Below are positions 1 through 64,000 of a DNA stretch of 64,000 nt, in pieces. Origin of the DNA: Candidatus Shapirobacteria bacterium. GTDB lineage: Bacteria > Patescibacteriota > Microgenomatia > UBA12405. Within the stretch, counting starts at the first letter, position 1; each line of letters starts with the position of its first letter. The notes below the pieces were generated by a model. That model ran no database searches. It saw only the letters and a list, made by a program, of their open reading frames with translations, and was not told the origin of the DNA. The stretch spans positions 8,521 to 72,520 of the forward strand of contig DPKG01000014.1 in assembly GCA_003542615.1 (NCBI GenBank). Direction: 5' to 3'. The translations under genes were made by a program, and so were the position numbers.

Positions 1-17
1 AAGGTTAATAAATTAAC

Positions 18-1292
18 ATGAATAAAAAGAAAAAAATGATAAATCTAAAAAAATTTGAGAAAGAATTAGTGGAAGCAGCTCGATTTCAGGATAATTATGA
101 TTTTCAAACAATAAACTTAATTGCGCCAGCTAGCCCAACTCCTTTAAAATATTTAAATACGACATTAAGGCATAATGCAATTGCAGAAGGCTTGTTGGGT
201 CATAGACCTTACGCTGGAGCGGAAGGATTTAATCGAATTGAAGAAATAGCCTGCAGGTTGGCTTGTCAACAGTTTGGAGCTGACCATGCTAATGTACAAC
301 CTCACTCGGTAAGCCAGGCAAATCAAGCTGTTTATCAAGCATTACTATTAAATGGTGACAAAGTTTTAGCTATGAAATTTAGCGACGGAGGACACTTGAC
401 TCATGGTCTAAAAATAAATTTTTCTGGAAGATTTTTTAATTTTAACTTTTACGGTACGGGAAAAGATGGAAGACTTGATTACAAAGCAATCGAAAAACAA
501 GCAGTTGAATTTAAACCAAAACTAATTGTATGTGGTGCTTCTTCGTACCCAAGAGAAATTGATTTTAAAAAACTAAAGAAAATTGCAGCAAAAGTAGGGG
601 CTTATTTAATGGCGGATTTGTCACATCCTGCTGGATTAGTGGTTGCCAATAAGTTTCCCCAGCCTTTTCCCTCCTGTGACGTAGTAACTTTGACTTTAGA
701 TAAAACTATGTTGGGACCTCATGGTGGAATTATTTTGTGTAAAAAAGAACTTGAGCAAACAATAGATAAAGCTGTTCATCCAGGAACACAGTCAAGCGTA
801 CCTTTGAGACGAATATTTGAAATGGCTCAATGCTTATTAGACACAGCTAAACCATGGTTTTTAAAATACATAGACCGACTTCTGATAAATATGAAAGTTT
901 TTGAAGAAGTATTTAACAAACTCCCCGGGTTAATGGTGACGGGAGGGAGTGACACTCATTTAATGGTCTTGAATACTTATAATGTTTTGGGACTAACAGG
1001 AAAAGATTCAGAGGAAATACTAGAGAAAATTGGTATATTAACTAATAGACAAGTAGTACCAGGCGACACATTGAAGCCATATGTTGCCAGTGGAATCAGA
1101 TTGGGAGCAACTTGGATTACAGCAAGAGGTTATCGGCCCGAAGAGGTAAATCTTATCGGTAAAATAATTCTAAAGAATTTAACAAACCCGAATGATAAAA
1201 AAATTCAAAAAGAATCGAAAGCAAAATTGGAAAATCTATTATGGGTTAAAAGAAAAAATGATGTTTGGAAAGATGAAACCACCACGATATAG
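18..1292 (+). CDS. glyA: serine hydroxymethyltransferase
   Basis: 424 aa; SHMT-like conservation along the whole length, including the PLP-region 'FSDGGHLTHG', at the expected size. Confidence 0.9.
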   Translation: MNKKKKMINLKKFEKELVEAARFQDNYDFQTINLIAPASPTPLKYLNTTLRHNAIAEGLLGHRPYAGAEGFNRIEEIACRLACQQFGADHANVQPHSVSQANQAVYQALLLNGDKVLAMKFSDGGHLTHGLKINFSGRFFNFNFYGTGKDGRLDYKAIEKQAVEFKPKLIVCGASSYPREIDFKKLKKIAAKVGAYLMADLSHPAGLVVANKFPQPFPSCDVVTLTLDKTMLGPHGGIILCKKELEQTIDKAVHPGTQSSVPLRRIFEMAQCLLDTAKPWFLKYIDRLLINMKVFEEVFNKLPGLMVTGGSDTHLMVLNTYNVLGLTGKDSEEILEKIGILTNRQVVPGDTLKPYVASGIRLGATWITARGYRPEEVNLIGKIILKNLTNPNDKKIQKESKAKLENLLWVKRKNDVWKDETTTI

Positions 1293-1950
1293 ATTTAAGT
1301 TCCCAAATACAGTTTTATTTATTAGCGGAATTCCACTTTCTGGGAAATCGACAGTAACTCCGTTAGTTGCAACAGACATTGAAGGTTGTGCTACTCAATC
1401 AATGGATATTTTCAGACTACTCTCGCAGGAATTTGAAAACAGAAAAAAGTTGTCCGACCGGAACCCATTTGTTAAGTTTGGTTCGTGCGATAGCTATCAA
1501 AATATTGGTAAAGGTGAATATACGCCAAAAAATCTAGTTATAGGATTCAACAAGTATGCCGAGGCAGTAAGTTCTTTATTACCTCTTGTATTACCAAAGT
1601 TAGAAGCGCAAGGAGTACGGGACATAATTTTTGAGGGAGTACAATTAACTCCATTGATCGTTGAACCATATCTAAGAAATAGAAACAAATTAATTATTTT
1701 AACTACAAAAGAAGAAAGATTAAATCTTAACCGAACTAAGATATTCGGAAATGATAAACAATTGTTAGAAAGATATTCTACTGACAAACTGTTTATATTG
1801 CAAAACGAGTTAATAAAACAGTCAAAACAGATTAATAATAGTTCTTTTACATTGGTTGAAAATATTGATGACTATCATATAACAGCAAATATAATTATTG
1901 ATTTTTTGGAGAAGGCAGATGTTATAGAGACGTTGACAGACAATAAATGA
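1258..1950 (+). CDS. P-loop NTPase/kinase-like protein (hypothetical)
   Basis: Walker A-like 'GIPLSGKST'. The track ORF starts at 1192 but overlaps the glyA end; an internal Met at about 1258/1261 is the more likely start. Family not resolved. Confidence 0.4.
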   Translation: MMFGKMKPPRYRFKFPNTVLFISGIPLSGKSTVTPLVATDIEGCATQSMDIFRLLSQEFENRKKLSDRNPFVKFGSCDSYQNIGKGEYTPKNLVIGFNKYAEAVSSLLPLVLPKLEAQGVRDIIFEGVQLTPLIVEPYLRNRNKLIILTTKEERLNLNRTKIFGNDKQLLERYSTDKLFILQNELIKQSKQINNSSFTLVENIDDYHITANIIIDFLEKADVIETLTDNK

Positions 1951-1952
1951 TG

Positions 1953-2631
1953 GAAAAATTAATTAAACAAATTAATGGAGACAGGGCAGAAAAGAGATAT
2001 TTTAATGAGGTATTCTTTAACCAGCTATTTTCTGCAATTTCAGTTCCATTACTTGGAATTAACCCACAATTAAAGCAAATCACTTTATAAAATATACAAA
2101 GAATCTTTCAGTAACTCAGATTTGAAGATTATAGGAGGACATTTAGCATTAATACACAGGAAATGTCAGAAATATTCTAATGTTTGGCCACTAGGAATTT
2201 TAGAGAGATACAATATCATAGAAAAGTATTCAGAATTAATAACTAGTTCTAAAGAGAGAATCGCAAGTCCCAAGATTGGATTGACGCATGGTGATTACAG
2301 ACTTAGAAATATATTGAAAGATGAAGAAAAGATTTATATTTCAGATTGGGAGTTTGGTGGACTCAATTTTATTTATTGATATTTGGCTATATTTTGGGCA
2401 GATTTTCTTCACAATCAATTCCGTAATAATTATGGCCGTCTATATTTAATAAATTTTATTGAAGGTTATATGGGTAAGAATTATTTATCTGACGATAAGC
2501 TAAATTTTTCTCTTACATTGGGGGGAGTCGATGTAGTTTTTGATCATATTAGTCCAAGAGTTGGTGAAAAAAACCTGAGTCAAATATATTGTTTGAAAAT
2601 ATTACAAAGAAAGAGATTGACTTCTTATTAG
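1953..2631 (+). pseudogene. disrupted aminoglycoside/choline-kinase family phosphotransferase (APH fold)
   Basis: Fragments carry the Brenner-like motif 'LTHGDYRLRNIL' and 'SDWEFGG' (compare APH 'HGDLHPGNIL' and 'DWEFAG'). The N-terminal piece 1953-2090 ends in TAA. Pieces 2122-2379 and 2383-2631 share a frame and are separated by a single TGA. Multiple disruptions, so a pseudogene. Confidence 0.5.
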
Positions 2632-2658
2632 ATATAAGCTCAACGAACTTGAAATGAT

Positions 2659-3723
2659 TTATAAATTACCAATGGCTATTGCCAATTGACGAACTTCTTC
2701 ATTATTTAATCGGCTAAACGGTTTACTCAAAATTTCCATTGGTAGACCGATTCTGGCAACTAAAGTACCAATTTCCCCAGTTAATTCGTTGTTCACACTT
2801 CTATGACCTACTGGTAATTTATTTAAATCAATAGCCATTCTTTTTAACTCAACATTTATTTGTCTCCTTTCATATCGGTGCGACAAGTCTTTCCTTAATT
2901 GTTTTCCCATCTCCGAACCCGAAGAAAATCCATTTAACACTTTGGCTAGGGTTAGACTTTCTTTTTGGCTTAAAATTATTCTCTTTCTCAATTGAAATCC
3001 GTACATTTTTCCATCTTCCGGATATTCTTTCGGTGACAATGAAATAACATCAGCGTCTGTTCTTGGTACCGGCCAAAAACTAGTTCGGGGAACATGAACA
3101 GTTCGATTGACATCAAATATTCCACAGATAAATGACAATCTAGTATATCGATCATCGTTTGGATTTCTCATGGTCATAATCGACGCCATATTGTCACCTA
3201 CTAATAATGTTATTCTTTCAATCTTATCGGATACGACAGACAAGGTTGTTAATAATGGTTCAGATATATTAAAAGGGATGTTTCCTATCACCTGATGTCT
3301 TGCTTCTCTGTCAATATTTAACCATTTTTTAAAATCAAAATTAAGGGCGTTCTGATTAACAATCTTAACATTATCAATACCTTTTAATATTTTTTCTTGT
3401 GCTTCAGCAAAATCAGGAAATATTTCCAATCCTATAACACTGCTAGCTCTTTTGGCAATTCCTTTAGTTATATTTCCAGGACCACACCCAATTTCCACCA
3501 CATCCGCACCCTCAATTGTTAAAGAGGCTACTGCTTTCACCATTGCCGGATCAACTAAAAAGTTTTGACCCAACTTTTCCACCGGTTCAAAATTCAACTC
3601 GTCTTTTAGTTGTTTTTCGCTTATAGGACTAAACGAATCTTCCTTTCTCATGACTCCCATTGTATAATAATATAGGTCATTTGTAAATACACAATTATTG
3701 AAAAATAGTTTATAATAAGCCAT
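2659..3723 (-). CDS. rRNA adenine N6,N6-dimethyltransferase family (KsgA/Dim1 or Erm-like)
   Basis: 'QNFLVD' motif, SAM motif I 'VVEIGCGPGNITK', 'NIPFNISEPLL'. About 50 aa longer than typical KsgA at the C-terminus. The annotated start codon overlaps the start of the divergent 3722 gene (CATG), so the true start is probably an internal Met near 3660. Confidence 0.75.
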   Translation of the reverse strand: MAYYKLFFNNCVFTNDLYYYTMGVMRKEDSFSPISEKQLKDELNFEPVEKLGQNFLVDPAMVKAVASLTIEGADVVEIGCGPGNITKGIAKRASSVIGLEIFPDFAEAQEKILKGIDNVKIVNQNALNFDFKKWLNIDREARHQVIGNIPFNISEPLLTTLSVVSDKIERITLLVGDNMASIMTMRNPNDDRYTRLSFICGIFDVNRTVHVPRTSFWPVPRTDADVISLSPKEYPEDGKMYGFQLRKRIILSQKESLTLAKVLNGFSSGSEMGKQLRKDLSHRYERRQINVELKRMAIDLNKLPVGHRSVNNELTGEIGTLVARIGLPMEILSKPFSRLNNEEVRQLAIAIGNL

Positions 3724-4672
3724 GATTCAAAGTGAATTGTCTTCAAAAGTTGAAAATATCGCCCAAAAATTAGAATTACGCCAATTAGTCGTTATTCAAT
3801 TTTTAGTGTTGATTTCTTCGAAACTTAGATACACTAGCAGGGGCTTGACAAGAAAATTAGGACTACCACAGGTACATCTTTATAGACTAATTCATGAATT
3901 TTCGGATATTTTAGAACCCAAAGATGTGAACATTGAAACCAAAAAAGATTTGACTGGAGAAATTGCTAATTATGCAAAAAAAATGTTATTAGGAATCAAA
4001 ATTAACCAAAATGCCATTAAAGAAATGATAAATAAATATCAAAAAAATAGACCAAAACCAGACCGCAATTTAGATCAATTCAACGCCACCATGGCAACAA
4101 CGGTTAAAAGAGTTACTAAGTTAGCCAGTAACGGAGACTTAGTCGGCAAAGAAATTGCTTTTTTAGGAGACGATGATTTGGTTTCAATCGGGGTGGCCCT
4201 AACCCATCAATGTAAAAAAATAACAGTTTTCGAAATTGACGACCGATTAAATAATCTTATAATACAAATATCTCAAGAAAATAACTTAAATATTGAAGTG
4301 GTTAAACAGGATCTTCGTCAGCTTATAGATAAAAGTCACTTTGGTAAATACGATCTCGTTTTTACTGATCCTCCTTATACCAAAGGGGGAATTAATTTAT
4401 TTTTAAATCAAGCGATAAAATTAATCAAGAAAAACTTTTTAGGTCGAATTTATCTTTGCTATGGAAATAGTGATCGAGCCAGAGAAAGAGAAGTAGAAAT
4501 TCAAAAACTGATACTTGATCACAATTTAATTATTAAAACAAAACTTAATCAATTTAACAAATATTATGGGGCGGAAAGTATCGGGTCGCAAAGCTCGTTG
4601 TACATTTTAGATTGGACACCGAGTACCAAAACTGTCGAATTAAATTTTAAAAAAGTTTATACAAATGACTAA
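3722..4672 (+). CDS. DUF43/BpsA-like aminopropyltransferase (putative branched-chain polyamine synthase)
   Basis: 'FLGDDDLVSIGVAL' and 'LVFTDPPYTKGG' motifs, N-terminal winged-helix-like extension. The 3' end overlaps an AdoMet decarboxylase gene. Family assignment is from memory of the BpsA motifs and not verified. Confidence 0.45.
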   Translation: MIQSELSSKVENIAQKLELRQLVVIQFLVLISSKLRYTSRGLTRKLGLPQVHLYRLIHEFSDILEPKDVNIETKKDLTGEIANYAKKMLLGIKINQNAIKEMINKYQKNRPKPDRNLDQFNATMATTVKRVTKLASNGDLVGKEIAFLGDDDLVSIGVALTHQCKKITVFEIDDRLNNLIIQISQENNLNIEVVKQDLRQLIDKSHFGKYDLVFTDPPYTKGGINLFLNQAIKLIKKNFLGRIYLCYGNSDRAREREVEIQKLILDHNLIIKTKLNQFNKYYGAESIGSQSSLYILDWTPSTKTVELNFKKVYTND

Positions 4673-5006
4673 TTTCCCTTTTTTTCAACACTATGTTGCC
4701 AAATTAATTTTCACCAAAGAGGTGGAAATTAATGAAAAATTAACTGATCAAATTGCTAATTCATTGATTAAAAACCTTAGATTAAATGTGGTTAAACAAG
4801 GAAAACATCAGTTTACAAATAATGGTTTAACCAAATTTTGGATTTTATCCCAATCACATTTAGTTATCCACTCTTGGCCAGAAAATAACGCTCTTCACGT
4901 CGACTTAATGACCTGTAGTCCAATAGTCATTACTTCAAAAATTATTAAAGACTGTCTTTCTATATTTCCAATAAATGACATCTCTGTGACAAAGCTGAAA
5001 TATTAA
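4665..5006 (+). CDS. speH: S-adenosylmethionine decarboxylase proenzyme, small SpeH class
   Basis: 113 aa; 'SHLVIHSWPENNALHVDLMTCS' matches the AdoMetDC self-processing/active-site region (ESH...TWPE...D.FTC). Confidence 0.7.
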   Translation: MTNFPFFQHYVAKLIFTKEVEINEKLTDQIANSLIKNLRLNVVKQGKHQFTNNGLTKFWILSQSHLVIHSWPENNALHVDLMTCSPIVITSKIIKDCLSIFPINDISVTKLKY

Positions 5007-5048
5007 TCTTTTTTTATACAGTCTCATCAAATCTCATCAACAAACGGT

Positions 5049-5088
5049 GTTATAAGGATAGAAAGGTTCCAGACCCTAATGCTCCGCC
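5049..5088. repeat. conserved ~40-nt intergenic motif, copy 1 (GTTATAAGGATAGAAAGGTTCCAGACCC...CTCCGCC)
   Basis: About 30/38 identity to the copies at 9054 and 16131. Lies between the speH 3' end and a truncated HD-domain ORF. Confidence 0.6.
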
Positions 5089-5094
5089 AAAGGG

Positions 5095-5340
5095 TCAAAG
5101 TTCTATGCGGCCCACTTGGTGGCCAAGCATTGTCCTAACCTGTTGGTGTTTATTCCCTAATTTCAACATTTTTCGATTTAACGGCCTGTGATAGGTGAAT
5201 TTAGCAATTTTTTGGCAATAACTCATTACCCGTATTCCATGGTTTAATCGAAAGCCGTAGCCACCACCAAATTCCCAAACGTTTTGAAAAAGTTGTTTGT
5301 ATTCTGCTTTTAATTTACTTAATAATTCGGTATTTTCCAT
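5095..5340 (-). pseudogene. truncated HD-domain phosphohydrolase (N-terminal ~80 aa only)
   Basis: 'FRLNHGIRVMSYCQKIAK' resembles the first His region of HD domains. The ORF stops before the HD dyad; downstream sequence runs directly into motif copy 1. Confidence 0.4.
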
Positions 5341-5356
5341 ATGTTAAGATCATATC

Positions 5357-5971
5357 ATGAAAGTCTATTTTGTCCGCCATGGTTCCACCGATTCTTTGGA
5401 AAAGAAAATCAGTCAACCGAATGATGAGCCACTAAATCAAAAAGGTCTTAATCAAGCGAAAGGGCTGGCAGAAAGATTTGCAAAAACACAATTAGACTTG
5501 ATTGTTTCGAGTTCTCATCTTCGGGCAGTTCAAACAGCCAAAGCCATAAATGAGGAAATCCAGATTAGTGAATTATTCGTCGAAGTACGAAAACCTAGTG
5601 AGGTAATCGGTCGATCAAAAGAGGATGGAGAAATAAAAGTAATTCTTCAAAGGATAAGTGAAATGTACACCAAAAATCCTAATTGGCATTATTCGGATGA
5701 AGAGAATTTTGAAGATTTGAAAAAGCGGGGAATGCAGGCTTTGGAGTTTTTGAAATCACAGAACAAAGAAAATATTTTAGTAGTTTCTCATGGTCACTTT
5801 GTGGCCTTATTATTAGGGCTGATGTTATTTGGGAAAGAATTTCCGGTTGAGGCAGCTTTACTATTCAGAAATTTTTTTAGATTTGGCAATACCGGAGTGT
5901 CTATTTGTAAATATGAGGATAATAAATGGAAACTGCAGTGTTGGAATGACACATCACACTTACTGGAGTAA
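5357..5971 (+). CDS. histidine phosphatase superfamily protein (phosphoglycerate-mutase-like)
   Basis: N-terminal 'VYFVRHGST' (RHG catalytic motif); C-terminal 'VVSHGHF' second His motif. Confidence 0.7.
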   Translation: MKVYFVRHGSTDSLEKKISQPNDEPLNQKGLNQAKGLAERFAKTQLDLIVSSSHLRAVQTAKAINEEIQISELFVEVRKPSEVIGRSKEDGEIKVILQRISEMYTKNPNWHYSDEENFEDLKKRGMQALEFLKSQNKENILVVSHGHFVALLLGLMLFGKEFPVEAALLFRNFFRFGNTGVSICKYEDNKWKLQCWNDTSHLLE

Positions 5972-5975
5972 GGAT

Positions 5976-6497
5976 TCAAAAAAAATCTTTGGCATGTTTC
6001 GTTAATTGTTCAAAGTCGTCATAGTCATGAGTATTATTACCGGTATTTTTTATCAGATGATAATCAGCTGGGTTATTTTCTTTAAGGACCTTTACGAGAT
6101 CAGCAAAACTAAATAAAAAATCAAACTCATTTTGAATAAACATGGCGGGAATAGTCAATGACTTTAAATAATCATTGATGGGGAAGTTCATTTCTTTGGC
6201 TAAATTATATGGATGGCCGCAAATTATTATCTTTTTGGGACTAATTATTTTTTCATAAATACTTTTTAGAGCCAGAACTGAACCGATGGACTTGGCAAAG
6301 ACAAAATAATCTCTTTTGTCTTTAAGCAACTCTGTTAATTTTTCCGATTCTTTTTGAAGATTTATCCATTTGTCTCCGGTTTGCCAGTGATCGTAATACA
6401 GAATTTGACCGTCTGAAAATTTATCAAATTCTGCTTTAACTTCTTCAATCCAGATTTTATTATTTAGGCTATTACCGGCGAGATAAATGATGTGCAT
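5976..6497 (-). CDS. alpha/beta-hydrolase-like protein (YqiA/esterase-like), hypothetical
   Basis: 173 aa; 'IIYLAGNS' N-terminus and 'AKSIGS' near-nucleophile-elbow. Weak. Confidence 0.3.
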   Translation of the reverse strand: MHIIYLAGNSLNNKIWIEEVKAEFDKFSDGQILYYDHWQTGDKWINLQKESEKLTELLKDKRDYFVFAKSIGSVLALKSIYEKIISPKKIIICGHPYNLAKEMNFPINDYLKSLTIPAMFIQNEFDFLFSFADLVKVLKENNPADYHLIKNTGNNTHDYDDFEQLTKHAKDFF

Positions 6498-6633
6498 TTA
6501 TAGGGTAATTATATACTAGATTCGGTAAAGTATAGTTTGAGTAACAAACTTGTTTAATTTAGATCATCGTTTTAATACACTCCTTTAAACGGTGTTATAA
6601 AACCATCAAACTTCCACCTACAAGTTCAAGTTT

Positions 6634-6789
6634 TTAGTAGTCGGTACCGGTAAAAGGACATTCCCCATATTGATTGGATGGACCGGTAGAATTTTCACCC
6701 ACTAACTGATCCCCGCCTGCAAGTACGGACTGGGCAGAAAAAATAAAAACAACTGAAAATATGAACAAGGACAATATAATTTTTTTCAT
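6634..6789 (-). CDS. small secreted peptide precursor (51 aa), not in ORF track
   Basis: Manual translation gives MKKIILSLFIFSVVFIFSAQSVLA|GGDQLVGENSTGPSNQYGECPFTGTDY: a signal peptide followed by a 27-aa Gly/Thr-rich peptide. Sits in an otherwise unexplained 430-nt intergenic gap. Confidence 0.3.
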   Translation of the reverse strand: MKKIILSLFIFSVVFIFSAQSVLAGGDQLVGENSTGPSNQYGECPFTGTDY

Positions 6790-6927
6790 AAAATAAAAAT
6801 TAATAAGCTACTATTAATACGAAAAGGTAAAGGTTTTATTACAAATAGAAAATTGACTGGAAAAATTGCTTTAGGAGAAAGTTGATTTATTCGTATGGTA
6901 TTGTAACAATAGTTTACAATACCTAAT

Positions 6928-7557
6928 ATGGCTATAAGAAAAAAACTAATCAAAAGACTTAAAAGAATACAGGAGGAATTGAATATTCCCCATATTCCAA
7001 TTACGAGACTGGAAAATCTCAGTATTGAAACCAGAAAAGCCTTTGATGAATCAATCAAATACTTGATGGTTAAGCGCGGTTTGTTTAAAAAAGTTAAGGT
7101 AAGACGGGATTATTTGAAACTATGGCGTCACAGAGAGAATCAGATAGTTTTGCCGATTAACTGGCGATATATTTTGAGCATACCCTTTATTTATGGGATG
7201 ATTGTGCCGGCAATTGTGTGGAATTTAGGACTGGAAATTTATCATCAAATTTGTTTCCGGCTTTATGGAATTCCACTGGTTGATGCGGAAAAATACTTTA
7301 TTTATGACCGACAATTAATGTCATATTTAAACTGGTGGGAAAAAATAAATTGTTATTATTGTTCGTATGTAAACAACCTGATTAGTTACAGTTCTGAAAT
7401 TGGCGGAAGAACCGAGCGTTATTGGTGTCCGATTAAATATTTCAGACGGGTAAATAATGCCCATTCTCAATATCCGAAATTTATTGACGGGAAAAACAAA
7501 GATGAGATTTATGAAAAGTGGGGTTTGCTTCGTAATTTTTCTGATATTGATAAATAG
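6928..7557 (+). CDS. hypothetical membrane protein
   Basis: 209 aa, two predicted TM segments, Cys cluster 'CYYCSY...C'. No family recognised. Confidence 0.4.
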   Translation: MAIRKKLIKRLKRIQEELNIPHIPITRLENLSIETRKAFDESIKYLMVKRGLFKKVKVRRDYLKLWRHRENQIVLPINWRYILSIPFIYGMIVPAIVWNLGLEIYHQICFRLYGIPLVDAEKYFIYDRQLMSYLNWWEKINCYYCSYVNNLISYSSEIGGRTERYWCPIKYFRRVNNAHSQYPKFIDGKNKDEIYEKWGLLRNFSDIDK

Positions 7558-7591
7558 AGAGACGGTGACAGTGGATTAAAATATTGATAAG

Positions 7592-8155
7592 ATGATAGTA
7601 ATGAATGATGAGGAGAAAAAAGTAAATCCAACAGAAGAAATAACCGATGACGGGATGGAGGAAAAAGTATTAATGGTTTGGGAAGCGGCTGAGAGAGCGT
7701 TTAAGAGAAGGGATAGGGATTTTTGGATAACGGCTATTGCGATATTGGTATTAGTGGGAGTGATATTTTTTATGATTGGAGAATTTTTTCTGGTGATTGC
7801 ACTGGCATCGATTTTATTTTTGGCATATGTACTTTCGACGGTACCTCCGGAGAATGTGGTCTGTAAAATTACAAATAGGGGGATATATTTCGGAGATTCG
7901 CATTATGGTTGGGACTTGTTGGAAAGGTTTTGGTTTAAAAAATCTTTGGATAGTGACGCGGTATTTTTTGAGACTAGGTTGAGATTTCCCAGACAGGTAT
8001 CGATGATAATCGATAAGTCAAGTGAAGAGAAAATTAAAGAAATTGTTATAAAGAGAATTCCGATGATGGAAAGTTCACCTTCAACAGTTGATAAGCTGAC
8101 CAATTGGTTTGCCCAAAGATTGCCTTTGGAGGATAGAAAGGAAAAATCCGAATAA
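7592..8155 (+). CDS. hypothetical membrane protein
   Basis: 187 aa with a central double-TM hairpin. Confidence 0.4.
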   Translation: MIVMNDEEKKVNPTEEITDDGMEEKVLMVWEAAERAFKRRDRDFWITAIAILVLVGVIFFMIGEFFLVIALASILFLAYVLSTVPPENVVCKITNRGIYFGDSHYGWDLLERFWFKKSLDSDAVFFETRLRFPRQVSMIIDKSSEEKIKEIVIKRIPMMESSPSTVDKLTNWFAQRLPLEDRKEKSE

Positions 8156-8197
8156 AGAAGAAATTGAAGGATTTTTGAGGTATAATTCAACATTATT

Positions 8198-8269
8198 GCG
8201 CCCATAGTTTAATGGATAGAATAGCGGTTTGCGGAACCGTTGATCCGGGTTCGATTCCTGGTGGGCGCA
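8198..8269 (+). tRNA. tRNA-Arg (anticodon read as GCG; anticodon assignment uncertain)
   Basis: 72 nt cloverleaf: acceptor GCGCCCA/TGGGCGC, T-arm CCGGGTTCGATTCCTGG. The D-arm is nearly identical to the tRNA-Arg(CCG) at 13100. Anticodon loop TTGCGGA. A TATAAT box lies at about 8181. Confidence 0.65.
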
Positions 8270-8299
8270 CATATTAAAGCCATTGTTTTGGTGAATTTT

Positions 8300-8383
8300 G
8301 GAGGGTTGGCCGAGTGGTTTATGGCGCACGCTTCGAAAGCGTGTGGGCGAAAGCCCGCAGAGGTTCAAATCCTCTACCCTCCG
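8300..8383 (+). tRNA. tRNA-Ser (anticodon CGA)
   Basis: Acceptor GGAGGGT/ACCCTCC, anticodon loop TTCGAAA, long variable arm TGGGCGAAAGCCCGC, T-arm GAGGTTCAAATCCTC. No encoded CCA. Confidence 0.8.
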
Positions 8384-8388
8384 CTAAA

Positions 8389-9060
8389 ATGATAAATCTA
8401 AAAGATAAACTTTCCCACATCATTACTTCAAGGCCAGATGTAATTCAGTTTGCCAAAGACAGGAAGTATGAAGAGGCATGGATTATTAAATTAAGTGACA
8501 AAAAGCCAACTGAAGTAGACATTGAAAGATATTTAAAAAAAGACAAGTTTGAAACGATAATTGTTGAATATATTTGGAATTCCCAAGACGATAATAATCG
8601 GTTTGTTTTGACTTTGTTTCTTGACAAAAAATGTAAACTTCAGGACCCAAAGAAATTTATCGAGATATCGTTAGATCTTTTCTATACTTATTCTAATTTC
8701 GAGGATTTTTTGAACATTATTGATAATCAGATTATTGGATCGGAATATTTACTGTTAAATCAAACTGACTCGATAAATTTAGGTGTTTTTAATTATTGGC
8801 TGTCGGTAGGACCAGTTGATCTATGGAGTAAAAAAGAAATATATGACTTTGAAAAAATTAAATCAAAAATAAAAACACGACCGGAAATTGAAAGAACAGA
8901 TCTAAACTATCAAGGATTGTTGTTTAGGTTTAACGTAAGTGGAATTCTTGATGGTCCTTATTATGGAATTAAAACCCCGTGTTGTAACAAAATTGGAAAT
9001 GATTGGGTGATAGACTTTGATAAAGTTGAATATTGGACTAAATTGATGTTAGGGATATAA
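8389..9060 (+). CDS. hypothetical protein (224 aa) directly abutting tRNA-Ser(CGA)
   Basis: The track ORF 8314-9060 has a false N-terminus that translates the tRNA. The first ATG is 5 nt after the tRNA 3' end. No recognisable domain. Confidence 0.45.
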   Translation: MINLKDKLSHIITSRPDVIQFAKDRKYEEAWIIKLSDKKPTEVDIERYLKKDKFETIIVEYIWNSQDDNNRFVLTLFLDKKCKLQDPKKFIEISLDLFYTYSNFEDFLNIIDNQIIGSEYLLLNQTDSINLGVFNYWLSVGPVDLWSKKEIYDFEKIKSKIKTRPEIERTDLNYQGLLFRFNVSGILDGPYYGIKTPCCNKIGNDWVIDFDKVEYWTKLMLGI

Positions 9061-9092
9061 GGATAGAAAAGTTCCAAACTCATCTACTCCGC
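9054..9092. repeat. conserved ~40-nt motif, copy 2
   Basis: GATATAAGGATAGAAAAGTTCCAAACTCATCTACTCCGC; overlaps the stop codon of the 8389-9060 gene. Confidence 0.6.
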
Positions 9093-9123
9093 AATAATTT
9101 ATAAAATAAATATAAAAGTATAT

Positions 9124-10407
9124 ATGCAGAAGAAAAAGGGTAATTTCATTATTATGGTATTGGTAATTTTAACTTTGAGTTTGTATTTATTGTCGAAAGC
9201 TGATTTGAAAATATTGTGGAGATATCCCTGGTTGAGCGTAAGTCAGATGATGTCTTTGGTGGGAGTGGTGTTGCTGTCTTTTACTTTTGTATTGGGGAGT
9301 AGGTCGAAGTTTTTGGAAAATTGGTTTGGAGGTTTGGATGAGGTAAATAAAAAACACCAGAGACTTGGTAAAATTTCATATTTTTTATTGTTACTTCATC
9401 CATTATTGCTGGCAGTAAACGTATTACCAAATGTTAAGGCGGCAACTAATTTTTTATATTTATCCCAAAATAACGTATATAACTTTGGAGTATTGGCTTT
9501 ATATTTGATGACAGCAGTGTTGTTTTTGACATTGGTGACAAATTTGCCTTATCACATCTGGATAGTGAGTCATGATTTTATGGGTTTGGTGCTACTTTTG
9601 GGAATTTTTCATGTGTTTTTGGTTGAAAGTGATGTGTCTCATTATTTACCTTTAAGGGGGTGGATACTTTTTATGTTGGGAACGGGGTTTTATTTTTATA
9701 TTTATAAAGTATTTTTATATAAATGGTTGGGGCCAAAACATGAATATTTGGTTAAAAGAGTAAAAAAAATCGGGGATATTTTGGAGATATATTTGGAGGC
9801 AAAATCAAAACCGATAGCTTTTTTCCCCGGTCAATTTGTCTATTTGAGTTTTGATGATCCGGAATTAAGAGAGGCGCATCCTTTTACTTTTTCTTCGTCG
9901 CCTGATAATAAAATCGTGCGTTTTTCCGTGAAAATATTGGGTGATTATACTTCGAAATTGAAAAAATTGGTGCCGGGAACAAAAGCAGTAATTTGGGGAG
10001 CGCATGGAAGGATGTATCAGGGGTTTTATGCAAATAAGGAGGTGGTGTGTATTGCCGGAGGAATAGGGATTACACCATTTTTGAGTTTGTTGGAATACGA
10101 AATAAACCATCCAAAAAAGAGAAAGATTGATTTGTTTTATAGTGTAAAATCAAAAAACGAGGCGGTATATGACCGGGAATTAGAGGAATGGGAAAATAGA
10201 TTGGAGAGATTTATTTATCATCCAAATTTTGGTGATTCAAAACCAAGATTAACTATGGCAAAAATTAAAAAGACTATCGGATCGGTAGAAAATAAACGGT
10301 TTTACCTGTGCGGTCCGACATCAATGATGAAGAGTATGATAAAACAATTAAAAAATATTGGGGTAAAGAATAATTCGATAATATTTGAGGATTTCAATTT
10401 TAAATAA
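9124..10407 (+). CDS. NOX/ferric-reductase family flavocytochrome (bacterial NADPH-oxidase homolog)
   Basis: N-terminal polytopic TM domain with conserved His-containing helices, FAD-binding 'HPFTFSSSP', NAD(P)-binding 'CIAGGIGITPFLSLL'. 427 aa, typical size for bacterial NOX. Confidence 0.7.
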   Translation: MQKKKGNFIIMVLVILTLSLYLLSKADLKILWRYPWLSVSQMMSLVGVVLLSFTFVLGSRSKFLENWFGGLDEVNKKHQRLGKISYFLLLLHPLLLAVNVLPNVKAATNFLYLSQNNVYNFGVLALYLMTAVLFLTLVTNLPYHIWIVSHDFMGLVLLLGIFHVFLVESDVSHYLPLRGWILFMLGTGFYFYIYKVFLYKWLGPKHEYLVKRVKKIGDILEIYLEAKSKPIAFFPGQFVYLSFDDPELREAHPFTFSSSPDNKIVRFSVKILGDYTSKLKKLVPGTKAVIWGAHGRMYQGFYANKEVVCIAGGIGITPFLSLLEYEINHPKKRKIDLFYSVKSKNEAVYDRELEEWENRLERFIYHPNFGDSKPRLTMAKIKKTIGSVENKRFYLCGPTSMMKSMIKQLKNIGVKNNSIIFEDFNFK

Positions 10408-10447
10408 TTAGCAGTAGTTGACATAGACTGCTAATAATACTAAAATA

Positions 10448-13048
10448 ATGAGTATGCAGCAACCTCAGTTTACCCAACTGGCCAGTGAAACTATTCAGAG
10501 GGCAATAGATTTGGCCAGCAAAAACAAAAATCCAAGTACGGAGGAAATTCATCTATTGAAGGCTTTGGCGGATATAGACGGAGTTTCCCGGGAAATTATT
10601 AAAAAAATCAGTGATAGCGTAGAAAATGTGGAAAAAGATTTGGAAGCAAGAATAGACCAATTACCGATAGTCGAGGGCAGTAACGAAAGCGTGTCGATAT
10701 CGGTCCAATTGCAGAGGATTATGCAAAAAGTAGTGGAAGAAAGTCAGAAGTTGGGTGATTCGTATATTTCGCAGGAAATGCTGTTGTGGAGTCTGGCAGA
10801 AAACGGAAGTGATGAAATAAAAAATATTTTAAAACAAAATAAATTGGAGAGTTCCATTATTAAAAAAGAAATATTAGAATTAAGAGGAGGTAAAAAAGTG
10901 GATTCGGAAAGTAAAGAAAATACCTATAAATCGCTGGATAAATATACAACCGACCTGACAGCGTTGGCTGAGATGGGTAAATTGGATCCGGTAATTGGCA
11001 GGGAAGAGGAAATCAGAAGGGTAATGCAGGTATTGTCGAGAAGAACGAAAAATAATCCGGTTTTGGTGGGAGATCCGGGGGTAGGAAAAACAGCAATTGC
11101 GGAAGGATTGGCCAACAGAATAATGAGCGGAGATGTACCGGAATCATTAAAGAATAAAAAACTATTATCTTTGGAAATATCGTCACTTTTGGCAGGAGCC
11201 AAATTTAGGGGAGAGTTTGAAGAAAGGTTAAAGACAGTGATTGATGAAGTAGTAAAGGCGGAAGGTAAGGTAATTTTGTTTATTGATGAACTGCATACTA
11301 TTGTGGGAGCCGGCGGAGCGGAAGGATCGGTGGATGCCAGCAATATGCTTAAACCCGGGTTGGCCAGAGGAACACTGAGAGTGATTGGAGCAACAACTAT
11401 GGGTGAATACCGAAAATATGTGGAAAAAGATCCGGCTTTGGAAAGAAGATTTCAACCAATAATGGTAGATGAGCCAAGTGTAGATAGCACAATTTCAATA
11501 TTGAGAGGCTTGAAGGAAAAATATGAGGTACATCATGGGATAAAAATTACTGATACGGCATTGGTGGCAGCGGCAAAATTATCGAATAGATATATAAGAG
11601 ATCGGTATTTACCCGATAAAGCCATCGATTTGGTCGATGAAGCGGCTTCGGGATTACGGATACAGATGGAATCCAGTCCTTCCGAAATTGATATTTTGGA
11701 AAGAAAAACCAGACAATTGGAAATAGAGGAAAAGGCTTTGAAGAAAGAAGGGACTGCGGCAACTAAAGACAGATTGAAGGAAGTTGAGGCAGAACTAGCT
11801 TTTCAAAAGGAAAAATTGAAAGGAGAAAAAAGTAAGTGGCAAAAACAAAAAAAGTTGTTAAATAATGTTCAGGAATTTAGAAGTGAGGTAGACAAACTAA
11901 AACTGGAGTTAGAAAAGGTGGAAAGAGAGGTAAAACTGGATAGGGCGGCGGAAATAAAATACGGAAAGTTACCGGAAGTGATGAAAAAACTGGAAGAGGC
12001 GGAAAAAGTGTGGAATGAAATCCCTGAGGATGAAAAATTGGTCAGACAGGAGGTAGGCGAAAGCGATATCGCGGCGGTGGTGTCAAAATGGACAGGGATA
12101 CCGGTCAATAGATTGCTAAAAGCTGAGACAGCAAAATTAAAAACCTTGGAGGAATTTATCGGCAGAAGAGTTATCGGACAGGATGAAGTAGTTAGGGCAG
12201 TAGCAAACGCGATTAGAAGGTCAAGACTGCATTTGAGTGAAACTGGCAGACCAGTAGCGGTATTTATGTTTTTGGGACCGACAGGTGTGGGTAAAACTGA
12301 AACGGCTAAGGCCTTGGCGGAACAGCTTTTTAGTGATGAAAAGGCGATGATAAGAATTGATATGTCGGAATATACGGAAGCCCATACTGTGGCCAGATTG
12401 ATAGGATCGCCCCCGGGATATGTTGGTTATGATGAAGGAGGGCAATTGACCGAATCGGTAAGAAGAAAACCATATTCGGTGATTCTTTTGGATGAAATTG
12501 AAAAAGCTCATCCGCAAATATTTGGGGTGTTTTTACAGGTATTTGATGAAGGAAGATTGACCGATGGTAAGGGCAGAACGGTGGATTTTACCAATACGGT
12601 AATAATTATGACTTCGAATATCGGCGCAGAAATTATCCAATTATATGCGGGTGATAAGAAAAAAGAATCCAAAAAAATGGAAACGGAAGTATTTGATTTG
12701 GTCAGATCAACCTTTAAGCCGGAGTTTTTGAACAGAATTGATCAAATAATTTTGTTTGAATCATTAAGTAAGGAGCAGTTGGAAAAAATTGTGGATAATC
12801 AGCTTCAAAGAGTGATTGAAAGATTAAAGGAACAAGAAGTTATTTTGACAGTAACGGAAAAAGCGAAGAAGTATTTGGCGGAAAAAGGTTTTGATCCAAT
12901 TTTTGGAGCCAGACCATTGCAAAGATTGATACAGAGTGAAGTATTAGATAAAATCGCGATGTTGTTGTTGGATAAAGAAGAGACTGAGGAGGCAGCAATT
13001 ATTGTGGATTTACGGGGAAATGAGTTGGTGGCGAGTTTGATGAACTAG
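10448..13048 (+). CDS. clpB: ATP-dependent chaperone ClpB
   Basis: 866 aa: Clp N-domain; NBD1 Walker A 'GDPGVGKTAIAEG'; long coiled-coil middle domain; NBD2 'GPTGVGKTETAKALA'; sensor-2 region. Confidence 0.95.
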   Translation: MSMQQPQFTQLASETIQRAIDLASKNKNPSTEEIHLLKALADIDGVSREIIKKISDSVENVEKDLEARIDQLPIVEGSNESVSISVQLQRIMQKVVEESQKLGDSYISQEMLLWSLAENGSDEIKNILKQNKLESSIIKKEILELRGGKKVDSESKENTYKSLDKYTTDLTALAEMGKLDPVIGREEEIRRVMQVLSRRTKNNPVLVGDPGVGKTAIAEGLANRIMSGDVPESLKNKKLLSLEISSLLAGAKFRGEFEERLKTVIDEVVKAEGKVILFIDELHTIVGAGGAEGSVDASNMLKPGLARGTLRVIGATTMGEYRKYVEKDPALERRFQPIMVDEPSVDSTISILRGLKEKYEVHHGIKITDTALVAAAKLSNRYIRDRYLPDKAIDLVDEAASGLRIQMESSPSEIDILERKTRQLEIEEKALKKEGTAATKDRLKEVEAELAFQKEKLKGEKSKWQKQKKLLNNVQEFRSEVDKLKLELEKVEREVKLDRAAEIKYGKLPEVMKKLEEAEKVWNEIPEDEKLVRQEVGESDIAAVVSKWTGIPVNRLLKAETAKLKTLEEFIGRRVIGQDEVVRAVANAIRRSRLHLSETGRPVAVFMFLGPTGVGKTETAKALAEQLFSDEKAMIRIDMSEYTEAHTVARLIGSPPGYVGYDEGGQLTESVRRKPYSVILLDEIEKAHPQIFGVFLQVFDEGRLTDGKGRTVDFTNTVIIMTSNIGAEIIQLYAGDKKKESKKMETEVFDLVRSTFKPEFLNRIDQIILFESLSKEQLEKIVDNQLQRVIERLKEQEVILTVTEKAKKYLAEKGFDPIFGARPLQRLIQSEVLDKIAMLLLDKEETEEAAIIVDLRGNELVASLMN

Positions 13049-13099
13049 GGTTTTGTAGGGAACTTATGTTGATATTTTAAGGTAAAATAGAGCAATCCT

Positions 13100-13171
13100 G
13101 TGCCCGTAGTTAAATGGATAGAATTCTCCCCTCCGAAGGGAGTGATGTGGGTTCAAGTCCCACCGGGCATA
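13100..13171 (+). tRNA. tRNA-Arg (anticodon CCG)
   Basis: Acceptor GTGCCCG/CGGGCAT, anticodon stem CTCCC/GGGAG with loop CTCCGAA, T-arm GTGGGTTCAAGTCCCAC. Confidence 0.8.
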
Positions 13172-13209
13172 CTTTTTTCAGTTTTGTTTTAAAATTTAAA
13201 ATAAAAATT

Positions 13210-14226
13210 ATGGGAAGTAATAAAAGTGCAGCAATAAATACAGGAGAAGATTTTAAAAAAGTAAAGGATTTGAGAGGACGGGAGAAAAATATTATTGACG
13301 ATATTTACAGGGAAACAGGATTTGAGATTGGTGAATTGATATGGAGTTCGGATTATTTTGGATCCGGGGTAGTTGGGGCTGTGACTTATAGGGGAAAATA
13401 TAAGAATAAAAAAGCAGTACTAAAAATCCAAGGAGCAAAGCCGGCAATATCGGAGGTGGAGATGATTGAAAGTTTCGAAAAACAGAATAAAAGCAAATTA
13501 ATTAGGACACCGAAAATATTTTGGCGAAAAAAGTGGAATGACAAAAGTCAATATGAGGCCATAATTATGGAGGAAATATGGGGGAACAAAATTGTAGAGG
13601 AAGGAAAGATAAGCGGAAAAGAAAATATAAAAGAATTTTTTGATATTTATCGTGAGTATAGGGATAAATGTATAAGAAAACCGTGGTTGGGAAAAGAGAA
13701 AAACAAAGAAAAGATTGGAGAGATGATAGAAAAAGCTTGGCAGTTAAGTTTGAAGATAAAACCGGAATCCCCTTTTCGTAGAGGTAGTAATAAAGAATTG
13801 GCATCTACAGCGGCAAGTTTGCTGGAAAAAACTTGGGGAGAGACAGAAAAAGAATTTGTGCACGGTCATTTGTCGGTGAATGATATAAAAAAGCAAGGAA
13901 GTGAGGTAATTATTTTTTCGAATTTGTTTTGGAAGTGGAAATATCCTTTTTATGATGCGGTATTTGGCTATCATTGGCAAATTTATTCTCTACATAAAAT
14001 TGCAGGGATTGGTCCGGAATTAATTGAAGAACAAAGAAATTTGTGGCTGGAAGAAATTTATAAGTTGGGAGATAGAAAATTAATCGGTGCGGCCTTGCTG
14101 GAAAGAGCAATAGCCGGTTTATTGCTGGATAGTTTTGCCTATATTGACAGTAATAATCCGGTGGCAGGATATTTGGTGGAGGCGACTAGAGCTGAAGTTA
14201 AAAGATTGATTAAAGAATTAGAGTAA
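13210..14226 (+). CDS. hypothetical protein, possibly kinase-like fold
   Basis: The track ORF 13114-14226 starts inside the tRNA; internal Met 'MGSNKS' at 13210 is used. 'FVHGHLSVNDI' weakly resembles an APH/protein-kinase catalytic loop. Unverified. Confidence 0.35.
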   Translation: MGSNKSAAINTGEDFKKVKDLRGREKNIIDDIYRETGFEIGELIWSSDYFGSGVVGAVTYRGKYKNKKAVLKIQGAKPAISEVEMIESFEKQNKSKLIRTPKIFWRKKWNDKSQYEAIIMEEIWGNKIVEEGKISGKENIKEFFDIYREYRDKCIRKPWLGKEKNKEKIGEMIEKAWQLSLKIKPESPFRRGSNKELASTAASLLEKTWGETEKEFVHGHLSVNDIKKQGSEVIIFSNLFWKWKYPFYDAVFGYHWQIYSLHKIAGIGPELIEEQRNLWLEEIYKLGDRKLIGAALLERAIAGLLLDSFAYIDSNNPVAGYLVEATRAEVKRLIKELE

Positions 14227-14233
14227 AAAATTG

Positions 14234-14827
14234 TTATTCTGTGGGAGCAAACTGTTTTAGCATTTCCTGATAATTTGGTGTTTCTTGGGAAAGATCAATA
14301 AAATTGATACCGGAAGGCGGCAGGAAATCGGAGTCTGAAACAGTGACCGGAGTACAGTTGTAATTATATTTCTGCTCAAAATCAAGCTTGGGGGTATCGG
14401 TATCGGGTGATGATTGATCATCTTCTACATCCGGACTTTCTTGAGATTGAGTCTTGGCAAGACTCATTTTAAAACCAGTATCGGGAACCTGGTCGTTCCA
14501 GGTATAGACTAATTCGCCGTCACTGACAGAGCGGAATACCATGGATTCTTCCGAGGTTTTAGAGTTTACAGTTTGGGAGAATTTTTGGCCGTCGATTAAC
14601 ATTTCACCTGAAGTACTATTCCCCTGTTCATCGGTATAACTCCAGGTACATTTTTGGGCTGATCCGAGACCCATAAGGTCTTTGAGAGATCGGGCAACTG
14701 ATTCTGATTGGGAGGGAGTTTGGTTTTGACTGGTGGTATCAGAATTATCGGGTTGAGCGGTCGGATTTAGGCTACAGGCAGATAAAAGTAAGGTGGCAGA
14801 AAGAAGGGTGAGGATTTGTTTTTTCAT
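14234..14827 (-). CDS. lipoprotein, hypothetical
   Basis: Signal peptide with lipobox 'LLLSAC', then a Ser/Thr/Gln-rich low-complexity linker. Confidence 0.5.
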   Translation of the reverse strand: MKKQILTLLSATLLLSACSLNPTAQPDNSDTTSQNQTPSQSESVARSLKDLMGLGSAQKCTWSYTDEQGNSTSGEMLIDGQKFSQTVNSKTSEESMVFRSVSDGELVYTWNDQVPDTGFKMSLAKTQSQESPDVEDDQSSPDTDTPKLDFEQKYNYNCTPVTVSDSDFLPPSGINFIDLSQETPNYQEMLKQFAPTE

Positions 14828-14915
14828 TGAGTGAGTAAGATTTATAACTATAATAGTTTAACATTTTTGGAAAACCAATAAAAAGAGAGCGGATTTTAAA
14901 GGTATAATATGTAAG

Positions 14916-15398
14916 ATGACAAGAGGAACAAAAATTAGTGAAGAATTATATTACGACGAGAGATCGGCGGGAGGTTTGGTGTTTCGTAGAGACGAAGGTA
15001 AGATTAAATGGATGGTGATTCAAACTATGAGCCGAAAGAATCCTAAAAAAACTTTTTTTAAATTCCCAAAAGGTCACCTGAAAGAAAGAGAATTTTTAAA
15101 ACAGGCGGCGCTAAGAGAAGTGGAAGAAGAGGCAAAAATAAAGGCAAGAATTATGGCTAAATTGGGATCGTGGAATTATGTGATGTGGGACAAATTGACC
15201 AAGAAAAAAACGATTAAGAAAGTAACGTTTTTTTTGATGGAATATAGGGAGGAAAGTAACTTGAAATATTTTGATCAAGAGAGAGTGGTGGGAAGAGGGT
15301 GGTTTGATTTTGAAGAAGCCTTGGGAAAACTGGCTTATGACTCGGAAAAGATACTTTTGAAAAAGGCTAAAAATAAACTAGAATCGATGGTAAAATAA
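14916..15398 (+). CDS. NUDIX hydrolase
   Basis: Nudix box 'KGHLKEREFLKQAALREVEEEAKI' (GX5EX7REUXEEXGU pattern). Confidence 0.75.
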   Translation: MTRGTKISEELYYDERSAGGLVFRRDEGKIKWMVIQTMSRKNPKKTFFKFPKGHLKEREFLKQAALREVEEEAKIKARIMAKLGSWNYVMWDKLTKKKTIKKVTFFLMEYREESNLKYFDQERVVGRGWFDFEEALGKLAYDSEKILLKKAKNKLESMVK

Positions 15399-15405
15399 GA
15401 CACTT

Positions 15406-15492
15406 AGGAGGGGTCGGATAGTGGTTCATTCCACACGCTTGGAAAGCGTGCGCTGTAAAAAGCTCGCGGGTTCGAATCCCGCCCCCTCCGCC
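15406..15492 (+). tRNA. tRNA-Ser (anticodon GGA), CCA encoded
   Basis: Acceptor GGAGGGG/CCCCTCC, anticodon loop CTTGGAA, long variable arm, T-arm GCGGGTTCGAATCCCGC, 3' GCCA. Confidence 0.8.
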
Positions 15493-16131
15493 ATGCCAAA
15501 TAAAGATGTCTGGGAAATTACAAGTGCAATAATTCTTTCCTTTGGTGGCTCCAGCGTAATCTTGATTGGGTTAAGCACTTGGTTGGGTAAAGTGTGGGCA
15601 AACAGATTACTCGAAAAAGACAGGCTCAAATACAATTCTGAACTTGAAACAACAAAGGCAAAATATGAAAAACAGTTGGAAACATACAAACTCCAGCTTG
15701 AGAAATCCAAATCTTTGTTCTTTAGGTATTCTGAACATCAGTTCACCCTCTATAACGAATTATGGAGGCTTCTTTATAAGTTGAAGTTATTAGTAAATGA
15801 ATTGTGGGACCAGGCAAATTTTAAAAATTTAAGAGCATTTGCTCTTCACTTTGAAAAGACTATCGACTCTGTTGAAAAGCACAGCTTACTAATTGAGGAT
15901 AAACATCACGATAAGTTAAATGCAATTTTTAACACTCTCAACAAATTTAAAGTCAATAAAGAAACTATTGTTAAACTAAAAGATATAAAGGAAGAGGATA
16001 TCAAGCCAGACCACAATTCAGACACTATTCCTCGTTATGTTGCACAAAATAATGAATCAAAAAAACAGTTTGAAGCTCTACTTAAAATACTCGAGAGAGA
16101 TTTTAAGAAGCAAATTCGAGTGACTGGGTAG
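15493..16131 (+). CDS. hypothetical membrane-anchored coiled-coil protein directly abutting tRNA-Ser(GGA)
   Basis: The track ORF 15421-16131 has a false N-terminus covering the tRNA. The ATG overlaps the encoded CCA end of the tRNA (start within ~1 nt of 15492). N-terminal TM helix then a Lys/Glu-rich helical region. Confidence 0.45.
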   Translation: MPNKDVWEITSAIILSFGGSSVILIGLSTWLGKVWANRLLEKDRLKYNSELETTKAKYEKQLETYKLQLEKSKSLFFRYSEHQFTLYNELWRLLYKLKLLVNELWDQANFKNLRAFALHFEKTIDSVEKHSLLIEDKHHDKLNAIFNTLNKFKVNKETIVKLKDIKEEDIKPDHNSDTIPRYVAQNNESKKQFEALLKILERDFKKQIRVTG

Positions 16132-16170
16132 TTATAAGGGTAGAAAGGATCCAGACCCACCTACCCCGCC
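16131..16170. repeat. conserved ~40-nt motif, copy 3
   Basis: GTTATAAGGGTAGAAAGGATCCAGACCCACCTACCCCGCC; contains the inverted repeat GGGTAG...CTACCC; overlaps the stop codon of the preceding gene. Confidence 0.6.
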
Positions 16171-16196
16171 CGTGTAGTAACAATATATAATCAGAT

Positions 16197-16709
16197 ATGG
16201 TGGAAACCCATCCTTTTGGAAATTTTGTCCCAGACAATTGTAAATATTTATTTTTAGGAACTTTTACCGGAAAAATAACTGACCCTTCATATGACTGGTT
16301 TTTTGGAACCAAAAGAAATCAATTTTGGCCAATGTTAGAGAGTGTTTTTGGGGTTGACCTAAAAACAAAAATCAATAAACAAGAACTATTTTCTAAGTTA
16401 CAGATGGCGATAGCTGACATTATTCTCCAATGCGAACGAAGTGAGAACTCAAATGCTGACAATAACTTAATTAATATTGTTTACAACACTAATGCAATTG
16501 GAAAAATAATTGAGAAAAATAAAATTAATGCGATTTTCTTTTCCAGTCGAATGGCAGAGAAATTATTCAAGAGAAATTTCAAAGAATTAACATCAAAATA
16601 TCCCGAAATTAATTTAGTGACATTACCTTCACCCTCTCCTAGATATGCAACAATAACAAAACTAGAGAAAATTATTCGTTACAAAGAATTATTGCCGAAG
16701 TTGAGTTAA
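16197..16709 (+). CDS. Mug/TDG-like DNA glycosylase (UDG superfamily), divergent
   Basis: 'FGTKRNQFWPML' aligns with E. coli Mug 'FAHPANRFWKVI' and 'VTLPSPSP' with Mug 'VLPNPSG'. The catalytic GINPG position reads 'GTFTG'. Confidence 0.5.
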   Translation: MVETHPFGNFVPDNCKYLFLGTFTGKITDPSYDWFFGTKRNQFWPMLESVFGVDLKTKINKQELFSKLQMAIADIILQCERSENSNADNNLINIVYNTNAIGKIIEKNKINAIFFSSRMAEKLFKRNFKELTSKYPEINLVTLPSPSPRYATITKLEKIIRYKELLPKLS

Positions 16710-16818
16710 TAAAATAGGTTTTAACTGCGTATTTCGACAAGCTCAATATAAATTAATGGTTCACCGGTAGTTGATACTTAGTAATTTGTGACTACTTCCA
16801 ATAAAACCTTATATCCGA

Positions 16819-17307
16819 CTAAAAAAGTGAACCGATCAGAAGACCTATCAGGACAGTTATTCCTCCAACAATTAACATTTCAATGGATCCATGGTTTGAT
16901 TTTTTAATAAAAAGCTTATCTTTTAAGTATCCCAGGATGAATAATCCAGCAAAAGAACTAATAACCGATAGTACCGGAGTCCAGGTTGAGAAAGAAAACA
17001 AAAAAGGAATAACAGGGATGATACCGCCAATTATGTATGATAAAAACATTAGGATGCTACCAATAAAAAGGTCGTCTTGATGGTTACTTTTGGGAAGGTC
17101 GTGGACAGATTTTTCGCTTAGGTATTGACCGGCGGCCATAGAAAGAGCTTCGATAATTATGGTTACTGCTGCTGTTAATAAGATGTAATTACGATTGTTT
17201 ACGGCAGCACTAATACCAACTACAATGCCGGTTGTAGATACCAGTGCATCTTGAAATCCAAAAACAATACTTCGGACATAATCTTGATTGATTGATTTGG
17301 TAAACAT
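16819..17307 (-). CDS. VIT1/CCC1 family membrane protein (iron/manganese transporter-like), short form
   Basis: 'GFQDALVSTTGIVVGISAA' matches the VIT family signature; 162 aa membrane core only. Confidence 0.55.
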   Translation of the reverse strand: MFTKSINQDYVRSIVFGFQDALVSTTGIVVGISAAVNNRNYILLTAAVTIIIEALSMAAGQYLSEKSVHDLPKSNHQDDLFIGSILMFLSYIIGGIIPVIPFLFSFSTWTPVLSVISSFAGLFILGYLKDKLFIKKSNHGSIEMLIVGGITVLIGLLIGSLF

Positions 17308-17370
17308 AGTTAATATTAACAGCGAATGTAAAATTTAAAATAATATTTTTTGAAAAAGTTGTTTTACTAA

Positions 17371-18456
17371 TTATTTACGGTATTGGTGTGAGGCGATAAA
17401 GGTGGTTACGGGGACGGCTAAAATTAATCCGATACTACCAATTAAAGTCCGGACAATTTCTTCGGCAATCATTTCATAATTTATAATTTGACCAAAGGGA
17501 TGGGGATTGTTGATAAATATAAGAAGTAAAGGAAGAGAGGCTCCGGCATAAGCCAAAACCAAGGTGTTGACCATGGAAGTAATATGATCTTTACCGATTA
17601 CCATTGAACGGGAGTAGAGATCTTTGGGTTTGGTCAATTTGGCGGTAGTAGCCAGTTCGTCAACTATGGCTGATTGCGAAATGGTTATATCATCGAGTAC
17701 GCCCAGGGCACCGACGACGATACCGGCTAGCAAAATTCCTTTCATGTTTAAAGAATCTTTGGCAAGAGATAACATTCCGGCTTCTTCGGATGATAAACCG
17801 GTTAAATAACTTAGTTTTATGAAAATTGAGCCAAGAATTACGGTAATTATTAAAGTTATGGTTGAGCCGATGATGGCGAGAGTGGTTTTTTTGTTGAAAC
17901 CGTGAGCTAAATAAAATGAGACAGGAATGATAATTAGGGAACCAAAAATGGCAATAAATACAGGATTATCGCCGGCTGAAATTCTGGGTAAGATAAACAA
18001 AAAAACAACAATAAAAGTGAATACCATACCTAAAATTGAAAAAAATCCTTTCCATTTGGCTACGACAATCAATAAAAATATAAAAATTGCTGAAAGCAAA
18101 ATTAAGCTATCTTTGCGAATAAAATCTATAATTACGTATTCACTTTTGCCGTCGGGAGAGGTGGCAAGATTTAGCAAAACACGGTCATTGACCGAATATT
18201 TGACAAGATTGGCGAGGGGTTGGTTGCCATTTTCAATAATTATTTTTTTATTGTCCTGAGTGGATAATTCCAATTCGAGTTTTTGATAAAGTTGATTTCT
18301 GCCCATTACTTCGATTTGATATTCTTCTTCGATTTTGACTACAGTAGCTTCAACGGATTGGGTGTTGTCTTCAATTGCATTGATTTGTCGGGGAAAAATA
18401 GTAAATGGTAAAAATAAGGTTAATAAAAAAAGGAAATTGAATTTATTAATTGGCAT
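17371..18456 (-). CDS. polytopic membrane protein with N-terminal extracellular domain (YibE/F-like?)
   Basis: Signal/anchor, ~110 aa extracellular domain, then about 8 TM helices including 'GVLDDITISQSAIVDEL'. Family uncertain. Confidence 0.35.
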   Translation of the reverse strand: MPINKFNFLFLLTLFLPFTIFPRQINAIEDNTQSVEATVVKIEEEYQIEVMGRNQLYQKLELELSTQDNKKIIIENGNQPLANLVKYSVNDRVLLNLATSPDGKSEYVIIDFIRKDSLILLSAIFIFLLIVVAKWKGFFSILGMVFTFIVVFLFILPRISAGDNPVFIAIFGSLIIIPVSFYLAHGFNKKTTLAIIGSTITLIITVILGSIFIKLSYLTGLSSEEAGMLSLAKDSLNMKGILLAGIVVGALGVLDDITISQSAIVDELATTAKLTKPKDLYSRSMVIGKDHITSMVNTLVLAYAGASLPLLLIFINNPHPFGQIINYEMIAEEIVRTLIGSIGLILAVPVTTFIASHQYRK

Positions 18457-18492
18457 ATATAATTTTACTTTAAATTAAGAAAGGCGGATTTT

Positions 18493-18864
18493 TTAGGCAA
18501 ACAGAGAATTATAAAAATAGTGAATCAGGATGGCAAGTATAAGGGTAAGGTAGGAAGCGGAAGTTTTGCGGGTGTAATATTGGAGATAAAAAAGTGAAAC
18601 ATGAAGTAGGGTAGTGGTGACAAGGCGAAGAGGAAGGTCGGAAAAGTTTCCCAGGGCAAAAAAATTGACAAGATAAAGTACTGTTTCGGACAGGGAAAAG
18701 GTAATTCCCAATAATAAAGGAAATATCCATGAATTTTTGGAGGGGGTAAATTTAACCAGGAAAAATTTGAATAATTCTTCGACGAGATGAGGATAGGGAA
18801 TTAGGGTCTCAATTAACCAAAGAGGAAAAGGGGCAAAGAGGCAGAAAATAATTGGAATAGTCAT
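18493..18864 (-). CDS. small hypothetical membrane protein
   Basis: 123 aa, 4 predicted TM. Confidence 0.35.
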   Translation of the reverse strand: MTIPIIFCLFAPFPLWLIETLIPYPHLVEELFKFFLVKFTPSKNSWIFPLLLGITFSLSETVLYLVNFFALGNFSDLPLRLVTTTLLHVSLFYLQYYTRKTSASYLTLILAILIHYFYNSLFA

Positions 18865-21657
18865 TTAGGGTAAATTCCGTTCAATAAAATCCTGACTGAT
18901 CCAGCCTTCAACATTGATTCTGGTGAGAATCACTTTGACCCAACGTTTGGTCTCAACTAAAATTTCAGCCGTTTGATCTTGAGTTAGTTTGTGGGTGACA
19001 CTGGAATTAAAGGAAGGTTTGGAATAAAGATAGACAGTGTCGTAACTGGGAACACGGATATTAATTTTTGAAAGAGGGGCACTGGAGCTGGAGGGAGCGG
19101 GAGATTGAATTTCCTGGACCAGGAGGCTGAGTATCCAGCCCTGAGTTGAATCATAAGAAGTCTGTAGCCATTTTTCGCCTAAATCGTTGTATTTTTCGGA
19201 ATAAATAGGAATTTCTATGCCGGAGGGAATGGTGGTAATTAAAACGGAATTGCTGTCGGGTTGACTGCGAAGGTTGATTTTATTACCGTTGGTAGGGGCA
19301 ATAATGACTTTTTTAAGAATAGAAAGGGTGGGAGTCGGAGTTTGGGTGGGGGTAATTTGAGGAGTATTGGTGGGTTCTTGCGGGGGTTTTGTGGGAGATG
19401 GTTCGGTTTTCTGTGAAGGGGTGGGGGTAGCATCTGTAGTGGCAGAAAGGACAGAAGGGAGAATGGCAGATTTTTGGGGTCGGCTTTGAAAAATTTGGTA
19501 AGTAACAGAAGAAGATAAACCAAAAGAAAGCCCTACTATGGCGGCAATAGTAATTCCTCGATGAATTTTGGGAGAAGCACGGGGTTTGGTGGGAGGGGGA
19601 ATACCATTGTCTTGGGGTTGGCTTGGGGGAGCTTGAGAAGTGGAATAAACGGGAGGAGTAATGAGAGAAGGTGGGGTGGGTTTGGGGGGGGTGAGAGATC
19701 TAATGTAAATTGCCAGGAAAGCAAAGCCGGCCACAAGTACTATAATAATACCCCAAACCGATATGGCCTGAACTCCCCCGATGAAGCCGGAAAGGGTACC
19801 GATGGATCCGGCGGATGAAACTATGGTTTTTAGGCTCTCGAGATTGCGGTTGACTGAATCAAGTTCAATTTTGGTTTCATAATAGCCTATGATTTTGTCT
19901 TCCGGGAGTTTGGCTTGTTTTTGGAGAATTGTTATTTTGTCAAGGGAGGCAAGGATATTTGAGTGGAGGGTGGTACCTTGGGCAAAATATGAGGTATTTT
20001 TGAGGGGAGCAAAAAGTTCATCAGCCTGTTTTTTGAGGGAGTCAATTTTTTCTTGAGGAATAGTCCAAATATCTTCAACTTGAACTTCAAGAATGATGGT
20101 TCCTCCCGGTTTTAGGGTGATATCTGCAGAGGCATAATAGACAGATTTGGTGGCGTCAAATTTTATTTCTAATTCAGGAGATTTTTTAATAATATTTTCC
20201 TGTTTTACTTCTGAGGGGAAATAATAAAGATAAGGAACTGTTTGAGTGGAAGTTTTAGAAGGATTGGTAATTAAACTTTTGAAGATGATACTGCCTTCTT
20301 CAAGCCAGGAGGTGATGATGGGTTTACTGACAACTGTTTCGAGTAGGGTGCGGTTGGTACTAAGGAGTGCCTTCATAGCCAAAACCTGGTTCATAAGTTC
20401 AGAAAGATCGGTATTTTGGGTAATATTGTTGTTGGTAATGTTTTCGACATTGGAAACAGAGTTAATGGCAGCGATATCGGTAGAGAGATCTTTGACCTTG
20501 TCGTAAATATCGGTAGCAGAAAGACTCCCCCATTTTTCAAGTAAATCATTAAGGTCGAGAGTACTATTGTCGATGGCTTCGATGGCTTCTTTGACCTGTT
20601 GGATACGGCCAAAAATTGAAGCAGTGTTTGAGGTGTCGGAGGTAGAACCGATTGAATTTTCAATGGAGTCTACATAAGCCTTGAGAGTGATGATTTCATC
20701 GTAGGCGGTAGTTGATTTGCCATTGAAATTTAACTCGGAACGGAGGGCGGTAGCAGTGGTGTAAGCGCCATTGGCGGCATTGTAGATGGTAGAGGCAGAA
20801 TTGGTGCCCCATTTATCGATAAGACACTGGACCTGACCAAAAACAGAGTCGTCGGTGCAGGTTTGGGTATTGTTGCCTAATTCTGATTCAAGAGAGTCAA
20901 TATAATTTAAAATATCGGTAACACTATAAGTACTCCATTTGGCTAGAATATTGTCGGTGTTGGTCTGAATGGTGGTGACTGAAGTTTGGAGAGAATCGAC
21001 TTTGGAATCGATGGTGACGAGATCATTTTGAACTGAGGTAAGCTGAAGAGAGATATCGGAAAGACTGGTGCCGACGGAATTGACGGTGTCGGTGGTGGCA
21101 AGGGTGGCACCGTTGTCGAGAGTTGGAGAAGAGAGGGTTTTGGAGGTGTGTCCCCAGATATCACTAACCAAAGTACCAAATCCAGAGAGAGAACGATCAG
21201 AATAAGTCCAGATTTCCTGGACAATATTTCCAAAGGAACTGATAGTGCGGTTATCGTAACTCCAAACTGATTCGGCGGTATCTTGGGTAATAGTAAAGCT
21301 TTTGTCCAGACACATATAGCCATCAATGGTAGTACAACAAATTTGGCTACGGTATAAACCAAGTGGTTGACCGGAGGTGCCGATATCGTAGGAATACCAA
21401 CCGTCAGCGGAGGGGGGAAGTGTAGCGGAATTAATAAATACGGTACCATCCGGATAACGAGCGGTAAGAGTACAGTCAGCATCGGCTACGGGAACATATT
21501 CATCGTTGAAAAGAAATTCACCAACGATACAATCAGCAGTATTGGTACATTGCTGATATTCTCCGGGGGCGGCAGATACGGGAAAGGCCGGGACCAAAAA
21601 AAAGATCCCGGCTAAAAGAATTTTTAGCCATTTGCAATATTTTGTTACCGTCTTCAT
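18865..21657 (-). CDS. large surface protein: signal peptide, Cys-rich N-domain, helical region, TM anchor, Pro/Thr-rich linker, two C-terminal SH3b-like domains
   Basis: 930 aa; N-terminal 'LVPAFPVSAAP' signal; TM 'WGIIIVLVAGFAFLAIYI'; 'PTPTPSQKTEPSPTKPPQEPTNTPQITPTQTPTPT' linker; two ~60-aa SH3b-like repeats ending in W-rich motifs. Confidence 0.6.
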   Translation of the reverse strand: MKTVTKYCKWLKILLAGIFFLVPAFPVSAAPGEYQQCTNTADCIVGEFLFNDEYVPVADADCTLTARYPDGTVFINSATLPPSADGWYSYDIGTSGQPLGLYRSQICCTTIDGYMCLDKSFTITQDTAESVWSYDNRTISSFGNIVQEIWTYSDRSLSGFGTLVSDIWGHTSKTLSSPTLDNGATLATTDTVNSVGTSLSDISLQLTSVQNDLVTIDSKVDSLQTSVTTIQTNTDNILAKWSTYSVTDILNYIDSLESELGNNTQTCTDDSVFGQVQCLIDKWGTNSASTIYNAANGAYTTATALRSELNFNGKSTTAYDEIITLKAYVDSIENSIGSTSDTSNTASIFGRIQQVKEAIEAIDNSTLDLNDLLEKWGSLSATDIYDKVKDLSTDIAAINSVSNVENITNNNITQNTDLSELMNQVLAMKALLSTNRTLLETVVSKPIITSWLEEGSIIFKSLITNPSKTSTQTVPYLYYFPSEVKQENIIKKSPELEIKFDATKSVYYASADITLKPGGTIILEVQVEDIWTIPQEKIDSLKKQADELFAPLKNTSYFAQGTTLHSNILASLDKITILQKQAKLPEDKIIGYYETKIELDSVNRNLESLKTIVSSAGSIGTLSGFIGGVQAISVWGIIIVLVAGFAFLAIYIRSLTPPKPTPPSLITPPVYSTSQAPPSQPQDNGIPPPTKPRASPKIHRGITIAAIVGLSFGLSSSVTYQIFQSRPQKSAILPSVLSATTDATPTPSQKTEPSPTKPPQEPTNTPQITPTQTPTPTLSILKKVIIAPTNGNKINLRSQPDSNSVLITTIPSGIEIPIYSEKYNDLGEKWLQTSYDSTQGWILSLLVQEIQSPAPSSSSAPLSKINIRVPSYDTVYLYSKPSFNSSVTHKLTQDQTAEILVETKRWVKVILTRINVEGWISQDFIERNLP

Positions 21658-21754
21658 TACTTTTTAATAGTGATACTACTAACATGATAGCGTAATTTTA
21701 GAGACAGGTGAAATAGCTAAAAATCGTTGTTAATATATCAAAATATAGAAGACG

Positions 21755-21787
21755 CAAAAAAAGGGAATCGATGATTCCCTTTTTTTA
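21755..21787 (-). terminator. bidirectional intrinsic terminator hairpin
   Basis: AAAAAAAGGGAATCGATGATTCCCTTTTTTT: an 8-bp perfect stem with A/T runs on both sides. Lies between tatA copy A and the 930-aa gene. Confidence 0.5.
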
Positions 21788-21810
21788 AATAAATACCTAT
21801 GAAATAAGGT

Positions 21811-21969
21811 TTATTTTTTATTTTCTTCTTTGCCGGAAAAAGCTTTACGGAATTCTTTAATGGCATCACCAATTCCACGACCTAATTCAGGTAATTTTTT
21901 ACCGCCGAAAAGGAAGAGCAAGACGACGGCAATGATTATGAGCTCAGTTGAGCCAATATTTCTAAACAT
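21811..21969 (-). CDS. tatA: TatA/E family protein, copy A (52 aa), not in ORF track
   Basis: Manual translation MFRNIGSTELIIIAVVLLFLFGGKKLPELGRGIGDAIKEFRKAF...: N-terminal TM helix plus the 'FGxKKLPE' TatA signature and an amphipathic helix. Confidence 0.65.
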   Translation of the reverse strand: MFRNIGSTELIIIAVVLLFLFGGKKLPELGRGIGDAIKEFRKAFSGKEENKK

Positions 21970-22011
21970 TGGTGCCTCCTAGTTAATTAATAAAGAGTTT
22001 GATAGTGTTTG

Positions 22012-22146
22012 TTAGCTTTTTAGAGACTTTTTGATCTCTTTGATGGCTTCAGCAATACCCTTTGAAAGTTCCGGCAACTTACTTCCACCGAAAAGGAAGA
22101 GGAGTATAACTCCAGCTAGTATTAATTCGGGTGTTCCTATATTCAT
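22012..22146 (-). CDS. tatA: TatA/E family protein, copy B (44 aa), not in ORF track
   Basis: MNIGTPELILAGVILLFLFGGSKLPELSKGIAEAIKEIKKSLKS. Confidence 0.6.
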   Translation of the reverse strand: MNIGTPELILAGVILLFLFGGSKLPELSKGIAEAIKEIKKSLKS

Positions 22147-22164
22147 AATTGTTGTTTTGCCTCC

Positions 22165-22896
22165 TTAACTTATCTTAATTGAGTTTTTTAGATTTGCAAT
22201 AGGATAAAGACTTTTTTGAGGATTAAAAAGTAAGGTCCCTTCAAACAATAAAGCCAAGGGAACAAAGATTAGAGACATGGATAAAATATCGGTGGGAGGT
22301 AAAAGAATATCAAAAATTAAAAGACCGGCATATACGTATTTACGTTGAGCAGTGAGAATATTTCTGTCAATAACACCGAGACGAAGTAAAATTGTTAAAA
22401 AGATGGGAAGTTCGAAAACAATTGCCATACAGGTACCCATGACTACAACCTGGGTCAAAAAAGCTTCAATGTCCCAAAAATTACCGATATTAAATTTCTG
22501 ACTGGTATTGACGTAGATGTCGATGACAAACTGGAGGATACGAACACCAAAAATAAAACCGGCAATAAAAAGAATTATACTGATAGGTAGAAGTTTGGTA
22601 ATAAGACGAAATTCATGAGGACGAAGAGCGGGTTTGATAAATCCCAGAAGTTCATAAATTAAAAGCGGTCCGGCAAAAATAATGCCGGAAAGAATACTAA
22701 TGCTAATAGCCAGATTGATGAATTGGTAGGGCGAAACCAGGACGATATTAATATTTTCGAGGTTAAAAATAGAAATAAGACTTGTGATTATCCAACGATT
22801 TTTGACAGCACCAAAAATAACACCAATAACAAAGGCAAGAGCGACCTTAAAAACTTTTGACCGGATCTCGTTTAGATAATGGTCGAATTGGGGCAC
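22165..22896 (-). CDS. tatC: Sec-independent protein translocase TatC
   Basis: 243 aa, 6 TM; N-terminal 'HYLNEIRSKV' (TatC LxEHLxELR region), 'FELPIF', 'LLPPTDILSMS' (TatC LLTPPD motif). GTG start. Confidence 0.7.
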   Translation of the reverse strand: MPQFDHYLNEIRSKVFKVALAFVIGVIFGAVKNRWIITSLISIFNLENINIVLVSPYQFINLAISISILSGIIFAGPLLIYELLGFIKPALRPHEFRLITKLLPISIILFIAGFIFGVRILQFVIDIYVNTSQKFNIGNFWDIEAFLTQVVVMGTCMAIVFELPIFLTILLRLGVIDRNILTAQRKYVYAGLLIFDILLPPTDILSMSLIFVPLALLFEGTLLFNPQKSLYPIANLKNSIKIS

Positions 22897-22898
22897 AT

Positions 22899-23054
22899 TT
22901 ATTTCTTGTTACCCTGATCTTCGAAGCCTTTACGAAATTCTTTGACTGCGTCACCAATTCCACGGCTTAATTCGGGTAATTTTTTACCGCCGAAAAGAAG
23001 GAGCAGGATAAGACCTAATATGATTAATTCTGTGGTTCCGATGTTGCTGAACAT
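22899..23054 (-). CDS. tatA: TatA/E family protein, copy C (51 aa), not in ORF track
   Basis: MFSNIGTTELIILGLILLLLFGGKKLPELSRGIGDAVKEFRKGF... Confidence 0.65.
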   Translation of the reverse strand: MFSNIGTTELIILGLILLLLFGGKKLPELSRGIGDAVKEFRKGFEDQGNKK

Positions 23055-23070
23055 AAATTTGAATTAAATT

Positions 23071-23205
23071 TTAATTTTTGAGAGCTTTTTTAAATTCTTT
23101 TATGGATTGAACAATGCCACGGGTAAGTTCAGGAAGTTTTCGGTCGCCGAAAAGGATGAGTAAGATTATACCTAATAAAATTAATTCGTTGGTACCGATT
23201 CTCAT
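23071..23205 (-). CDS. tatA: TatA/E family protein, copy D (44 aa), not in ORF track
   Basis: MRIGTNELILLGIILLILFGDRKLPELTRGIVQSIKEFKKALKN; ATGA overlap with copy E. Confidence 0.6.
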   Translation of the reverse strand: MRIGTNELILLGIILLILFGDRKLPELTRGIVQSIKEFKKALKN

Positions 23206-23384
23206 GATTCGTCCTCTTTGTTGATGTCTTTTTTAACGTCTTTAAGTTCTTTATTGATGTTTTTGAGTTCTTTTCCGGCTTGACCGGCACCTTTGGCTAA
23301 TTCACTGACTTTTTTACCACCAAAAAGAAGAAGTAAAATAAGGAGAAAAATAAGAATTTCGGTAAGGCCAATATTATTGAACAT
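23202..23384 (-). CDS. tatA: TatA/E family protein, copy E (60 aa)
   Basis: The track ORF 23202-23420 is trimmed to the internal Met 'MFNNIGLTEILIFLLILLLLFGGKKVSELAKGAG', which gives the TatA signature. Confidence 0.6.
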   Translation of the reverse strand: MFNNIGLTEILIFLLILLLLFGGKKVSELAKGAGQAGKELKNINKELKDVKKDINKEDES

Positions 23385-23428
23385 ATAAGGAATCTTAAAT
23401 ATAAAACGACAAAAGTTCAAGTAGCAAA

Positions 23429-23938
23429 TTATTTGAGGGAAGCCAGGGTGGCTTTGGATTTGGTGTCTTTGAGAGTTTTACCGGTGCTTCCAGGAATAGT
23501 ATGTGAACTGACGAGCTCATCCCAGACTGCGTCGGCAATGGCATTGATATCTTCGACAGTGACAGTTGAAGTTGCGGCTACCAAACCAGCAGAATTTGAT
23601 GATCTGACTGAAACTTGGTTGACGTTGGTACGGTCACTGACGTTACTGTTGGCGTTGACAAGATTAACGGCATACTGACCATCTTCAAAGGTAATAGTAT
23701 AGGGTGGTAATATCTCGATAACTCGGGCAAAAGTAAGACTTCCTAGGGTGACTTCAGTGTTGTGGTTGTGGGTCTTTAACAAGTAGATTCCATACACGGC
23801 GGCTTCGTAGGCTTTTAAGGCTAATCTAAACCAATTAAGGTCCAGTTCTCTGATTTCCGTGGGAATACTTTGAATTAAAGTCATGTCTTCCCTAGGGATG
23901 AGAATGACAAAGGTAAGGGGGTCTATAGAAATGGCCAT
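23429..23938 (-). CDS. hypothetical protein (169 aa), last gene of the virion-like operon
   Basis: No signal peptide; Ser/Thr/Val-rich C-terminal half. No family recognised. Confidence 0.4.
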   Translation of the reverse strand: MAISIDPLTFVILIPREDMTLIQSIPTEIRELDLNWFRLALKAYEAAVYGIYLLKTHNHNTEVTLGSLTFARVIEILPPYTITFEDGQYAVNLVNANSNVSDRTNVNQVSVRSSNSAGLVAATSTVTVEDINAIADAVWDELVSSHTIPGSTGKTLKDTKSKATLASLK

Positions 23939-24162
23939 TAGCTACCTCCAGCATAGACTCGAGTTTGGATAGCAACTAACTGTTTATTGATGTTTTCAAA
24001 CTTAGAGTCGTACTGTCTGATAATACCATCCAAATCTTTGACTTGCTTTTGTAATTTCTTGACTAATTCTTCGGTTAATTGGTTGTAGACAATAATTGCC
24101 TTGATATTGTTGATGGTGTTTTTTTCAAAAATCTCTCGTAGTTGTTGTTCGCCGGCATCCAT
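23938..24162 (-). CDS. hypothetical coiled-coil protein (74 aa)
   Basis: Heptad-rich, Lys/Gln/Glu-rich; start/stop overlap with the 23429 gene. Confidence 0.35.
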   Translation of the reverse strand: MDAGEQQLREIFEKNTINNIKAIIVYNQLTEELVKKLQKQVKDLDGIIRQYDSKFENINKQLVAIQTRVYAGGS

Positions 24163-24220
24163 ATTTGTATTCTAATGATACGACAAGTGACTGATATGTT
24201 CAATGATCGGAGAATTATTC

Positions 24221-24514
24221 TTACTTCTTAAAAAAACTTTTCTTGGTTTTTGGGGTTTCAGATTCATCGCTTTCATCAACGGCTGATTCGTTATCTTTGG
24301 TTGGATTTTCCATATATTTTTCAATTTCTTTGCGGATTTGATAAGGATCATATCCCGATGTCAGGTACAAATGATATCTATTTTCAAAAAATATAACAAC
24401 ATTTTTCTGAAGTGATTTTTCTTGAGCTTCCTCTTTGATTTTGAGTGCTTCACTGCGGGATTTGACCTTAGTGAATACTATGTGTTTATTTAAATCTTCA
24501 AATGTTTGTGGCAT
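24221..24514 (-). CDS. hypothetical protein (97 aa), acidic C-tail
   Basis: No family recognised. Confidence 0.35.
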   Translation of the reverse strand: MPQTFEDLNKHIVFTKVKSRSEALKIKEEAQEKSLQKNVVIFFENRYHLYLTSGYDPYQIRKEIEKYMENPTKDNESAVDESDESETPKTKKSFFKK

Positions 24515-24534
24515 AAATACTTTTAATTAATATT

Positions 24535-26304
24535 TTAGGTATCACTTGTACGGATGGCGGTAGCGGTGTTGTTGGAGTTAGTTTGTGACCAGGGAGCGAT
24601 ATATTGTTTGATGGGGGTATTGTTAACTTCACCTCCATCTCTAACTATAATAACTAAGCTTAAAGCAGTAACATCGCTATGAACACTAGTAAAAGAGAGG
24701 GAGCCCGGCGCACCGGCCAGGTCATCTATATAGGAAATATAAACACCATTGCTGATACTGGCATTAACTGTTAAAAAATCTGCTACATTAGGGACGTCAG
24801 CTTCGGAAGCTGCTGGGTCAATAGTAAATGTTTTACTAGTCGTATTAACAGCAGTATATATTAGTCGTCTTTCAAAGCCATCATTGTCGATAACCCTAAT
24901 AGTTCCACTTGCCGGAGTATAGTCGGGGACAGCATTGACTACGACTGAAGTAATATTGTCAGCAGCTAAAGCAGTAGAAAGTGTCATTTGGGTCTTGTTG
25001 ATGGCCGGATCGTTATTGCTATCGACACCAAAACGAGGGGCAACTAATACCCGATCTTCGCCATCTACCAGGCCAGCCAAGGTGTTGGTAACATAGTTTG
25101 GCGGAGATTTTGGAGCATCACCTTCCAAATCGGAAAGAGAATCGCTTGATGATAAATCGGTTGGTTCAATACCTAATCCATAAGCACCGATGATAGCTGA
25201 ACCGGTAGAAGCACCACAGAAAGGTTTAGAAACGGTACGCTCAAGGTAAGACGTTACCGAGGCCACTCCGGTGGCACCAGTGATAGAACCGTTGGGGGCA
25301 GCTCCAGTTAGAAGCTGAATATATAAATGGGTGGCTGATGTAGTGCTATTGGCGGCGAAAAGCTGACCAGTGCCAAGGGTAGCGCCAGCACCCCAAGTTA
25401 ATAACTCAGGTTCGACAAAAGTTCCAGTTGATTGGACGACTGTTATGTCGTGGGTGATGCCACGGAATAATTCACCGCTGATACCATATAAAGTAGTTGC
25501 AGATGAACCATCACGGGAAAGATATTTAGTGTATTCATAGAAATCGTTGATGGTAGTATGGGTACCGGAAATGTTCCAATCGGAATAATAATGTTCATCC
25601 TCAAGATTGTTGTCTATGTCCAATGCAGCGTAACCTTCGGTATTAGTGTAGTCAGTACTCCAACCGGAGACCGTGCCGGAATCCGTTTGGTTGTTAAGGT
25701 CGGTGGAATCAGTCAAAGCCAAAACGTTGTTACCCCGGGCGGTAGCATTGATGGTAAACTCCGAGTAAGTATAGCCGAAACGGCGGCAGGTACCGATAAG
25801 TTTTCTGCCATCAATGGGGTTTCCGCCGGATACGGTTTTGATCATAAAACGGTGAGAGATACCGGAGGTGGCGTCGGCATTTAGACCAGCATTGTTATAA
25901 TTCCAGAAACTTAAGGCACTGCTTATAACAGCGCCATTTTGGATGATTCTGATTTGGACGTCAGCATTACCGAAGTTAACGATACCGTCGTAGATGTCGT
26001 CACCATCATTTTGGATGATAGAACCATCGTATAGATGTTCGGCGGCGGTGGCATCGATATTGTAATTATTTATTAGGGTAATAATGTTATCGGTGGACCT
26101 GGCAGAAGGATTAAGACTGGTAATATCGAGTTCGTCGTCTCCAGCAGCAACAGCATCGTCGGCTAACCCCTGGAGCCAACGGTGAAATTCAATGACAGTA
26201 GCATAAGACGGAGTACCACCGGTGCCGTCGTGATCGCCACCGACATATCTAATATCGTTGGCTACTCCACGGGTAATTGTCCAGTCAGTTGCAACTAGTG
26301 CCAT
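24535..26304 (-). CDS. phage virion-like fibre/receptor-binding-like protein, paralog 1 (589 aa)
   Basis: No signal peptide; Gly/Thr/Ser/Asn-rich; shares 'LTDSTDLNNQTD' and 'INDFYEYTKY' blocks with the 27118 gene. Local GC is clearly above the window average. Confidence 0.5.
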   Translation of the reverse strand: MALVATDWTITRGVANDIRYVGGDHDGTGGTPSYATVIEFHRWLQGLADDAVAAGDDELDITSLNPSARSTDNIITLINNYNIDATAAEHLYDGSIIQNDGDDIYDGIVNFGNADVQIRIIQNGAVISSALSFWNYNNAGLNADATSGISHRFMIKTVSGGNPIDGRKLIGTCRRFGYTYSEFTINATARGNNVLALTDSTDLNNQTDSGTVSGWSTDYTNTEGYAALDIDNNLEDEHYYSDWNISGTHTTINDFYEYTKYLSRDGSSATTLYGISGELFRGITHDITVVQSTGTFVEPELLTWGAGATLGTGQLFAANSTTSATHLYIQLLTGAAPNGSITGATGVASVTSYLERTVSKPFCGASTGSAIIGAYGLGIEPTDLSSSDSLSDLEGDAPKSPPNYVTNTLAGLVDGEDRVLVAPRFGVDSNNDPAINKTQMTLSTALAADNITSVVVNAVPDYTPASGTIRVIDNDGFERRLIYTAVNTTSKTFTIDPAASEADVPNVADFLTVNASISNGVYISYIDDLAGAPGSLSFTSVHSDVTALSLVIIVRDGGEVNNTPIKQYIAPWSQTNSNNTATAIRTSDT

Positions 26305-26403
26305 ATTATTTTAAAAATTATTTTAGAGGTAAATTTATAAATTAGTTAATGAAGTTATATTGTTTATAGCTTTTTAAAATTTGGATGTCAATGACAGGTT
26401 ACC

Positions 26404-26916
26404 CTAAGCCTTTTTGAAGCGGTCGGAAATGTAGAAATTGGTAATATTGTCGCTTTTTCCATCAATAAAATCGTTTAGAGTTTTTTGTCCTAAAGCTATA
26501 ATTTCTTGAAGATTGCTGTTGGTATTGTTGGTAGAAATATAGTTTAAAAATTCACTAAAGGTGACATCGGGAACAGCGGCCATTAAGCTGATAAAACTAT
26601 TAAAAACAGAATCCTTGGAGGCTTCAAATTTGACAAAATCTTGATTGACCAAATCACCGACCTTGGTATCTTTGTCTAAAGTTTTTAAAATATCCATTAA
26701 AACCAAAGATTTAACCAATAAAAAGTTTAGATTCATTAAAATATTACAAGTGGCTAATTGTTTTTTGGTGTAAAGTTTTGGTTTATTGTCAGTATCGGTC
26801 CAATAACTTAGTTTTTGAGGAGAATTGTTACTCCCCTTTTTAAGCATGGTATTGGGAGGTCTTACCCAGTTTCGATTCTTTTGGAGAATTTTTGATTTTT
26901 TGGAAGGATTAATCAT
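26404..26916 (-). CDS. hypothetical protein (170 aa)
   Basis: Basic N-terminus; no family recognised. 4-nt overlap with the upstream gene suggests coupling. Confidence 0.4.
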   Translation of the reverse strand: MINPSKKSKILQKNRNWVRPPNTMLKKGSNNSPQKLSYWTDTDNKPKLYTKKQLATCNILMNLNFLLVKSLVLMDILKTLDKDTKVGDLVNQDFVKFEASKDSVFNSFISLMAAVPDVTFSEFLNYISTNNTNSNLQEIIALGQKTLNDFIDGKSDNITNFYISDRFKKA

Positions 26917-27125
26917 CTTTGGGAGCCTTTGGAATAAATTAAGGCTAACATTTCAAGCATTTGTTTTTGTAATTTGGCAAATTTGTGTTGATAATTATTA
27001 ATTATATCCTGTTTGTTTAGAATATCTTTCTCCAGATGTCGAAGAAGTTTTCGGATTCGTTTGGCTTTTAAAACAGCTTCTTGGAGTTTTTGGGAGGAGG
27101 AATTTTCAAATTCTTCTCTATTCAT
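26913..27125 (-). CDS. hypothetical small helical protein (70 aa)
   Basis: Coiled-coil-like; overlaps both neighbours. Confidence 0.35.
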   Translation of the reverse strand: MNREEFENSSSQKLQEAVLKAKRIRKLLRHLEKDILNKQDIINNYQHKFAKLQKQMLEMLALIYSKGSQR

Positions 27126-29046
27126 CTTTGGCTAATTGAATAATGACTGATAGACCGGTACTGGTATTGACAGTACCACTGATAGCTCCCTGTTGATAGT
27201 AAGGAGTACCGGATGATTTCCGGACCCAACCGGCGACCGGTTGGTTGGCGGTAAGACTTCGGGTATCGCTAATTTCCCCAATGGAGTTAGTGGCACCGTT
27301 GATAATGGCAAAGGTAGCGGTAATACTAGTACCGGTAGCCGGTGATAAATCGAGAGTTTCAGTGGCAGTATAGGTATATTGATTTTCGTTGGTGACAGTA
27401 ACTTCAAAGGCGCCGTTGTAATCGTCGTCATTGGTAACACCTTTAATAATGACGTAATCTCCACTAGTTAGTCCGTGGGCAGTGTGACTGACGGTGGCGG
27501 TGGTACCGGAACCGGTAATAGAGACAGGAGCTTGGTAAAAATAGTTAGCGTTATCGGTAACCCAAACCAGGACGTTGGCAAATTCGATGACCGAAGCAGT
27601 AGCTAAATCCTGAACGGTAATAGTGGTGGCAACGGTACTGGGCGGAGTTTGGATGGTATCAGTAGAATCGGTGAGCTGATAATTGTTGGAGTCGGCACCG
27701 GCCATGTTGTAAACATAAACGCCACGAGCCCCATAAAATTTACCTCCGGCAAAAGTACCGAAAGGAGCGATTTTTACTTCAATTAATGTTTCCGGAGTGC
27801 CGTTAACGAGAGCGGCACCAGTAGAAGAATCGGTGATGGCTTGATTGTCGGTAAAAGTTCCCCTGACGGTATGGAGAGTCAAAATACCAGTGTTGTCACC
27901 ATTGTAATGGTCGGCGGTGATGATAGCAGTACCGGTAGCGGTAGAAACAGCCAGACCTTGGGTGAAAGCAGCGGTGCGGGTGTCATAAGAGAGACGAAGA
28001 GTACCGACTCCGGTATACTGTTCGCCGTTTAAACCATTTAGAGAAGTGGTAGAGGTGCGACGGGTGACGTATTTGGTGTATTCGTAAAAATTTTTGATGG
28101 TATTGCCGCCACAGTTTATAACTACATCGTAAGGTTGCAGGCCATTGCCATTACTTAGATCTTTGGTGTCGGCGCCAAAGGTAAAAGTGATACCAGAAAG
28201 AGCGGCAATGGTACTGATGTCGGTGGTGTTATTTAAGTCGGTACTGGTAGCCAGAGGGATAGGAGAGCGACCACCGGTGGTCATGATAGTTTGATAATGA
28301 TCGTATAATTTACCGTATTCTCGGGCAAAGATAGTGATTACACCGCTATCATTAAGGGTGCCCTGAATGACAATTCTTTGTAAAATGTCAATGTGACCTG
28401 AAGGCCACCAGGCGGTGATTTTGGTACCAGCTTGGATAATATAAATTTCGGTACCTGAGGCAAGAGTACCGATGGTATAGATATTAGCCCAGGTGGTACC
28501 CCCGGTGGCGGCGGCTAATATTTGGGTATCGATGTGAAAATTACAGGTGACATCGCCGGAAGTAGAATCCCAATTGTCGGTAGCGGCATTGCTGGCAGGA
28601 CGAATGACAAGATACTCACCACTGACAAAGAGAAGGGTACCGGAATCACCATCGGCGTGAGTAATAGTGTTGCCAATATCTCCGGAGACGATATTGGTGC
28701 CGGAACGTTTGATGACAACTATACCGGTACGAACAGTGGCAACGCGGGGATAATCTTTGCTAATTAATCCCCCACCATACAAATGTTGAGTAGTAGTTCC
28801 GTCTATATACCAAGGGTCCTGCTGGTCGTCCAAATCGATAAGGCCAATTTGATATTCCGTGGGGGTAATGGCATTAATAGGAATACCGTCATCCATTTGG
28901 GTGGGTTCATCAAACAGGTCTTGAAGAGCAATGTAAAGTTCTCTGACAGAATAAGTACCGGTAGTACCAGACCAGACAATTCTTTTTTGACGGGTTTCTG
29001 ATAGATAGTAAACGGTAAAATCTCCCGATAGAACAGTGCTTGACAT
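27118..29046 (-). CDS. phage virion-like fibre/receptor-binding-like protein, paralog 2 (642 aa)
   Basis: Same motif blocks as the 24535 gene ('LATSTDLNNTTD', 'IKNFYEYTKY') plus similar N-termini. No signal peptide; G/T/S-rich. Confidence 0.5.
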   Translation of the reverse strand: MSSTVLSGDFTVYYLSETRQKRIVWSGTTGTYSVRELYIALQDLFDEPTQMDDGIPINAITPTEYQIGLIDLDDQQDPWYIDGTTTQHLYGGGLISKDYPRVATVRTGIVVIKRSGTNIVSGDIGNTITHADGDSGTLLFVSGEYLVIRPASNAATDNWDSTSGDVTCNFHIDTQILAAATGGTTWANIYTIGTLASGTEIYIIQAGTKITAWWPSGHIDILQRIVIQGTLNDSGVITIFAREYGKLYDHYQTIMTTGGRSPIPLATSTDLNNTTDISTIAALSGITFTFGADTKDLSNGNGLQPYDVVINCGGNTIKNFYEYTKYVTRRTSTTSLNGLNGEQYTGVGTLRLSYDTRTAAFTQGLAVSTATGTAIITADHYNGDNTGILTLHTVRGTFTDNQAITDSSTGAALVNGTPETLIEVKIAPFGTFAGGKFYGARGVYVYNMAGADSNNYQLTDSTDTIQTPPSTVATTITVQDLATASVIEFANVLVWVTDNANYFYQAPVSITGSGTTATVSHTAHGLTSGDYVIIKGVTNDDDYNGAFEVTVTNENQYTYTATETLDLSPATGTSITATFAIINGATNSIGEISDTRSLTANQPVAGWVRKSSGTPYYQQGAISGTVNTSTGLSVIIQLAKDE

Positions 29047-29073
29047 TTTCTTATTTTACAATTTTTGAATTGA

Positions 29074-30678
29074 CTATGTAGAGGCAGTGATATCTTCGAT
29101 TAGAGTAATGGTGGCTGAATAGCCAGTACCAGTAATAGTACCCGATGAGCTGACGGGAATATATTTGGTGTCCCCAGTTGAAGATTTTCTAACACGAACG
29201 TAAATGGCGGCGGGAGTGGTGCCGCCATAACCAAAAGAAACTTCACCATTAATATCCGTATCGGTATTTAATAACACGGAATCATCACTGGAAAGACAGA
29301 CAGCGACTTGGGCTGTTTGTATGGGATCGTTGGTGACATCAACAACGGTGACAGAAACGGGGACAGAAGAAACAACACTGGTGGTGGAACCAGCACTGTT
29401 TTGGACGGATATGGTACCGGTAATACCGGAAGCATTGAGAGTAACCGCTCCGCCGGAATTATTATAAATTACTTCATTTCCGGTAGTACCATCGGTAGTG
29501 GCATAGCCGGTAAAAGTATGACCAGAAAGACTATAAGAATTACCGGCACAAGAGGTATCAAGTTCGATGGCATGACTGGTACCATCGGAGACAAAAGTGC
29601 AGGCGGTAATAACTGAGGGATTAGTAGCTAAAATTGATGAGGCAGCAGTGGTATTGGTAAAAGTACAGTCGGTGAAAGTTCCACCACCCTGGGTAACTAG
29701 AGCACATCTTCTAAAAGTGGCGGAAATGACGGTGCTATTTGATTGAAAGATAAAAGTGTTCATGTCGGTAAAGGAGCTGTTGTTGATATTGACATCGGCA
29801 TTAGCAACAACTTCAAAATCACCTTTAGATAATTGGGTGGACAAAAGGGCGGTAAAGTTGACGTTGTCCCAGGTGACGACCGAACTGGTATTTTTTATTT
29901 CAATCTTATTAAAGGTGGCAAAGGTAGCGGGGGTGTCGTCTATGGTAATGTTGATATTTGAGTCGACAAAGTAACAGGCTGCTGTCTCCCCAAAACTCAT
30001 GAGACCTTTCCAGAGATAACCGGTACCTTCTTTTTGAAATAGACCCCATCTGGCTGTTTGCGCATCGTTGACGGCAGCCATGGCAGCAAAATTGCCGTAA
30101 CCACCGCCGATGTTATCTCCGTTGTCGAAAAGTATCTGGCCACGGCCATAATACATAGCATCAAAACCATGCATGGTTCCCTTGGAAATATTAGAAATAA
30201 CATCAGCGGCGGCACCAAAAAAACGATAGGTACCACCATGGCCGGTACCGACAGTATAATCGGCAGTTTTGGCAGGATTAACAGCATAACATTGCCAGCC
30301 ACCATAGGGATTGCGACCTTTATCACTACCACCAACTCTCCATGCGGAGAAGTTTAAAACATCGGCACCAACGATGGCTCTTAAACCTCCGGAAGCGTAG
30401 TTGCTCATAGCGTTAGCTGGTAAAAGAACGTGCCACATAAAAACGCAGGTGTAGTTAGCAGTAAATGAAGCAGATAAAGAAGAGCCATAATCAAAACAAC
30501 CGGAACAGAGTCCGGTTTTATTATTGGTGTCGGATGAACGACAACCTGAACCTTCAATGTAATAATCACCTTCTCCCAGTGGAGCATCTCCAACAGCCCA
30601 AGCCGTCATTTCCACCCAGGTGCCGCTTTCAGCATTAGTGAGAGGGGTTAGATCAGAATTATATGTGGGTACGGCCAT
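29074..30678 (-). CDS. right-handed beta-helix (pectate-lyase-fold) tailspike-like protein with C-terminal beta-sandwich domain (534 aa)
   Basis: Repeats of the type 'TFRRCALVTQGGGTFTDCTFTNTTAASSILATNPSVITACTFVSDGTSHAIEL'. C-terminal 'VTVVDV...GEVSF' carboxypeptidase-regulatory-like region. No signal peptide. Confidence 0.5.
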   Translation of the reverse strand: MAVPTYNSDLTPLTNAESGTWVEMTAWAVGDAPLGEGDYYIEGSGCRSSDTNNKTGLCSGCFDYGSSLSASFTANYTCVFMWHVLLPANAMSNYASGGLRAIVGADVLNFSAWRVGGSDKGRNPYGGWQCYAVNPAKTADYTVGTGHGGTYRFFGAAADVISNISKGTMHGFDAMYYGRGQILFDNGDNIGGGYGNFAAMAAVNDAQTARWGLFQKEGTGYLWKGLMSFGETAACYFVDSNINITIDDTPATFATFNKIEIKNTSSVVTWDNVNFTALLSTQLSKGDFEVVANADVNINNSSFTDMNTFIFQSNSTVISATFRRCALVTQGGGTFTDCTFTNTTAASSILATNPSVITACTFVSDGTSHAIELDTSCAGNSYSLSGHTFTGYATTDGTTGNEVIYNNSGGAVTLNASGITGTISVQNSAGSTTSVVSSVPVSVTVVDVTNDPIQTAQVAVCLSSDDSVLLNTDTDINGEVSFGYGGTTPAAIYVRVRKSSTGDTKYIPVSSSGTITGTGYSATITLIEDITAST

Positions 30679-31117
30679 ATTTTTCGATTAAAAAGTTATT
30701 AAACTCATTTTTAACATCTTGGGCATTATCTCCTTTTTTGAGATAAATTTTGTTAATTCCATTAGTATTGATAATCACTGAATAACCTTGATTCCCAAAA
30801 TTTTTAATCTGTTGTTTGGCAATTTCGGTCATCTCGAAACGGTGGTCTTGGGTGCCAAAAAAAATATTATCATTAACTTTTTCAAATATCATTTTACAGT
30901 GATCTGGCCTTAATTTGATAGAGACTTTTTCCATTTGATGATAGGCACAACGAAATCCGGCACAGGCTTTTGGGCGATCTTTGTAGATTAGACAGCCTTT
31001 TTTAAGAACACAATGTTTACAAAGTTGATTGGCTGGTTTATTAAGACTGCGTACAGGTAATAGATAGCAACACAGGGTACATTGGCCACAGCGATTTTGG
31101 TTTTCAATATTTGCCAT
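30659..31117 (-). CDS. YkgJ/UPF0153-like Cys-rich (putative Zn/Fe-chelating) protein; first gene of the operon
   Basis: 'CGQCTLCC' (CxxCxxCC) plus further Cys pairs 'CKHC', 'CAGFRC'. Confidence 0.45.
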   Translation of the reverse strand: MANIENQNRCGQCTLCCYLLPVRSLNKPANQLCKHCVLKKGCLIYKDRPKACAGFRCAYHQMEKVSIKLRPDHCKMIFEKVNDNIFFGTQDHRFEMTEIAKQQIKNFGNQGYSVIINTNGINKIYLKKGDNAQDVKNEFNNFLIEKYGRTHI

Positions 31118-31241
31118 AAGCTATTATACATTTGAGCTAAACTTTTTTTAATCTATGCTTAACTTAATTAAAAGTTTTGATCATGATAGTTATAAAAGGG
31201 AGAAATTATTTTTAGTTTCGGTGGAGGAAACAGCAGGTCGT

Positions 31242-31709
31242 TTAATCGACTGATGGTTCATCAGTTTTTGGCTGGGAATTGAGGATGTAATTTTTCTTGT
31301 CGGAAAAAGGGTGAATTATACCCGTTATCAAGTAGTAGATTAGAGGAATAAGGAGAAGGGTACTGGCAAAAGCGATAGAAATAGTCCACTGGACGGTGGT
31401 GATTTTCATGCCGGTGGCTAGTTGTTGGATGGCATAAAGATTGCTGAGGATAAAAATAACAAAGAGGGAAATGGCTTTTTGAAAATTAAAGCCACTAATA
31501 AAGGATAATACGAGCCAAACTAGGAGAAAAAGTCCGATGGTTCTGGAAAAAATACCAAAGGTAGTCAGAGGATATTGAGACATCAGAGGAGAATTCAAAA
31601 ATTGGTAAGGATTTTTGACGGTGAGGGCAATTGGTCCGGATATTGAGTCGATGGCGTGGGCTAAGACGATAAGGGCAAAGGTAAAGATAAAGAGATATTC
31701 TTTTTTCAC
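31242..31709 (-). CDS. hypothetical polytopic membrane protein (155 aa)
   Basis: 4 predicted TM; 4-nt overlap with the upstream gene. Confidence 0.4.
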   Translation of the reverse strand: MKKEYLFIFTFALIVLAHAIDSISGPIALTVKNPYQFLNSPLMSQYPLTTFGIFSRTIGLFLLVWLVLSFISGFNFQKAISLFVIFILSNLYAIQQLATGMKITTVQWTISIAFASTLLLIPLIYYLITGIIHPFSDKKNYILNSQPKTDEPSVD

Positions 31710-32692
31710 CTTTTTTGTAAAAAACGATTATAAATAAATAGACTTAAAGCTATACTAGAGAAATAAGTGAATATAAGTAGGATAACATTTCGCAACACGA
31801 AAGGGGAAATAAATATCAAGGCGTCATCAATCGGAGTTGTAATGGCCAATATCCATTTGGTAGAAGAATTAAGTTTGACAGGTGATGAAGCGATTAAAGT
31901 TCTGGTAAGCTTACCTGTAGAGAAATCGGGGATGACAATATCAAGCTTGGATTCTTGATTAGAGGTCAGTTTTTGACGTATTAGTGGCATAACAATTTTG
32001 TCACCAAGAAAAGGATGTTCGTCGACGATATGAAAAATGTTTTGGTTTACTACTTCTTGTGTAGTACCATTGAAGACATCTCCGTTGGAATTAAATAGAT
32101 AAATACCGGTACGTGGGGAGATTTTTAGAGGTTCAAGATATTTTTCAGTCAAGGAAGGGATAGAAATAGAAACCGTGAGAACCCCAATGAATTTATTGTT
32201 GGAATAAAGGGGAGTGGCGACGGGAATTTTAAAAGTTTGGCCGGCACCAGGTACCCGGGAGACAAATGGCTTGCCAAAAGAAATTGTACCAGGAGGTGAA
32301 CCTGAAGCTGCGATAAAATAATCACGATCTGAGACATTGCCTCCAAGAGAAAGTTTTTCGGCATTACTGGCGGTTAATTTTATTTGACCTTGGATATCGG
32401 TGAGAATGATACCGACAACGGGAGTGTCGGACCAATTATCGACAAAGTCTTGGAGAATTTTAGGAGTGATAATATTATTGCTGGAAAGAATAAGTAAGGA
32501 CCTGGAGGTTAAGTCAATAAAACTACTGATAGAAGATGCTCCAGAACGAACAATAACCTGTTCGCGATGGAGCATTTGCTCAACCAAAGATTTGATACTA
32601 CTGGCTCCGGTAATCTGATATAAGGTAAACGAAAGAGCAAAAAAAATAACAAAAGAAATTGTTGAAATCAGATAAAAAAATTTTTTAGTCAT
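31706..32692 (-). CDS. membrane protein with large extracytoplasmic sensor-like (Cache-like?) domain and no output domain
   Basis: N-terminal TM, ~250 aa periplasmic domain, C-terminal TM, ends immediately. Domain assignment tentative. Confidence 0.35.
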   Translation of the reverse strand: MTKKFFYLISTISFVIFFALSFTLYQITGASSIKSLVEQMLHREQVIVRSGASSISSFIDLTSRSLLILSSNNIITPKILQDFVDNWSDTPVVGIILTDIQGQIKLTASNAEKLSLGGNVSDRDYFIAASGSPPGTISFGKPFVSRVPGAGQTFKIPVATPLYSNNKFIGVLTVSISIPSLTEKYLEPLKISPRTGIYLFNSNGDVFNGTTQEVVNQNIFHIVDEHPFLGDKIVMPLIRQKLTSNQESKLDIVIPDFSTGKLTRTLIASSPVKLNSSTKWILAITTPIDDALIFISPFVLRNVILLIFTYFSSIALSLFIYNRFLQKR

Positions 32693-32744
32693 AATTGCTT
32701 ATGATATAACACGGTATTGCTTTTTGTAATGTCAAAAGATGATA

Positions 32745-33605
32745 TCAAAAAATTGTATCAAACGATTCGTAAGTTTGATTTTCTTTGTCGTTCCAGGCGG
32801 TGGTGAAATCAGACACACCATTACAATAAAGGAAGTCTCCTTCTCCTACCCCACTGGTAGTTTCCCGTTGGATGTACCACTGGCCACTTTGGTCGACAAA
32901 ACCATAATAAGAATAGGTGTCGCTGCTGGTGTCATCCATCTTGCTAATCTTGTAACCATCGGTGGGCTGTTTGGCGGCGGGGTCGATTTTGTTGCCACCG
33001 GTATCTTTAATTGAAATGGTGCCGGGGCCGGGGACAGAACCGAAAAAGGAAGCAGAGGCTTTTTTGGGATTGACCAAAGTGAGGGCGGCAAGACCAAGAC
33101 CGGCAGAACCGGCCATTTTGAGAAATTGGCGGCGGCTTTGGTCGGAGATCTGAACCTGAGTTAAATCTTTTTCGGGTGGCGGAGGGGTGGGTTTGGGGGG
33201 AAGGCGAAAATTAAGATGAGAAATTAAATTTTTGATTTGATTGACCAATTCGAGTCCAAAAAAGAAAACTAAGGGAGTAAAAGTAAGACCAAGAATAAGT
33301 TGAAGAGTAGATTGAGCCACCAAAAGATTCATTAGCCAGATAACGGCGACCAAAAGATAACAAAATAAATTTAATATGGAAAAAATAAATCGGGAGATTT
33401 TGCCGGAAATAAATTTTTTGAAAATCAGATAGATTAATACCAAAGTAAAGGCGATCAGAGCAAGGGGATTATTTTTCCAAACGCCAAAAACAAAACCGAG
33501 AACAAGATTTAAAAAGACAAAAAGGAGAGAGTACCAAAAAAGAATGTGATTAAGAGTTATTTTGATTTTCATGGAAATTCCTTTAGAAATTGGGACTGGA
33601 CCCAA
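32745..33605 (-). CDS. membrane protein with internal twin-arginine signal-like segment
   Basis: ~130-aa N-terminal 4-TM domain, 'PPKPTPPPP' linker, then 'SRRQFLKMAGSAGLGLAALTLVNPKKASA' (consensus Tat motif, h-region, AxA) followed by a ~110-aa Gly/Thr-rich domain. Confidence 0.45.
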   Translation of the reverse strand: MGPVPISKGISMKIKITLNHILFWYSLLFVFLNLVLGFVFGVWKNNPLALIAFTLVLIYLIFKKFISGKISRFIFSILNLFCYLLVAVIWLMNLLVAQSTLQLILGLTFTPLVFFFGLELVNQIKNLISHLNFRLPPKPTPPPPEKDLTQVQISDQSRRQFLKMAGSAGLGLAALTLVNPKKASASFFGSVPGPGTISIKDTGGNKIDPAAKQPTDGYKISKMDDTSSDTYSYYGFVDQSGQWYIQRETTSGVGEGDFLYCNGVSDFTTAWNDKENQTYESFDTIF

Positions 33606-34057
33606 CCAAGTTGGTTGCCGTCCAGATCAAGTTGATACCAACCGTCCTGTTTTAGGCGATAAAAATAAATAGTATCGTAAAAAATATTATTGATGATTTT
33701 ACTTGAAGCCAGAGGTTTTTCGTAGACATCAATTTTTTGCCATTGAGGTGAATTAATTTTAACCATGCCACCAAGAAGAGAGGAACTAAGGGTCGGAGTG
33801 GGAGAACCGTTGGAATTGGCGGAAGTATTTGGGTTATTTAGACTGGAAGCCATGTCTTTTCGAAGGTTAATCAGTTCCCGAAGAATAATTTCAGTTTGGG
33901 AATTAGCATTTAGAGGAGTGGGGGTAATAAGTTCTGACGGAGGAGGTGTTATGTTGGTGGAAGGAGGAAGTGGTTGATTGTGGTCGATGAGAAACTTGTC
34001 GGTAAGAATGGTGGTTAAAACCACAAGGGCGATGGTTTGGAGTTTGGAAAGTTCCAT
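33569..34057 (-). CDS. secreted/anchored protein with Pro/Thr linker and C-terminal SH3b-like domain
   Basis: N-terminal hydrophobic segment, 'PPSTNITPPPSELITPTP', and a C-terminal ~60 aa domain similar to the C-terminal repeats of the 930-aa protein. Confidence 0.4.
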   Translation of the reverse strand: MELSKLQTIALVVLTTILTDKFLIDHNQPLPPSTNITPPPSELITPTPLNANSQTEIILRELINLRKDMASSLNNPNTSANSNGSPTPTLSSSLLGGMVKINSPQWQKIDVYEKPLASSKIINNIFYDTIYFYRLKQDGWYQLDLDGNQLGWVQSQFLKEFP

Positions 34058-34098
34058 AGTTAAATTTTACGGTTTTATATTGGCTTGTCAAAAGTAAG

Positions 34099-35313
34099 TT
34101 GTCGAATATAATTCTAGATGTGGAATTTTGGAAATTTGGAAAGAAAAAAATACAAATAACCGAAGGGGGAGTAATTTTGGAGAAAATAAGAAAATTGGCT
34201 TTTGGGCCGGGATCTGAGCTGAGCGGAACATTTTTCCCAAAAAAGGAAACATGGGAGGCGGTACAGGTGTTAAAAAAAATGGGTAAGTGGAGAGGTGGAA
34301 GTGAAAATGATTGGATAAAACAGCAAAAAATTATAGAGGAGAACCTGTCGACTTTGGCTGAGGCGGGGTTTAAAAGTTTGAGGTTGGTATTGATGCCTGA
34401 TGAACTGATTGGGGAAGGAGGGGTTTATAACTGGAAACCGGTAGAAAAAATTCTGGATTTGATGGTCAAATATAGAATCAGGGCGGATTGGTGTACCGGA
34501 CCGATTGATTATCCCTACAATCCAGGAATAAGATTGCCAAAAGAAGTGAAAAATATATTAAGTCAGGAAATAAAAGAGACAGGAAGAAATCAAATTAAGA
34601 TTTCGATGGGAATAGACCGATGGATGCCGAAATCAAGTGAGGCCATCAGAGAATTCGGATTAAATTTTTTTGAGGCGTTTTTGAAAAGGTACGGAAAGGA
34701 CAAACGGATTGGGAAATTTTACATCGGTAATGAATGGCCGGATCTGCACGGAATTGAGGGGACGAAGGTGATGGCAAATATTTCAAAAGATTTTATGGAG
34801 GAGTTAATTAAAAGAGGACAAAAATTGACGGACAAAAAAATTGCCTTGAATACCAATATTCATCCCAGCAACTTGAGACGTTTAAGAAAAACTTTCAATC
34901 CCCTGTTTGAAATTCTAAGAGATCAGGGAGTATTGGGGATTGATACTTATCCGACAAGAGAAGGGAAAATAAGAGAAATGATTTATAAAAGAAGTGTAAA
35001 GAGAGTAAAAAGAGAGTTTTGGAAACAAGAGATAGAATTAACGGAGTATCAGGCAGAATTGTATGATGATGATATTTCGGGAAAGTCGTGGGCTGAGATA
35101 ATGGAAAAATATAAAAAAAGAGTGGTGGAATTTTATCAGGAGGTGTTTTTTAAAAAGTTGGAGACTTATGCGGTGGCGGGACAAATTAAAAGAGTGGGAA
35201 TGTGGGGAATACCGCTTTTATTGACAGCAAAAAGAATGGGGTATGATTTTCCCTTGGAGATGATGAAAACAATAAGCGAGACAATGGCAAAAAGAGGCGG
35301 AAAGGATAAGTAA
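34099..35313 (+). CDS. hypothetical protein, possibly TIM-barrel glycoside hydrolase (clan GH-A-like)
   Basis: 'YIGNEWPD' resembles the conserved NE(P) acid/base motif of clan GH-A. Otherwise unassigned. Confidence 0.3.
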   Translation: MSNIILDVEFWKFGKKKIQITEGGVILEKIRKLAFGPGSELSGTFFPKKETWEAVQVLKKMGKWRGGSENDWIKQQKIIEENLSTLAEAGFKSLRLVLMPDELIGEGGVYNWKPVEKILDLMVKYRIRADWCTGPIDYPYNPGIRLPKEVKNILSQEIKETGRNQIKISMGIDRWMPKSSEAIREFGLNFFEAFLKRYGKDKRIGKFYIGNEWPDLHGIEGTKVMANISKDFMEELIKRGQKLTDKKIALNTNIHPSNLRRLRKTFNPLFEILRDQGVLGIDTYPTREGKIREMIYKRSVKRVKREFWKQEIELTEYQAELYDDDISGKSWAEIMEKYKKRVVEFYQEVFFKKLETYAVAGQIKRVGMWGIPLLLTAKRMGYDFPLEMMKTISETMAKRGGKDK

Positions 35314-35322
35314 AATTATTTT

Positions 35323-36306
35323 TTATATGTCTATGTGGGAACGGAAAAATTCCAGATCGCGGTTTAAGGCTTGGCTCCAGTGGCGGGAAAGATTGTGGTC
35401 GTCGTTTTGATAAGTATAAAAAATGACGAATTTGTTTTGGTCTTTGAGTTTTTGAACTAAATCCTGACCCCAGGAATAAGGAACGGATTCGTCAGTTGGA
35501 CTATGGTGGATAATCAGGGGAATATTAATCTTATCTAAATGATCAATGGCGGCAAAATCAGAGGCGGGATATTGGCTTAATAGTTGATTTAGAGAGGATT
35601 GAAAATCGGGTTGATCGGTGGGAACGGGTAGGCGGCGATTTCGAAAATAAGTGACATTTTTGGGAAAATCTGTAACGGCAGGTGCCCAAAGAGAAATAGC
35701 CTTAATTTGGGGTGAATTTTGAGTTACTAAAAGACTGACTTCAGCTCCCATGGAGTGGCCATACATAAAAATGTTTCTGATATCGGATTGCGGTAGAGTG
35801 CCGAGGCCGGCGATAAGATTGAGGACATCAATGGCATAGTTTGAACGGGAGAGAAATCTGTCGGCTTCTCCCTGGGAATTGGCATGGCCACGAAAATCAG
35901 GTTTGAGAACTAGAAATCCGGAGGAAGCATAATAGGCGGAGGTGTTGACATAAGATCGACTGGTGGAAAATTGTGATGGGGGAATATAGCCGTGGTTGAC
36001 AATGATAATAGGAAAACCTGAGGGAGGGGGATTGTCGGTAGGAAGATTCATGAGAGCATAAAGCTTTAAATTTTGAGAATAATAGGAAACCAGATAGGAG
36101 GTATATCGTGAATGACGGGAAAGAATTTTTTCGGTAGTGATGATGGTATTTGGGTCAATAAAGGAAGAAAGGTTGGAAACAGCGAGAGGGTGGAGAGCGG
36201 GGGTGGGAGTGGGGAGGGCTAATTGTTGGAGAGAAGGTGAAAATTTTTTAAAAATGAAAAAAAGAATAAGGGCGGTGATTAAAATTAAAGGAAACAGTTT
36301 TTTCAT
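35323..36306 (-). CDS. secreted alpha/beta hydrolase (S9/dienelactone-hydrolase-like esterase or peptidase)
   Basis: Signal peptide; nucleophile elbow 'GHSMGA'; downstream Asp and 'DDHN' His candidates. Confidence 0.55.
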   Translation of the reverse strand: MKKLFPLILITALILFFIFKKFSPSLQQLALPTPTPALHPLAVSNLSSFIDPNTIITTEKILSRHSRYTSYLVSYYSQNLKLYALMNLPTDNPPPSGFPIIIVNHGYIPPSQFSTSRSYVNTSAYYASSGFLVLKPDFRGHANSQGEADRFLSRSNYAIDVLNLIAGLGTLPQSDIRNIFMYGHSMGAEVSLLVTQNSPQIKAISLWAPAVTDFPKNVTYFRNRRLPVPTDQPDFQSSLNQLLSQYPASDFAAIDHLDKINIPLIIHHSPTDESVPYSWGQDLVQKLKDQNKFVIFYTYQNDDHNLSRHWSQALNRDLEFFRSHIDI

Positions 36307-36371
36307 AACGAATATTATATTTTAGTATATTATTGTGTTGTTTTTGGTAATAATGCTAGAATAAGTTAATT

Positions 36372-36833
36372 ATGAAAAAAGAAAAAACTCAAATCCCCTC
36401 TTCCTTGGATGAATTAGAAGGTTTGTTAAATGAATATTTTGGTATAAAGGCACCACAATTGCCGGAAAATGTAAAAGAGATTTTGGTGAAATTCGGACCT
36501 TATATTACTTTGGCTATTTTGTTTTTTAGTCTTCCTTTTATTTTGGGAGTGTTGGGATTGGGAGCGGTGATGTCACCATTTGCAATGATGGGTGGAGCAA
36601 GATTAGGGGCAGGATATATGCTTGGAATTTTGGTAGCGGTGGTGAGTTTGGTGTTGGAAATTGTGGCTTTACCGGGATTATTTAAAAGAGAGATAAAAAG
36701 CTGGAGAATGTTGTTTTGGGTATCGTTGGTGACAGCGGTCGGGGCGATATTCAGATTTGATTTGGGAGCTTTGGTGGTGGGTTCGATAGTGTCTTGGTAC
36801 TTTTTGTTTCAAATCAGATCTTACTATAAATAG
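36372..36833 (+). CDS. hypothetical membrane protein (153 aa)
   Basis: 3-4 TM helices. Confidence 0.4.
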   Translation: MKKEKTQIPSSLDELEGLLNEYFGIKAPQLPENVKEILVKFGPYITLAILFFSLPFILGVLGLGAVMSPFAMMGGARLGAGYMLGILVAVVSLVLEIVALPGLFKREIKSWRMLFWVSLVTAVGAIFRFDLGALVVGSIVSWYFLFQIRSYYK

Positions 36834-36847
36834 AGTTATAATGGTGG

Positions 36848-37651
36848 ATGTCAGAAAAAGTCAGGTATTTTGAGGGATATTTGAGTCCGGTGGAGGAAGA
36901 ATTGGCGTTTGTGGAGAGATGCCGAGTTAATGGGGTCAAGCAAATTATTTTGGACTGGGACGATACAATTGGGAAGACAGTAGGAATTTTTAAAAAGCAG
37001 ATGGATAGATGTTATGATTTTTTGGCTGAAAGAGCGCCAATTTTGAGTAGAGAAGAATGGAGGGAGAGAATAGTATTTCATAATAATAATTCTTTTGAAA
37101 CCCATGGAGTAAATCCAATAAGGTGGTCAGTAGTAATGGATTTAGTGCAGAGAGAAACAGGATTGGATAAAAAAAATACCAGGGGTGCAGTAAAAATTTT
37201 GGGGCATATTTATAAAACCAGACAGGAATTTTTACCGGGAGCAGAGGAGGGGTTGCAGTTTTTGGTGAAAACAGGAATGCCAATCGGTATTGGTACACAC
37301 GCGAATTGGGATTGGACAAGATTTAAATATAATTGTTTAAAGATGCACAGATATGTACCTTGGGATGATGTTTATATATTTGATGAAAATGGGCATAAAA
37401 CTCCGAAAGAATGGGATAAAGGAATTAGGAAATATTTTAAGGTAAGACCAGAAAGATGTATGCTGGTTGGAGACAGTCCAAGGTCAGATATTAATCCGGC
37501 TATCGAAATCGGGGTCAGGGCGGAGAACTGTGTGTGGATTACCGGAAACGGAACGGAATTGTGGTCGATACATCAACAGGCGGTACCAGCGGAAGTGAGA
37601 AGGATGTCAAATATAAACGGACTGCGAAATTTGGGAAGAGAAGTAATTTAG
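36848..37651 (+). CDS. HAD-superfamily hydrolase
   Basis: Motif I 'ILDWDDTIG' (DxDxT) and motif IV 'VGDSPRSDI'. Confidence 0.55.
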   Translation: MSEKVRYFEGYLSPVEEELAFVERCRVNGVKQIILDWDDTIGKTVGIFKKQMDRCYDFLAERAPILSREEWRERIVFHNNNSFETHGVNPIRWSVVMDLVQRETGLDKKNTRGAVKILGHIYKTRQEFLPGAEEGLQFLVKTGMPIGIGTHANWDWTRFKYNCLKMHRYVPWDDVYIFDENGHKTPKEWDKGIRKYFKVRPERCMLVGDSPRSDINPAIEIGVRAENCVWITGNGTELWSIHQQAVPAEVRRMSNINGLRNLGREVI

Positions 37652-37654
37652 CAT

Positions 37655-37691
37655 AAAAATAGCCCCGATATAAAACCGGAGCTATTTTTTT
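37655..37691. terminator. putative bidirectional terminator between convergent genes
   Basis: AAAAATAGC-(17 nt)-GCTATTTTTTT: a 9-bp A/T-rich stem flanked by A and T runs. Confidence 0.35.
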
Positions 37692-37703
37692 AGAAGCTAA
37701 AGT

Positions 37704-38072
37704 TTAGTTGGAAGAACGGTAACCCATTCCCCGACCCTGACCTTTGCCCTGACCCTGACCCATGCCATACTTAGTTTTGAATTCATTAAGTTTGGTATAG
37801 TCCCCTTTTTCGGCGTCCAAATGAGCGGCGGCGAATTCGGAGAAGTTGTCGGCATTAACAAAACGAGTAGCACCACGACCATCCATGAGATCTGCCCATG
37901 ATTGATAGTTTTTATTTTGAAAAGCTTGCAACATTGAATCATGGCGTTCTTCAGTGTAGTTGGGACCCTTGACAGCCGGGTCGCCCTGATAGGCAAGAAC
38001 AGGAGTAAATGATTTAACAGCAACTAAGCCTAGAGTAAGGGCGGCTAACCCTAAAACGATATTGGTTTTCAT
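37704..38072 (-). CDS. small secreted protein (122 aa)
   Basis: Signal peptide 'GLAALTLGLVAVKS'; Gly-rich C-tail 'GQGQGKGQGRGMGY'. Confidence 0.4.
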   Translation of the reverse strand: MKTNIVLGLAALTLGLVAVKSFTPVLAYQGDPAVKGPNYTEERHDSMLQAFQNKNYQSWADLMDGRGATRFVNADNFSEFAAAHLDAEKGDYTKLNEFKTKYGMGQGQGKGQGRGMGYRSSN

Positions 38073-38155
38073 ATTTTTTTTAATTATTAATTTGTAGATA
38101 GTTTCCGGATGAGCTATCTAGTATTAATACAGCGGCAAGATACCATTTCTTTCAT

Positions 38156-38806
38156 TTATCTAAAACCCCAGGGTCGGATTTCATTTACTTTGAAACTATC
38201 GGAGGATAATTGCTGACCAATCAATTTAATTTCAAGACCGACAGTGAGGGAAGCCCAACCACGAATAAGAGGTTGGTCGTGGGTGATAGTCCAGGTTTTG
38301 CCGTTAAAATCGAGGAGAGTAAATTGATTTGCGGTGTCGAGGCTGATAATTTTGCCGGAAAGATAGCCTGATGAGGGATCTGACCAAACCTGCTGTTTGA
38401 GAGGGGCCAGAGAGCGATATATTTTGAAACGATGAGCCAGATAATTATCGGTGAGAGGAGCGGCATTGAGCTGGTGAAAAATCAGACCAATAGTTGCACC
38501 AAAAAATAAAATTGAAATAATTAGAATTTTGGGGTCAAGGCGGTAAGATTTTTTGGTATGACGAAGAAAGTAAGTGGTAACTAATACAAAGAAAAAGGCA
38601 GTAATAGACCAAAAGTAAGGGGTAAATTCGGGATTCTGAATCATATAAACTGAAAGTGAGAGACCGAGGGCGAAAACCAGAAGTGAAAGGAGGGCAAGGG
38701 TCCAAAAAAAGATATTCCGACTCAAAAAGTGCCAACGGGGAGTTGGTTTGAGGTGTTGTTGCTGAATGGTTTTTAGCGCTTTTTGGCTAATACTGGTTTT
38801 GGTCAT
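38156..38806 (-). CDS. putative anti-sigma factor (membrane protein encoded downstream of the ECF sigma)
   Basis: Overlaps the sigma gene 3' end; 2-3 TM then an extracytoplasmic C-domain. Assignment by context only. Confidence 0.35.
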   Translation of the reverse strand: MTKTSISQKALKTIQQQHLKPTPRWHFLSRNIFFWTLALLSLLVFALGLSLSVYMIQNPEFTPYFWSITAFFFVLVTTYFLRHTKKSYRLDPKILIISILFFGATIGLIFHQLNAAPLTDNYLAHRFKIYRSLAPLKQQVWSDPSSGYLSGKIISLDTANQFTLLDFNGKTWTITHDQPLIRGWASLTVGLEIKLIGQQLSSDSFKVNEIRPWGFR

Positions 38807-39365
38807 AGATTGTTTTAAATTGTTTTTTGGCCCGATTAATAAGGGTAGCGACGGTACCCATGGGCTTTTGTAAAATGTGACTAATTTCTTTATAATCTTT
38901 GTCCTGTAAGAATTTTAAGACAAGAACCTGTTGATATTCCGGTTTAAGTTGAGCTAAGATCAACCGGATGTAGTCCTGAAATTGGGAATCCTGAGTTTGT
39001 TTTTCGATGTCGGTGTCACTAACTAACCAATTGGTAATTTCACTATAATCATCATCGATGTTTAAGGTCTGGGTCTTTTTTGATTTTTTGAGGAAGTTGA
39101 CGGATTGATTGTGGACGATACGATATATCCAGGAAGAAAATTTAAAGTCAAAATCAAAATCATTTAGGTTTTGATAAGCCTTGACAAAAGAATTTTGAAT
39201 AATATCGTCGATATCTGATTGAGATAAAAAAGTCAGATGGTGGACATAGGCGGCCAGTTGTTTTTCGTAACGTGACATAAGGCAATAATAATAATTACTG
39301 TCGTCAAGAGAAAGACGGACCAATTGATGATCGTCTAGAGATTGACAAAGTTTTGGATCAAACAT
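38787..39365 (-). CDS. RNA polymerase ECF-type sigma-70 factor
   Basis: Region 2 'IIQNSFVKAYQNLNDF' and region 4 HTH 'YKEISHILQKPMGTVATLINRAKKQF'. Confidence 0.7.
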   Translation of the reverse strand: MFDPKLCQSLDDHQLVRLSLDDSNYYYCLMSRYEKQLAAYVHHLTFLSQSDIDDIIQNSFVKAYQNLNDFDFDFKFSSWIYRIVHNQSVNFLKKSKKTQTLNIDDDYSEITNWLVSDTDIEKQTQDSQFQDYIRLILAQLKPEYQQVLVLKFLQDKDYKEISHILQKPMGTVATLINRAKKQFKTIYDQNQY

Positions 39366-39430
39366 AGAGAGATATCTTTAATTATTACAAAAATTTCGGC
39401 AATTTTCTTTCAGTTTGATAGAATAGCGGC

Positions 39431-39949
39431 ATGAAATTGTTGATTCACGCTTGTTGTGCGGATTGTGTGTTGAAATTTTTGGAATCAAAAAGTGAGAAAA
39501 AATGGGAGGAGATGGCGGTGTATTATTACAATCCAAACATTCAGCCCCGATCGGAATATTTGAGCAGACTAAAGGCAATACAAAAAGTTTTGGAAAATAA
39601 AGAGGTGAAATTGATTATTCCGGATTGGAGTCCAAGAGAATATTTTGAGGTGGTTAAAACAGAAAAAGGGAGATGTGTAAAGTGTTGGAATTTGAGGTTG
39701 GGAAAAACGGCAGAATATGCAAAAAAGAACGGGTTTGAATATTTTTCGTCGACTTTGGTGACTTCACAATATCAAAATAGAAAAATGATAGAGGTGATTG
39801 CCGATAAGTTGGCAGCAGAAAAGGAAGTGAAGTTTTTTGTACCAAAAAAAGTATGTTGTGATCTTAAAACGGCAGGTTTTTATAAACAATTTTATTGCGG
39901 GTGTGTGTATTCGCTGAGGGAGCGGTTTGAGGAAAAATATAAAAAATAA
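39431..39949 (+). CDS. queH: epoxyqueuosine reductase QueH (DUF208)
   Basis: N-terminal 'LLIHACCADC', mid 'CVKCWNLRL', C-terminal 'CGCVYS' Cys ligands; 172 aa. Confidence 0.6.
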   Translation: MKLLIHACCADCVLKFLESKSEKKWEEMAVYYYNPNIQPRSEYLSRLKAIQKVLENKEVKLIIPDWSPREYFEVVKTEKGRCVKCWNLRLGKTAEYAKKNGFEYFSSTLVTSQYQNRKMIEVIADKLAAEKEVKFFVPKKVCCDLKTAGFYKQFYCGCVYSLRERFEEKYKK

Positions 39950-39951
39950 GT

Positions 39952-40893
39952 TCAGTTTGGGGGGTTGGCTACCTGATTGAGACGCTCTTCTATAGCCGGA
40001 TCGAGCTTGGCATAATGCAACTCTTTGGCTTCGTACATATTTTTGTCGGCACGGGTGAAAGTGTCCCAAAGATCTCTGTCTTTGGACGGATCGTAAAGGG
40101 CAAAACCAAGAGAAATACTAACTTCGGGAAGATTGGGGTTTTCCAGATTGTTTTGGTCAATGGCTTCCTGAAGACGTTTTTTGACAATATCCATATTTTC
40201 GGGAAGAATTTCGAGCAGGGCAGTAAATTCATCACCGCCGATACGGGAAGGGATATCCTCTTCTCTTAAGACTTTTTTTAAAATCTCGGCGACTCTTTTG
40301 AGGTGAATATCGCCTTTAGCATGGCCTATTTCATTGCCATTTTCGTCGACCTCGTCATTAATAACTTTTAGTCCGTCAACATCTAAATAGACGGCGGTCA
40401 GAGGAGGGATTGTTTGCTCGGGATGGGATCGGGATAAACGATTGTGCTGAGCCAAACGAAGGGATATTTGTTCCATAAAATAGGCGCGATTGTGAAGTCC
40501 AGTAAGAGGGTCTTTGTTTTGCTGAGTGGTGTCGAATTCCTGACAGGTATAGCCGAGACAATTTCCCTGGGGGTCAAAAACGGCTTTGATATTTCGGGTA
40601 TACCAAATTAAGTTTTCATTATCGTCGGGCTTTTCGGAATGGTCGTGTTGAATAATGGGGTTGTCGGGGGTTAATTGAGTGTAAACATTTTTGAGATCTT
40701 TTGGATCGTATGGACCGTGGATATTGAAGATATTAGGTTTTGTAAAAATTTCTTGAAAACCATCGTTTTTTGATAAAATATTGCCTTTTGGGTCGGCAAA
40801 ACAAGTCGGGTACGGAAGCATGTTGAGGATTTCTTTCGTGAGTAAGGGCGTTTTTTGGATTTCGATTGGAGGGGTTTCAAGAAAAGCATCCAT
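39952..40893 (-). CDS. diguanylate cyclase (GGDEF) with N-terminal PAS-like sensor
   Basis: 'LTGLHNRAYF', 'YLDVDGLKVINDE', 'RIGGDEFTALLE'. Confidence 0.8.
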   Translation of the reverse strand: MDAFLETPPIEIQKTPLLTKEILNMLPYPTCFADPKGNILSKNDGFQEIFTKPNIFNIHGPYDPKDLKNVYTQLTPDNPIIQHDHSEKPDDNENLIWYTRNIKAVFDPQGNCLGYTCQEFDTTQQNKDPLTGLHNRAYFMEQISLRLAQHNRLSRSHPEQTIPPLTAVYLDVDGLKVINDEVDENGNEIGHAKGDIHLKRVAEILKKVLREEDIPSRIGGDEFTALLEILPENMDIVKKRLQEAIDQNNLENPNLPEVSISLGFALYDPSKDRDLWDTFTRADKNMYEAKELHYAKLDPAIEERLNQVANPPN

Positions 40894-40985
40894 AGATAAG
40901 TATGATTATATAGGAAAATTATATCTAGAAAAACATGTAAGAATTTTAAGCTGATTACTACACAAATAGTAGATGGAGGTATATA

Positions 40986-41174
40986 GTGATAGGTCATATG
41001 AATAAAAACCAAATATTTTTGGTGATTGGCGGAGTATTTTTAATATCTTTGATATGGTCAAGAGAAATAGTTTTAAATTACACCGGTGATTTGAGTAAAA
41101 TTTTAGGGTTGGGGGCTTTGGTAATAGGATATTTTTTGAAGCGAGTGACCGATCGGGTTTTTATAAATAAATGA
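40986..41174 (+). CDS. small membrane protein (62 aa)
   Basis: Two TM helices; uncertain. Confidence 0.3.
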   Translation: MIGHMNKNQIFLVIGGVFLISLIWSREIVLNYTGDLSKILGLGALVIGYFLKRVTDRVFINK

Positions 41175-41187
41175 GGTAAAATAAATT

Positions 41188-41427
41188 ATGACAACAAAAA
41201 AAGACACTTTTGAAGTAAAAGGGGAAGATTTAATCGCCAAGGTAAAGGAACTGATAAATGAAGGAAATGTCCGCCAGATTTCGATTATCGATAAAAACGG
41301 AAAAACAATAGTGATATTACCTTTGACTTTGGGAGTGGTGGGGGCAGTGTTGGTGCCGGTATTGGCGGCAGTGGGGGCGATAGCGGCTTTGGTAACGGAA
41401 TGCACCATAAAAGTTGAGAGAAAATAA
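41188..41427 (+). CDS. DUF4342 family protein
   Basis: 'ELINEGNVRQISIIDKNGKTIVILPLTLGVVGAVLVPVLAAVGAIAALVTECTIKVER' matches the conserved DUF4342 core. Confidence 0.55.
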   Translation: MTTKKDTFEVKGEDLIAKVKELINEGNVRQISIIDKNGKTIVILPLTLGVVGAVLVPVLAAVGAIAALVTECTIKVERK

Positions 41428-41447
41428 TAAAAATATGGAAGGATGAA

Positions 41448-41789
41448 ATGATTAATTTAATTGAAAAAGGGAAATATAAATTAATTGAAACGAAAGGGCA
41501 AGTGAAGATTTTGTATCTGGGGAAAAAACAATTTGCCTGGGTGTGGGTGGAGGAGATTGGAGAAATATTGGTGAGTTCGTATACAGAGCATGAAACCGAT
41601 CAATTGTTGGCGGTGGGAAAATATGAAATATATGAGGTAGAAAATGAGCCTAAGCTAGCGGATTTAATGCATTTAGAATTGGAGGTGGGGGAAGGATTAC
41701 GACAGGGATATTTATTGCTGACCGGGTTGCCGGATGAGGAAAAGAAAAGAGCCAGAATAATTCCGACGAAAGAATTGGTGATCAGGTAG
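41448..41789 (+). CDS. hypothetical protein (113 aa)
   Basis: No family recognised. Confidence 0.35.
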   Translation: MINLIEKGKYKLIETKGQVKILYLGKKQFAWVWVEEIGEILVSSYTEHETDQLLAVGKYEIYEVENEPKLADLMHLELEVGEGLRQGYLLLTGLPDEEKKRARIIPTKELVIR

Positions 41790-41791
41790 AA

Positions 41792-42961
41792 TTGGGAGTG
41801 ATGGAATTATCAACAGATCAAAAGAAAGCGCTGGATACTTTGATGGGGTGGAGTAAAAAAATGGGAGAAAATCAGTTTTTGACTTTGGGTGGTTATGCAG
41901 GAACGGGAAAAACAACCTTGATTTCGGTGTACAGAAAAAAAATCAGAGAAGAAAACAAAAAAATAAGAGTGGCTTTTGCCAGTTTTACGGGTAAGGCAAC
42001 GAGAGTGTTGAGAGGGAAATTGGCGGAAATGGAAACGGTATACAAAGAAGACAGTATCGGAACGATACATTCATTGATTTATAGCCCAATAGTCGATACT
42101 AAAAAAAATATTGTGGGGTGGAAAAAAAAAGATGAGATTGAGGCGGATTTGATTGTGATTGATGAAGGATCGATGGTTGACGGAACAATTTGGGGGGATT
42201 TGGTCAGTTATGGGTTGCCGATTGTGGTGGTGGGAGATCATGGTCAATTACCACCGATAAGAGGAGACTTTAATTTGATGGAGAGGCCAATGGTAAAACT
42301 GGAAAAAATCCATCGACAGGCGGAAAAAAATCCGATAATAAAGGTATCGATGTTGGCCAGAGAGGAAGGAAAAATCCCTTTTGAGAAATTTGGAAACGGA
42401 GTGGAAAAAATGAATAAAAGAGAAATGGATTGTCAGGAAAGAGTGGAGGAATTATTGGGAAACTTTACGACAGATTTGTTGGTATTGTGCGGATACAATA
42501 ATACCAGGGTAAAACTGAATAAATTTATTCGGGAAGGGATGCAATTTGAATCGGCCGAACCGACAGTGAATGACAGAGTAATATGTTTGAGAAATAATCA
42601 TAAGGTAGGAATTTATAACGGAATGTTGGGGATAATTGAAGGTTTGAAAAGCAAGGATGATCAATGGTTTAAGGCTGAAATTAAAATGGACGGAGAACAA
42701 GATAGTTACGAAGGGTTGATTTTGAAATCACAATTTAACAGTCAGGAAGCAATGAACTTTAGTAAAAACCGATATTTGACCATAAAAGGAGACTTGTTTG
42801 ATTTTGGTTATGCCCTGACGGTACATAAGGCTCAGGGCAGTCAGGCAAAGAGGGTGGTACTGTTTGAGGAGAGATTTTCACAGATGGATGAGAATATGTG
42901 GAGAAGATGGTTGTATACAGCAGTCACCAGAGCCGAGGAAGAACTATTTATTGTGGGTTGA
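41792..42961 (+). CDS. SF1B DNA helicase, Dda/RecD-like (AAA_30 + UvrD_C_2)
   Basis: Walker A 'GYAGTGKTT', Walker B 'LIVIDEGSMV', motif VI 'ALTVHKAQGSQ'; 389 aa like phage Dda. Confidence 0.7.
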   Translation: MGVMELSTDQKKALDTLMGWSKKMGENQFLTLGGYAGTGKTTLISVYRKKIREENKKIRVAFASFTGKATRVLRGKLAEMETVYKEDSIGTIHSLIYSPIVDTKKNIVGWKKKDEIEADLIVIDEGSMVDGTIWGDLVSYGLPIVVVGDHGQLPPIRGDFNLMERPMVKLEKIHRQAEKNPIIKVSMLAREEGKIPFEKFGNGVEKMNKREMDCQERVEELLGNFTTDLLVLCGYNNTRVKLNKFIREGMQFESAEPTVNDRVICLRNNHKVGIYNGMLGIIEGLKSKDDQWFKAEIKMDGEQDSYEGLILKSQFNSQEAMNFSKNRYLTIKGDLFDFGYALTVHKAQGSQAKRVVLFEERFSQMDENMWRRWLYTAVTRAEEELFIVG

Positions 42962-44089
42962 TGATGGCAGGAAACTCAAAAAGAAAGCTCCCAAGCCAAG
43001 AAAAAATGAGACCATGGCTATAAACCAACCAACAAAGGGAATATTAAATATCAGCCAAAGTACGGGAAGACCAATGAGGAGGTAGTAAGTCGGCTGAAAA
43101 TACTTGTCGGAAAGGTTGAAGCGGTGAACGAGCATCTGACCAAAACTTAGGGAGCTGTAAACGGTGGCGGTGATAATGGCGATAATATAGACAAAAAGAA
43201 TTAAAAAAGCCAGCGGAATACCAATGACAGTAATAAGTAAAATAATAAAGGCAAAGGGGGTAAGAATTAGGACGGCGAAACCTACCAAAAAAGCAACGAG
43301 ACTACGGGTATTGATGATGGATATAATAGATAGTGTCCTTTTTGGATTTAGACTAAGAAGAACCAGACCAATAATCAAAAAGGAAATAATGGAATAAATT
43401 ACATGGACAAAATTGGCAACGGGAGTAATGATTGGTTGTTTTGGAGTGGTCGGGGTGTCAAGACGGTGAGCCGAAATAGTGCCAGCCACAAGTTCTTTGT
43501 TGAGATTGACTTGAATGTCTTGGGGAATATAATAGTCTAAATTTCCAGCAATACTTGATTCAGGCTGGAGATTAATATTTTGGCCATAGAAATAGACATG
43601 GCGGACAACGGCGGTGTTGAGGGTGAAATTTTCACCGGCGACGGTTAGATCGCGGCCAAAGGTACCGGATAAATTTATATCCTGTCCGGCCAGGATGGCA
43701 TCTTGAGAAATATTGGCGGCGGGTTGGACGGTAAGGCTTTGACCAAGGGTGGTTAAATTGGAAACGCTGGCATCGGTAATAATATTTTGACCGGCGGCAA
43801 AGAGATTATTTTGGATAATACCACTAATTTTAATATTCTGACCAACACAAAAAATACTACCGTTGACTTGGGCATTGATGAGAATGTCACGGCCGGCACA
43901 ATATAAATCTCCATTTATAGTGGAGTTTATGGTAATTTGGCTCCCTGCTATCAGGACGGATTCGTCGTAAACTTGGTCCGAGGGGAGGTTAATGTTTTCC
44001 CCGCTTTGAAAGAACATGGCCCGAGCCGGGTTGGCAGAAATTAAAAATAAAATTAAAGTAAAAACTAGATTTTTGATGATATTTTTCAT
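42944..44089 (-). CDS. secreted beta-helical repeat (bactofilin/DUF583-like) domain fused to C-terminal polytopic membrane domain
   Basis: Signal peptide; tandem ~18-aa repeats 'INGDLYCAGRDILINAQVNGSIFCVGQNIKISG...'; about 5 C-terminal TM helices. Confidence 0.4.
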   Translation of the reverse strand: MKNIIKNLVFTLILFLISANPARAMFFQSGENINLPSDQVYDESVLIAGSQITINSTINGDLYCAGRDILINAQVNGSIFCVGQNIKISGIIQNNLFAAGQNIITDASVSNLTTLGQSLTVQPAANISQDAILAGQDINLSGTFGRDLTVAGENFTLNTAVVRHVYFYGQNINLQPESSIAGNLDYYIPQDIQVNLNKELVAGTISAHRLDTPTTPKQPIITPVANFVHVIYSIISFLIIGLVLLSLNPKRTLSIISIINTRSLVAFLVGFAVLILTPFAFIILLITVIGIPLAFLILFVYIIAIITATVYSSLSFGQMLVHRFNLSDKYFQPTYYLLIGLPVLWLIFNIPFVGWFIAMVSFFLGLGAFFLSFLPSSTHNK

Positions 44090-44205
44090 ATTTTAATAAT
44101 AATATGGAAATTTTCGGATTTCAAGATTTTTAATTAATTTAATAAAATACACAAATATTTTGCGACGTTGGATTTTTAAGATAGGGGATGGGGTAAGATT
44201 TTTTT

Positions 44206-44709
44206 TTGAGGTCGTGTAATAATATAAGTATGAAAAATGTAAAGTTGGTAGGATTTTCAATAATTGTTATTTTGTTGGGAACAATAGTCTTGATGATATT
44301 TGACGATGGGGGTACAAAAAATAAATTATTAAATACTTTGGCTGATAATAAGGAAGAAGTTAAGGTCTTAAAAGCTATAAATCCAAATGTGGTGGGAGGA
44401 GAGTTAAGTAATACAGTCGAGGAAGGAGAAGTAGTGCCAACTTCTAAGGTAGCCTTGGATGCAAGAGATGCTGATTTTAGTGAGGAAGGAAATTTGGTGG
44501 GAGATGAGTTGGTGTATGAAAAACCGGGACGGCCGGCAATAAGGGTAAAATTAGTTTTTAATTCGACCAGTTGGTGTGAGAATAAACCGTGTTTAATGGG
44601 GGCTAATCCTTCAATGGTAGGAAAATATGAAGACGGAACCAGGGTAAAAATTAGCGGGGAAAAAGAAGGAGAAGCGGTAAAAGTGTATGTGTTGAATGTT
44701 GTTGACTGA
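44206..44709 (+). CDS. hypothetical membrane-anchored protein (167 aa)
   Basis: N-terminal TM; no family recognised. Confidence 0.35.
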   Translation: MRSCNNISMKNVKLVGFSIIVILLGTIVLMIFDDGGTKNKLLNTLADNKEEVKVLKAINPNVVGGELSNTVEEGEVVPTSKVALDARDADFSEEGNLVGDELVYEKPGRPAIRVKLVFNSTSWCENKPCLMGANPSMVGKYEDGTRVKISGEKEGEAVKVYVLNVVD

Positions 44710-47569
44710 AGTGAAAATAAATAAAATCAGTTTGTGGATATGGAGTTTGGCAGGAGTGGTAGCGATAGGTTTGTTTTTCCGGTTTTTGAATTATAATAAT
44801 CGCTGGATTTTTAATCAGGATCAGGCCAGAGATGCGATTATTGCCTGGTACGGATTGAGCAATGGAGTATGGCCGGAAATCGGGTCCCCTTCTTCGGCGG
44901 GACCATTTAATTTTGGACCTTGGTATTTTTGGATAATAATGATGATGGAGAAAATAAGTTTTGGTTGGTTATTGGGCCCGTGGGTGGGATTTACGATTTT
45001 GTCGGTAAGTACGGTAATCCCCTATTATCTGATAGGGAGAAAGATTGGAGGGTCGGGATTGGGTTTTATTATGGGGATAATCGCGGCAGTAGCAACGGGA
45101 GGAGTAGAAAATGCACCGGATATGTTAAATACAGTGATTGTTGGATGGTCAACAGCCTGGGGAATGTATTTTTTGGTGAAAATGATTGAGGATAGAATAA
45201 TATTTTGGGGAATTTTGGGGGGATTTTTTATAGGATTGTCGATGAATTTTCATTTTCAGGCGTTGGGGTTGGGGGCGCTTTTGGCAATGGCAATTTTGAT
45301 AAATAATTTTAAATTGGCAGATAAATTTAGGGTAGGGATATTGACAGGGACGGGGTGGTTTTTGAGTTTTGTACCTTTGATAATTTTTGACATAAATAAT
45401 AATTGGGTGTGGATAAAAAGTGTGATTGAGTACTATACGGAGGGGGTGAAAAAATTTTATGTACCAGTACGATGGCTGACGGAGCTGAGAGATTTTTGGC
45501 CGCAGTTGTTTGGAAAAGTAATTGCCGGAGAGGCAAATTTGGGGTATTTAATTTTAATTTTGGGATTGATAGCAGTAATTTTATCCAGGAAAAAATTATT
45601 TAAATTACCAAAGTCGTGGTGGGTAATAGTAATTTCTTTGATGATTTCGGTGTTACTGATGAGGTTTTATAAAGGAGTAAGGTCGAGAGAATATTTGATT
45701 GCATTTCATGGGTATATTATTTTTTTGACAGCTTGGGTGGTGGGAGTGATTTGGGAGTGGAAAAAATTGGCGGGAGGAATGGTATTGGGATTAATTTTGG
45801 TTTGGGCAACGATAAATAATTGGCAAGTAATTTGGAGGGAGCCGAGCCAAGCAAATGAAATGATGGAAATTAAGGCGGAATTGGATAAGAGAATTGAAGG
45901 AGGGGTGGAGATATTTCACTATATGAGTTCGGATATGGTGTCGCTACCAATATTTTATTTGTATTACCGGGAAAATAGGATTGGCGAGGGAGAGGCAGTT
46001 AGTTTTTGTGACGGCAATAAATATGATTGCCCAAGCGGAGAGATAATAAATAGAAATAATTACCGGGTGTATAGGGGCAGAGTTAATGAGGGATGGTATC
46101 GGCTGACTGACAAAAATATTTATGAAAGACTGATGGTGAATTATGGAGAAAAGCAAGCAGGTTCTTTTCAAAAACTGGTGACGATAGTTAATCCGGTAAG
46201 GAGCAGAGAATTGTGGAAGGATAAAAGTCTGGAGCCGATAAAAAATCAATACAAAATAATTTCTGAGCTGGACCTGAAAGCAACTTGGTTGATACAAAAT
46301 GATGTGCTTGATGACGAGGAACTGGTGGAAGAAATAAAAAAATTTGATAACAAACAGGAACTGGGGATATTTTTGGAGGTAAGTGAAAAGCTGGCAAAAA
46401 AGGCCAGAGTTTATTATCCGATAAACCGGCCATGGTATAGCCCGGAGGCAGTGTTTTTGTCGGGATATGAAATATCAGAAAGAAAACTGCTAATTGATAC
46501 GATGATGAAAAATTTTAAAAATGAGTTGGGCTATTACCCTAAATCGGTAGGGGCATGGTGGATAGACAGTTGGAGTCTTTTATATTTGGAAAAAAAATAT
46601 GGAATAAAAACGGCGATGATAGTGACCGATCAAAAGACAACAGATAATTACGGGGTGTGGGGGCAATGGTGGGGAGTCCCCTATTATCCGGATAAAGTGA
46701 ATATATTGGCTCCGGGAGACTTGGAAGTTTTGATATTGCAGTGGGCGTTGAGGGATCCGGTGAAGGCATATGAAGGAGAGGGACCGCGGTTTTCTAATTT
46801 TTCGATGCAGGCCAATGATTATATAAGCCAAGGATTGGATATTTTGTATTTTGAAAAACTGGCAAATATTTATTTTGATGAAAGAAACAAAATCGGCCAA
46901 ATTACGGTGGGACTGGAAACAGGAATTGAAAGTGTAGGATTTTTGGATGAATATAAAAGACAGCTGGAGTGGATCAAAAACGAGGGAGTGGTTGATGTAA
47001 GTATGTCGGAAATGGAGGAAAAATACAAAATGGCTTATGGTGGTAAAAATCCGGATGAAGTAAGAATTGATGATTGGTTGATGACTCCTGATTTTAGGGA
47101 AAATAAAAAACTAGGAGAAAAAACTGAATACATAAAAGGGATGGCGTTTGGGGATTATTTTGAAAAAGATTCCAAAACTTTTTTGAACCGAATTTACAAA
47201 AGTGAAAATCTGGTAAAGGGGTGGCGATTCCCCTATTTATGGTTGGGTATGGCAGGGATGATCGGGTTGGTAATTTTGTTAAAAATTAAAATATTTCCGA
47301 TAGCAGCGGGATGGTTGGGATTGAAAATTATGGAACATTTAAGATATTCGGTGGTGGAGGAAGAAAGAATGTTGGGAATTTTGGTGGATAATTTTAGATT
47401 TATTGGAGTTACGGATAAAATAAGATTTTTAAATGAGGATCTGTCGAATTTGGTGGCTCAAACAATGTTAAAAATTGAAATTAAAGAAATTTATTACTTA
47501 GTCTGGATTTTGGGGATAATACTGGTAAAATTGATTAGTGACGAATACCAAAAGAGAAGAAAAAATTAA
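44696..47569 (+). CDS. large polytopic membrane protein, GT-C-fold glycosyltransferase-like (ArnT/PMT-like N-domain) with large C-terminal soluble domain
   Basis: 957 aa; ~12 TM N-terminal half with 'NQDQARDA' loop motif near TM1; hydrophilic C-terminal 450 aa; terminal TM. Family tentative. Confidence 0.4.
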   Translation: MLLTEVKINKISLWIWSLAGVVAIGLFFRFLNYNNRWIFNQDQARDAIIAWYGLSNGVWPEIGSPSSAGPFNFGPWYFWIIMMMEKISFGWLLGPWVGFTILSVSTVIPYYLIGRKIGGSGLGFIMGIIAAVATGGVENAPDMLNTVIVGWSTAWGMYFLVKMIEDRIIFWGILGGFFIGLSMNFHFQALGLGALLAMAILINNFKLADKFRVGILTGTGWFLSFVPLIIFDINNNWVWIKSVIEYYTEGVKKFYVPVRWLTELRDFWPQLFGKVIAGEANLGYLILILGLIAVILSRKKLFKLPKSWWVIVISLMISVLLMRFYKGVRSREYLIAFHGYIIFLTAWVVGVIWEWKKLAGGMVLGLILVWATINNWQVIWREPSQANEMMEIKAELDKRIEGGVEIFHYMSSDMVSLPIFYLYYRENRIGEGEAVSFCDGNKYDCPSGEIINRNNYRVYRGRVNEGWYRLTDKNIYERLMVNYGEKQAGSFQKLVTIVNPVRSRELWKDKSLEPIKNQYKIISELDLKATWLIQNDVLDDEELVEEIKKFDNKQELGIFLEVSEKLAKKARVYYPINRPWYSPEAVFLSGYEISERKLLIDTMMKNFKNELGYYPKSVGAWWIDSWSLLYLEKKYGIKTAMIVTDQKTTDNYGVWGQWWGVPYYPDKVNILAPGDLEVLILQWALRDPVKAYEGEGPRFSNFSMQANDYISQGLDILYFEKLANIYFDERNKIGQITVGLETGIESVGFLDEYKRQLEWIKNEGVVDVSMSEMEEKYKMAYGGKNPDEVRIDDWLMTPDFRENKKLGEKTEYIKGMAFGDYFEKDSKTFLNRIYKSENLVKGWRFPYLWLGMAGMIGLVILLKIKIFPIAAGWLGLKIMEHLRYSVVEEERMLGILVDNFRFIGVTDKIRFLNEDLSNLVAQTMLKIEIKEIYYLVWILGIILVKLISDEYQKRRKN

Positions 47570-48071
47570 AAAGGTAATAAGTAAGCGACAGGAAGGAATA
47601 ATTGTTTTTGAAGATATTCATGATTTGCATAATGTGGCGGCGAGTTGCCGATCGGCGGACGGATTTGGTTTTCAAAAAATTTATTTGATATTTGAAAATG
47701 AGAAAAGTTTTAATCCGAAAAAGACGGGAAAAACGAGTTCCGGTTCGGCTAACAAATGGTTGGACTTTAAAATTTTTAAATCGACAAAAGAATGCCTGGA
47801 GGAATTAAAAAAAGATGGTTTTGAGATTTGGGCGACAGTGTTGGACGAAAAGGCAGTCAAAATTTCAAAGGCGGATTTTACAAAAGAGAAAATTGCGGTA
47901 ATGTTTGGTAATGAACATCGGGGTTTGTCAAAAGAAGCGATAAGGGGGACGGATAAAAAAGTTTATATACCAATGAAGGGAATGGTGCAAAGTTTTAACT
48001 TGTCGGTGTCGGCGGCAATAGTTATGTATGAAATAAACAGGCAAAGAGAAGCGGCAAGAGGAGTAAAATAG
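47538..48071 (+). CDS. SpoU/TrmH-family RNA 2'-O-methyltransferase
   Basis: 'IVFEDIHDLHNVAASCRSADGFG' and 'VMFGNEHRGLS...IPMKGMVQSFNLSVSAAIVMYE' SPOUT motifs. Confidence 0.7.
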   Translation: MTNTKREEKIKKVISKRQEGIIVFEDIHDLHNVAASCRSADGFGFQKIYLIFENEKSFNPKKTGKTSSGSANKWLDFKIFKSTKECLEELKKDGFEIWATVLDEKAVKISKADFTKEKIAVMFGNEHRGLSKEAIRGTDKKVYIPMKGMVQSFNLSVSAAIVMYEINRQREAARGVK

Positions 48072-48076
48072 GATAG

Positions 48077-49870
48077 ATGGCAAAAAAAACAATTAAAGAA
48101 AAATTGAGTTGGAACTTGGATGAGATATTGAAGGCGAAAGATTTTGAGAAATTATATAAAGAGATAGAGAAAGAAATGGGGCAAATTGAGGGGTGGGTAA
48201 AGAAATTAAAGCCAGAAATGAAGGAAGAAACTTTTCGGGGGATTATGGATTTTGAAGAGGAATTGGGTAAAAAGATTACTCGATTAGAATACATGCCATA
48301 CTTATGGGAGCAGGTGGATCAAAAAAATCAGGAGGCAAAAAAATTAAAAGGGAGGGCGGATGATTTGGGGGTGAGACTGGCCCAGAAATCGAGAGTGATA
48401 AGTCATTGGTTGATAGGAAAAGAAATGGAGGGACTAAAAAGACTGGATGATAAAAATGCCAAAAGGTTGTTTGCAACGATTCCGGATTTGGAATACGGAT
48501 TGAATTATGACAGAACGGCGGCCAAATATACCCTAAAAAAAGATGAGGAGGATATTATCAGTCATAAGGACGTCAACGGAGCCAACCAATTGATAAATTT
48601 GAGAGAAATTATTGAAACGGAATTTGAATTTGATTTGAAAATTAAAGGAAAAAAGACAAAAAAAATCAGAACTTTGTCGGAATTGTTGTCGCTGGTACAT
48701 TCGCCAAAAAAGACAGAAAGAAAAGCGGCATACAGAGCGATGTTGTTTAAATATTGGCAAAATATTGATAAGTTTTTTTTGGTATACAGCGCAATAGTTA
48801 AAGACTGGGATTACGAGGCAAAACTGCGGGGATACAAATCCCCTATAACGGTCAGGAATTTTGGGAATCATGTACCGGATGAGGCAGTGGAGACATTATT
48901 GAAAGTTTGTCGAAATAATAGGGAGATTTTTCAGAATTATTTTAAATATAAAGCCAAGAGATTGGGAATGAAAAGATTGGAGAGATGGGATATATATGCC
49001 CCGCTGGAAAAAAAGACAAAAAAAATTAATTTTGAGGAGGCAAAGGAATTGGTGTTGGAGACTTTTGAGAATTTTTTGCCAAAATTTGCTAAGTTAGCGA
49101 AAAGAATTTTTGAAGATCAGCATGTTGATTCGCATCCGAGTTCGGTAAAGCGAAGCGGAGCCTTTTGCGCGACGGTAATGCCGGAAATTAGCCCTTATAT
49201 AATGCTTAATCATGATAATCAAATGAGAGATGTATTTACGATGGCCCATGAATTGGGACACGGGATACATTCTCTTTATGCGGCACATCACAGGATGGGG
49301 AGTCAACACGCCAATTTGCCGCTTTCAGAGACAGCCTCGACATTTGGAGAGATGGTACTGTTTGAAAGAATATTTTCTGCCGAGCAGAATATAGATATAA
49401 AAAGATCGATGCTGTCGGAAAAAATGGCGGATTCTTTTGCGTCCATTCTCCGGCAAAATTATTTTGTAATTTTTGAAAAGAGAGCCCATGAAGCAATCCA
49501 AAAAGGGATTACGGCAGAGGAGTTGTCGGAAATGTGGCTTTCGACTTTGAAGGAACAGTTTGGAAATAGTGTAAAGATAGACAAAATTTTTAAATATGAA
49601 TGGTGTGTAATACCGCATATTGTCAACTCCCCTTTTTATTGTTATGCCTATAATTTTGGAGAATTGTTGTCTTTTGCTTTGTTTGCCAGATATAAAAAAG
49701 AAGGAAAAAGTTTTATTGCTAAAATTGAGAAAATATTGGCGGCGGGAGGAAGCGAGGATCCGGATAAGATTTTGAAAAAGGTGGGAGTGGATATGAGATC
49801 GGAGAAATTTTGGCAAGGAAGTTTTGAAATAATCAAGGAATGGCAAAAAGAGTTGGAGAATTTGGGATAA
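48077..49870 (+). CDS. pepF: oligoendopeptidase F (M3B)
   Basis: 597 aa; zinc motif 'HELGHGIH' plus downstream Glu; typical PepF length. Confidence 0.85.
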   Translation: MAKKTIKEKLSWNLDEILKAKDFEKLYKEIEKEMGQIEGWVKKLKPEMKEETFRGIMDFEEELGKKITRLEYMPYLWEQVDQKNQEAKKLKGRADDLGVRLAQKSRVISHWLIGKEMEGLKRLDDKNAKRLFATIPDLEYGLNYDRTAAKYTLKKDEEDIISHKDVNGANQLINLREIIETEFEFDLKIKGKKTKKIRTLSELLSLVHSPKKTERKAAYRAMLFKYWQNIDKFFLVYSAIVKDWDYEAKLRGYKSPITVRNFGNHVPDEAVETLLKVCRNNREIFQNYFKYKAKRLGMKRLERWDIYAPLEKKTKKINFEEAKELVLETFENFLPKFAKLAKRIFEDQHVDSHPSSVKRSGAFCATVMPEISPYIMLNHDNQMRDVFTMAHELGHGIHSLYAAHHRMGSQHANLPLSETASTFGEMVLFERIFSAEQNIDIKRSMLSEKMADSFASILRQNYFVIFEKRAHEAIQKGITAEELSEMWLSTLKEQFGNSVKIDKIFKYEWCVIPHIVNSPFYCYAYNFGELLSFALFARYKKEGKSFIAKIEKILAAGGSEDPDKILKKVGVDMRSEKFWQGSFEIIKEWQKELENLG

Positions 49871-51687
49871 ATATTTTGGTAAGATATGTTATGAAAAGAA
49901 TATTGGTGATGTTGGTAGCGATGGTATTTTTGGCAACGGCAAAAAATGTAAACGGGCAGAGCAGTACATATGTGATTGAGAGTTTTGAGAGCAGAATTGT
50001 TTTGAACCAGGATACGAGTCTATCGGTTGAAGAAAAAATTGAGGTAAATTTTTTGGTGGAATCACATGGAATTATTCGGGTAATCCCCTATTCTTATGTG
50101 GCAAAAGGGAAGACTTTGAACACGGAAGTGAAAATTTTGGGAGTAAAGGATGAGAATGGTAATCCGATAACTTATACGACGCAAAATTTTAAACAAAGCA
50201 AAAAAATAAAAATCGGTGATGCTGATAAAACAATCAGAGGCGAAAAAAAATATGTAATTAAATATGAGGTAAGAGATGCGGTAATGGATTATGATCAGGG
50301 GCCGGAAATTTATTGGAATGTGGCGGGGGCGGAGTGGGATGCAGCTATAGAAAAGACATCGGCAGAAGTGATTTCAGAGTGGGCGGAGATTGTAAAAATA
50401 GATTGTTTTAGCGGAATTGTAGGGACAAGTGAAAAGGATTGTAATATGAGTCAGGAAAAAACTCAGGCTACGTTTTTGGCAAATAATAGTTTAGGCCAAG
50501 GGAGGGATTTGACGGTAGTAGTGGGATTAGATAAGACAAATAAACTGGTATTTCCAAGCTCGACCGAGCGAATAGTAAAAACTATCTGGGATAATTGGGG
50601 TTATTTATTGGCAATAATGCCACTGCTGTTCATGATTTGGGCGTGGTTACGTTGGGGACGGGATAAAAGATTTAAGAGTGCTAATGTATTTTATAAACCC
50701 GAGGGAAAATCGGAAAGAAAGGTAGGATTGTTTGAAAGACCTCATTTGCCGATGGTGTATGGTCCAATAAATGGTTTAAGTCCGGTGGAGGTGGGAGTGA
50801 TGGTAGATGAAAAACTAGATATTGAGGATGTGGTGGCGGAAATTGTGGAGATGGCAAGGCTTGGATATTTCAAAATTGAGAAAATTGAAAAGAAGGGATT
50901 TTTGGGGATAAAAAGTACGGATTATGAGCTGATCAGGTCAGAGAAAGGGTTGGGGGAATTAAGAGATTATCAAAAATTCTTGGTGGAGAAATTGTTTGGG
51001 GAGAAAAAGGAAGTGAAAATTTCGGAGTTGAAAAATAAATTTTATAAACATTTGGCAGATTTGAGAAGTAAAATTTTGGATTATTTAACGATAACGCAAA
51101 AAGCGCTGACGGGAAATATTGATAAGGTCAGGGGGAAGTGGGTAGGAATTGGATTGATGGCGGGAGGATTGGCAGCGGTGGGGTTGGTGGCTAGCGGGAC
51201 GACAGAGTTTAATCCCGGCCCGTTGATATTGTTGGGAGTATTGAGTGTGCCGGTGTTGATTTTGGCTTATTACATGCCGGCTAAGACGGCCTGGGGATAT
51301 AGTTTACATAGACAGGCGGTAGGGTTGAGATGGTATTTGAAAAAAGGAAAGTGGCGGGAAGAAATTATGGAAAAGAATTTGTTTTTGGAGGAAATGCTGC
51401 CATTGGCAATTTCTTTGGGGGTGGTAGATAAATTGGCTAAAGATATGGCAGATATTGGTGTAGAACCGCCGAAATATTTTGGAAACACTACGGGTAGCGT
51501 ATTTGCCCATGATTTGGGCTTGTTTTCGAGTTCAATGAAATCGGGAATTATTAGCGCGCCTTCGGGACAGTCGAGATCGGGAGGGTGGAGTTATACGGGG
51601 AGATCGAGTTGGTCGGGAGGGTCGGGATTTTCAGGAGGAGGGAGTAGCGGCGGAGGTTTTGGAGGCGGGGGCGGAGGAAGCTGGTAA
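49840..51687 (+). CDS. DUF2207 family membrane protein
   Basis: Signal peptide, ~230 aa extracellular domain, TM helices, C-terminal Gly-rich tail 'GGGSSGGGFGGGGGGSW' characteristic of DUF2207. Confidence 0.6.
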   Translation: MAKRVGEFGINILVRYVMKRILVMLVAMVFLATAKNVNGQSSTYVIESFESRIVLNQDTSLSVEEKIEVNFLVESHGIIRVIPYSYVAKGKTLNTEVKILGVKDENGNPITYTTQNFKQSKKIKIGDADKTIRGEKKYVIKYEVRDAVMDYDQGPEIYWNVAGAEWDAAIEKTSAEVISEWAEIVKIDCFSGIVGTSEKDCNMSQEKTQATFLANNSLGQGRDLTVVVGLDKTNKLVFPSSTERIVKTIWDNWGYLLAIMPLLFMIWAWLRWGRDKRFKSANVFYKPEGKSERKVGLFERPHLPMVYGPINGLSPVEVGVMVDEKLDIEDVVAEIVEMARLGYFKIEKIEKKGFLGIKSTDYELIRSEKGLGELRDYQKFLVEKLFGEKKEVKISELKNKFYKHLADLRSKILDYLTITQKALTGNIDKVRGKWVGIGLMAGGLAAVGLVASGTTEFNPGPLILLGVLSVPVLILAYYMPAKTAWGYSLHRQAVGLRWYLKKGKWREEIMEKNLFLEEMLPLAISLGVVDKLAKDMADIGVEPPKYFGNTTGSVFAHDLGLFSSSMKSGIISAPSGQSRSGGWSYTGRSSWSGGSGFSGGGSSGGGFGGGGGGSW

Positions 51688-51753
51688 AAAACATTTTCTG
51701 TTTTCTTACATAATTGTGACTATTCAGAGGCAAAAAATGATATAATATATGGT

Positions 51754-51960
51754 ATGACTAGTATGAGTCCAGAGTTAAAATTGGCATTACGCTATGACAG
51801 GGAAAACCCAGTTGGAGTGGAAGTGGTACACGATGAGGAAGCTAATAAGTCGATTGGATTTATTGGAGTTAGGTCCGATAAAAAGATAAAAGATCAGTCT
51901 GCAGAACTATTTGTAGTAAGGGCTGGAAAGGTTCAAATTAAAGAGATAAGACTTCCCTAG
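51754..51960 (+). CDS. small hypothetical protein (68 aa)
   Basis: ORF only; low confidence. Confidence 0.25.
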   Translation: MTSMSPELKLALRYDRENPVGVEVVHDEEANKSIGFIGVRSDKKIKDQSAELFVVRAGKVQIKEIRLP

Positions 51961-51963
51961 ATT

Positions 51964-52530
51964 TTATTCCCGGCAACAATCTAGAATTTTACCGATGACA
52001 CCGCTTATTTTGCCCATGAAATCAGATTTTTCGTAGGAGATGGGGGTTTCCAAATCCCTCTCGGCTTCGCCGGAACTCAATCCCTCTAAATCTCCCTTTG
52101 ACAATGGAGACTTGAGCATGCCGAGATTGAGAGCCCAGAAAAGATTGTAAAGATCGTAAGATTTTTTGAAAAAATTGTAAGCCAGTTTGTCGTCGCCTTT
52201 GGTTTGGGCTTTGGTACCGACTTCCATAAGACGCATGGAGGCGGCGAGAAGATGTTTGGAGGTACACCAGACTTCACCTTCGTAATCTTTGATAATCATT
52301 TTTAATAATTCCTTTCTCATTTCCCGGGCTTGGTGGAGGAGACTAAAATATTTAGTCTTTCCGGTTTTGTTGCCGGTAAAAAAGAGGTGTTCTTCGATGG
52401 AAATTAAATTCATGATGGCAATGGAAAGATCTTCGTCACTGGAGAGGTCGAGAAGGTTGCCTTTTTCGGCGGACTTGATTTTGTCCATAAATTTTTGGAG
52501 ATCGATTTCAGGTTTTATTTTTTTGGCCAT
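51964..52530 (-). CDS. hypothetical protein (188 aa)
   Basis: Soluble, helical; no family recognised. Confidence 0.4.
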   Translation of the reverse strand: MAKKIKPEIDLQKFMDKIKSAEKGNLLDLSSDEDLSIAIMNLISIEEHLFFTGNKTGKTKYFSLLHQAREMRKELLKMIIKDYEGEVWCTSKHLLAASMRLMEVGTKAQTKGDDKLAYNFFKKSYDLYNLFWALNLGMLKSPLSKGDLEGLSSGEAERDLETPISYEKSDFMGKISGVIGKILDCCRE

Positions 52531-52532
52531 TT

Positions 52533-53060
52533 TTATAAATTAAAAGAAAATTTAAAAATTAAGGTAATTAATAATACCATACCTACAGGAAAAACTACCT
52601 TGGAATAGGGAAAAAGAGCTTTGTTACCGTTTTTGGTTTTGAAGTAAGAATAAAGATAGTTACCGGCAAACATGGTCAAAAGACCGATGGTTTGGCCTAG
52701 AAATATTTTATCGAAGCCTAATAATTTATTGGTAGAGACACCTAATTGATTGGTAAATTGGAAATAGAGAATGGTGGTGAGGTAAAGAAGAATTGAAAGA
52801 ATCCAGGGATTGGCGAATATTTGTAGAATTTTATTCCGGCGGACACCGGAATTAATTTTTGGGGCAAGGTAAAAGGCAATAGCGGTATTGAGGGCGGAGA
52901 TCCAGATAGAAACTAAAAGATCATCGATACCAAGTCTTTGGGCCAGGAACATTCCCCCACCGACAGTGACGATACAAACGGGACATTGAGCAGCTACGGG
53001 AGCAGTAGAAACAAATAAAAGGAAAGCAGAAATAAGAATAAAAAAGACGACAATAATCAT
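52533..53060 (-). CDS. hypothetical polytopic membrane protein (175 aa)
   Basis: 5 TM; 'CPVC' near the N-terminus. Confidence 0.4.
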   Translation of the reverse strand: MIIVVFFILISAFLLFVSTAPVAAQCPVCIVTVGGGMFLAQRLGIDDLLVSIWISALNTAIAFYLAPKINSGVRRNKILQIFANPWILSILLYLTTILYFQFTNQLGVSTNKLLGFDKIFLGQTIGLLTMFAGNYLYSYFKTKNGNKALFPYSKVVFPVGMVLLITLIFKFSFNL

Positions 53061-53174
53061 AAGATATTTTGAACTATTAGTCTAATACTACGAGTGTAGT
53101 AAGGTAAGGGGGGTGTGTCAAGAGTTAGTTTTGATAGATTGACTAATAATTTTGATTGTGGTCAGATAAGGTAA

Positions 53175-53468
53175 TTGAATTATGTAAAAGGAAGGGTGCT
53201 ATCAAAAGAAGCTGAAGAATACAAAGTAACACTTAGCGACTTAAAAAAAAGACAAATTGAATTAGGATTGGAAAAAAAACCACCAATGGAAGTAATACAA
53301 ATCGGAAACGGAATGGGAAGGGAGGGAAAACCTGAGGGGGCATTTTTGCCGGTATATCGAAAAGAAGAATGTGGAGAAAGTGGGGAAAGGATGGCCAAAA
53401 CATTGTTTAACTTGGATTCGTTGTTGGGATTTGTTCCGGAAAGATTTAGTAAAAGAATGAGAAGATAG
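53175..53468 (+). CDS. hypothetical protein (97 aa)
   Basis: ORF only. Confidence 0.3.
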   Translation: MNYVKGRVLSKEAEEYKVTLSDLKKRQIELGLEKKPPMEVIQIGNGMGREGKPEGAFLPVYRKEECGESGERMAKTLFNLDSLLGFVPERFSKRMRR

Positions 53469-53479
53469 GTGGAATTTGG

Positions 53480-53998
53480 CTATTTTTGGGGAAATTTGAG
53501 GGTGGAAAGAATTTGACGAAATTGCCTGGACCAGACGGGGTCGTAGTTTGGACCGTGGTGGACGATGATATAAATACAATTTTTTAAGTAAGGGATTTGG
53601 ACACCATCGGCGGTCTCCCCTTCCAGGGAATGGTGATAAAGCAGACCTTTTTGACCATCAACGGGGATACTTTCAATTTTGGAAAGAGAAGAGGAAGAGG
53701 TGAGATCGCCACATTGGCCGTTTATCCGGTAAATTGAATAACTTATGCCGCTAAGGACAATACGTTTTGAATTGGTTTCTTTGACTAAGTAATCGGGAGA
53801 TTTGAAGGTGTCGACCTGATCATTTTCGTAGGGATTGAAGGGGAGAAATTCAAAATCCAGAGGGTATTGAAGGGAAAAGTTTAATTCCGGATTGACGTAG
53901 GTTTGCCAATTTAAAGGGGTCGGTTTGGGGGTGGGGTCATTAAAAATAAGGTAGGTAAAGACAATGATTAGGGCAGAGGCGGCAATAATGAATTTCAC
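53480..53998 (-). CDS. secreted hypothetical protein (172 aa)
   Basis: N-terminal signal/anchor. Confidence 0.4.
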   Translation of the reverse strand: MKFIIAASALIIVFTYLIFNDPTPKPTPLNWQTYVNPELNFSLQYPLDFEFLPFNPYENDQVDTFKSPDYLVKETNSKRIVLSGISYSIYRINGQCGDLTSSSSLSKIESIPVDGQKGLLYHHSLEGETADGVQIPYLKNCIYIIVHHGPNYDPVWSRQFRQILSTLKFPQK

Positions 53999-54054
53999 AG
54001 TTAATGATGGCAGAAAGGCAGAAGTTTGGCAATATAAAGGGTGGAGGTGGTGAT

Positions 54055-54753
54055 TTAAAAACCGGGGATTTTGATTTTGATGGTGGGGATTTTGAACATG
54101 ATGAGGGTGGGAGTCGGAGTGGGAGTGGAAGTGGGCATTTTGATGATCAGATTCGGATTAATTTGAAAGACGGAAGGATTGACAAGAGAGGTGGGTTTGG
54201 GGGTGGGAGTCGGAGGGGAGGCGGTGGGATTCTGGGTGGGAGAGGCGGTGTCGTACCAGTCGTGAGGGAGAATGTCGTCTTGAACGGAGTTGGCGGTGAC
54301 CAGGACCGGGATTTTGGCGTGGGAAGGACAGGAATATTGCAGACCGCAGGTGACGAATTCAGTGTAATAGGCTTTTTGATCGTCAAGATAGGAATAAACA
54401 TAGTATTCCCCGGGGTCGAGTTCCATTTGATAGCCGACACCGTTTTTAAATTTTTGGTCTTTAATTTGAGGAGTACAAACGACATTTTGAAGATCGCTAA
54501 TTTTTTGGGCACAGACTCCAAGGCCAGGGGGGATAAATGAAGAAGGGTAAATAAGATAGCCGCTGATGGTACCCTGATCGGAGGCGGAAGTTGGAGATAT
54601 ATTGGAAGGTGTGGGGGTAACTGAGGTAGAGTTGGAGTTGTCTGAAGGAGGTTTTTTGAGTTTGATAGCAATAAGAGTGCCGGCGGAGAGAAAAAGAAAA
54701 GTTATGAGTAGGATCAGGGGAAGGGTGATGCCTTTTTGAAAAAAAGGTTTCAT
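54055..54753 (-). CDS. secreted protein with Pro/Thr-rich segments (232 aa)
   Basis: Signal peptide; 'TPTPSNISPTSAS' and 'PTPTPKPTS...TPTPTPT' tracts. Confidence 0.45.
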   Translation of the reverse strand: MKPFFQKGITLPLILLITFLFLSAGTLIAIKLKKPPSDNSNSTSVTPTPSNISPTSASDQGTISGYLIYPSSFIPPGLGVCAQKISDLQNVVCTPQIKDQKFKNGVGYQMELDPGEYYVYSYLDDQKAYYTEFVTCGLQYSCPSHAKIPVLVTANSVQDDILPHDWYDTASPTQNPTASPPTPTPKPTSLVNPSVFQINPNLIIKMPTSTPTPTPTLIMFKIPTIKIKIPGF

Positions 54754-54794
54754 TACTGTATTAAATCACTTTTTGAAAAGAAATACCAGGAAAA

Positions 54795-55208
54795 TTATTT
54801 TAGAGTTTTAAACTCTTCATAATATTGAGCAACGATTTTTTTCCATTTGATAGTTTCGTTTGGCGGTCCGATGTTGTTTTTTGAATAAACTAAAAGAATT
54901 TTTACTATTTTATTGACAGTATCTACGGCGGCAATAATACGATTACCTGAAGATTTTGGGGAAGTATGAGTACCAGCCACCGCAAAATCTAGTTTAACTA
55001 TGATGTATTGCCCACAAGGACAAATAATGTCTAATTTTGAATCAGTCGGTTTATTGTTTGGGGCATAGTTGTCACATCTTTCAAATATTGACTTGACTGC
55101 AGAAATTGTAATATCCCACTGTTTACCTTTATATTTCTTAATAAAACCTTTTATATAATGCCTCTGTGCAAAATCCTCGATTAAAACGACATATCCATCA
55201 GTAGACAT
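54795..55208 (-). CDS. candidate toxin, RelE/ParE-like C-terminal region (137 aa)
   Basis: 'GNRIIAAVDTVNKIVKILLVYSK' resembles the RelE/ParE C-terminal beta-strands 'RIIYxVDxxxxxVxILRIxHRK'. 11-nt overlap with the upstream antitoxin-like gene. Confidence 0.4.
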   Translation of the reverse strand: MSTDGYVVLIEDFAQRHYIKGFIKKYKGKQWDITISAVKSIFERCDNYAPNNKPTDSKLDIICPCGQYIIVKLDFAVAGTHTSPKSSGNRIIAAVDTVNKIVKILLVYSKNNIGPPNETIKWKKIVAQYYEEFKTLK

Positions 55209-55878
55209 ATTCCGGATCTTGCTGAGTAATCAATTCGTAGGGAATTACCTCACCATCACGGCAAATTTTGTAGGGTAGTTGCTCGTGGGTAAATTTGACA
55301 ATCTCTTCAGTTCTCTTGCCCTGCCATTTTTGGGAAATGTTTTTGATTAATTTTTTTTCTTCAGTTTTTAATAGATTCGGTTTTAACATTTGCCCAGCCC
55401 GGGACAAACTAATCATTTGACTACCGTCTTTTTTAATTTCCAAATTGAGAACTCCTTCATTGATAAGCTCCTCTACCTTGGAAAAATATATGTTTGGGAC
55501 CGGACCTAGTTTTAGCCGGCGATATTTGGCACCGGTCATTGATTCAAGATGTTGGTAATACCAGGCAAAATCGTTTAAATAAATCAATTTAGCTAATTTT
55601 GTTTTGGTAATTTTACCGTCGGTAGCGGCACCATAACGGATAGTTTCCAGCAACACTTCACGGTATTTTTCCTCATCAACAATATCTTCGGATAAAATAT
55701 CTTGAGACTCGCAACCAAGCTTGTCGGCCAGCTTTTTAATCTGGTCAAGAGTAGGCGAACCAATCCCCTTCTCGAGAGCAATAAAAGTAGGTCGGGAAAC
55801 ACCGATTATTTTGGCCATATCTTCTTGAGTCCAATTGTTTTTCCGACGAATGCGGGAAAGAAAATCTTGATTAATCAT
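55198..55878 (-). CDS. XRE-family HTH fused to Panacea (DUF4065/SocA-like) domain; candidate PanA antitoxin
   Basis: N-terminal 'WTQEDMAKIIGVSRPTFIALEKG' HTH; C-terminal 'KTKLAKLIYLNDFAWYYQHLESMTGAKYRRLKLGPVP' matches the DUF4065 core (KLxKLLY...W...G..Y....GPV). Confidence 0.55.
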   Translation of the reverse strand: MINQDFLSRIRRKNNWTQEDMAKIIGVSRPTFIALEKGIGSPTLDQIKKLADKLGCESQDILSEDIVDEEKYREVLLETIRYGAATDGKITKTKLAKLIYLNDFAWYYQHLESMTGAKYRRLKLGPVPNIYFSKVEELINEGVLNLEIKKDGSQMISLSRAGQMLKPNLLKTEEKKLIKNISQKWQGKRTEEIVKFTHEQLPYKICRDGEVIPYELITQQDPEYVY

Positions 55879-55908
55879 ATATATAAATAGTAGACTATTG
55901 TAGCACTG

Positions 55909-56682
55909 GTGTCAATTGTATTGACATGGTGGTGTAAAAAAATTTTATTCATCCTCATATTTATATTGCCAGCCGGGTATGTTTTACATAAAACTAAATA
56001 CTTGATTGTTGATTATTTTAGTCCTATAATACATATGAAATTTAAACTTTATATGCTTAAAGAAGGATATTTTATTCCAAGGCATGATAAATATGGTCAA
56101 ACACTAAGATCTCGAGGTTTCGTCGGGGTAGAATCTTGGATAACTGCTAACTTGCAACGGCTAACGTTGGGTTCTAATGGGCCATTATTGCGGGATGAAC
56201 TGAATCGGTCAAACAGAGAGCTTAGAGACGTCTTGTCTTTTGGTGGAATTGTGACCTATGACGGAGATATCTTGGCTATTGGATTGGAAAATGTGGTTGA
56301 TGAGGAATTTATGTCGATTTTGCGTGAAAAAGGAGTAATAAAATGCACCGTTTTGAAAACCGAAAAATTACTTGGGGCTGACTTTAATGCTAATGTTCCA
56401 ATAAGACGTCAAACAAAAATAAACTTCTACGCTCCTCAATTGGATAGCCGCTTGTCATACTCAACAAGCAAGGGAAATTCATTCTTTTTTTGCCTTGATC
56501 GCGAAAAGTCTCTCCATCATGAATTTATCCCTTTTGAAAAACATATCGGTGGGGCGATATATGGAATTAAACTTCCGAAAGATATCTCAATCTCAACAGG
56601 TACCTTTTTAAGTCAAGTGCTTGCTGAGGCTTGTATGGAAAAAGGTTTTGGGTATGTACCACAGCATTGTGTCAAAAGATGA
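55909..56682 (+). CDS. hypothetical protein, divergent from the HTH gene (start possibly at 56035 'MKFKLYML')
   Basis: No family recognised. The first 40 aa of the track ORF are hydrophobic and may be a 5' extension. Confidence 0.35.
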   Translation: MSIVLTWWCKKILFILIFILPAGYVLHKTKYLIVDYFSPIIHMKFKLYMLKEGYFIPRHDKYGQTLRSRGFVGVESWITANLQRLTLGSNGPLLRDELNRSNRELRDVLSFGGIVTYDGDILAIGLENVVDEEFMSILREKGVIKCTVLKTEKLLGADFNANVPIRRQTKINFYAPQLDSRLSYSTSKGNSFFFCLDREKSLHHEFIPFEKHIGGAIYGIKLPKDISISTGTFLSQVLAEACMEKGFGYVPQHCVKR

Positions 56683-56697
56683 ATTCAAACTAATAAT

Positions 56698-57432
56698 TTA
56701 ATCGAACTTATGGCTGGCATGACGATAATTGCAAAATTCACAGTCGGGATTTGAATTGGGGATGGTTTCACTATTTAAACATTCGTGGGCCTTTAGGATA
56801 GTATCTTCAACCCAGGAATCATCACCAGTGTGCTCGACGATAGTCATTTTGAAATTTAGTTTGCCATCAAAGGCGGGTAGGTTTTTGTCGGCGTTGGCAA
56901 AAACAAAAAATCCCCTATTACTGACCTTAAACCCATTTTGCCTAAATAACCATTGATAAAAGTCCATTTGTCTTTTGTATCCTTGCTTATACTGATCCTC
57001 GAGTGATATTTCTTTTTGGGTACTAGTCGATTTGTAATCGACGATATAAAACTCCCCTGCCGGATTTATCCAAACATCATCGACAGCTCCAAAGACATGA
57101 AATTTAGTAGGTTCGTGGTCAACACTTATACCGGTAAAATTGGCTCTCCAGGTATCCATTCGATCGTCTTGATATGGTATGGCGTCAATACCGTATTGCT
57201 CCATCAACTCATGTGTCTGGCCGTTCTTGCGAAGTAAGTCGAATTCTTTTTTCAATAATTCGTCTACTGCTGAATTGAGGGTGTATCCGGGCATAGAAGG
57301 TCTCCCCACTCCTAGGCGTCGGTCCAAATAAAAACATTTGGGGCATTTGACAAAATCTTCAATTTTGCTGCGGCTGATTTGATAAAATTTCGATTCTTCT
57401 GGTTTGTACACTCCTTTATATGATGGGTGCAT
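56698..57432 (-). CDS. PD-(D/E)xK nuclease, Cas4/RecB-like, with Cys cluster
   Basis: 'VDDVWINPAGEFYIVDYKS' (D...E.K core), 'QMDFYQ' (QxxxY motif). N-terminal 'CPKC' and C-terminal 'C-x12-C-x2-C' as in Fe-S RecB-family nucleases. Confidence 0.55.
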   Translation of the reverse strand: MHPSYKGVYKPEESKFYQISRSKIEDFVKCPKCFYLDRRLGVGRPSMPGYTLNSAVDELLKKEFDLLRKNGQTHELMEQYGIDAIPYQDDRMDTWRANFTGISVDHEPTKFHVFGAVDDVWINPAGEFYIVDYKSTSTQKEISLEDQYKQGYKRQMDFYQWLFRQNGFKVSNRGFFVFANADKNLPAFDGKLNFKMTIVEHTGDDSWVEDTILKAHECLNSETIPNSNPDCEFCNYRHASHKFD

Positions 57433-57435
57433 GGG

Positions 57436-60141
57436 TTATTTTAAAATTTGTTTCTCAAACACTTCTTCAAATTTTTCACGCAATGCGCTGTTTACCTGTC
57501 CTTCGTTAAAGAAAGGCAAACCAATCAAACGAAAATCCTTATTTTCTATCTTCAAATCAACAGTGTGATTTTTTTCAATTTCAATCAATAGTTTCTGCTT
57601 CCATCCTTCTTTCGATTGCTCAAAAGTATTTTGCGCGTCTAAAAATTGATCGCCCTTTGGCTCAACAAAAATTTGGTACATAACTTCTTGCTTTGTCTTC
57701 TTCTCTGTCAAAAACAAAACGAAATCCGGATAAAACGGCTCGCCGTTTTCAAAGCAGTAAATTTTGAAAAATTGCTCGTTGCGAAGCAATGCAATGTTTT
57801 GATATTTTTTCTTTAACTTTATTATTGCCTCATCAATAAATCGCAAAAATGATTCTTCTTCACTCGTTCCCCAGATTTCGTTTTGAGCAAACCAGTCGCG
57901 AGTTCCAAAATCAAAATCCCTCATATTTTGCGCTCGCGGACTTTCGCTATCAAGTTGCAATACCTTGTCATTTTCAAATATTTTTTGGATCAAGTGTGCT
58001 TTGAATTCCTTTGTTCCATAATATTCCTTTTTCTCTTTGCCGGCGATTTCTAGCACTTTATCAATCACAAATTCGGCAATACTCAATTTTTCAATCTGCA
58101 AAAGATTTTCTACTTGCTCACTTGTGCCTTTCACCTTAATTTTTATTCTGCCAAGATATTTTTCGTTGGAAATAAAATCCTTTGCGGATTCTATATTGCC
58201 GAATATCTTTTTTAGCTCATAAAATCGACCGGCAGGTATTTTTGCCAAAGCGGTGCGGACAATATGCGTTCCCAAATCAGCAATTTTATAATCCATAGTT
58301 TCTATTTTTGCCTTTACTCCAGCGCCAGCCCCCGCCACAAACAAATCTTTTTCTATTGCTTCTCGTGTGGGTAGTTGAAAAATGTTTATTTCAGCATTGT
58401 GGTCAAATTCCGCTTTAGCGTCCGAGAGCGCAAAAACATCCTTACCCAAATTCTCCTTGCGAGAATTTAAGAAAATATAACCTTTCTTCCAAAAATCGCT
58501 GTTCTTAAAATTACTTTTGATCTTAATCTCTTTTTGCACTGTGCGTGACGGCATAATACCTTCACGAACCAAAACACTTTCCAATTCTTGGATATAACGG
58601 GGGTTCGTTACGCTGTGATAATAAAGCTGTTCCAAAATCCGTAGTTCGTTTTGTGTGTCGGTATCAAATTTTCGTCTATATGCGTCCGTAAAATCGCCGA
58701 GCGTAAATGGATAATATCTCGCGCCTCGTCCGATAAGCTGTGCCTCTTGTACTGTTGTTTTACCCGGCGTGTTGCTTTTGGCATCACGGCTATTATAGAG
58801 CCGGACAATATCAAAAAGATTCAAAACATCCCAACCCTCATTCAATTTTTCTGTCGCAAAAATAGCGCGAATTTCATTGCTTTGATCTTCCAAAGAATTA
58901 AGTAAAATTTGCTTTTGCTCTAAATCTTTATCTTCATCAACCGTCAAGCATTTTTCCGGCGCAAAATCACTTTTAATTTCTAACACTAAATCCGCCAAGG
59001 ATATTTTTTGCTCATTGAAAAATTGAAATGCTTTTTGCAATGTTGCGTCTTTAATGGCTGTTTGTTGTTTTAGATGTTTTTCGCCGAGTTCAGAAATAAG
59101 TTTATGAAAAGAATTTTTGAAAATGCTCGAAACGACAATTTGCGGATTATGTTCTTTTGATATTCCTTCTTTGGGGATACTTACTCTATTAGCTTTAAAC
59201 ATCACCACCGGCTTCAATGCGATTTTGTACTTTTCTGCCACTTTACGACGATATTGCGAAATAATCACCGCCGAAAGCGCGCGTTCCATAATCGGCGCGT
59301 TAATTTGCAAAGTTCGCACATCTTTTGAAAATCCGTCCAAGCGATATTCTTTCAGATCATAACGATAAATCGCTTTGTCTTTGTATTTTTCCAAAATTTC
59401 AGGATATTCCTGCTCGAGCCGAGCCGTTGCTGTAAATTCCAAAAGTATATTGTCTTTTTGACTGTTTGCGTTCAAAATTTGCACCACTGTATTTTCCCAG
59501 TTTCGGCGGTCTTCTTCTTCGGTTTTACTTATTTTATTATTTGTTTCCGCAGATAGATTGTGCGCTTCATCGGCAATCAAAACAATTTTTTTGTCCGCAA
59601 AATCTTCGTAAGTCAAAACATTTTCGCGAGCGAAATTAAAGCGAGAATGCAAAAGCGCGGTGGTAGAAAAAATAATGTTTATGTCAGCATTATTTACGCC
59701 TTCAAAATTATCTACTTCTTTAATTTTTATTTCCTGTCCGCCAAGCGTGATTTTGTCGGCAAACAAATACTTTTTGGAATTCGGATCAAGAAAATTGGCT
59801 TTGGTCTTTTGGATAATGTTGCCAAGGCGAGTAAAAAAAATGAAATTGCGGTAGCCTTTTTGATAAAAATACAAAAGATTGGCGGCCATGACGAGCGTCT
59901 TGCCCGAGCCGGTCGCCATATTAAACATCAAATGAATCGGCTTTTGTTTTTGGTGATATTCTTCAACATAATAATAAAATCGTCCCAGCGCTTCTTTCTG
60001 ATATTCGCGCGCTGGAAAAGCCGGATTAAGATTTTTCAAAATATCCGTTTTTTCTGTCGCCTTGTTTTTGAAAACATCAGCGCCAGCAAAGTTTTTATAT
60101 GAGTTAAATTCGTCGTAAAGCATTTTATTTAACAAAACCAA
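57436..60141 (-). CDS. res: Type III restriction enzyme Res subunit (SF2 helicase + C-terminal PD-ExK nuclease)
   Basis: 'MATGSGKT' Walker A, 'LIADEAHN' DEAH box, helicase C motifs, C-terminal 'YPDFVLF...IFVEPKG'. Confidence 0.8.
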   Translation of the reverse strand: MVLLNKMLYDEFNSYKNFAGADVFKNKATEKTDILKNLNPAFPAREYQKEALGRFYYYVEEYHQKQKPIHLMFNMATGSGKTLVMAANLLYFYQKGYRNFIFFTRLGNIIQKTKANFLDPNSKKYLFADKITLGGQEIKIKEVDNFEGVNNADINIIFSTTALLHSRFNFARENVLTYEDFADKKIVLIADEAHNLSAETNNKISKTEEEDRRNWENTVVQILNANSQKDNILLEFTATARLEQEYPEILEKYKDKAIYRYDLKEYRLDGFSKDVRTLQINAPIMERALSAVIISQYRRKVAEKYKIALKPVVMFKANRVSIPKEGISKEHNPQIVVSSIFKNSFHKLISELGEKHLKQQTAIKDATLQKAFQFFNEQKISLADLVLEIKSDFAPEKCLTVDEDKDLEQKQILLNSLEDQSNEIRAIFATEKLNEGWDVLNLFDIVRLYNSRDAKSNTPGKTTVQEAQLIGRGARYYPFTLGDFTDAYRRKFDTDTQNELRILEQLYYHSVTNPRYIQELESVLVREGIMPSRTVQKEIKIKSNFKNSDFWKKGYIFLNSRKENLGKDVFALSDAKAEFDHNAEINIFQLPTREAIEKDLFVAGAGAGVKAKIETMDYKIADLGTHIVRTALAKIPAGRFYELKKIFGNIESAKDFISNEKYLGRIKIKVKGTSEQVENLLQIEKLSIAEFVIDKVLEIAGKEKKEYYGTKEFKAHLIQKIFENDKVLQLDSESPRAQNMRDFDFGTRDWFAQNEIWGTSEEESFLRFIDEAIIKLKKKYQNIALLRNEQFFKIYCFENGEPFYPDFVLFLTEKKTKQEVMYQIFVEPKGDQFLDAQNTFEQSKEGWKQKLLIEIEKNHTVDLKIENKDFRLIGLPFFNEGQVNSALREKFEEVFEKQILK

Positions 60142-60853
60142 TAAACCTTAAAAGTTTTTCTCCTTTGTCTGTAATAGAAAAAGCTCCGCCGGTAACCCCA
60201 TTGATCATTCCATTTTGCTGTAAAACGTTGAATACTGTCGCTCTCTGACCTGGATCTATAATAAATGACTGCCACGCAATATTATATGAGTCGTAGGTAA
60301 TAATACTTTTATCTTTTAAATCAAAAAACCATTTTAGAACCCGCTTCGTTGTGTCCACAAAAAATAAAGCGAGGTAACTAAATTCATATATCTCTAAAAG
60401 TGCTTGCTGGGCCATTAGTTGTTCTTCAGTTTGGGCTTTTTCTTGTTTGTTCTTATCCAGTAGTTTTTTGAGCTCATCTACTTTCGCCATTTGCTCTGGA
60501 TTATCAACTGGGAGTTCTTTATTTTTCCCATCAATTTTTACGTTTTCAACTTTGGGCTCTTGCTGTCTTTCATCTGTACCAGGAACTTTTGGTTTATGGT
60601 TTTCCAAAAATATTTCTATTGAGTTATGAAATTTTCTCATAAAAACAAAAAAACCTAAAACTCCTAACGTTGGCCAAGAAAGTAAAATCTGTAGTAAATC
60701 CGTTGTCTGTTTTGCACTGTTTTCATTGTATTTGGGAACGATAAAAATAATTAATGCAACCAATCCAATTACAATAAAAAAAAACAAAACTATGCCTAGC
60801 AAATAAGGCAATTCTTGTTTCCCCCATTCATATATTTTTTTAAAATTACCCAT
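60125..60853 (-). CDS. hypothetical membrane + coiled-coil protein inserted between mod and res
   Basis: 242 aa; two N-terminal TM helices, Lys/Glu/Gln-rich coiled coil, C-terminal globular part. Overlaps the mod stop and the res start. Confidence 0.4.
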   Translation of the reverse strand: MGNFKKIYEWGKQELPYLLGIVLFFFIVIGLVALIIFIVPKYNENSAKQTTDLLQILLSWPTLGVLGFFVFMRKFHNSIEIFLENHKPKVPGTDERQQEPKVENVKIDGKNKELPVDNPEQMAKVDELKKLLDKNKQEKAQTEEQLMAQQALLEIYEFSYLALFFVDTTKRVLKWFFDLKDKSIITYDSYNIAWQSFIIDPGQRATVFNVLQQNGMINGVTGGAFSITDKGEKLLRFIGFVK

Positions 60854-62723
60854 AAAATTCTTTGTTTAATTTAATATCTTCCTTACTTACACCATACTCC
60901 TTATCCTCAATCTCGCTCAAATTGACATAAAGCTGGTTTTTATCCAAACACTCAACTAAAAATCTCTTTTGATCAGCAACACTCAAGTCGGCAAAACCTT
61001 TTGCGTTCGCGTCAACCGATTTGGGATCTACTTTATAGCTCAAAAAGGCTGTTTCTTCCATTTCGTTCCAAAGTTTGGAAAGTTCTTTTCCGGTTTTTGC
61101 TTTTTCAATTTTTTCTATCCATTCCTCGTTCCATTTAGCAAGTTCCATATACACAAAATCACCGCCACCTTGCCAATTTACAGCTTTTGAAATTCCACCC
61201 TGTTCACCAGCGATAACTTTTTTGAGTCGTGCTTCTGGTAAATCGTGAATATAATCCATTTGCTCAACACCAATATATTGTCGCCCCATTTTATGTGCCA
61301 CCGCCAAAGTCGTTCCGCTCCCAGCAAAAAAATCTAAAACGAGATCATCCTTTTTACTTCCAATTTCTAAAATTCTATGTAAAAGTTTTTCCGGTTTTGG
61401 TGTAGAGAAATCAGCATTATCGAATAATTCTTTTATTTCTTTTCTAGCATCTTGATTGTGTCCAACATCTTCATAAGACCAAATTGTTTGCGGGGTTACG
61501 CCATCTCTAACTTCAGATAAAAATCTTTTAAGCGATGGCACGCTTTCTCCGTTGGCTCCAAACCAAATTCGATTATCCTCCACAAGCTCATCAAACTTTT
61601 GCTTAGACATTCTCCAGCATCTACTTTTTGGCGGATTCACAATGCGTCCACTTGGCGTAGTAATTGGATAATCGTAACTTACAGAATAAGTTTTGACAGA
61701 TAAATCACTGGATTTCCAAACCCCTCTTGGATCATTGTCAGTATTTTCATATCTTGCATTCATTTCATCAGTTCTTTGAAGTAAGTTAATCTTCCAATCG
61801 TTTTTATTTTTAGCAAAAACTAAAATATGATCATGCATATCTGAAAAATATCTCGCATCATTCTGTGGGGAGTATTTTTTCTGCCAAATAATATTTGCCA
61901 CAAAATTATCCCTTCCAAAAATACCATCTGAAATAACTTTTAAATAATGGGATTCATCATCGTCAATATTGATCCAAATAGATCCCTCTTCGCTCAATAA
62001 TGTTTTCGCGATATCCAAACGATTTTTTATAAAAGTTAACCAAGAAGAATGATTAAAACTATCGTTATAACCAAAAGAATCTTTTCCAGTATTATACGGT
62101 GGATCAATATAAATTAATTTTACTTTTCCGGCGAATTCTTTTTTGAGCGATGCGAGCGCGAGCAGGTTATTGCCTTTGATAATCAAATTATCTTTAATCG
62201 TGCCTTTTACATCTCTGTTGAAGCCGTCCAGTTTGTGTTCGCCTTTTTTGTCTATCCGCTTAAAATTGGTAAAAACTTTGGCGTCTAGCAAGCGATTGAT
62301 GTCGTCCGGCGCCAATGTTTCGTTATAAAAAATCTCGTTTCTTTTTTGGTCCTCTTTGGTCATTCCACCTTCCAAAATACAATCTTTGTATGGCCATGCC
62401 AAAACCACTTCTTTGTTTTCGCCCACATATTCATCACTAGTAGTTAAACCGATTTTATTTTTGAAAGCTGTATAAGAATCCGGTAAAAATTGTTTATTGG
62501 AAACAAAACGGATAAATTTCTCTTTATCAAAAATCAGCGTCTTTTCTACTTCAAAAAAGAAGTGTTGCTTTGTCGCTTTGTCGGAAAGCAAAAGTATGAT
62601 AAGTTCAGGATCATTTTTTCGAGCTAATTCCTGTGTTTGGTTTTTCAAAAGTACGCCATCTTGCGAAGCAAGGCGCTCATCTTTTTTTAATAAATCTGTC
62701 AGTTGTTCAAAGATATTTTTCAT
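60846..62723 (-). CDS. mod: Type III R-M Mod subunit (N6-adenine DNA methyltransferase, beta class)
   Basis: Motif IV 'LIYIDPPYNTG' precedes motif I 'DFFAGSGTTLAVA' (beta-class order); 625 aa. Confidence 0.85.
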   Translation of the reverse strand: MKNIFEQLTDLLKKDERLASQDGVLLKNQTQELARKNDPELIILLLSDKATKQHFFFEVEKTLIFDKEKFIRFVSNKQFLPDSYTAFKNKIGLTTSDEYVGENKEVVLAWPYKDCILEGGMTKEDQKRNEIFYNETLAPDDINRLLDAKVFTNFKRIDKKGEHKLDGFNRDVKGTIKDNLIIKGNNLLALASLKKEFAGKVKLIYIDPPYNTGKDSFGYNDSFNHSSWLTFIKNRLDIAKTLLSEEGSIWINIDDDESHYLKVISDGIFGRDNFVANIIWQKKYSPQNDARYFSDMHDHILVFAKNKNDWKINLLQRTDEMNARYENTDNDPRGVWKSSDLSVKTYSVSYDYPITTPSGRIVNPPKSRCWRMSKQKFDELVEDNRIWFGANGESVPSLKRFLSEVRDGVTPQTIWSYEDVGHNQDARKEIKELFDNADFSTPKPEKLLHRILEIGSKKDDLVLDFFAGSGTTLAVAHKMGRQYIGVEQMDYIHDLPEARLKKVIAGEQGGISKAVNWQGGGDFVYMELAKWNEEWIEKIEKAKTGKELSKLWNEMEETAFLSYKVDPKSVDANAKGFADLSVADQKRFLVECLDKNQLYVNLSEIEDKEYGVSKEDIKLNKEFYG

Positions 62724-63012
62724 ATGTTTTGATTATACCGCTTGGGGGCTAAAAGCCGGAATTTAAAAACAATTTTTGGTTTGAGAGTATTGAAAGAATT
62801 GATAAGGATATAAATTTAGCGAGGGGGAAAGGTCATAATTAAGCCAAATGGTGGATTTAAAATGGTAAAATAGGGTATGTTTGGTTCTCCAGAATTAAAA
62901 AAAATCCGGATATAGCTTGGGTGAGACGAAACAGTGAAAATTCCAAAGAAGGATTTCATCGGTTTTTTATTTTGAGAGCAGTAAAGGGAGTGAGAATTAT
63001 AGTGACGAAAGA

Positions 63013-63255
63013 TTAGGCTTTGATTAGGGCTAGTTTTTGGAGACGGGAGAGTTTTTTGATTTGAGATTCGGCAATAAGGGCGGAGGAGCGGTCGGGAAAG
63101 GAGGCGGAATAGACTAATTTGACCGGACGGCGGGCGCGGGTGTATTTTGCCCCTATTTTGGGGGAATTATGTTCTTTAAGACGGCGGGGCAGATTGGTGG
63201 TGATGCCGGTATAGAGAGTGTTGTCGGCACAGAGAAGGATGTAGAGGAAGTACAT
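63013..63255 (-). CDS. GIY-YIG nuclease domain protein (UPF0213-like)
   Basis: 'YFLYILLCADNTLYTGITTNLPRRLKEH' carries GIY...YIG plus the conserved Arg/Glu. Confidence 0.7.
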   Translation of the reverse strand: MYFLYILLCADNTLYTGITTNLPRRLKEHNSPKIGAKYTRARRPVKLVYSASFPDRSSALIAESQIKKLSRLQKLALIKA

Positions 63256-63267
63256 GAAGAAAAAAGA

Positions 63268-63987
63268 CTATTGGATACAGGCGCCGTCGGTGGAGCCTTC
63301 GAGAGGATAGCTGACGACTCCGGTAGAGGGATCGAAAAGTGAATAAGGATTCCCGTTGTAGCAATAGGTGTCAAAAGTACAGAAAGGATCGCTAGTGGAG
63401 GGAAAATAAAGAGAGGTGTGAGATAAAATAGTTTCGCCAATGATTGAACCGTTTTCATCAAAAATATATTGATAATTGTCCAAAATAAGCGGTTGGTTTG
63501 TCGGTAAAACGTGGTAAATTAGACTAGGTTGACCGTCTTGGGAGGGTGGAAGAAAATTAGAAATTATCATTGTAGAGGTATCAGGACCGATACGATAATT
63601 GATCGTATCCAGAGTGGGATTTTCGAGTCGAATTAGAACAACATCTGCGTTGGGTTGACATTGGGGAGTGATAGTGAAAAGACTTACAGAGGGAGGTTCG
63701 ACGGAAGGAGAATGGCCAAGACACCAGTCAGTGGAGATATCTTTGAGTAAATTACCTTCGGCGTCGGTGTCACCATTATAATCAAAATCACCATGGTCGA
63801 GGTGAGAAGAAAGACTGTTTGATGAGACGCTGATGGCAACCCAGTGATTTTGGAGACCTTTGGTACGATGACAAACTAAAACCTTATCTGATTGGGATTT
63901 GACGGTGGGGACAAAGAAAATTGATAAAGTCAAAATTAAAAAAAGAGATATAAGAAGATTGAAAAAAAGAGGATATGATTTGTTCAT
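63268..63987 (-). CDS. secreted hypothetical protein (239 aa)
   Basis: Signal peptide; no family recognised. Confidence 0.4.
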   Translation of the reverse strand: MNKSYPLFFNLLISLFLILTLSIFFVPTVKSQSDKVLVCHRTKGLQNHWVAISVSSNSLSSHLDHGDFDYNGDTDAEGNLLKDISTDWCLGHSPSVEPPSVSLFTITPQCQPNADVVLIRLENPTLDTINYRIGPDTSTMIISNFLPPSQDGQPSLIYHVLPTNQPLILDNYQYIFDENGSIIGETILSHTSLYFPSTSDPFCTFDTYCYNGNPYSLFDPSTGVVSYPLEGSTDGACIQ

Positions 63988-64000
63988 GACTATAATGTTA

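What the first reader, a model, noticed from the sequence alone, without database searches (positions are those of the whole stretch)
5049..5340. Third motif copy sits at a gene-truncation boundary (HD-domain fragment)
The HD-domain ORF (5095-5340, minus strand) stops after ~80 aa, well before the HD dyad. The sequence beyond its stop is the 40-nt motif (5049-5088). The three copies share GGrTAG ... CTAcyCC inverted-repeat potential; in copy 3 it is perfect (GGGTAG-17 nt-CTACCC). A conserved element at a truncation point suggests it marks a recombination or insertion boundary (att-like, or a small mobile unit) and is not just a terminator.
Basis: partly seen in the sequence, partly recalled or inferred. 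Interest (0 to 1): 0.5.

Follow-up and report, generated by a model that had tools for sequence, protein, structure and literature searches.

The report
tRNA-Ser-end mimic beside decayed HD gene
The 81-codon "HD" reading frame is the dead front end of a roughly 220-residue enzyme gene, and the 40-base motif next to it belongs to a repeat family that resembles the end of serine-tRNA genes and marks where small gene cassettes have been inserted after those tRNAs in this group of ultra-small bacteria.

Summary
The window comes from Candidatus Shapirobacteria (CPR). The ORF at 5095-5340(-) is a truncated pseudogene. Only residues 1-47 match an HD family whose full length is about 215-225 aa, and the 33-residue tail is unrelated.

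The breakpoint is not at the motif. It lies at about 5196-5199, which is the far edge of a 107-nt module R (5090-5196). R lies directly after a genuine tRNA-Ser(gct) gene in two other genomes, so it is that tRNA's native 3' flank.

The motif M (5049-5089) sits exactly where the tRNA 3' end would be. It ends in CTCCGCCA and is 46-56% identical, without gaps, to tRNA-Ser 3' ends. In this genome the real tRNA-Ser(gct) lies 9.7 kb upstream on the same strand.

The other two copies (9056, 16131) each close a single-gene insertion placed directly after tRNA-Ser(cga) or tRNA-Ser(gga). A related genome has the empty tRNA-Ser(cga) site, with the same 31-nt flank. Across 43 non-redundant copies, every M with a tRNA-Ser upstream is co-oriented with it (17/17). 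No recombinase gene was found.

So M is an att-like boundary of inserted DNA, and this copy sits at a synteny breakpoint. The HD gene was lost by a separate deletion that ends at R's edge. The "perfect" inverted repeat belongs to the 16133 copy, not to this one.

The parts
5197..5340 (-). True remnant of the HD-family gene (codons 1-48)
   Evidence: The profile of 38 full-length relatives aligns residues 1-47 at 50.9 bits, and adding the tail adds nothing. Identity to P0002 and P0003 is 51-55%. The family is about 215-225 aa long.
5095..5340 (-). Annotated 81-aa ORF (hypothetical protein A2574_01815), made of the HD N-terminus plus a 33-residue tail read from the antisense of R. The stop codon TGA is at 5095-5097.
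   Evidence: R copies in other genomes carry stop codons in this frame, shown directly by the sequences.
5090..5196 (+). Module R, the conserved 3' flank of tRNA-Ser(gct) (AAAGGGTCAAAGTTCTATGCG...GCCTGTGATAGG)
   Evidence: R is 72-82% identical in L022, L012, L024, L019, L038, L027 and L018. In L022 and L024 it starts directly after the CCA of a genuine tRNA-Ser(gct). Only one hairpin is conserved and there is no covariation. Its right end coincides with the end of HD homology.
5049..5089 (+). Motif M, copy 1 (leader-bearing type): GTTATAAGGATAGAAAGGTTCCAGACCCTAATGCTCCGCCA
   Evidence: nhmmer E=2.7e-15. It is identical to the copy in L011. It occupies the position of the tRNA-Ser(gct) 3' end relative to R. 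Orthology with L023 ends at its 3' end.
5008..5048 (+). Shortened leader module L (CTTTTTTTATACAGTCTCATCAAATCTCATCAACAAACGGT)
   Evidence: It aligns with the ~80-nt leader that precedes 20 of 43 M copies elsewhere. The orthologous short form follows AdoMetDC in L023.
4665..5006 (+). AdoMetDC gene, the last gene of the 9.7-kb block between tRNA-Ser(gct) and L-M-R (context)
   Evidence: Pfam PF02675, E=2e-15. Block order comes from L040.
8300..8384 (+). tRNA-Ser(cga), the platform for the cassette ending in M copy 2
   Evidence: ARAGORN and Rfam.
8385..9092 (+). 708-nt insertion made of one 223-aa ORF (8389-9060) plus M copy 2 (9056-9092). The ORF's stop codon lies inside M.
   Evidence: L012 has tRNA-Ser(cga)..CCGC followed directly by the same 31-nt flank (23/31 identical) and the Ferric_reduct gene. 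In the window that flank follows M's CCGC.
15407..15493 (+). tRNA-Ser(gga), the platform for the cassette ending in M copy 3
15493..16170 (+). 212-aa ORF (its ATG overlaps the tRNA's CCA) plus M copy 3 (16131-16170). This copy holds the perfect GGGTAG/CTACCC repeat.
   Evidence: L007, L009 and L015 show the same arrangement of tRNA-Ser(gga), variable ORF(s) and M.

Best explanation
Window 5008-5340 is a junction of four unrelated pieces.

(1) L-M (5008-5089) is a promoter-like leader plus a 41-nt mimic of the 3' end of a serine tRNA gene.

(2) R (5090-5196) is the native downstream flank of the tRNA-Ser(gct) gene.

(3) The first 48 codons of an HD-family phosphohydrolase gene (5197-5340, minus strand) lie next to R. 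Its remaining ~170 codons were deleted up to the edge of R.

(4) The fusion leaves an open frame that runs 33 codons through the antisense of R and stops 5 nt before M. This is the annotated 81-aa 'protein'.

M is the recombination-site-like 3' boundary of DNA inserted after the ...CTCCGC end of tRNA-Ser genes. An insertion leaves tRNA...CCGC | cargo ... M...CCGC | old flank.

In this genome, 9.7 kb now separates tRNA-Ser(gct) from its old flank R, with L-M at the distal joint. That joint has the layout of an attR. Single-gene cassettes ending in M follow tRNA-Ser(cga) and tRNA-Ser(gga).

Shown: the anatomy, the positional equivalence of M and the tRNA end, the empty and occupied sites, the co-orientation, and the synteny break at M.

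Inferred: that the joints are made by site-specific recombination by an enzyme encoded elsewhere, and that the HD loss was a later, ordinary deletion limited by selection on R.
For: HD remnant:
- Only residues 1-47 match the family profile.
- Relatives are 215-225 aa.
- No frame continues the homology.

R as the tRNA flank:
- L022 and L024 read ...TTCCGCCA|AAGGGTCAAAG directly after tRNA-Ser(gct).
- In L012, three M-terminated segments lie between that tRNA and R.
- In the window's own genome (L040), tRNA-Ser(gct) lies 9.7 kb upstream on the same strand.

Empty versus occupied tRNA-Ser(cga) site:
- The same 31-nt flank follows the tRNA's CCGC in L012 and M's CCGC in the window.

M family:
- 43 non-redundant copies were found in CPR contigs, and 17 of 17 with a tRNA-Ser upstream are co-oriented with it.
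- M is colinear with tRNA-Ser 3' ends at 19-23 of 41 positions, above most shuffles.
- Leaderless copies sit 0-26 nt after a co-oriented stop codon in 12 of 23 cases.

Other support:
- Orthology between the window and L023 (AdoMetDC-L-M) ends at M's 3' end.
- L018 and L033 share L-M and the downstream gene but differ by the presence of R.
- Cargo is varied: NUDIX, His_Phos_1, PNP_UDP, a kinase, a phosphodiesterase, an LD-carboxypeptidase and unknowns.
- The window's cassette protein family sits in unrelated neighbourhoods elsewhere, once after tRNA-Ser(gga) plus a degenerate M.
- L012 has an intact HD relative convergent on R.
- That tRNA-gene fragments arise from integration is established knowledge (PMC9897764).
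Against: - No tyrosine or serine recombinase, IntI, RAYT or IS200-type gene was detected by tblastn in 384 kb of held sequence, which includes redundant copies, or by Pfam among 10 cargo proteins. These were single-sequence searches of limited sensitivity.
- M matches nothing in the phage, plasmid or viral collections.
- Similarity of M to real tRNA-Ser ends is modest, and neither ARAGORN nor the Rfam tRNA model sees M.
- The 5' 26 nt of M are nearly invariant across species. That is unexpected for a decaying scar and points to an unidentified ongoing function.
- The 9.7-kb block between tRNA-Ser(gct) and L-M-R contains housekeeping genes (SHMT, KsgA, QueC). It is therefore more likely a flank exchange or rearrangement between sites than a foreign island.
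- The L012 HD gene is only 34% identical to the remnant.
- Only one clean empty/occupied pair was obtained per tRNA site.
Confidence: 0.6

Rival explanations
1. M is an RNA-level element. It would be a small tRNA-end-like hairpin in the 3' UTR that directs processing or stabilises the transcript, and it travels with genes only because it is part of their transcription unit.
For: - Leaderless copies lie 0-26 nt after co-oriented stop codons.
- A two-stem hairpin (G8-C37) is kept in 95% of cells, against 29-55% for the slid controls, and two pairs show compensatory changes.
- The near-invariant loop sequence suggests sequence-specific recognition.
- The ending CCGCCA resembles a tRNA 3' end.
Against: - It does not explain why the old tRNA flank reappears exactly after M's CCGC, why R follows either the tRNA or M, or why orthology stops at M.
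- Predicted folding is no better than shuffled sequence.
- No Rfam family matches.
- Leader-bearing copies are often preceded by divergent genes.
- This reading is not exclusive of the att reading. Integron attC sites also follow stop codons.
Confidence: 0.2
2. M (with L and R) is a selfish modular intergenic repeat, like REP/BIME, BOX or a MITE, spread by a transposase encoded elsewhere. Its association with tRNA-Ser would be target preference or coincidence.
For: - The modules combine freely (L+M, M alone, M+R, R alone after the tRNA).
- M is a short imperfect hairpin.
- A separate 20-nt palindrome (CCTGCCTGCCGGCAGGCAGG) is inserted in two copies.
- No recombinase gene is adjacent.
Against: - Copy density is low, with 3 in 64 kb, all downstream of tRNA-Ser genes.
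- There are no terminal inverted repeats or target duplications.
- The insertions carry whole genes, not the repeat alone.
- R was seen once per contig and is explained as a tRNA flank.
- No RAYT or IS200 homologue was found.
Confidence: 0.1
3. One reading: the 40-nt motif, as a small mobile unit, inserted into the HD gene and truncated it at the motif.
For: The motif lies 5 nt beyond the stop codon. The gene is truncated.
Against: - HD homology ends about 107 nt before the motif, at the edge of R.
- No C-terminal HD fragment exists on the other side in any frame. AdoMetDC ends at 5006.
- AdoMetDC-L-M is orthologous in L023, which has no HD gene nearby.
Confidence: 0.04
4. The 81-aa product is a genuine short HD-like protein.
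For: The ORF is intact and identical in many assemblies. Other short family members exist, at 55-112 aa.
Against: - It lacks the HD dyad and all downstream metal ligands.
- Its tail has no homology and is encoded by the antisense of a conserved non-coding module that carries stop codons in other genomes.
- The other short members have unrelated tails or are frameshifted. L001 continues in another frame.
Confidence: 0.03

Closest known systems
attL/attR repeats of integrative elements that target the 3' end of tRNA genes (genomic islands, P4-like prophages; tRNA gene fragments as integration scars)
   Same: - A copy of the tRNA 3' region lies downstream of, and co-oriented with, an intact tRNA gene.
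- Variable DNA lies between the two.
- The old tRNA flank is displaced to the far side.
- Serial insertions give arrays.
   Different: - No integrase gene lies in or near the inserted DNA.
- Insertions are often a single small gene of about 0.7 kb.
- The repeat is not a near-identical duplicate of the local tRNA end. It is a family-wide consensus that is 46-56% identical to it, with an almost invariant 5' half.
- A second kind of platform (L-M) can replace the tRNA.
Integron cassette arrays (attI plus attC-terminated cassettes)
   Same: - Compact, mostly single-ORF, co-oriented cassettes.
- Each cassette ends in a short conserved foldable site right after the stop codon.
- An upstream platform supplies a promoter.
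- The cassettes carry no recombinase.
   Different: - No intI gene was found.
- M is about 41 nt and lacks the R''/L''-L'/R' architecture and the GTTRRRY box.
- The platform is a tRNA-Ser gene or L-M, not attI.
Xer-dependent dif/pdif modules (Acinetobacter plasmids, IMEX elements)
   Same: Small gene modules bounded by short conserved sites and moved by a recombinase encoded elsewhere.
   Different: M has no XerC/XerD half-site dyad around a 6-nt spacer. Copies are in direct, not alternating, orientation. M is associated with tRNA genes.
REP/BIME and BOX-type modular intergenic repeats
   Same: Short imperfect hairpins after genes, with modular combination with other small units (L, R and a 20-nt palindrome).
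   Different: Copy density is low, the link to tRNA-Ser genes is strict, and the repeat bounds gene-sized insertions.
HD-domain phosphohydrolases (PF01966), ~220-aa Microgenomates subfamily
   Same: Residues 1-47 align well, including GGGYGFR.NHG with the first metal-binding His.
   Different: The HD dyad and the C-terminal 170 residues are missing, so it is a pseudogene fragment.

Membership tests
tRNA-targeting integrative element att repeat | The repeat corresponds to the 3' part of a tRNA gene | tested here: inconclusive
   M is colinear without gaps and ends CTCCGCC(A), like tRNA-Ser. Identity is 19-23 of 41 positions, with shuffle p of 0.0015-0.053. Positional equivalence with the tRNA-Ser(gct) end before R is exact. 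ARAGORN and Rfam do not recognise M.
tRNA-targeting integrative element att repeat | The repeat lies downstream of, and co-oriented with, an intact copy of that tRNA | tested here: met
   17 of 17 copies with a tRNA-Ser on the contig are co-oriented. Window copy 1 has tRNA-Ser(gct) 9.7 kb upstream.
tRNA-targeting integrative element att repeat | The intervening DNA is absent from the same site in relatives, with the flank conserved | tested here: met
   L012 is empty and the window is occupied at tRNA-Ser(cga), with the same 31-nt flank. L022 and L024 are empty and L012 is occupied at tRNA-Ser(gct)|R.
tRNA-targeting integrative element att repeat | An integrase gene lies within the element | tested here: not met
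   tblastn with XerD, Hin, IntI1, RAYT and IS608 TnpA gave no hit in 384 kb. Pfam of 10 cargo proteins found no recombinase. Sensitivity was limited.
Integron | An intI gene next to attI, and attC with R''/L''-L'/R' and GTTRRRY | tested here: not met
   There is no IntI1 homologue. The M sequence lacks complementary R boxes.
Integron | Co-oriented single-ORF cassettes, each ending in the site | tested here: met
Intrinsic terminator | A G+C-rich hairpin followed by a U-run | tested here: not met
   No terminator-like site was found in 4600-5600. No T-run follows any of the three copies.
tRNA or tRNA pseudogene | A cloverleaf recognised by tRNA models | tested here: not met
   ARAGORN finds 4 tRNAs, none at M. 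Rfam in E-value mode on 4900-5400 gives no tRNA hit.
REP/RAYT | High-copy extragenic palindromes with a conserved GTAG, plus a RAYT gene | tested here: inconclusive
   A hairpin is present. GTAG/CTAC occurs in only 2 of 29 copies. There are 3 copies in 64 kb. No RAYT was found in the held sequence, and the whole genome was not available.
MITE/IS | Terminal inverted repeats and a target-site duplication | tested here: not met
   No convincing TIR was found by eye between the ends of L and R in the alignments. The junctions show only the shared CTCCGC.
HD domain (PF01966) | The H...HD...D metal-binding motifs | tested here: not met
   There is no Pfam hit. Only the first His region is present, and the profile match stops at residue 47.

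The most novel reading that the evidence does not exclude
In Microgenomates (CPR) genomes, tRNA-Ser genes and L-M 'pseudo-tRNA' modules would act as platforms of an integron-like gene-cassette system. Compact cassettes, often a single gene and mostly nucleotide-housekeeping enzymes or unknowns, would each carry a 41-nt foldable mimic of the tRNA-Ser 3' end. A recombinase encoded elsewhere would insert, excise and shuffle them between the three tRNA-Ser loci. This would be a cassette-capture system outside the integron family, in bacteria with very small genomes.
Probability: 0.3. Interest if true: 0.75.

Novelty: new variant of a known kind. Interest (0 to 1): 0.5.

Why it matters
For annotation, A2574_01815 and similar short 'HD' proteins are pseudogene fragments. 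ORFs are also being called through tRNA-Ser genes; for example, the 248-aa form P0061 is 25 aa longer than the 223-aa ORF.

For biology, CPR bacteria have tiny genomes and poorly understood routes of gene gain. A conserved tRNA-Ser-end mimic that bounds variable single-gene insertions at three tRNA-Ser loci, and that sits at synteny breakpoints, points to a specific, testable mechanism of accessory-gene turnover and genome rearrangement in this lineage. It also provides a 41-nt probe for finding such cassettes in metagenomes.

Tried and rejected
- **Frameshift rescue of the HD gene.** No frame continues the homology.
- **R as a relic of HD coding sequence.** tblastn extended an alignment into R and the tail reads LGHQVGRIE against LFHDIGKIE. 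I rejected this because the family profile gains nothing from the tail, and R copies elsewhere have stop codons in that frame.
- **R or L-M as a known or structured RNA.** No Rfam family matches. R has one invariant hairpin and no covariation. The L hairpin is conserved but nearly invariant.
- **M's 3' part as a hybrid derived from the local tRNA.** This fits copy 2 (CTAC, as in tRNA-Ser(cga)). It does not fit L024 or L009, whose copies keep the family consensus TGCTCCGCC.
- **L024 as a two-cassette version of the same tRNA-Ser(cga)|Ferric_reduct site.** The gene after its last M is not the orthologue.
- **Recombinase searches.** Searches for a linked recombinase and for M in phage, plasmid and viral collections were all negative.
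- **Literature.** Searches found no description of this element in CPR.

Full report
**Source and observation.** The 81-aa product of 5095-5340(-) is 100% identical to hypothetical protein A2574_01815 of Candidatus Shapirobacteria bacterium RIFOXYD1_FULL_38_32, a CPR/Microgenomates genome. The ORF and the motif exist as described. The motif has three copies in the 64-kb window, at 5051-5087, 9056-9092 and 16133-16169. All are on the + strand, against 0.00 expected in shuffles. Two details of the finding are wrong. The perfect GGGTAG-17-CTACCC belongs to the 16133 copy, whereas the copy at 5049 reads GGATAG...TAATGCTCC. Also, the ORF itself gives no Pfam HD hit.

**The HD gene is truncated, but not at the motif.**
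- The first ~46 residues are 51-55% identical to two HD-domain proteins.
- An exhaustive profile search shows that the family is normally 215-225 aa (P0004-P0007 and many others). It also has several other short, decayed members. P0002 itself is frameshifted, because tblastn continues in another frame.
- A profile of 38 full-length relatives matches window residues 1-47 at 50.9 bits and gains nothing from the rest.
- No other frame continues the homology.
- Homology therefore ends at window 5197-5200, about 107 nt from the motif.

**What lies between the motif and the breakpoint.** Scanning public collections with the motif core gave 5 genome loci and 28 metagenome loci, all CPR-like, and none in viral contigs. 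Alignment of these loci resolves window 5008-5196 into three modules.
- L is a leader. Elsewhere it is about 80 nt and contains TTTTTTATACT and repeated GTCTCATTT units. In the window it is a short form.
- M is the motif, 5049-5089.
- R is 5090-5196, reading AAAGGGTCAAAGTTCTATGCG...GCCTGTGATAGG.
- R's right end is sharp, because the sequence beyond it differs in every genome. In the window it coincides, within 3 nt, with the end of HD homology.
- The 33-residue tail and the stop codon of the ORF are read from the antisense of R. R copies elsewhere have stop codons in that frame, so R is not HD-derived.

**The key result is what precedes R elsewhere.** In L022 and L024, R begins directly after the CCA of a genuine tRNA-Ser(gct) gene (...GGGGGTTCGACTCCCCCTCCTTCCGCCA|AAGGGTCAAAG). 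In the window and in L018, L019 and L038, M occupies that position, ending ...GCTCCGCCA|AAGGGTC. M is colinear without gaps with the variable-arm, T-arm and acceptor 3' strand of tRNA-Ser genes, at 19-23 of 41 positions. This is modestly above shuffles. No tRNA model recognises M.

In L012, three M-terminated segments lie between tRNA-Ser(gct) and R. Extending the window's own genome to the left (L040) places tRNA-Ser(gct) 9.7 kb upstream on the same strand. It is followed by the block running from the 106-aa gene through Vut1, QueC, carbamoyltransferase, GT2, SHMT, KsgA and BpsA to AdoMetDC, and then by L-M-R. L-M|R therefore has the layout of a distal, attR-type joint.

**The other two copies show the same thing at single-gene scale.** tRNA-Ser(cga) (8300-8384) is followed after 4 nt by a 223-aa ORF whose stop codon lies inside M copy 2. 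tRNA-Ser(gga) (15407-15493) is followed by a 212-aa ORF whose ATG overlaps the CCA, and then by M copy 3.

L012 has the empty tRNA-Ser(cga) site. There...CCCTCCGC is followed by a 31-nt spacer and the Ferric_reduct gene. In the window the same 31-nt spacer (23/31 identical) and the same gene follow M's ...CTACTCCGC. The inserted unit is therefore 8385-9092, which is 708 nt of cargo plus M. Only CTCCGC is shared at both joints.

**Family-wide picture.**
- There are 43 non-redundant M copies, 20 with L and 23 without.
- 17 copies have a tRNA-Ser gene upstream on the contig, and all 17 are co-oriented with it.
- Copies within one array share orientation.
- Leaderless copies usually sit 0-26 nt after a co-oriented stop codon. 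Leader-bearing copies are often preceded by a divergent gene, which fits L supplying a promoter.
- Cargo is varied: NUDIX, His_Phos_1, PNP_UDP, a P-loop kinase, a phosphodiesterase, an LD-carboxypeptidase and unknowns.
- The window's 223-aa cassette protein belongs to a widespread Microgenomates family that sits in unrelated neighbourhoods in four other genomes. In L045 it follows tRNA-Ser(gga), an 89-aa ORF and a degenerate M.
- M can fold into a two-stem hairpin that is kept in 95% of cells, against 29-55% in the slid controls, with two compensatory pairs. Predicted stability is not better than shuffles.

**M as a breakpoint at this locus.** L023 is syntenic with the window through KsgA(-), BpsA and AdoMetDC and a short L-M. 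Similarity stops at M's 3' end (window 5087). The window continues with R and the HD remnant, while L023 continues with an unrelated gene. L018 and L033 share L-M and the downstream gene but differ by the presence of R. In L027, R follows the tRNA-Ser(cga) array instead. Flanks have therefore been exchanged at tRNA-Ser and M sites.

**How the HD gene was lost.** L012 has an intact 216-aa family member convergent on R, separated from it by a 92-aa ORF. In L024, the region to the right of R also carries minus-strand genes: an HD_4 gene by similarity to the L001 gene, two NUDIX genes by similarity to L005 genes, and a longer relative of the window's 5976-6497 gene. An HD gene facing R therefore looks ancestral. 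The simplest account is a deletion that removed codons ~49-220 and the spacer, ending at the edge of R. This is an inference. No C-terminal HD fragment lies on the other side of L-M-R, so insertion into the gene is excluded.

**Mechanism and limits.** The joints have the form expected of site-specific integration at a tRNA 3' end: platform...CCGC | cargo...M...CCGC | old flank. That this process leaves tRNA gene fragments is established (PMC9897764). However, no recombinase was found in 384 kb of held sequence. M is also absent from the phage, plasmid and viral collections. The near-invariant 5' half of M implies an ongoing function that I could not identify. It could be a recombination site, an RNA element, or both. 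M is not a terminator and not a known RNA family. Three literature searches found no description of this system in CPR bacteria.

**Verdict.** The pseudogene is ordinary. The motif is more interesting than a terminator. It is a tRNA-Ser-end mimic that bounds inserted DNA, often a single gene, and marks synteny breaks. It works like an att or attC site, but without the defining integrase, so I do not file it as an integron or as a classical island att site.

Noticed in passing
L026 ~8240-8260 (inside the leader) and L027 ~2165-2185 (between a degenerate tRNA-end copy and R): The same 20-nt perfect palindrome, CCTGCCTGCCGGCAGGCAGG, is inserted at two unrelated places in two contigs. It may be a miniature mobile palindrome.
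   Followed up: no
window 21811-23420: The 127-nt repeat families D1 and D2 are five paralogous small genes (44-72 aa). From the sequence motif (M..IG..EL....LLFGGKKLPEL), recalled rather than tested, I read them as TatA/E-like. They flank a 243-aa gene that I read as tatC-like (22165-22896, minus strand).
   Followed up: partly
window 8314-9060 and 15421-16131; protein P0061 (248 aa): Mechanical and public ORF calls start at GTG inside the tRNA-Ser genes and read through them. The real cassette ORFs start at 8389 and 15493, which is 4 nt and 0 nt after the tRNA end, with no room for a ribosome-binding site.
   Followed up: partly
L001 4001-4656; L005 4001-4324: The closest HD relatives are themselves decayed. 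In L001 the gene continues in another frame (tblastn 3992-4393 and then 4381-4656). In L005 it stops at 107 aa, just before two DNA methyltransferase genes. Other family members are 55-83 aa fragments with unrelated tails.
   Followed up: partly
L040 19780-19888 (the window genome, left of the window): About 105 nt lie between tRNA-Ser(gct) and an R-like start (AAAGGGTCAAAGATAAAATTC). They begin with a hairpin module (TACGTTCGCCGGAGC..GCGAAGG) that is also seen after M in L012, L021 and L026, and they end in ..ATCCTCC. This may be a decayed cassette.
   Followed up: no
L018 5862-5963 (-): A SAM-I/IV riboswitch (44.7 bits, above the gathering score) lies just upstream of a 366-aa gene at 4772-5872(-), which I read as metK from its N-terminus (untested).
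   Followed up: no
window 19326-19359, 54105-54138, 54201-54234: A G-rich repeat, GGGTGGGAGTCGGAG..., occurs three times (family D4). I did not examine it.
   Followed up: no
window 5357-5971 and L007 7275-7892: In L007 a His_Phos_1 gene is a cassette flanked by L-M and M. In the window a His_Phos_1 gene lies just beyond the HD remnant with no M after it. The region to the right of R may be an old, eroded cassette array.
   Followed up: no

What the first reader, a model, noticed from the sequence alone, without database searches (positions are those of the whole stretch)
8300..9092. tRNA-Ser(CGA) + protein gene starting 5 nt after the tRNA + conserved 40-nt 3' motif
The first ATG of the downstream gene (8389) lies 5 nt after the tRNA discriminator base. 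That leaves no space for a promoter or Shine-Dalgarno sequence, which implies co-transcription with the tRNA and a near-leaderless mRNA after RNase P/Z processing (a tRNA-punctuation-like arrangement). The gene ends inside a ~40-nt motif that recurs at 5049 and 16131. The same architecture is repeated at the second tRNA-Ser (next finding). The ORF-finder output here is misleading because it fuses the tRNA into the ORF.
Basis: seen in the sequence. Interest (0 to 1): 0.6.

Follow-up and report, generated by a model that had tools for sequence, protein, structure and literature searches.

The report
Gene cassettes docked behind tRNA-Ser genes
The gene that starts 5 bases after a serine tRNA is part of a 708-base insertable cassette, closed by a conserved 40-base repeat resembling the tRNA's own end, and similar cassettes sit behind serine tRNA genes in many related ultra-small (CPR) bacteria.

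Summary
tRNA-Ser(CGA) ends at G8383, the conserved start codon of a 223-aa ORF is at 8389, and a ~40-nt motif overlaps its stop and recurs at 5049 and 16131. The adjacency comes from insertion, not from an evolved punctuation design. A close relative (L019, identical tRNA) has tRNA…CTCCGC|AATAATTTA… running straight into the ferric-reductase-like gene. The window carries 708 extra bases (8385-9092) that end in a second CTCCGC. About 60 motif copies from more than 40 Microgenomates contigs show the same layout: tRNA-Ser, then 1-3 variable genes, then a co-oriented motif (24/24), often in arrays. The same ORF families sit behind different tRNA-Ser isoacceptors, or behind a motif that has its own promoter module. 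The motif's 3' half resembles the tRNA-Ser T-loop-to-3'-end sequence; its 5' half is nearly invariant. No integrase was found; small GIY-YIG nuclease genes recur at these sites. Shine-Dalgarno (SD) sequences are absent from this genome and leaderless-type promoters are common. Read-through from the tRNA promoter and a 5-nt-leader mRNA after RNase Z cleavage are therefore plausible but untested. I rate it a new variant of tRNA-anchored islands or integron-like cassettes. The mobilising enzyme is unknown.

The parts
8181..8186 (+). TATAAT -10-like box 11 nt upstream of tRNA-Arg(GCG). Probable promoter of the tRNA-Arg / tRNA-Ser / ORF1 transcription unit.
   Evidence: Read from the sequence. No terminator-like site lies between it and ORF1. 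Function is inferred.
8198..8270 (+). tRNA-Arg(GCG)
   Evidence: 63.8 bits. The tRNA-Arg(GCG) then tRNA-Ser(CGA) pairing recurs in L009, L016, L029, L038, L039, L041, L043, L046 and L059.
8300..8383 (+). tRNA-Ser(CGA). Discriminator is G8383; no CCA is encoded.
   Evidence: Identical in sequence to the tRNA-Ser(CGA) of L019.
8379..8384 (+). Left copy of the 6-bp direct repeat CTCCGC (tRNA 3' end plus 1 nt). Left junction of the insertion.
   Evidence: Empty-site alignment.
8385..9092 (+). 708-bp cassette (4-nt spacer TAAA, ORF1, motif). Absent from the syntenic loci L019, L016 and L056.
8389..9060 (+). ORF1: 223 aa, function unknown, conserved family in Microgenomates. Some homologues outside the CPR carry signal-peptide-like N-terminal extensions.
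   Evidence: No Pfam, PADLOC or PHROG hit. AlphaFold2 (AF2) model has pLDDT 92.6 but no convincing fold match.
9054..9092 (+). Motif copy (GATATAAGGATAGAAAAGTTCCAAACTCATCTACTCCGC). It overlaps the ORF1 stop codon and ends in the right copy of CTCCGC (9087-9092).
9093..10407 (+). Conserved chromosomal flank and ferric-reductase-like gene (ATG 9124), with its own TATAAA box 9111-9116, 7 nt before the ATG. In L019, L016 and L056 this flank follows the tRNA-Ser(CGA) directly.
15407..15493 (+). tRNA-Ser(GGA) with encoded CCA (15491-15493).
15493..16131 (+). ORF2: 212 aa, N-terminal TM helix plus coiled-coil-like region, function unknown. Its ATG overlaps A76 of the encoded CCA. Second cassette gene.
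   Evidence: Homologues in L059 and L061 sit behind a promoter-bearing motif instead of a tRNA and are again followed by a motif.
16131..16170 (+). Motif copy (GTTATAAGGGTAGAAAGGATCCAGACCCACCTACCCCGCC) directly after the ORF2 stop.
5049..5088 (+). Motif copy preceded by a decayed promoter module (-10 box deleted). It is followed from 5089 to about 5200 by a flank that in other genomes directly follows tRNA-Ser(GCT).

Best explanation
ORF1 (8389-9060) and ORF2 (15493-16131) are promoter-less single-gene cassettes docked at the 3' ends of tRNA-Ser genes. Each cassette consists of the ORF plus a ~40-nt terminal site.

The terminal site has two halves. The 5' half (GTTATAAGGAYAGAAAGGTTCCAGAC) is nearly invariant. 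The 3' half resembles the T-loop-to-3'-end of tRNA-Ser and always ends in CTCCGC(C).

Insertion, or the reverse deletion, takes place at the shared CTCCGC core. The tRNA therefore stays intact, the cassette's first codon lands 0-30 nt behind the tRNA, and the motif marks the distal boundary next to the old chromosomal flank. Genuine tRNA-Ser 3' ends and motif copies are interchangeable docking points, so arrays build up (tRNA or promoter-motif platform, ORF, motif, ORF, motif).

Expression of the window's ORF1 is inferred to be by read-through from the tRNA-Arg/tRNA-Ser promoter. RNase Z cleavage after G8383 would leave an mRNA with a 5-nt leader. That suits a genome that lacks SD sequences and is rich in leaderless-type promoters.

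Shown here: the insertion polymorphism, the boundaries, the array architecture and the portability of cassettes. Inferred: site-specific recombination, the enzyme (unknown; small GIY-YIG nucleases are the only recurrent candidate), and the transcription/processing steps.
For: 1. Empty versus occupied site. L019 has a tRNA-Ser(CGA) identical to the window's, followed by ...CCCTCCGC|AATAATTTAGAAAA...ATG of the ferric-reductase-like gene; L016 and L056 have the equivalent junction (...CCCTCCGC|ACTAATTTAG...). The window has the same left and right sequences separated by 8385-9092, which ends ...CTACTCCGC.

2. Portability of ORF1. Its homologues sit behind:
- tRNA-Ser(CGA) in L062 (30-nt spacer, motif over the stop) and in L008;
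- a tRNA-Ser(GGA) in P0002, whose N-terminal extension is the translated tRNA;
- an exact 18-nt copy of the tRNA-Ser(TGA) 3' end in L009, and a decayed copy in L007;
- a motif-like element in L001.

3. Portability of ORF2. It sits behind tRNA-Ser(GGA) in the window but behind a promoter-bearing motif in L059 and L061, and is followed by a motif each time.

4. Census. About 60 motif copies come from 4 genome contigs and 43 metagenome contigs. All 24 copies that have a tRNA-Ser upstream in the locus are co-oriented with it, and 29 of 50 tRNAs in 393 kb of motif loci are tRNA-Ser. Arrays of the form platform-motif, ORF, motif occur in L010, L026, L033, L039, L049 and L059.

5. Equivalence of the two kinds of end. 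The same flank follows tRNA-Ser(GCT) in 6 loci and the motif in 7, including window 5049. The same GC-rich mini-insert follows both kinds of end.

6. tRNA resemblance. The L053 motif 3' half GGTTCCAGACCCACCTCCTCCGC matches the tRNA-Ser(GGA) sequence GGTTCGAATCCCACCTCCTCCGC at 20 of 23 positions.

7. DNA-level logic. Cassette genes lie in either orientation while the motif keeps the tRNA's orientation (L010, L029).

8. Expression context. SD is absent, leaderless-type -10 spacing is common, no terminator lies between the promoter and ORF1, and three of the four tRNAs in the window lack an encoded CCA, which implies RNase Z-type 3' processing (established knowledge).
Against: - No tyrosine or serine recombinase was detected. 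Probes were XerD, lambda Int and gamma-delta resolvase, run with phmmer on 732 ORFs from the window and the loci fetched by then (L001-L058). Pfam on 10 mid-size window ORFs also found none. The probes were few and CPR enzymes may be too divergent. The mobilising activity is therefore unknown.
- Only one clean empty-site comparison exists for the window's own cassettes; none was found for ORF2. Deletion between the two CTCCGC repeats in the L019 lineage explains the polymorphism equally well.
- The distance from the core to the ATG varies within a cassette family: -1, 22 and about 45 nt for ORF2; 0-30 nt for ORF1. Left boundaries are therefore not rigid.
- Many motif copies carry an upstream promoter module and a covarying stem around the invariant core. 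This suggests a transcribed, possibly RNA-level role that the recombination model does not require.
- The motif 3' half does not track the local tRNA isoacceptor, so it is not a simple displaced tRNA fragment.
Confidence: 0.6

Rival explanations
1. tRNA punctuation by design. The tRNA-Ser and the tRNA-like 40-nt motif are RNA processing signals. RNase Z/P would cut a polycistronic transcript at them and release leaderless mRNAs with defined 5' and 3' ends. The motif travels with genes because it is their 3' processing or stability element.
For: - ATGs lie 0-6 nt behind a tRNA-Ser 3' end or a copy of it in the window (both cassettes), L009, L007, L034 and L040.
- The genome lacks SD and favours leaderless starts.
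- The motif can fold into a small stem-loop: 94.6% of cells paired against 54% or less when slid, with 2 compensatory pairs.
- Promoter-bearing copies show a covarying outer stem and often end in GCCA, like discriminator plus CCA.
Against: - The motif is not recognised by the tRNA covariance model or any Rfam family, even at E<=10.
- Its T-arm-like stem is 2-4 bp, and covariation is minimal.
- The motif keeps the tRNA's orientation even when the enclosed genes are on the other strand (L010, L029). That does not fit a gene-expression signal.
- The spacing is not conserved: L062 has 30 nt with its own promoter, L008 has 24 nt.
- For ORF2 the ATG shares its A with the encoded CCA, so a clean cut after CCA would destroy the start codon.
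- This view does not explain the insertion polymorphism, although it is compatible with it.
Confidence: 0.2
2. The motif is an independent cis-regulatory leader or small RNA: a promoter module, a ~60-nt hairpin and a variable downstream hairpin that re-pairs with CTCCGCC, i.e. riboswitch- or attenuator-like. It is scattered through a compact, rearrangement-prone genome region. Its closeness to tRNA-Ser and to ORF ends would reflect only genome compaction and shared ancestry with a decayed tRNA-Ser gene.
For: - 28 distinct copies carry a conserved ~90-nt upstream module with a TGgTAGAAT box 7-10 nt before a covarying stem.
- Several copies are followed by sequences complementary to GCTCCGCC (L027, L031, L042, L049).
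- Genes usually start 25-45 nt downstream on the same strand.
Against: - The downstream genes are functionally unrelated: GIY-YIG, His phosphatase, ferric reductase, UDG-like, PNP, membrane proteins. That is unlike a riboswitch regulon.
- Copies without the promoter module sit on stop codons of upstream ORFs.
- Strict co-orientation with upstream tRNA-Ser (24/24) and shared flanks with tRNA-Ser ends are not predicted by this view.
- The window's copies at 9054 and 16131 have no promoter module, and the 5049 copy has lost the -10 box.
Confidence: 0.12
3. Remnants of ordinary integrase-carrying islands or prophages. Classical tRNA-targeting elements integrated into tRNA-Ser and then decayed. They left single genes and displaced tRNA 3' fragments, and no special cassette system exists.
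For: - Direct repeats of tRNA 3' ends mark island ends in classical systems (PMC4383910 abstract; tycheposon preprint).
- Exact or near-exact tRNA 3' end copies occur in L009 and L034.
Against: - The motif's invariant 16-26-nt 5' part is not tRNA sequence. It is shared by cassettes with unrelated cargo in different candidate phyla-level lineages (Shapiro-, Woesebacteria and others).
- No integrase or integrase fragment was seen in about 390 kb.
- Units are mostly single ORFs of 0.4-1.7 kb.
- The motif 3' half differs from the local tRNA (14/23 at 9054-9092), whereas the tRNA itself is identical between empty and occupied sites.
Confidence: 0.08

Closest known systems
tRNA/tmRNA-gene-integrated genomic islands (as catalogued by Islander; tyrosine-integrase elements)
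   Same: The anchor is the 3' end of a tRNA gene, the tRNA remains intact, and a co-oriented partial tRNA-like repeat marks the far end. There is presence/absence polymorphism with exact boundaries (PMC4383910 abstract).
   Different: No integrase was found in or near the units. Units are single promoter-less ORFs. The distal repeat is not the displaced native fragment but a conserved chimeric site (invariant non-tRNA half plus tRNA-like half), and identity with the tRNA is limited to about 6 bp at the junction.
Tycheposons and tRNA-seeded flexible islands of Prochlorococcus (bioRxiv 10.1101/2020.12.28.424599)
   Same: The host genomes are streamlined. Islands grow by successive insertions at the same tRNA, partial tRNAs are scattered through the island, and cargo genes have mixed metabolic functions.
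   Different: Tycheposons carry tyrosine recombinases and replication modules and are kilobases long. Here the units are cassette-sized, the repeat has its own conserved sequence, and a dedicated promoter-plus-motif platform exists away from tRNAs.
Integrons (intI, Pc, attI, attC cassettes)
   Same: Mostly promoter-less single-ORF cassettes, each ending in a recombination-site-like element, stacked in arrays behind a platform that supplies a promoter. ORFs start a few nucleotides after the junction.
   Different: No IntI was found next to the platform. The motif lacks the attC architecture (R''-L''/L'-R' imperfect palindrome of 57-141 nt). The docking site is a tRNA-Ser 3' end or something that resembles one.
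Mitochondrial tRNA punctuation and plant-mitochondrial t-elements
   Same: A coding sequence abuts a tRNA. Endonucleolytic tRNA processing would create a (near-)leaderless mRNA, and a tRNA-like element sits at the other end of the mRNA.
   Different: The arrangement is restricted to tRNA-Ser loci and arose by insertion. Spacing is not conserved (0-30 nt), the element is not tRNA-like enough for covariance models, and processing is untested.
Free-standing GIY-YIG homing endonucleases of the Seg type (e.g. T4 SegB in the phage tRNA gene cluster; PMC2988022, PMC13096335 listed; the placement of SegB is from my own knowledge)
   Same: Small GIY-YIG genes (PF01541) are inserted, with presence/absence polymorphism, directly after motif copies or directly before tRNA-Ser genes. 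One is flanked by a 17-nt duplicate of the tRNA 5' end.
   Different: The proteins are only 80-100 aa (catalytic domain only, no recognisable DNA-binding domain). No cleavage data exist. The window's two cassettes carry no GIY-YIG gene; the only one in the window is 47 kb away, at 63013-63255.

Membership tests
tRNA-integrated genomic island (Islander definition) | Intact (regenerated) tRNA gene at one end | tested here: met
   tRNA-Ser(CGA) 8300-8383 scores 57.5 bits and tRNA-Ser(GGA) scores 53.9 bits.
tRNA-integrated genomic island (Islander definition) | Displaced fragment of the same tRNA gene as a direct repeat at the other end | tested here: inconclusive
   The co-oriented motif ends in the same CTCCGC, but only 14/23 positions match the local tRNA 3' end (own count). 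The motif 3' half does not track the isoacceptor. L053 matches at 20/23, and exact copies occur in L009 and L034.
tRNA-integrated genomic island (Islander definition) | Tyrosine (or serine) integrase encoded in the island | tested here: not met
   No phmmer hit (E<=10) to XerD, lambda Int or gamma-delta resolvase among 732 ORFs of the window plus the loci fetched by then (L001-L058). Pfam on cassette ORFs and 10 window ORFs found no recombinase. Sensitivity is limited.
tRNA-integrated genomic island (Islander definition) | Empty site in a relative with the precise boundary at the tRNA end | tested here: met
   Alignment of the window with L019, L016 and L056; flank clustering.
Integron | intI integrase adjacent to attI and a Pc promoter | tested here: not met
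   Genes upstream of the promoter-motif platforms are heterogeneous and none matched recombinase probes. A promoter-like module is present.
Integron | attC sites: 57-141-nt imperfect palindromes with R''/L''-L'/R' cores (GTTRRRY) | tested here: not met
   The motif is about 40 nt and not palindromic. Only a short internal stem-loop is possible.
Integron | Arrays of promoter-less single-ORF cassettes, each with its own terminal site | tested here: met
   L010, L016, L026, L033, L039, L049, L059 and L061.
tRNA punctuation (mitochondrial type) | mRNA flanked by tRNAs or tRNA-like structures that RNase P/Z recognise | tested here: inconclusive
   The 5' side is a genuine tRNA. The 3' motif is not detected by the tRNA covariance model even with lax thresholds. 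Cleavage cannot be tested here.
tRNA punctuation (mitochondrial type) | Endonucleolytic processing generates the mature mRNA ends | not testable with these tools
   Needs 5'/3' end mapping or in vitro RNase Z/P assays.
tRNA punctuation (mitochondrial type) | Translation of leaderless or near-leaderless mRNAs is the organism's normal mode | tested here: met
   This is indirect. SD-like 4-mers occur upstream of 4/58 genes (background 9.5%). A TAnAAT box ends 4-14 nt before the start in 19/53 genes (background 2.6%).
Free-standing GIY-YIG homing endonuclease element | GIY-YIG ORF inside the mobile unit | tested here: not met
   The window cassettes encode only ORF1 or ORF2, with no Pfam hit. GIY-YIG genes occupy equivalent positions in L009, L010, L017, L020, L027, L033, L046, L054 and L063.
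Intrinsic terminator | GC-rich hairpin followed by a T-run | tested here: not met
   The scan finds none at 9054-9092. Folding z-scores are +0.67, -1.33 and -0.17.
Any Rfam RNA family | Covariance-model match | tested here: not met
   Only the tRNAs reach the gathering score. Nothing meaningful appears at E<=10.

The most novel reading that the evidence does not exclude
Microgenomates (CPR) bacteria possess an integron-like gene-cassette system that works without an integron integrase.
- A ~40-nt site resembling the tRNA-Ser 3' end and the 3' ends of genuine tRNA-Ser genes are interchangeable docking sites.
- Cassettes are captured behind a tRNA promoter or a dedicated promoter platform and expressed as near-leaderless mRNAs released by tRNA-processing enzymes.
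- Movement is driven by the small GIY-YIG nucleases that recur at these sites, through break-induced copying between tRNA-like repeats, or by an as-yet unrecognised recombinase.
Probability: 0.2. Interest if true: 0.85.

Novelty: new variant of a known kind. Interest (0 to 1): 0.6.

Why it matters
- **Gene exchange in CPR bacteria.** CPR bacteria have tiny, streamlined genomes and few recognisable mobile elements, so how they exchange accessory genes is poorly understood. A compact cassette system anchored on tRNA-Ser genes would be a concrete mechanism for strain-level gene-content variation in this group. The conserved 40-nt site could be searched for directly in metagenomes.
- **Annotation errors.** In at least five contigs here, 25-60 codons of a tRNA or tRNA fragment are fused onto the downstream protein (P0001, P0002, P0048, P0068, P0108, P0121). 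Gene callers that assume SD-led starts will also mis-handle this leaderless-type genome.
- **tRNA and mRNA maturation.** If the tRNA-to-ORF read-through is real, these loci are natural test cases for coupling between tRNA 3' processing and mRNA 5'-end formation in bacteria. ORF2 is an especially sharp case, because its ATG shares a base with the encoded CCA.

Tried and rejected
- **Chance repeat.** Rejected: 0 matches expected, 3 found.
- **Known RNA family.** Rfam at gathering threshold on the window and 16 loci, and lax E<=10 scans of three regions, returned only tRNAs and noise.
- **Terminator.** There is no T-run and folding energies are unremarkable.
- **Simple displaced tRNA fragment.** Rejected as the whole story. 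The 5' half is not tRNA sequence, and the 3' half differs from the local tRNA while the tRNA is identical in empty and occupied sites.
- **Integrase search.** Pfam on 30 proteins found no recombinase.
- **Function of ORF1.**
  - Pfam, PADLOC and PHROGs gave nothing.
  - The AF2 model is confident (pLDDT 92.6), but Foldseek against the PDB gave E>0.4.
- **Function of ORF2.** Only a weak hit to an unknown PHROG.
- **Promoter module as the tRNA-Ser(GGA) promoter next to an orthologous NUDIX gene.** The two NUDIX families share only the NUDIX box, so I dropped this idea. The 14-nt similarity GGTA[AG]AATAAGACA upstream of the window's tRNA-Ser(GGA) remains unexplained.
- **Correlation of the motif 3' half with the upstream isoacceptor.** None is apparent.
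- **Literature.** Searches for a prior description (CPR + GIY-YIG + tRNA; Microgenomates + island + integrase; integron + tRNA-Ser) found nothing specific.
Full report
**Observation**

The window matches Candidatus Shapirobacteria GW2011_GWE2_38_30, a CPR/Microgenomates bacterium: the ORF product is 100% identical to P0001. ARAGORN and Rfam place tRNA-Ser(CGA) at 8300-8383/4. The acceptor stem pairs 8300-8306 with 8376-8382, the discriminator is G8383, and no CCA is encoded. The first ATG downstream is 8389-8391, 5 nt after the discriminator. The frame stays open to TAA 9058-9060.

The ORF finder and the public annotation both start the protein at GTG 8314, inside the tRNA (248 aa). Most of the 120 listed homologues (128 in total) are 219-228 aa. 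The N-terminus of a 41-sequence alignment (MxxLKxxLSxxIT…) lines up with Met-8389. The start is therefore real and the fusion is an artefact.

The ~40-nt motif occurs exactly three times in the window (5049, 9054, 16131), always on the + strand, with 0 matches expected by chance.

The second case is tighter still. tRNA-Ser(GGA) at 15407-15490 is followed by an encoded CCA, and the ATG of the next ORF (15493) uses the A of that CCA. That start is conserved in homologues.

**What the adjacency really is**

The decisive result is an empty-site comparison.
- Contig L019 has a tRNA-Ser(CGA) identical to the window's and the same neighbours: His-phosphatase, c26, c0, tRNA-Arg(GCG), tRNA-Ser(CGA), ferric-reductase-like gene.
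- There the tRNA end …CCCTCCGC is followed at once by AATAATTTAGAAAA…TATATG, the start of the ferric-reductase-like gene.
- In the window the same two sequences are separated by 8385-9092 (708 bp): TAAA, ORF1, and the motif, whose last six bases repeat CTCCGC.
- L016 and L056 show the same empty arrangement.

ORF1 plus motif is therefore a discrete unit bounded by a 6-bp direct repeat. It was inserted in this lineage or precisely deleted in the others.

**The unit is portable**

ORF1 homologues lie in several contexts:
- behind tRNA-Ser(CGA) with a 30-nt spacer, with the motif again overlapping the stop codon (L062, 66% identity);
- behind tRNA-Ser(CGA) with a 24-nt spacer (L008);
- behind a tRNA-Ser(GGA) (P0002, 76% identity, whose N-terminal 'extension' is the translated tRNA including the GGA anticodon loop);
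- directly behind an exact 18-nt copy of the tRNA-Ser(TGA) 3' end (L009), or a decayed copy of it (L007);
- behind a motif-like element one gene away from tRNA-Ser(GGA) (L001);
- 2.7 kb downstream of tRNA-Ser(GGA) (L063).

Two more distant homologues (Roizmanbacteria, Dojkabacteria) have ordinary contexts.

ORF2 homologues sit behind a promoter-bearing motif copy instead of a tRNA, and are again followed by a motif (L059 at 72% identity, L061 at 64%).

**The motif family**

Pattern scans recovered 4 genuine copies in species-representative genomes (Woesebacteria and unnamed MAGs) and 43 metagenome contigs, about 60 copies in all. The consensus is GTTATAAGGAYAGAAAGGTTCCARACYC-N5-CTCCGCC(A).

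The 3' half resembles the T-loop-to-3'-end of tRNA-Ser. L053 has GGTTCCAGACCCACCTCCTCCGC against tRNA-Ser(GGA) GGTTCGAATCCCACCTCCTCCGC, 20 of 23 positions. The GGATAG…GGTTC part recalls the tRNA-Ser(GGA) D-loop (GGATAGTGGTTC). A tRNA-Ser-derived origin is likely but is an inference.

Two flavours exist.
- Copies directly on or after the stop codon of a + strand ORF. These include the window's 9054 and 16131 copies.
- Copies preceded by a conserved ~90-nt module. The module has an inverted repeat with a T-run, two TGTCTCATT repeats and a TGgTAGAAT -10-like box. A variable 5' strand pairs with the motif's 3' part, with clear covariation between subfamilies: TTGGGG/CCCCAA, TATGGGT/ACCCATA, AGGGT/ACCCT.

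The window's 5049 copy is of the second kind, but the -10 region is deleted.

**Architecture across loci**

- Wherever a tRNA-Ser lies upstream in the same locus, the motif is co-oriented with it (24 of 24), at distances of 0.5-10 kb.
- 29 of the 50 tRNAs in 393 kb of motif-selected DNA are tRNA-Ser.
- Arrays of the form platform-motif, ORF, motif (sometimes with a further ORF and motif) occur in L010, L016, L026, L033, L039, L049, L059 and L061.
- The enclosed genes can be on either strand (L010, L029) while the motif keeps the tRNA's orientation. This points to DNA-level logic rather than expression logic.
- tRNA-Ser ends and motif ends are interchangeable. The flank that follows window 5049 (AAAGGGTCAAAGTTCTATGCG…) directly follows tRNA-Ser(GCT) in six other contigs and follows the motif in seven, the window's 5049 copy included. 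A GC-rich mini-insert is found after both kinds of end.
- Cargo is miscellaneous: NUDIX, LD-carboxypeptidase, nucleoside phosphorylase-like, HD domain, acetyltransferase, membrane proteins and unknowns.

**Mechanism**

What is shown is a cassette-like unit with a conserved terminal site, docked at a CTCCGC core shared with tRNA-Ser 3' ends. It is polymorphic between close relatives and found behind different isoacceptors.

What moves it is not shown.
- No tyrosine or serine recombinase was detected in the window or in the loci fetched by then (L001-L058), nor by Pfam on 30 proteins. The probe set was small.
- The only nuclease-type genes that recur at these sites are 80-100-aa GIY-YIG proteins (PF01541).
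- They sit directly after promoter-bearing motifs in L017, L020, L027, L046/51 and L054. Otherwise equivalent motif-flank junctions lack them (window 5049, L026, L028, L037, L039, L041, L057).
- They also sit directly before tRNA-Ser genes in L009, L010 and L063. In L010 the insertion is flanked by a 17-nt duplicate of the tRNA 5' end. L062 has what looks like a GIY-YIG remnant after the motif (by eye).
- A nuclease-stimulated copy mechanism between tRNA-like repeats is therefore a candidate, and an unseen trans-acting recombinase is another. I hold either only weakly.

**Expression**

- The only promoter-like box upstream is TATAAT 8181-8186, before tRNA-Arg. No terminator-like site intervenes.
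- The genome does not use Shine-Dalgarno sequences: 4 of 58 genes, below background.
- A TAnAAT box ends 4-14 nt (mode 5-7) before 36% of start codons, against a 2.6% background. This indicates widespread leaderless transcription.
- Three of the four tRNA genes in the window lack CCA. By established knowledge of tRNA maturation this implies RNase Z cleavage after the discriminator. Here that would leave CUAAA-AUG….
- The tight spacing is nevertheless not conserved. L062 keeps a 30-nt spacer with its own TATAAT 7 nt before the ATG.
- For ORF2, cleavage after the encoded CCA would remove the A of the start codon. tRNA and mRNA may then be alternative products, or cleavage occurs after G15490 and CCA is re-added.
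- None of this can be tested with the tools at hand.

**RNA-level role of the motif**

A small fold is compatible with the 35 distinct copies: GGAYA…UR(C)UCC enclosing GGUU-CCA-GACC. In it 94.6% of cells pair, against 54% or less when the partner is slid, but only two pairs show compensatory change. The window's 9054 copy happens to carry the double change AGUU-CCA-AACU. No Rfam family, including tRNA, matches even at E<=10. The fold is possible but unproven.

**The proteins**

ORF1 gives a confident AF2 model (pLDDT 92.6) with no informative structural neighbour and no Pfam, PADLOC or PHROG match. Homologues from GC-richer organisms carry signal-peptide-like N-termini.

ORF2 has an N-terminal TM helix followed by a helical region. 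Homologues reach Paenibacillus and Vibrio. Both functions remain unknown.

**Comparison with known systems**

- The nearest concepts are tRNA-integrated genomic islands (PMC4383910) and the tRNA-seeded island-building tycheposons of Prochlorococcus (10.1101/2020.12.28.424599).
- In layout the loci also resemble integrons.
- The loci fail the integrase criterion of the first two. For integrons they fail both the intI and the attC criteria.
- They differ from all of these in having a dedicated chimeric ~40-nt site and a stand-alone promoter-plus-site platform.
- Literature searches found no description of this element.

**Verdict**

The best explanation is cassette insertion at the tRNA-Ser 3' end, with a tRNA-Ser-like boundary site (confidence 0.6). 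I rate it a new variant of a known kind, with interest 0.6.

Noticed in passing
window, genome-wide (e.g. 3708-3721, 14899-14915, 9111-9123): The genome seems to lack Shine-Dalgarno sequences (4/58 genes). It has TAnAAT boxes ending 5-7 nt before many start codons (19/53 genes against a 2.6% background). Leaderless mRNAs therefore look like the default.
   Followed up: partly
window 63013-63255 (-): An 80-aa stand-alone GIY-YIG protein (PF01541, E 3.6e-19). It belongs to the same small-nuclease family that recurs next to motif copies and tRNA-Ser genes in related contigs.
   Followed up: partly
window 5089-5356: About 110 nt after the 5049 motif (AAAGGGTCAAAGTTCTATGCGGCCC…CCTAACCTGTTGGTGTTTATTC…CCTGTGATA) is conserved across many contigs, where it follows either tRNA-Ser(GCT) or a motif. 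It contains a GGGTC…GACCC hairpin and promoter-like boxes. An 81-aa minus-strand ORF (5095-5340) clusters with 216-220-aa proteins elsewhere and may be a gene fragment.
   Followed up: partly
window 13100-13172 and 13114-14226: The ORF finder also fuses tRNA-Arg(CCG) onto the next ORF. The real start is ATG 13210, 38 nt after the tRNA, so there is no tight junction here. The 338-aa product has no credible Pfam match.
   Followed up: yes
L016, L020, L023, L031, L033, L041, L042, L045, L053 (directly after CTCCGC(C) of motifs or tRNA-Ser genes): Two families of GC-rich, hairpin-forming mini-inserts (TACGCTCGCTGAAGCTCGCCCCGGCGGACAAAGTCCGCC and TTTACCCGCCATGGCGAAGCGACGG…) sit exactly at the same junction point in AT-rich genomes. 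They may be a miniature mobile element that uses the same target.
   Followed up: no
L046 1010-1160 / L051 3361-3485: Four tandem copies of a 27-nt unit (agaattgcatgccacattcccaagttt) lie between a promoter-bearing motif and a GIY-YIG gene.
   Followed up: no
L010 5700-5825: A 17-nt duplicate of the tRNA-Ser(GGA) 5' end (GGAGGAGTTGCCTAGTG), followed by a repeated GC-rich hairpin, precedes a GIY-YIG gene that itself abuts the intact tRNA. tRNA-Ser genes may therefore also be invaded at the D-loop.
   Followed up: partly
L019 versus window 5000-10500: Besides ORF1, the two syntenic regions differ by several other whole-gene indels: a 112-aa ORF between tRNA-Arg and tRNA-Ser, a 500-aa c2 membrane protein, and MetK plus a 113-aa ORF after the motif. 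The whole neighbourhood is a hot spot of gene-sized variation.
   Followed up: no
window 15376-15406: The 14 nt upstream of tRNA-Ser(GGA) (GGTAAAATAAGACA) nearly match the -10 region of the motif's promoter module (GGTAGAATAAGACA). The link between the module and a tRNA-Ser(GGA) promoter is unexplained.
   Followed up: partly
window 2122-2631 and 21811-23420: Two adjacent 82-85-aa ORFs match one 237-aa protein in L035, so this may be a split or frameshifted gene. Separately, three small paralogous minus-strand ORFs form a local cluster.
   Followed up: no
P0073, P0074, P0080-P0103 (ORF1 homologues): Homologues from GC-richer, apparently non-CPR organisms carry hydrophobic signal-peptide-like N-terminal extensions. 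The family may therefore be extracytoplasmic outside the CPR. A KTPCC motif is invariant.
   Followed up: no

What the first reader, a model, noticed from the sequence alone, without database searches (positions are those of the whole stretch)
15406..16170. Second instance: tRNA-Ser(GGA) whose encoded CCA overlaps the ATG of the next gene, which again ends at the conserved motif
The terminal A of the genomically encoded CCA is the A of the downstream gene's ATG (gCCATGcc). The two downstream proteins (224 and 213 aa) are unrelated to each other. Both are flanked the same way: tRNA-Ser upstream, 40-nt motif overlapping the stop codon. Two independent occurrences argue for a repeated module, for example small cargo units inserted at tRNA-Ser genes or a shared processing/termination signal, not coincidence.
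Basis: seen in the sequence. Interest (0 to 1): 0.65.

Follow-up and report, generated by a model that had tools for sequence, protein, structure and literature searches.

The report
Gene cassettes stacked behind tRNA-Ser genes
In this small groundwater bacterium and its relatives, single genes are inserted one after another directly behind serine-tRNA genes, each ending in the same 40-base tRNA-like tag, a gene-capture layout like an integron but with different sites and no known enzyme.

Summary
tRNA-Ser(GGA) is at 15407-15493, and the A of its encoded CCA is the A of the true ATG of a 212-aa gene (15493-16131). That gene's stop abuts a 38-nt motif (16132-16169), which also ends the 223-aa gene behind tRNA-Ser(CGA) (9055-9092). 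The motif is a lineage-wide repeat, consensus GTTATAGGGATAGAAAGGTTCCAGACCCACCTGCTCCGC(CA). I found about 119 copies in 93 low-GC loci from Shapirobacteria, Woesebacteria and other Microgenomates. It delimits tandem units of 400-1300 bp, each with one ORF in either orientation, and the arrays preferentially start at tRNA-Ser 3' ends. A relative has the empty tRNA-Ser(CGA) site. The same cassettes recur at other array positions, with homology breaking exactly at ...CCGC| on the left and at the motif end on the right. Sequences just after tRNA-Ser ends match sequences just after motifs (11/25 trailers; other tRNAs 0/21). Best reading: an integron-like cassette system made by site-specific insertion at a short core shared by the tRNA-Ser 3' end and a tRNA-3'-mimic site. 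The recombinase was not found: none in the window, and no integrase family recurs near copies. The motif is not an intrinsic terminator, not a supported tRNA-like helix, and not in Rfam or the phage and plasmid collections. The CCA/ATG overlap fits this genome's leaderless-type gene starts.

The parts
15407..15493 (+). tRNA-Ser(GGA) with encoded CCA. It anchors the array and acts as the attachment site. A promoter-like site lies just upstream at 15357-15384.
   Evidence: NUDIX-tRNA-Ser(GGA) synteny is conserved in 14 related loci with different downstream content.
15493..16131 (+). Cassette A cargo: a 212-aa protein with a hydrophobic, helix-like N-terminal stretch (by eye) and no family assignment. 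Its ATG shares its A with the tRNA CCA.
16132..16169 (+). Cassette-end motif (a mimic of the tRNA 3' part): TTATAAGGGTAGAAAGGATCCAGACCCACCTACCCCGC. The unit boundary lies right after ...CCGC.
   Evidence: nhmmer E = 1.9e-11
16197..16709 (+). Cassette B cargo: a 170-aa protein like a hypoxanthine/uracil-DNA glycosylase, with its own -10 box (TATAAT) 5 nt before the ATG.
16713..16745 (+). Decayed, truncated motif variant (aataggttttaactgcg) followed by tatttcgacaagctca. The latter matches the flank family that elsewhere directly follows tRNA-Ser(CGA) or a motif. This is the probable end of the array.
   Evidence: by-eye comparison with the L047/L067 variant motif ATAGGTTCTAACTGCGTCAATGGTTCGCCGC
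8300..8384 (+). tRNA-Ser(CGA), no encoded CCA: anchor of the first instance.
8385..9092 (+). 708-bp cassette: the 223-aa ORF 8389-9060 plus the motif 9055-9092. It is absent from the orthologous site in L041.
   Evidence: ferric-reductase orthologue 83% identical
5013..5087 (+). Third motif copy (core 5050-5087) with a degenerate 'long-form' 5' extension (two GTCTCAT-like repeats). It follows the AdoMet-decarboxylase gene and is not next to a tRNA.
   Evidence: E = 1.1e-15
14916..15398 (+). NUDIX gene: the conserved left-hand neighbour of tRNA-Ser(GGA) across relatives. It is not part of a cassette.

Best explanation
The finding is the first unit of a two-cassette array behind tRNA-Ser(GGA). 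A one-cassette array sits behind tRNA-Ser(CGA). Across Microgenomates, single-gene units of 0.4-1.3 kb accumulate in tandem directly 3' of tRNA-Ser genes, and less often behind tRNA-Asp or behind dispersed copies of the site.

Each unit ends in a conserved site of about 40 bp. Its layout copies the last third of a tRNA: 5 + 7 + 5 nt like a T arm, 7 nt like the acceptor strand, then G and CC(A).

Shown by comparison: unit boundaries always fall right after ...YCCGC(CA), the only stretch shared by the tRNA-Ser 3' end and the site. A tRNA-Ser end and a site end are interchangeable left-hand partners for the same downstream sequences.

Inferred: the units are inserted, and perhaps excised, by conservative site-specific recombination at this short core. 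The enzyme would be encoded elsewhere in the genome and would recognise both the real tRNA T-arm/acceptor DNA and its mimic, as integron integrases recombine attI with attC, or as lambda-type integrases bind related core sites in attB and attP. The 'long form' of the site carries four copies of TGTCTYAT and may provide accessory binding sites.

Inferred for expression: this genome has almost no Shine-Dalgarno sequences and often places -10 boxes 5-7 nt before the ATG, so it probably uses leaderless mRNAs. A cassette ORF fused to the tRNA end has no promoter of its own. It must be co-transcribed with the tRNA and would become near-leaderless after tRNA 3' processing. The CCA/ATG overlap is an extreme of cassette compaction, not the defining feature.
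For: Motif distribution:
- About 119 copies in 93 low-GC loci. Within a locus the copies listed lie on one strand, spaced 400-1300 bp, with one ORF per unit.
- 14 of 53 array-first copies have a same-strand tRNA within 1.3 kb upstream, against 6% expected (p = 2e-6). Over all 73 copies with enough upstream sequence, 15 of the 18 nearby tRNAs are tRNA-Ser, 13 of them GGA.

Empty versus occupied site:
- L041 reads tRNA-Ser(CGA)...CCCTCCGC|actaatttag...ATG(ferric reductase).
- The window reads ...CCCTCCGC|[708 bp]...CTACTCCGC|aataatttat...ATG.

Same cassette in different positions, with homology breaking exactly at CCGC| and at the motif end:
- L033 versus L047: 91% over 608 nt. The left partner is a standard motif in one and a variant motif in the other.
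- L015, first unit behind the tRNA, versus L067, a later unit: 87% over 525 nt.
- L009, first unit, versus L018, last unit: 88% over 562 nt.
- The cargo-2 family is flanked by motifs on both sides in L001, not by a tRNA.
- A cargo-1 homologue is the second unit of a tRNA-Ser(GGA) array in L112.

Interchangeable junction partners: 11 of 25 distinct tRNA-Ser trailers match, anchored at the junction (at least 19 of 26 nt), a sequence that follows a motif elsewhere. For other tRNAs the count is 0 of 21.

Cargo is diverse: 36 proteins in 30 clusters, including NUDIX, His_Phos, Fic, NYN, HD, DUF4145, glycosyltransferase and unknown proteins.

Expression: 2 of 47 genes have an SD-like sequence. 19 of 43 have a -10-like hexamer ending 4-12 nt before the ATG, against 3 in a control window. 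L019 has a second, independent CCA/ATG fusion with a different cargo.
Against: - No recombinase was identified. There is none in the 64-kb window, none in the ten ORFs scanned from the larger units, and no integrase family among the 25 commonest families in 140 mid-size ORFs from about 90 loci.
- No circular or excised form, and no strain-level presence/absence of these cassettes, was seen. All 24 contigs read for the identical NUDIX protein carry the same array, so the window's cassettes look fixed.
- The shared core is only 4-8 nt.
- About half of the motif copies are not near a tRNA or another copy.
- Variable genes also sit behind tRNA-Arg genes without any motif, so tRNA flanks are plastic here by more than one route.
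- All evidence is comparative.
Confidence: 0.68

Rival explanations
1. The units are scars of classical tRNA-targeting islands or prophages. In this view, integrase-bearing elements integrated serially into tRNA-Ser, each leaving an attR, and the elements then decayed to single genes.
For: Insertion at the tRNA 3' end with the tRNA kept intact. Direct repeats resemble the tRNA 3' part. The long form has repeated 8-mers like arm-type sites. Terminal motifs of arrays are decayed.
Against: Units are compact, with one intact ORF filling 400-1300 bp; no pseudogene debris was evident by ORF inspection. No integrase or phage genes appear in or near the units. The motif is one conserved sequence across genera. 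It differs from every tRNA-Ser at the same positions (TTCCAGA versus TTCGAAT/TTCAAAT), so it is not an independently decayed tRNA fragment. There are no matches in IMG/VR, the phage or the plasmid collections.
Confidence: 0.15
2. The motif acts in RNA. It would be a tRNA-like processing (RNase Z/P 'punctuation') or 3'-end signal on transcripts, and the link with tRNA-Ser would reflect shared processing rather than insertion.
For: The geometry is that of a tRNA 3' part ending in G-CC(A). Positions 22 and 32 covary (GC 29, GU 19, AU 9). The motif abuts or overlaps stop codons, and the genome appears to use leaderless mRNAs. The motif strand is the G-rich strand in 47 of 60 loci.
Against: 17 of 45 cassette ORFs are on the opposite strand. 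Only 55% of cells pair in the minihelix model, and three of the five T-stem pairs are unpaired in more than 85% of copies. There is no RNAalifold structure for the long form, no Rfam match and no terminator call. Most downstream ORFs start well after the motif, typically 18 nt or more, and several have their own -10 box (by eye). This reading does not explain the empty site or the modular breakpoints. It could still be a secondary role.
Confidence: 0.08
3. Homologous recombination after DNA uptake. Conserved tRNA genes and the conserved motif would act as portable homology arms that swap the segments between them.
For: A strain variant (L123) replaces the 29-nt spacer between tRNA-Arg(GCG) and tRNA-Ser(CGA) with a 381-nt gene-bearing segment bounded by the two tRNAs, with no motif involved.
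Against: The same cassette follows left partners that share only CCGC: a tRNA end, a standard motif or a variant motif. The tRNA 3' end and the motif are only about 60-68% alike over 25-28 nt (my own by-eye count of the 28-nt 3' parts), too little for homologous exchange.
Confidence: 0.07

Closest known systems
Integrons (intI, attI, attC gene cassettes), especially sedentary chromosomal integrons
   Same: Tandem arrays of compact, mostly single-ORF cassettes of diverse and often unknown function. Each cassette ends in a conserved recombination-type site. The same cassette is found at different array positions. ORF ends overlap the site. Only a very short sequence is shared between the primary site and the cassette site. 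Terminal sites are decayed. The arrays are oriented relative to replication.
   Different: No intI next to the array or within the 64-kb window. The site has no R''/L''-L'/R' inverted-repeat architecture and no G|TTRRRY crossover box. The primary site is the 3' end of a tRNA-Ser gene rather than attI. 38% of cargo ORFs are reversed and many carry their own promoter. The host lineage is CPR/Microgenomates.
tRNA/tmRNA-gene-targeting genomic islands and prophages (as catalogued by Islander, PMC4383910)
   Same: Insertion at the 3' end of a tRNA gene leaves an intact tRNA. A tRNA-3'-like sequence marks the distal end. Insertions are tandem.
   Different: Islands carry their own tyrosine integrase, and the displaced fragment is a true copy of the tRNA end. 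Here the units are single genes without an integrase. The distal site is a conserved mimic that shares only about 4-8 nt exactly with the tRNA.
Integrase-less cis-mobilisable elements (CIMEs) in tandem accretion with ICEs, and pdif (XerC/D) modules of Acinetobacter plasmids (from my own knowledge, not tested here)
   Same: Small cargo modules bounded by recombination sites and moved by a recombinase encoded elsewhere.
   Different: CIMEs sit beside a helper ICE. pdif modules are flanked by inverted 28-bp dif-like sites. Neither a helper element nor a dif-like palindrome is present here.
tRNA punctuation of mitochondrial transcripts, which releases leaderless mRNAs (from my own knowledge)
   Same: An mRNA whose AUG lies at or next to a tRNA 3' end, in a system that seems to translate leaderless mRNAs.
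   Different: This concerns only the expression of the two tRNA-abutting cassettes. It is not the origin of the module, and no processing data exist for this organism.

Membership tests
Integron | An integron-type tyrosine recombinase gene (intI) adjacent to the cassette array | tested here: not met
   No recombinase family among the window ORFs scanned or annotated. No integrase among the 25 commonest families in 140 ORFs of 240-460 aa from about 90 motif loci. The rest of the genome could not be searched.
Integron | attC site: imperfect inverted repeats R''-L''...L'-R' with a conserved RYYYAAC / G|TTRRRY, the crossover lying in GTT | tested here: not met
   The consensus GTTATAGGGATAGAAAGGTTCCAGACCCACCTGCTCCGC has no such inverted cores (by inspection). 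The boundary is after CCGC at the 3' end, not at the 5' GTTATAG. The only supported pairing is 2 bp.
Integron | Tandem compact cassettes, one ORF plus one site each, with the same cassette movable between positions | tested here: met
   47 units between 150 and 1600 bp, 45 of them with an ORF of 60 aa or more, 30 protein clusters. Three cassette pairs occur in different positions with breaks at the unit ends.
tRNA-targeting genomic island (Islander definition) | Integration into the 3' part of a tRNA gene with the gene regenerated | tested here: met
   Intact tRNA-Ser genes score 53.9 and 57.5 bits. The relative L041 has the empty site.
tRNA-targeting genomic island (Islander definition) | The displaced fragment at the far end is a copy of the tRNA 3' segment | tested here: not met
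   The motif matches its own tRNA only weakly (local alignment scores 16-27, against 57 between the two motifs). The motif is one conserved sequence across loci and is distinct from all tRNA-Ser 3' ends.
tRNA-targeting genomic island (Islander definition) | An integrase gene inside the island | tested here: not met
Intrinsic terminator / REP-like 3' element | A GC-rich hairpin followed by a T run at the 3' end of co-oriented genes | tested here: not met
   No terminator call at 5050-5087, 9055-9092 or 16132-16169. 17 of 45 cargo ORFs are on the opposite strand.
tRNA-like RNA element (acceptor/T-arm minihelix) | A maintained 7-bp acceptor-like helix plus a 5-bp T-like helix, with covariation | tested here: not met
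   55% of cells are paired. Pairs 15-39, 19-35, 20-34 and 21-33 are unpaired in more than 85% of copies. Only 22-32 and 23-31 hold, and only 22-32 covaries. No Rfam hit.
CIME / trans-mobilised integrase-less module | A helper element or chromosomal recombinase that acts on the flanking sites | not testable with these tools
   This needs whole-genome co-occurrence analysis or experiments.

The most novel reading that the evidence does not exclude
Microgenomates (CPR) carry a previously undescribed gene-capture platform. The tRNA-Ser gene supplies the primary attachment site and, for cassettes fused to it, also the promoter and the processing site that would yield a leaderless mRNA. Every captured cassette brings a 40-bp mimic of the tRNA 3' part, which regenerates the attachment site for the next cassette. 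Recombination is done by a trans-encoded enzyme of unknown, possibly new, type.
Probability: 0.35. Interest if true: 0.85.

Novelty: new variant of a known kind. Interest (0 to 1): 0.68.

Why it matters
CPR bacteria have tiny genomes, and few mobile elements are described for them. How they gain and swap accessory genes is largely unknown. A conserved, sequence-defined cassette system anchored at tRNA-Ser genes would give a concrete mechanism for flexible gene content across a whole superphylum branch. It would provide a simple marker (the 40-nt site) for finding accessory genes in metagenomes. It would also give a defined pair of DNA sites with which to look for the responsible recombinase, which might be useful as a tool. 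Finally, it explains a recurrent annotation error: cargo ORFs wrongly extended into tRNA genes.

Tried and rejected
- The first genome scan used a pattern that was off by one N and found nothing. It was corrected after a local test.
- Rfam at gathering and at E-value thresholds returned only tRNAs and one chance hit.
- RNAalifold on 34 long-form copies gave no consensus structure.
- The minihelix model was tested and is not maintained. Folding single copies gave modest z-scores only.
- The IMG/VR scan and BLAST against phage and plasmid collections found nothing.
- The integrase hunt found nothing: Pfam on ten ORFs of the larger units, a crude catalytic-motif regex, and Pfam on 140 neighbouring ORFs.
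- PADLOC and NCBIfam gave nothing for the two cargo proteins.
- Strain-level polymorphism of the two cassettes was looked for and not seen.
- An IS200/IS605-type (HUH) model was considered because insertion is directional and 3' of a short target. I set it aside because the left ends fall into several unrelated sequence families with no common hairpin resembling the right-end site (by eye), and no transposase was seen.
- A dif/Xer-type site was rejected by inspection, because the motif has no 11-6-11 palindrome.
- The similarity of the motif to the D-arm of the window's tRNA-Ser(GGA) is not shared by the tRNA-Ser(GGA) of L019, so I treated it as coincidence.
- Literature searches for integrons or cassette systems in CPR, and for the motif sequence itself, found nothing relevant.

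Full report
**1. The observation.**
ARAGORN and Rfam find four tRNA genes in the window: tRNA-Arg(GCG) 8198-8270, tRNA-Ser(CGA) 8300-8384, tRNA-Arg(CCG) 13100-13172 and tRNA-Ser(GGA) 15407-15493.

The tRNA-Ser(GGA) gene ends ...CCCCCTCCGCCA, and the next bases are TGCC. The A of the encoded CCA is therefore the A of an ATG that opens a 212-aa ORF, 15493-16131. The tRNA-Ser(CGA) gene has no encoded CCA (...CCCTCCGCTAAAATG), and a 223-aa ORF, 8389-9060, starts 5 nt after it.

Both ORFs run into the same motif. The copy at 9055-9092 contains the TAA stop. The copy at 16132-16169 directly follows the TAG stop. A 35-nt degenerate consensus of the two copies is expected 0.00 times by chance in the window.

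The two proteins are unrelated and have no Pfam, PADLOC or NCBIfam assignment. Both are real genes. The 212-aa protein has 36 homologues. Nine of them, at 40-72% identity, all begin at the Met aligned with 15493. The 236-aa database version only adds a translation of the tRNA. The 223-aa protein has more than 128 homologues in Shapirobacteria, Roizmanbacteria and other Microgenomates. The identical database entry names the source as a Candidatus Shapirobacteria genome from groundwater.

**2. The motif is a lineage-wide repeat.**
In the closest relative of the 212-aa gene (L001, a 795-kb metagenome contig), the gene is not next to a tRNA. It is flanked on both sides by the motif, and three successive small genes each end in it.

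The same local search also found a third copy in the window at 5050-5087, after the AdoMet-decarboxylase gene.

One scan of species-representative genomes found the motif in MAGs labelled Shapirobacteria, Woesebacteria, Microgenomates and Patescibacteria. It also hit low-GC MAGs labelled otherwise, and gave about 11 chance hits in high-GC genomes that lack the conserved flank. One metagenome scan added 65 loci.

Altogether I collected about 119 copies in 93 low-GC loci. The consensus is GTTATAGGGATAGAAAGGTTCCAGACCCACCTGCTCCGC(CA) (positions fixed by the scan patterns are not independent evidence of conservation).

The layout copies the last third of a tRNA: 5 + 7 + 5 nt like a T arm with loop TTCCAGA, 7 nt like the acceptor 3' strand, then G and CC(A). 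The sequence differs from every real tRNA-Ser in the data at the same positions.

The motif is absent from Rfam, IMG/VR, the phage and plasmid collections, and the papers I could search.

**3. Anatomy of the arrays.**
- Within a locus, the copies listed lie on one strand, typically 400-1300 bp apart, with one ORF filling each unit.
- Of 45 units with an ORF, 28 have it on the motif strand and 17 on the other strand. The reversed ones include clear NUDIX, M20 peptidase, GT4 and HD genes.
- Cargo is very diverse: 36 proteins in 30 clusters. Identified families include NUDIX, histidine phosphatase, LD-carboxypeptidase, NYN, PNP/UDP phosphorylase, Fic, DUF4145, DUF4269-like, HD and glycosyltransferase. 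Several are unknown, some with hydrophobic N-termini.
- Arrays start directly behind tRNA-Ser(GGA) in at least 13 loci; behind tRNA-Ser(GCT) in L041, L053 and L101; behind tRNA-Ser(CGA) in the window and L076; and behind tRNA-Asp(GTC) in L052 and L054.
- Of 53 array-first copies with enough upstream sequence, 14 have a same-strand tRNA within 1.3 kb. The expectation is about 6% even in this tRNA-enriched sample (p = 2e-6). However, 39 of 73 copies have neither a tRNA nor another copy upstream.
- The gene order NUDIX-tRNA-Ser(GGA) is conserved in 14 loci, while what follows the tRNA differs.

**4. Evidence that the units are inserted modules with fixed ends.**

(a) Empty versus occupied site. 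L041 carries the orthologous tRNA-Arg(GCG)-tRNA-Ser(CGA) pair, with an identical tRNA-Ser 3' part. The ferric-reductase-like gene, 83% identical in protein, follows directly...CCCTCCGC|actaatttagaaaacgaatataa...ATG. In the window, 708 bp (8385-9092: the ORF plus the motif) lie between ...CCCTCCGC| and ...CTACTCCGC|aataatttataaaataaatataa...ATG.

(b) The same cassette in different positions.
- A 605-nt NUDIX(-)+motif unit follows a long-form motif in L033. It is 91% identical to the right part of a unit in L047. There it follows a different, variant motif (...GGTTCGCCGC|ACTTCG...). Homology begins at CGC| and ends at the last base of the motif in both.
- The first unit behind tRNA-Ser(GGA) in L015 is 87% identical to a later unit in L067.
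- The first unit in L009 is 88% identical to the last unit in L018, where its terminal motif is decayed.
- A homologue of the window's 223-aa gene is the second unit of a tRNA-Ser(GGA) array in L112, behind a degenerate motif. It lies in unrelated contexts in two other genomes.

(c) Interchangeable partners. The 26 nt that follow 11 of 25 distinct tRNA-Ser genes match, anchored at the junction with at least 19 identities, sequences that follow a motif copy elsewhere. None of 21 trailers of other tRNAs does.

Within the motif, the variable block at positions 34-38 travels with the upstream part, while the downstream flank varies independently (by eye). The exchange point therefore lies in or just after (C)TCCGC.

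(d) The window's array behind tRNA-Ser(GGA) probably has two units. The glycosylase-like gene 16197-16709 is followed by aataggttttaactgcg. This matches the variant motif of L047/L067 in truncated form. After it comes tatttcgacaagctca, a flank family that elsewhere follows tRNA-Ser(CGA) or a motif directly.

**5. What the motif is not.**
- It is not an intrinsic terminator: none is called at any of the three copies.
- A tRNA-like minihelix is not maintained. Only 55% of cells pair, and four of the twelve modelled pairs are unpaired in more than 85% of 60 distinct copies. Only the two inner pairs hold, of which 22-32 covaries (GC 29, GU 19, AU 9).
- About 40 copies are a 'long form' with a 5' extension of about 130 nt. 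It contains a hairpin GAGACAC/GTGTCTC, two direct TGTCTYAT repeats and one inverted one, and a TGnTAGAAT extended -10-like box. RNAalifold finds no consensus structure in it.
- The repeated 8-mers look like protein-binding sites. The TGATAGAAT box is the same as one 9 nt upstream of a gene start in the window. Its role is unresolved.

**6. The enzyme is missing.**
- No recombinase, transposase or reverse transcriptase is among the window ORFs scanned or annotated or the ten ORFs scanned from the larger units.
- None appears among the 25 commonest Pfam families in 140 ORFs of 240-460 aa taken from about 90 motif loci.
- Contigs carrying the identical NUDIX protein (24 read) all carry the same array, so the window's cassettes are fixed in that population.
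- Other strain variants do exist nearby. One (L123) has a 381-nt segment with a 112-aa ORF in place of the 29-nt spacer between tRNA-Arg(GCG) and tRNA-Ser(CGA), with no motif involved.

**7. The CCA/ATG overlap.**
- Only 2 of 47 genes in the window have an SD-like sequence. 19 of 43 have a TAnAWT hexamer ending 4-12 nt before the ATG, with the peak at 5-7 nt, against 3 in a control window. That is the signature of leaderless transcripts.
- The 212-aa gene has no room for a promoter. The nearest promoter-like site is upstream of the tRNA, at 15357-15384. The gene must therefore be transcribed with the tRNA.
- Cleavage after the discriminator base would leave CC-AUG, a near-leaderless mRNA. Trimming to the encoded CCA would destroy the AUG. 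This part is inference.
- The fusion is not unique. In L019 (another Shapirobacteria MAG), tRNA-Ser(GGA) ends ...CCTCCGCCATGAAATGT. There the ATG opens an unrelated 210-aa DUF4145 protein whose TAA stop lies inside the motif.
- In most other arrays the first ORF starts 20-160 nt after the tRNA, in several cases with its own -10 box (by eye). The overlap is thus an extreme of compaction, not a defining feature.

**8. Interpretation.**
The best-supported reading is an integron-like cassette system. Single-gene units are inserted by site-specific recombination at a short core (...YCCGC) shared by the tRNA-Ser 3' end and a cassette-borne mimic of the tRNA 3' part. Each inserted cassette regenerates a site for the next one.

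The resemblance of the mimic to the T-arm/acceptor DNA is explained if one recombinase must bind both partners.

Membership in the integron family fails on its defining features (no intI next to the arrays, no attC architecture). Membership in classical tRNA-targeting islands fails as well (no integrase, and the distal repeat is not a copy of the tRNA end).

I weigh the rivals as follows:
- Decayed classical islands: 0.15.
- An RNA processing or termination element: 0.08.
- Homologous exchange between conserved anchors: 0.07.

I found no description of such a system in CPR bacteria in the searchable literature. I therefore rate it a new variant of a known kind, resting on comparative evidence only.

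Noticed in passing
window, all gene starts (e.g. 14916, 16197, 36372, 39431, 60846): Almost no Shine-Dalgarno sequences (2 of 47 genes). -10-like boxes end 5-7 nt before many ATGs (19 of 43 within 4-12 nt, against 3 in a control window). The organism seems to use leaderless mRNAs widely.
   Followed up: partly
window 1-55000: Very strong positive GC skew on the + strand (often 0.3-0.5 per kb window), dropping after about 55 kb. Across loci the motif lies on the G-rich strand in 47 of 60 cases (25 of 27 where |skew| > 0.1), a stronger bias than that of long ORFs (275 versus 174).
   Followed up: partly
window 13173-14827: Two genes (338 aa on +, and a 197-aa lipoprotein-like gene on -) lie between tRNA-Arg(CCG) and the NUDIX gene. 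In several relatives (L019, L009, L068) NUDIX follows the tRNA within about 70-150 nt. This is variable content behind a tRNA-Arg, with no motif.
   Followed up: partly
L123 1408-1788 (strain variant of window 8271-8299): A 381-nt segment carrying a 112-aa ORF with its own -10 box replaces the 29-nt spacer between tRNA-Arg(GCG) and tRNA-Ser(CGA). The contig encodes the identical 187-aa upstream protein.
   Followed up: partly
L119 1-2040 versus window ~4600-6630: Another strain variant. The block with BpsA, AdoMet decarboxylase, the long-form motif, the histidine phosphatase gene and a 173-aa gene is replaced by DUF308, DUF1269 and a Crp-like regulator.
   Followed up: no
window 8314-9060 and 15421-16131; P0001, P0037; the L110 gene call: Public gene calls extend both cargo ORFs upstream through the tRNA genes (248 aa and 236 aa). 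This is an annotation artefact: the reading frames happen to stay open across the tRNAs.
   Followed up: yes
window 5095-5340 (- strand): An 81-aa ORF runs up to 7 nt short of the 5050-5087 motif copy. The roughly 110 nt after this motif copy (caaagggtcaaagttctatgcg...) are conserved in at least six other loci. There they end in a TATAAT box in front of different genes.
   Followed up: partly
L090 around 7652-7700; L051, L074, L100 long forms: A (GTA)n microsatellite sits inside one long-form copy. A GC-rich palindrome (CCTGCCTGCCGGCAGGCAGG) is inserted at the same point in several other long forms.
   Followed up: no
window 55000-63000: A cluster of defence-type genes: a type III restriction-modification methylase and Res helicase, a PD-(D/E)XK protein, an HTH-SocA/Panacea antitoxin-like protein, and a small GIY-YIG protein just beyond the window's end.
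   Followed up: no
L016 1756-1839: An 84-nt gene called tRNA-Ile(GAT). It has a long variable arm and an atypical 3' end (...CCCGTCCTCTAAAG), and lies 48 nt upstream of a motif copy. It may be a damaged class II tRNA.
   Followed up: no
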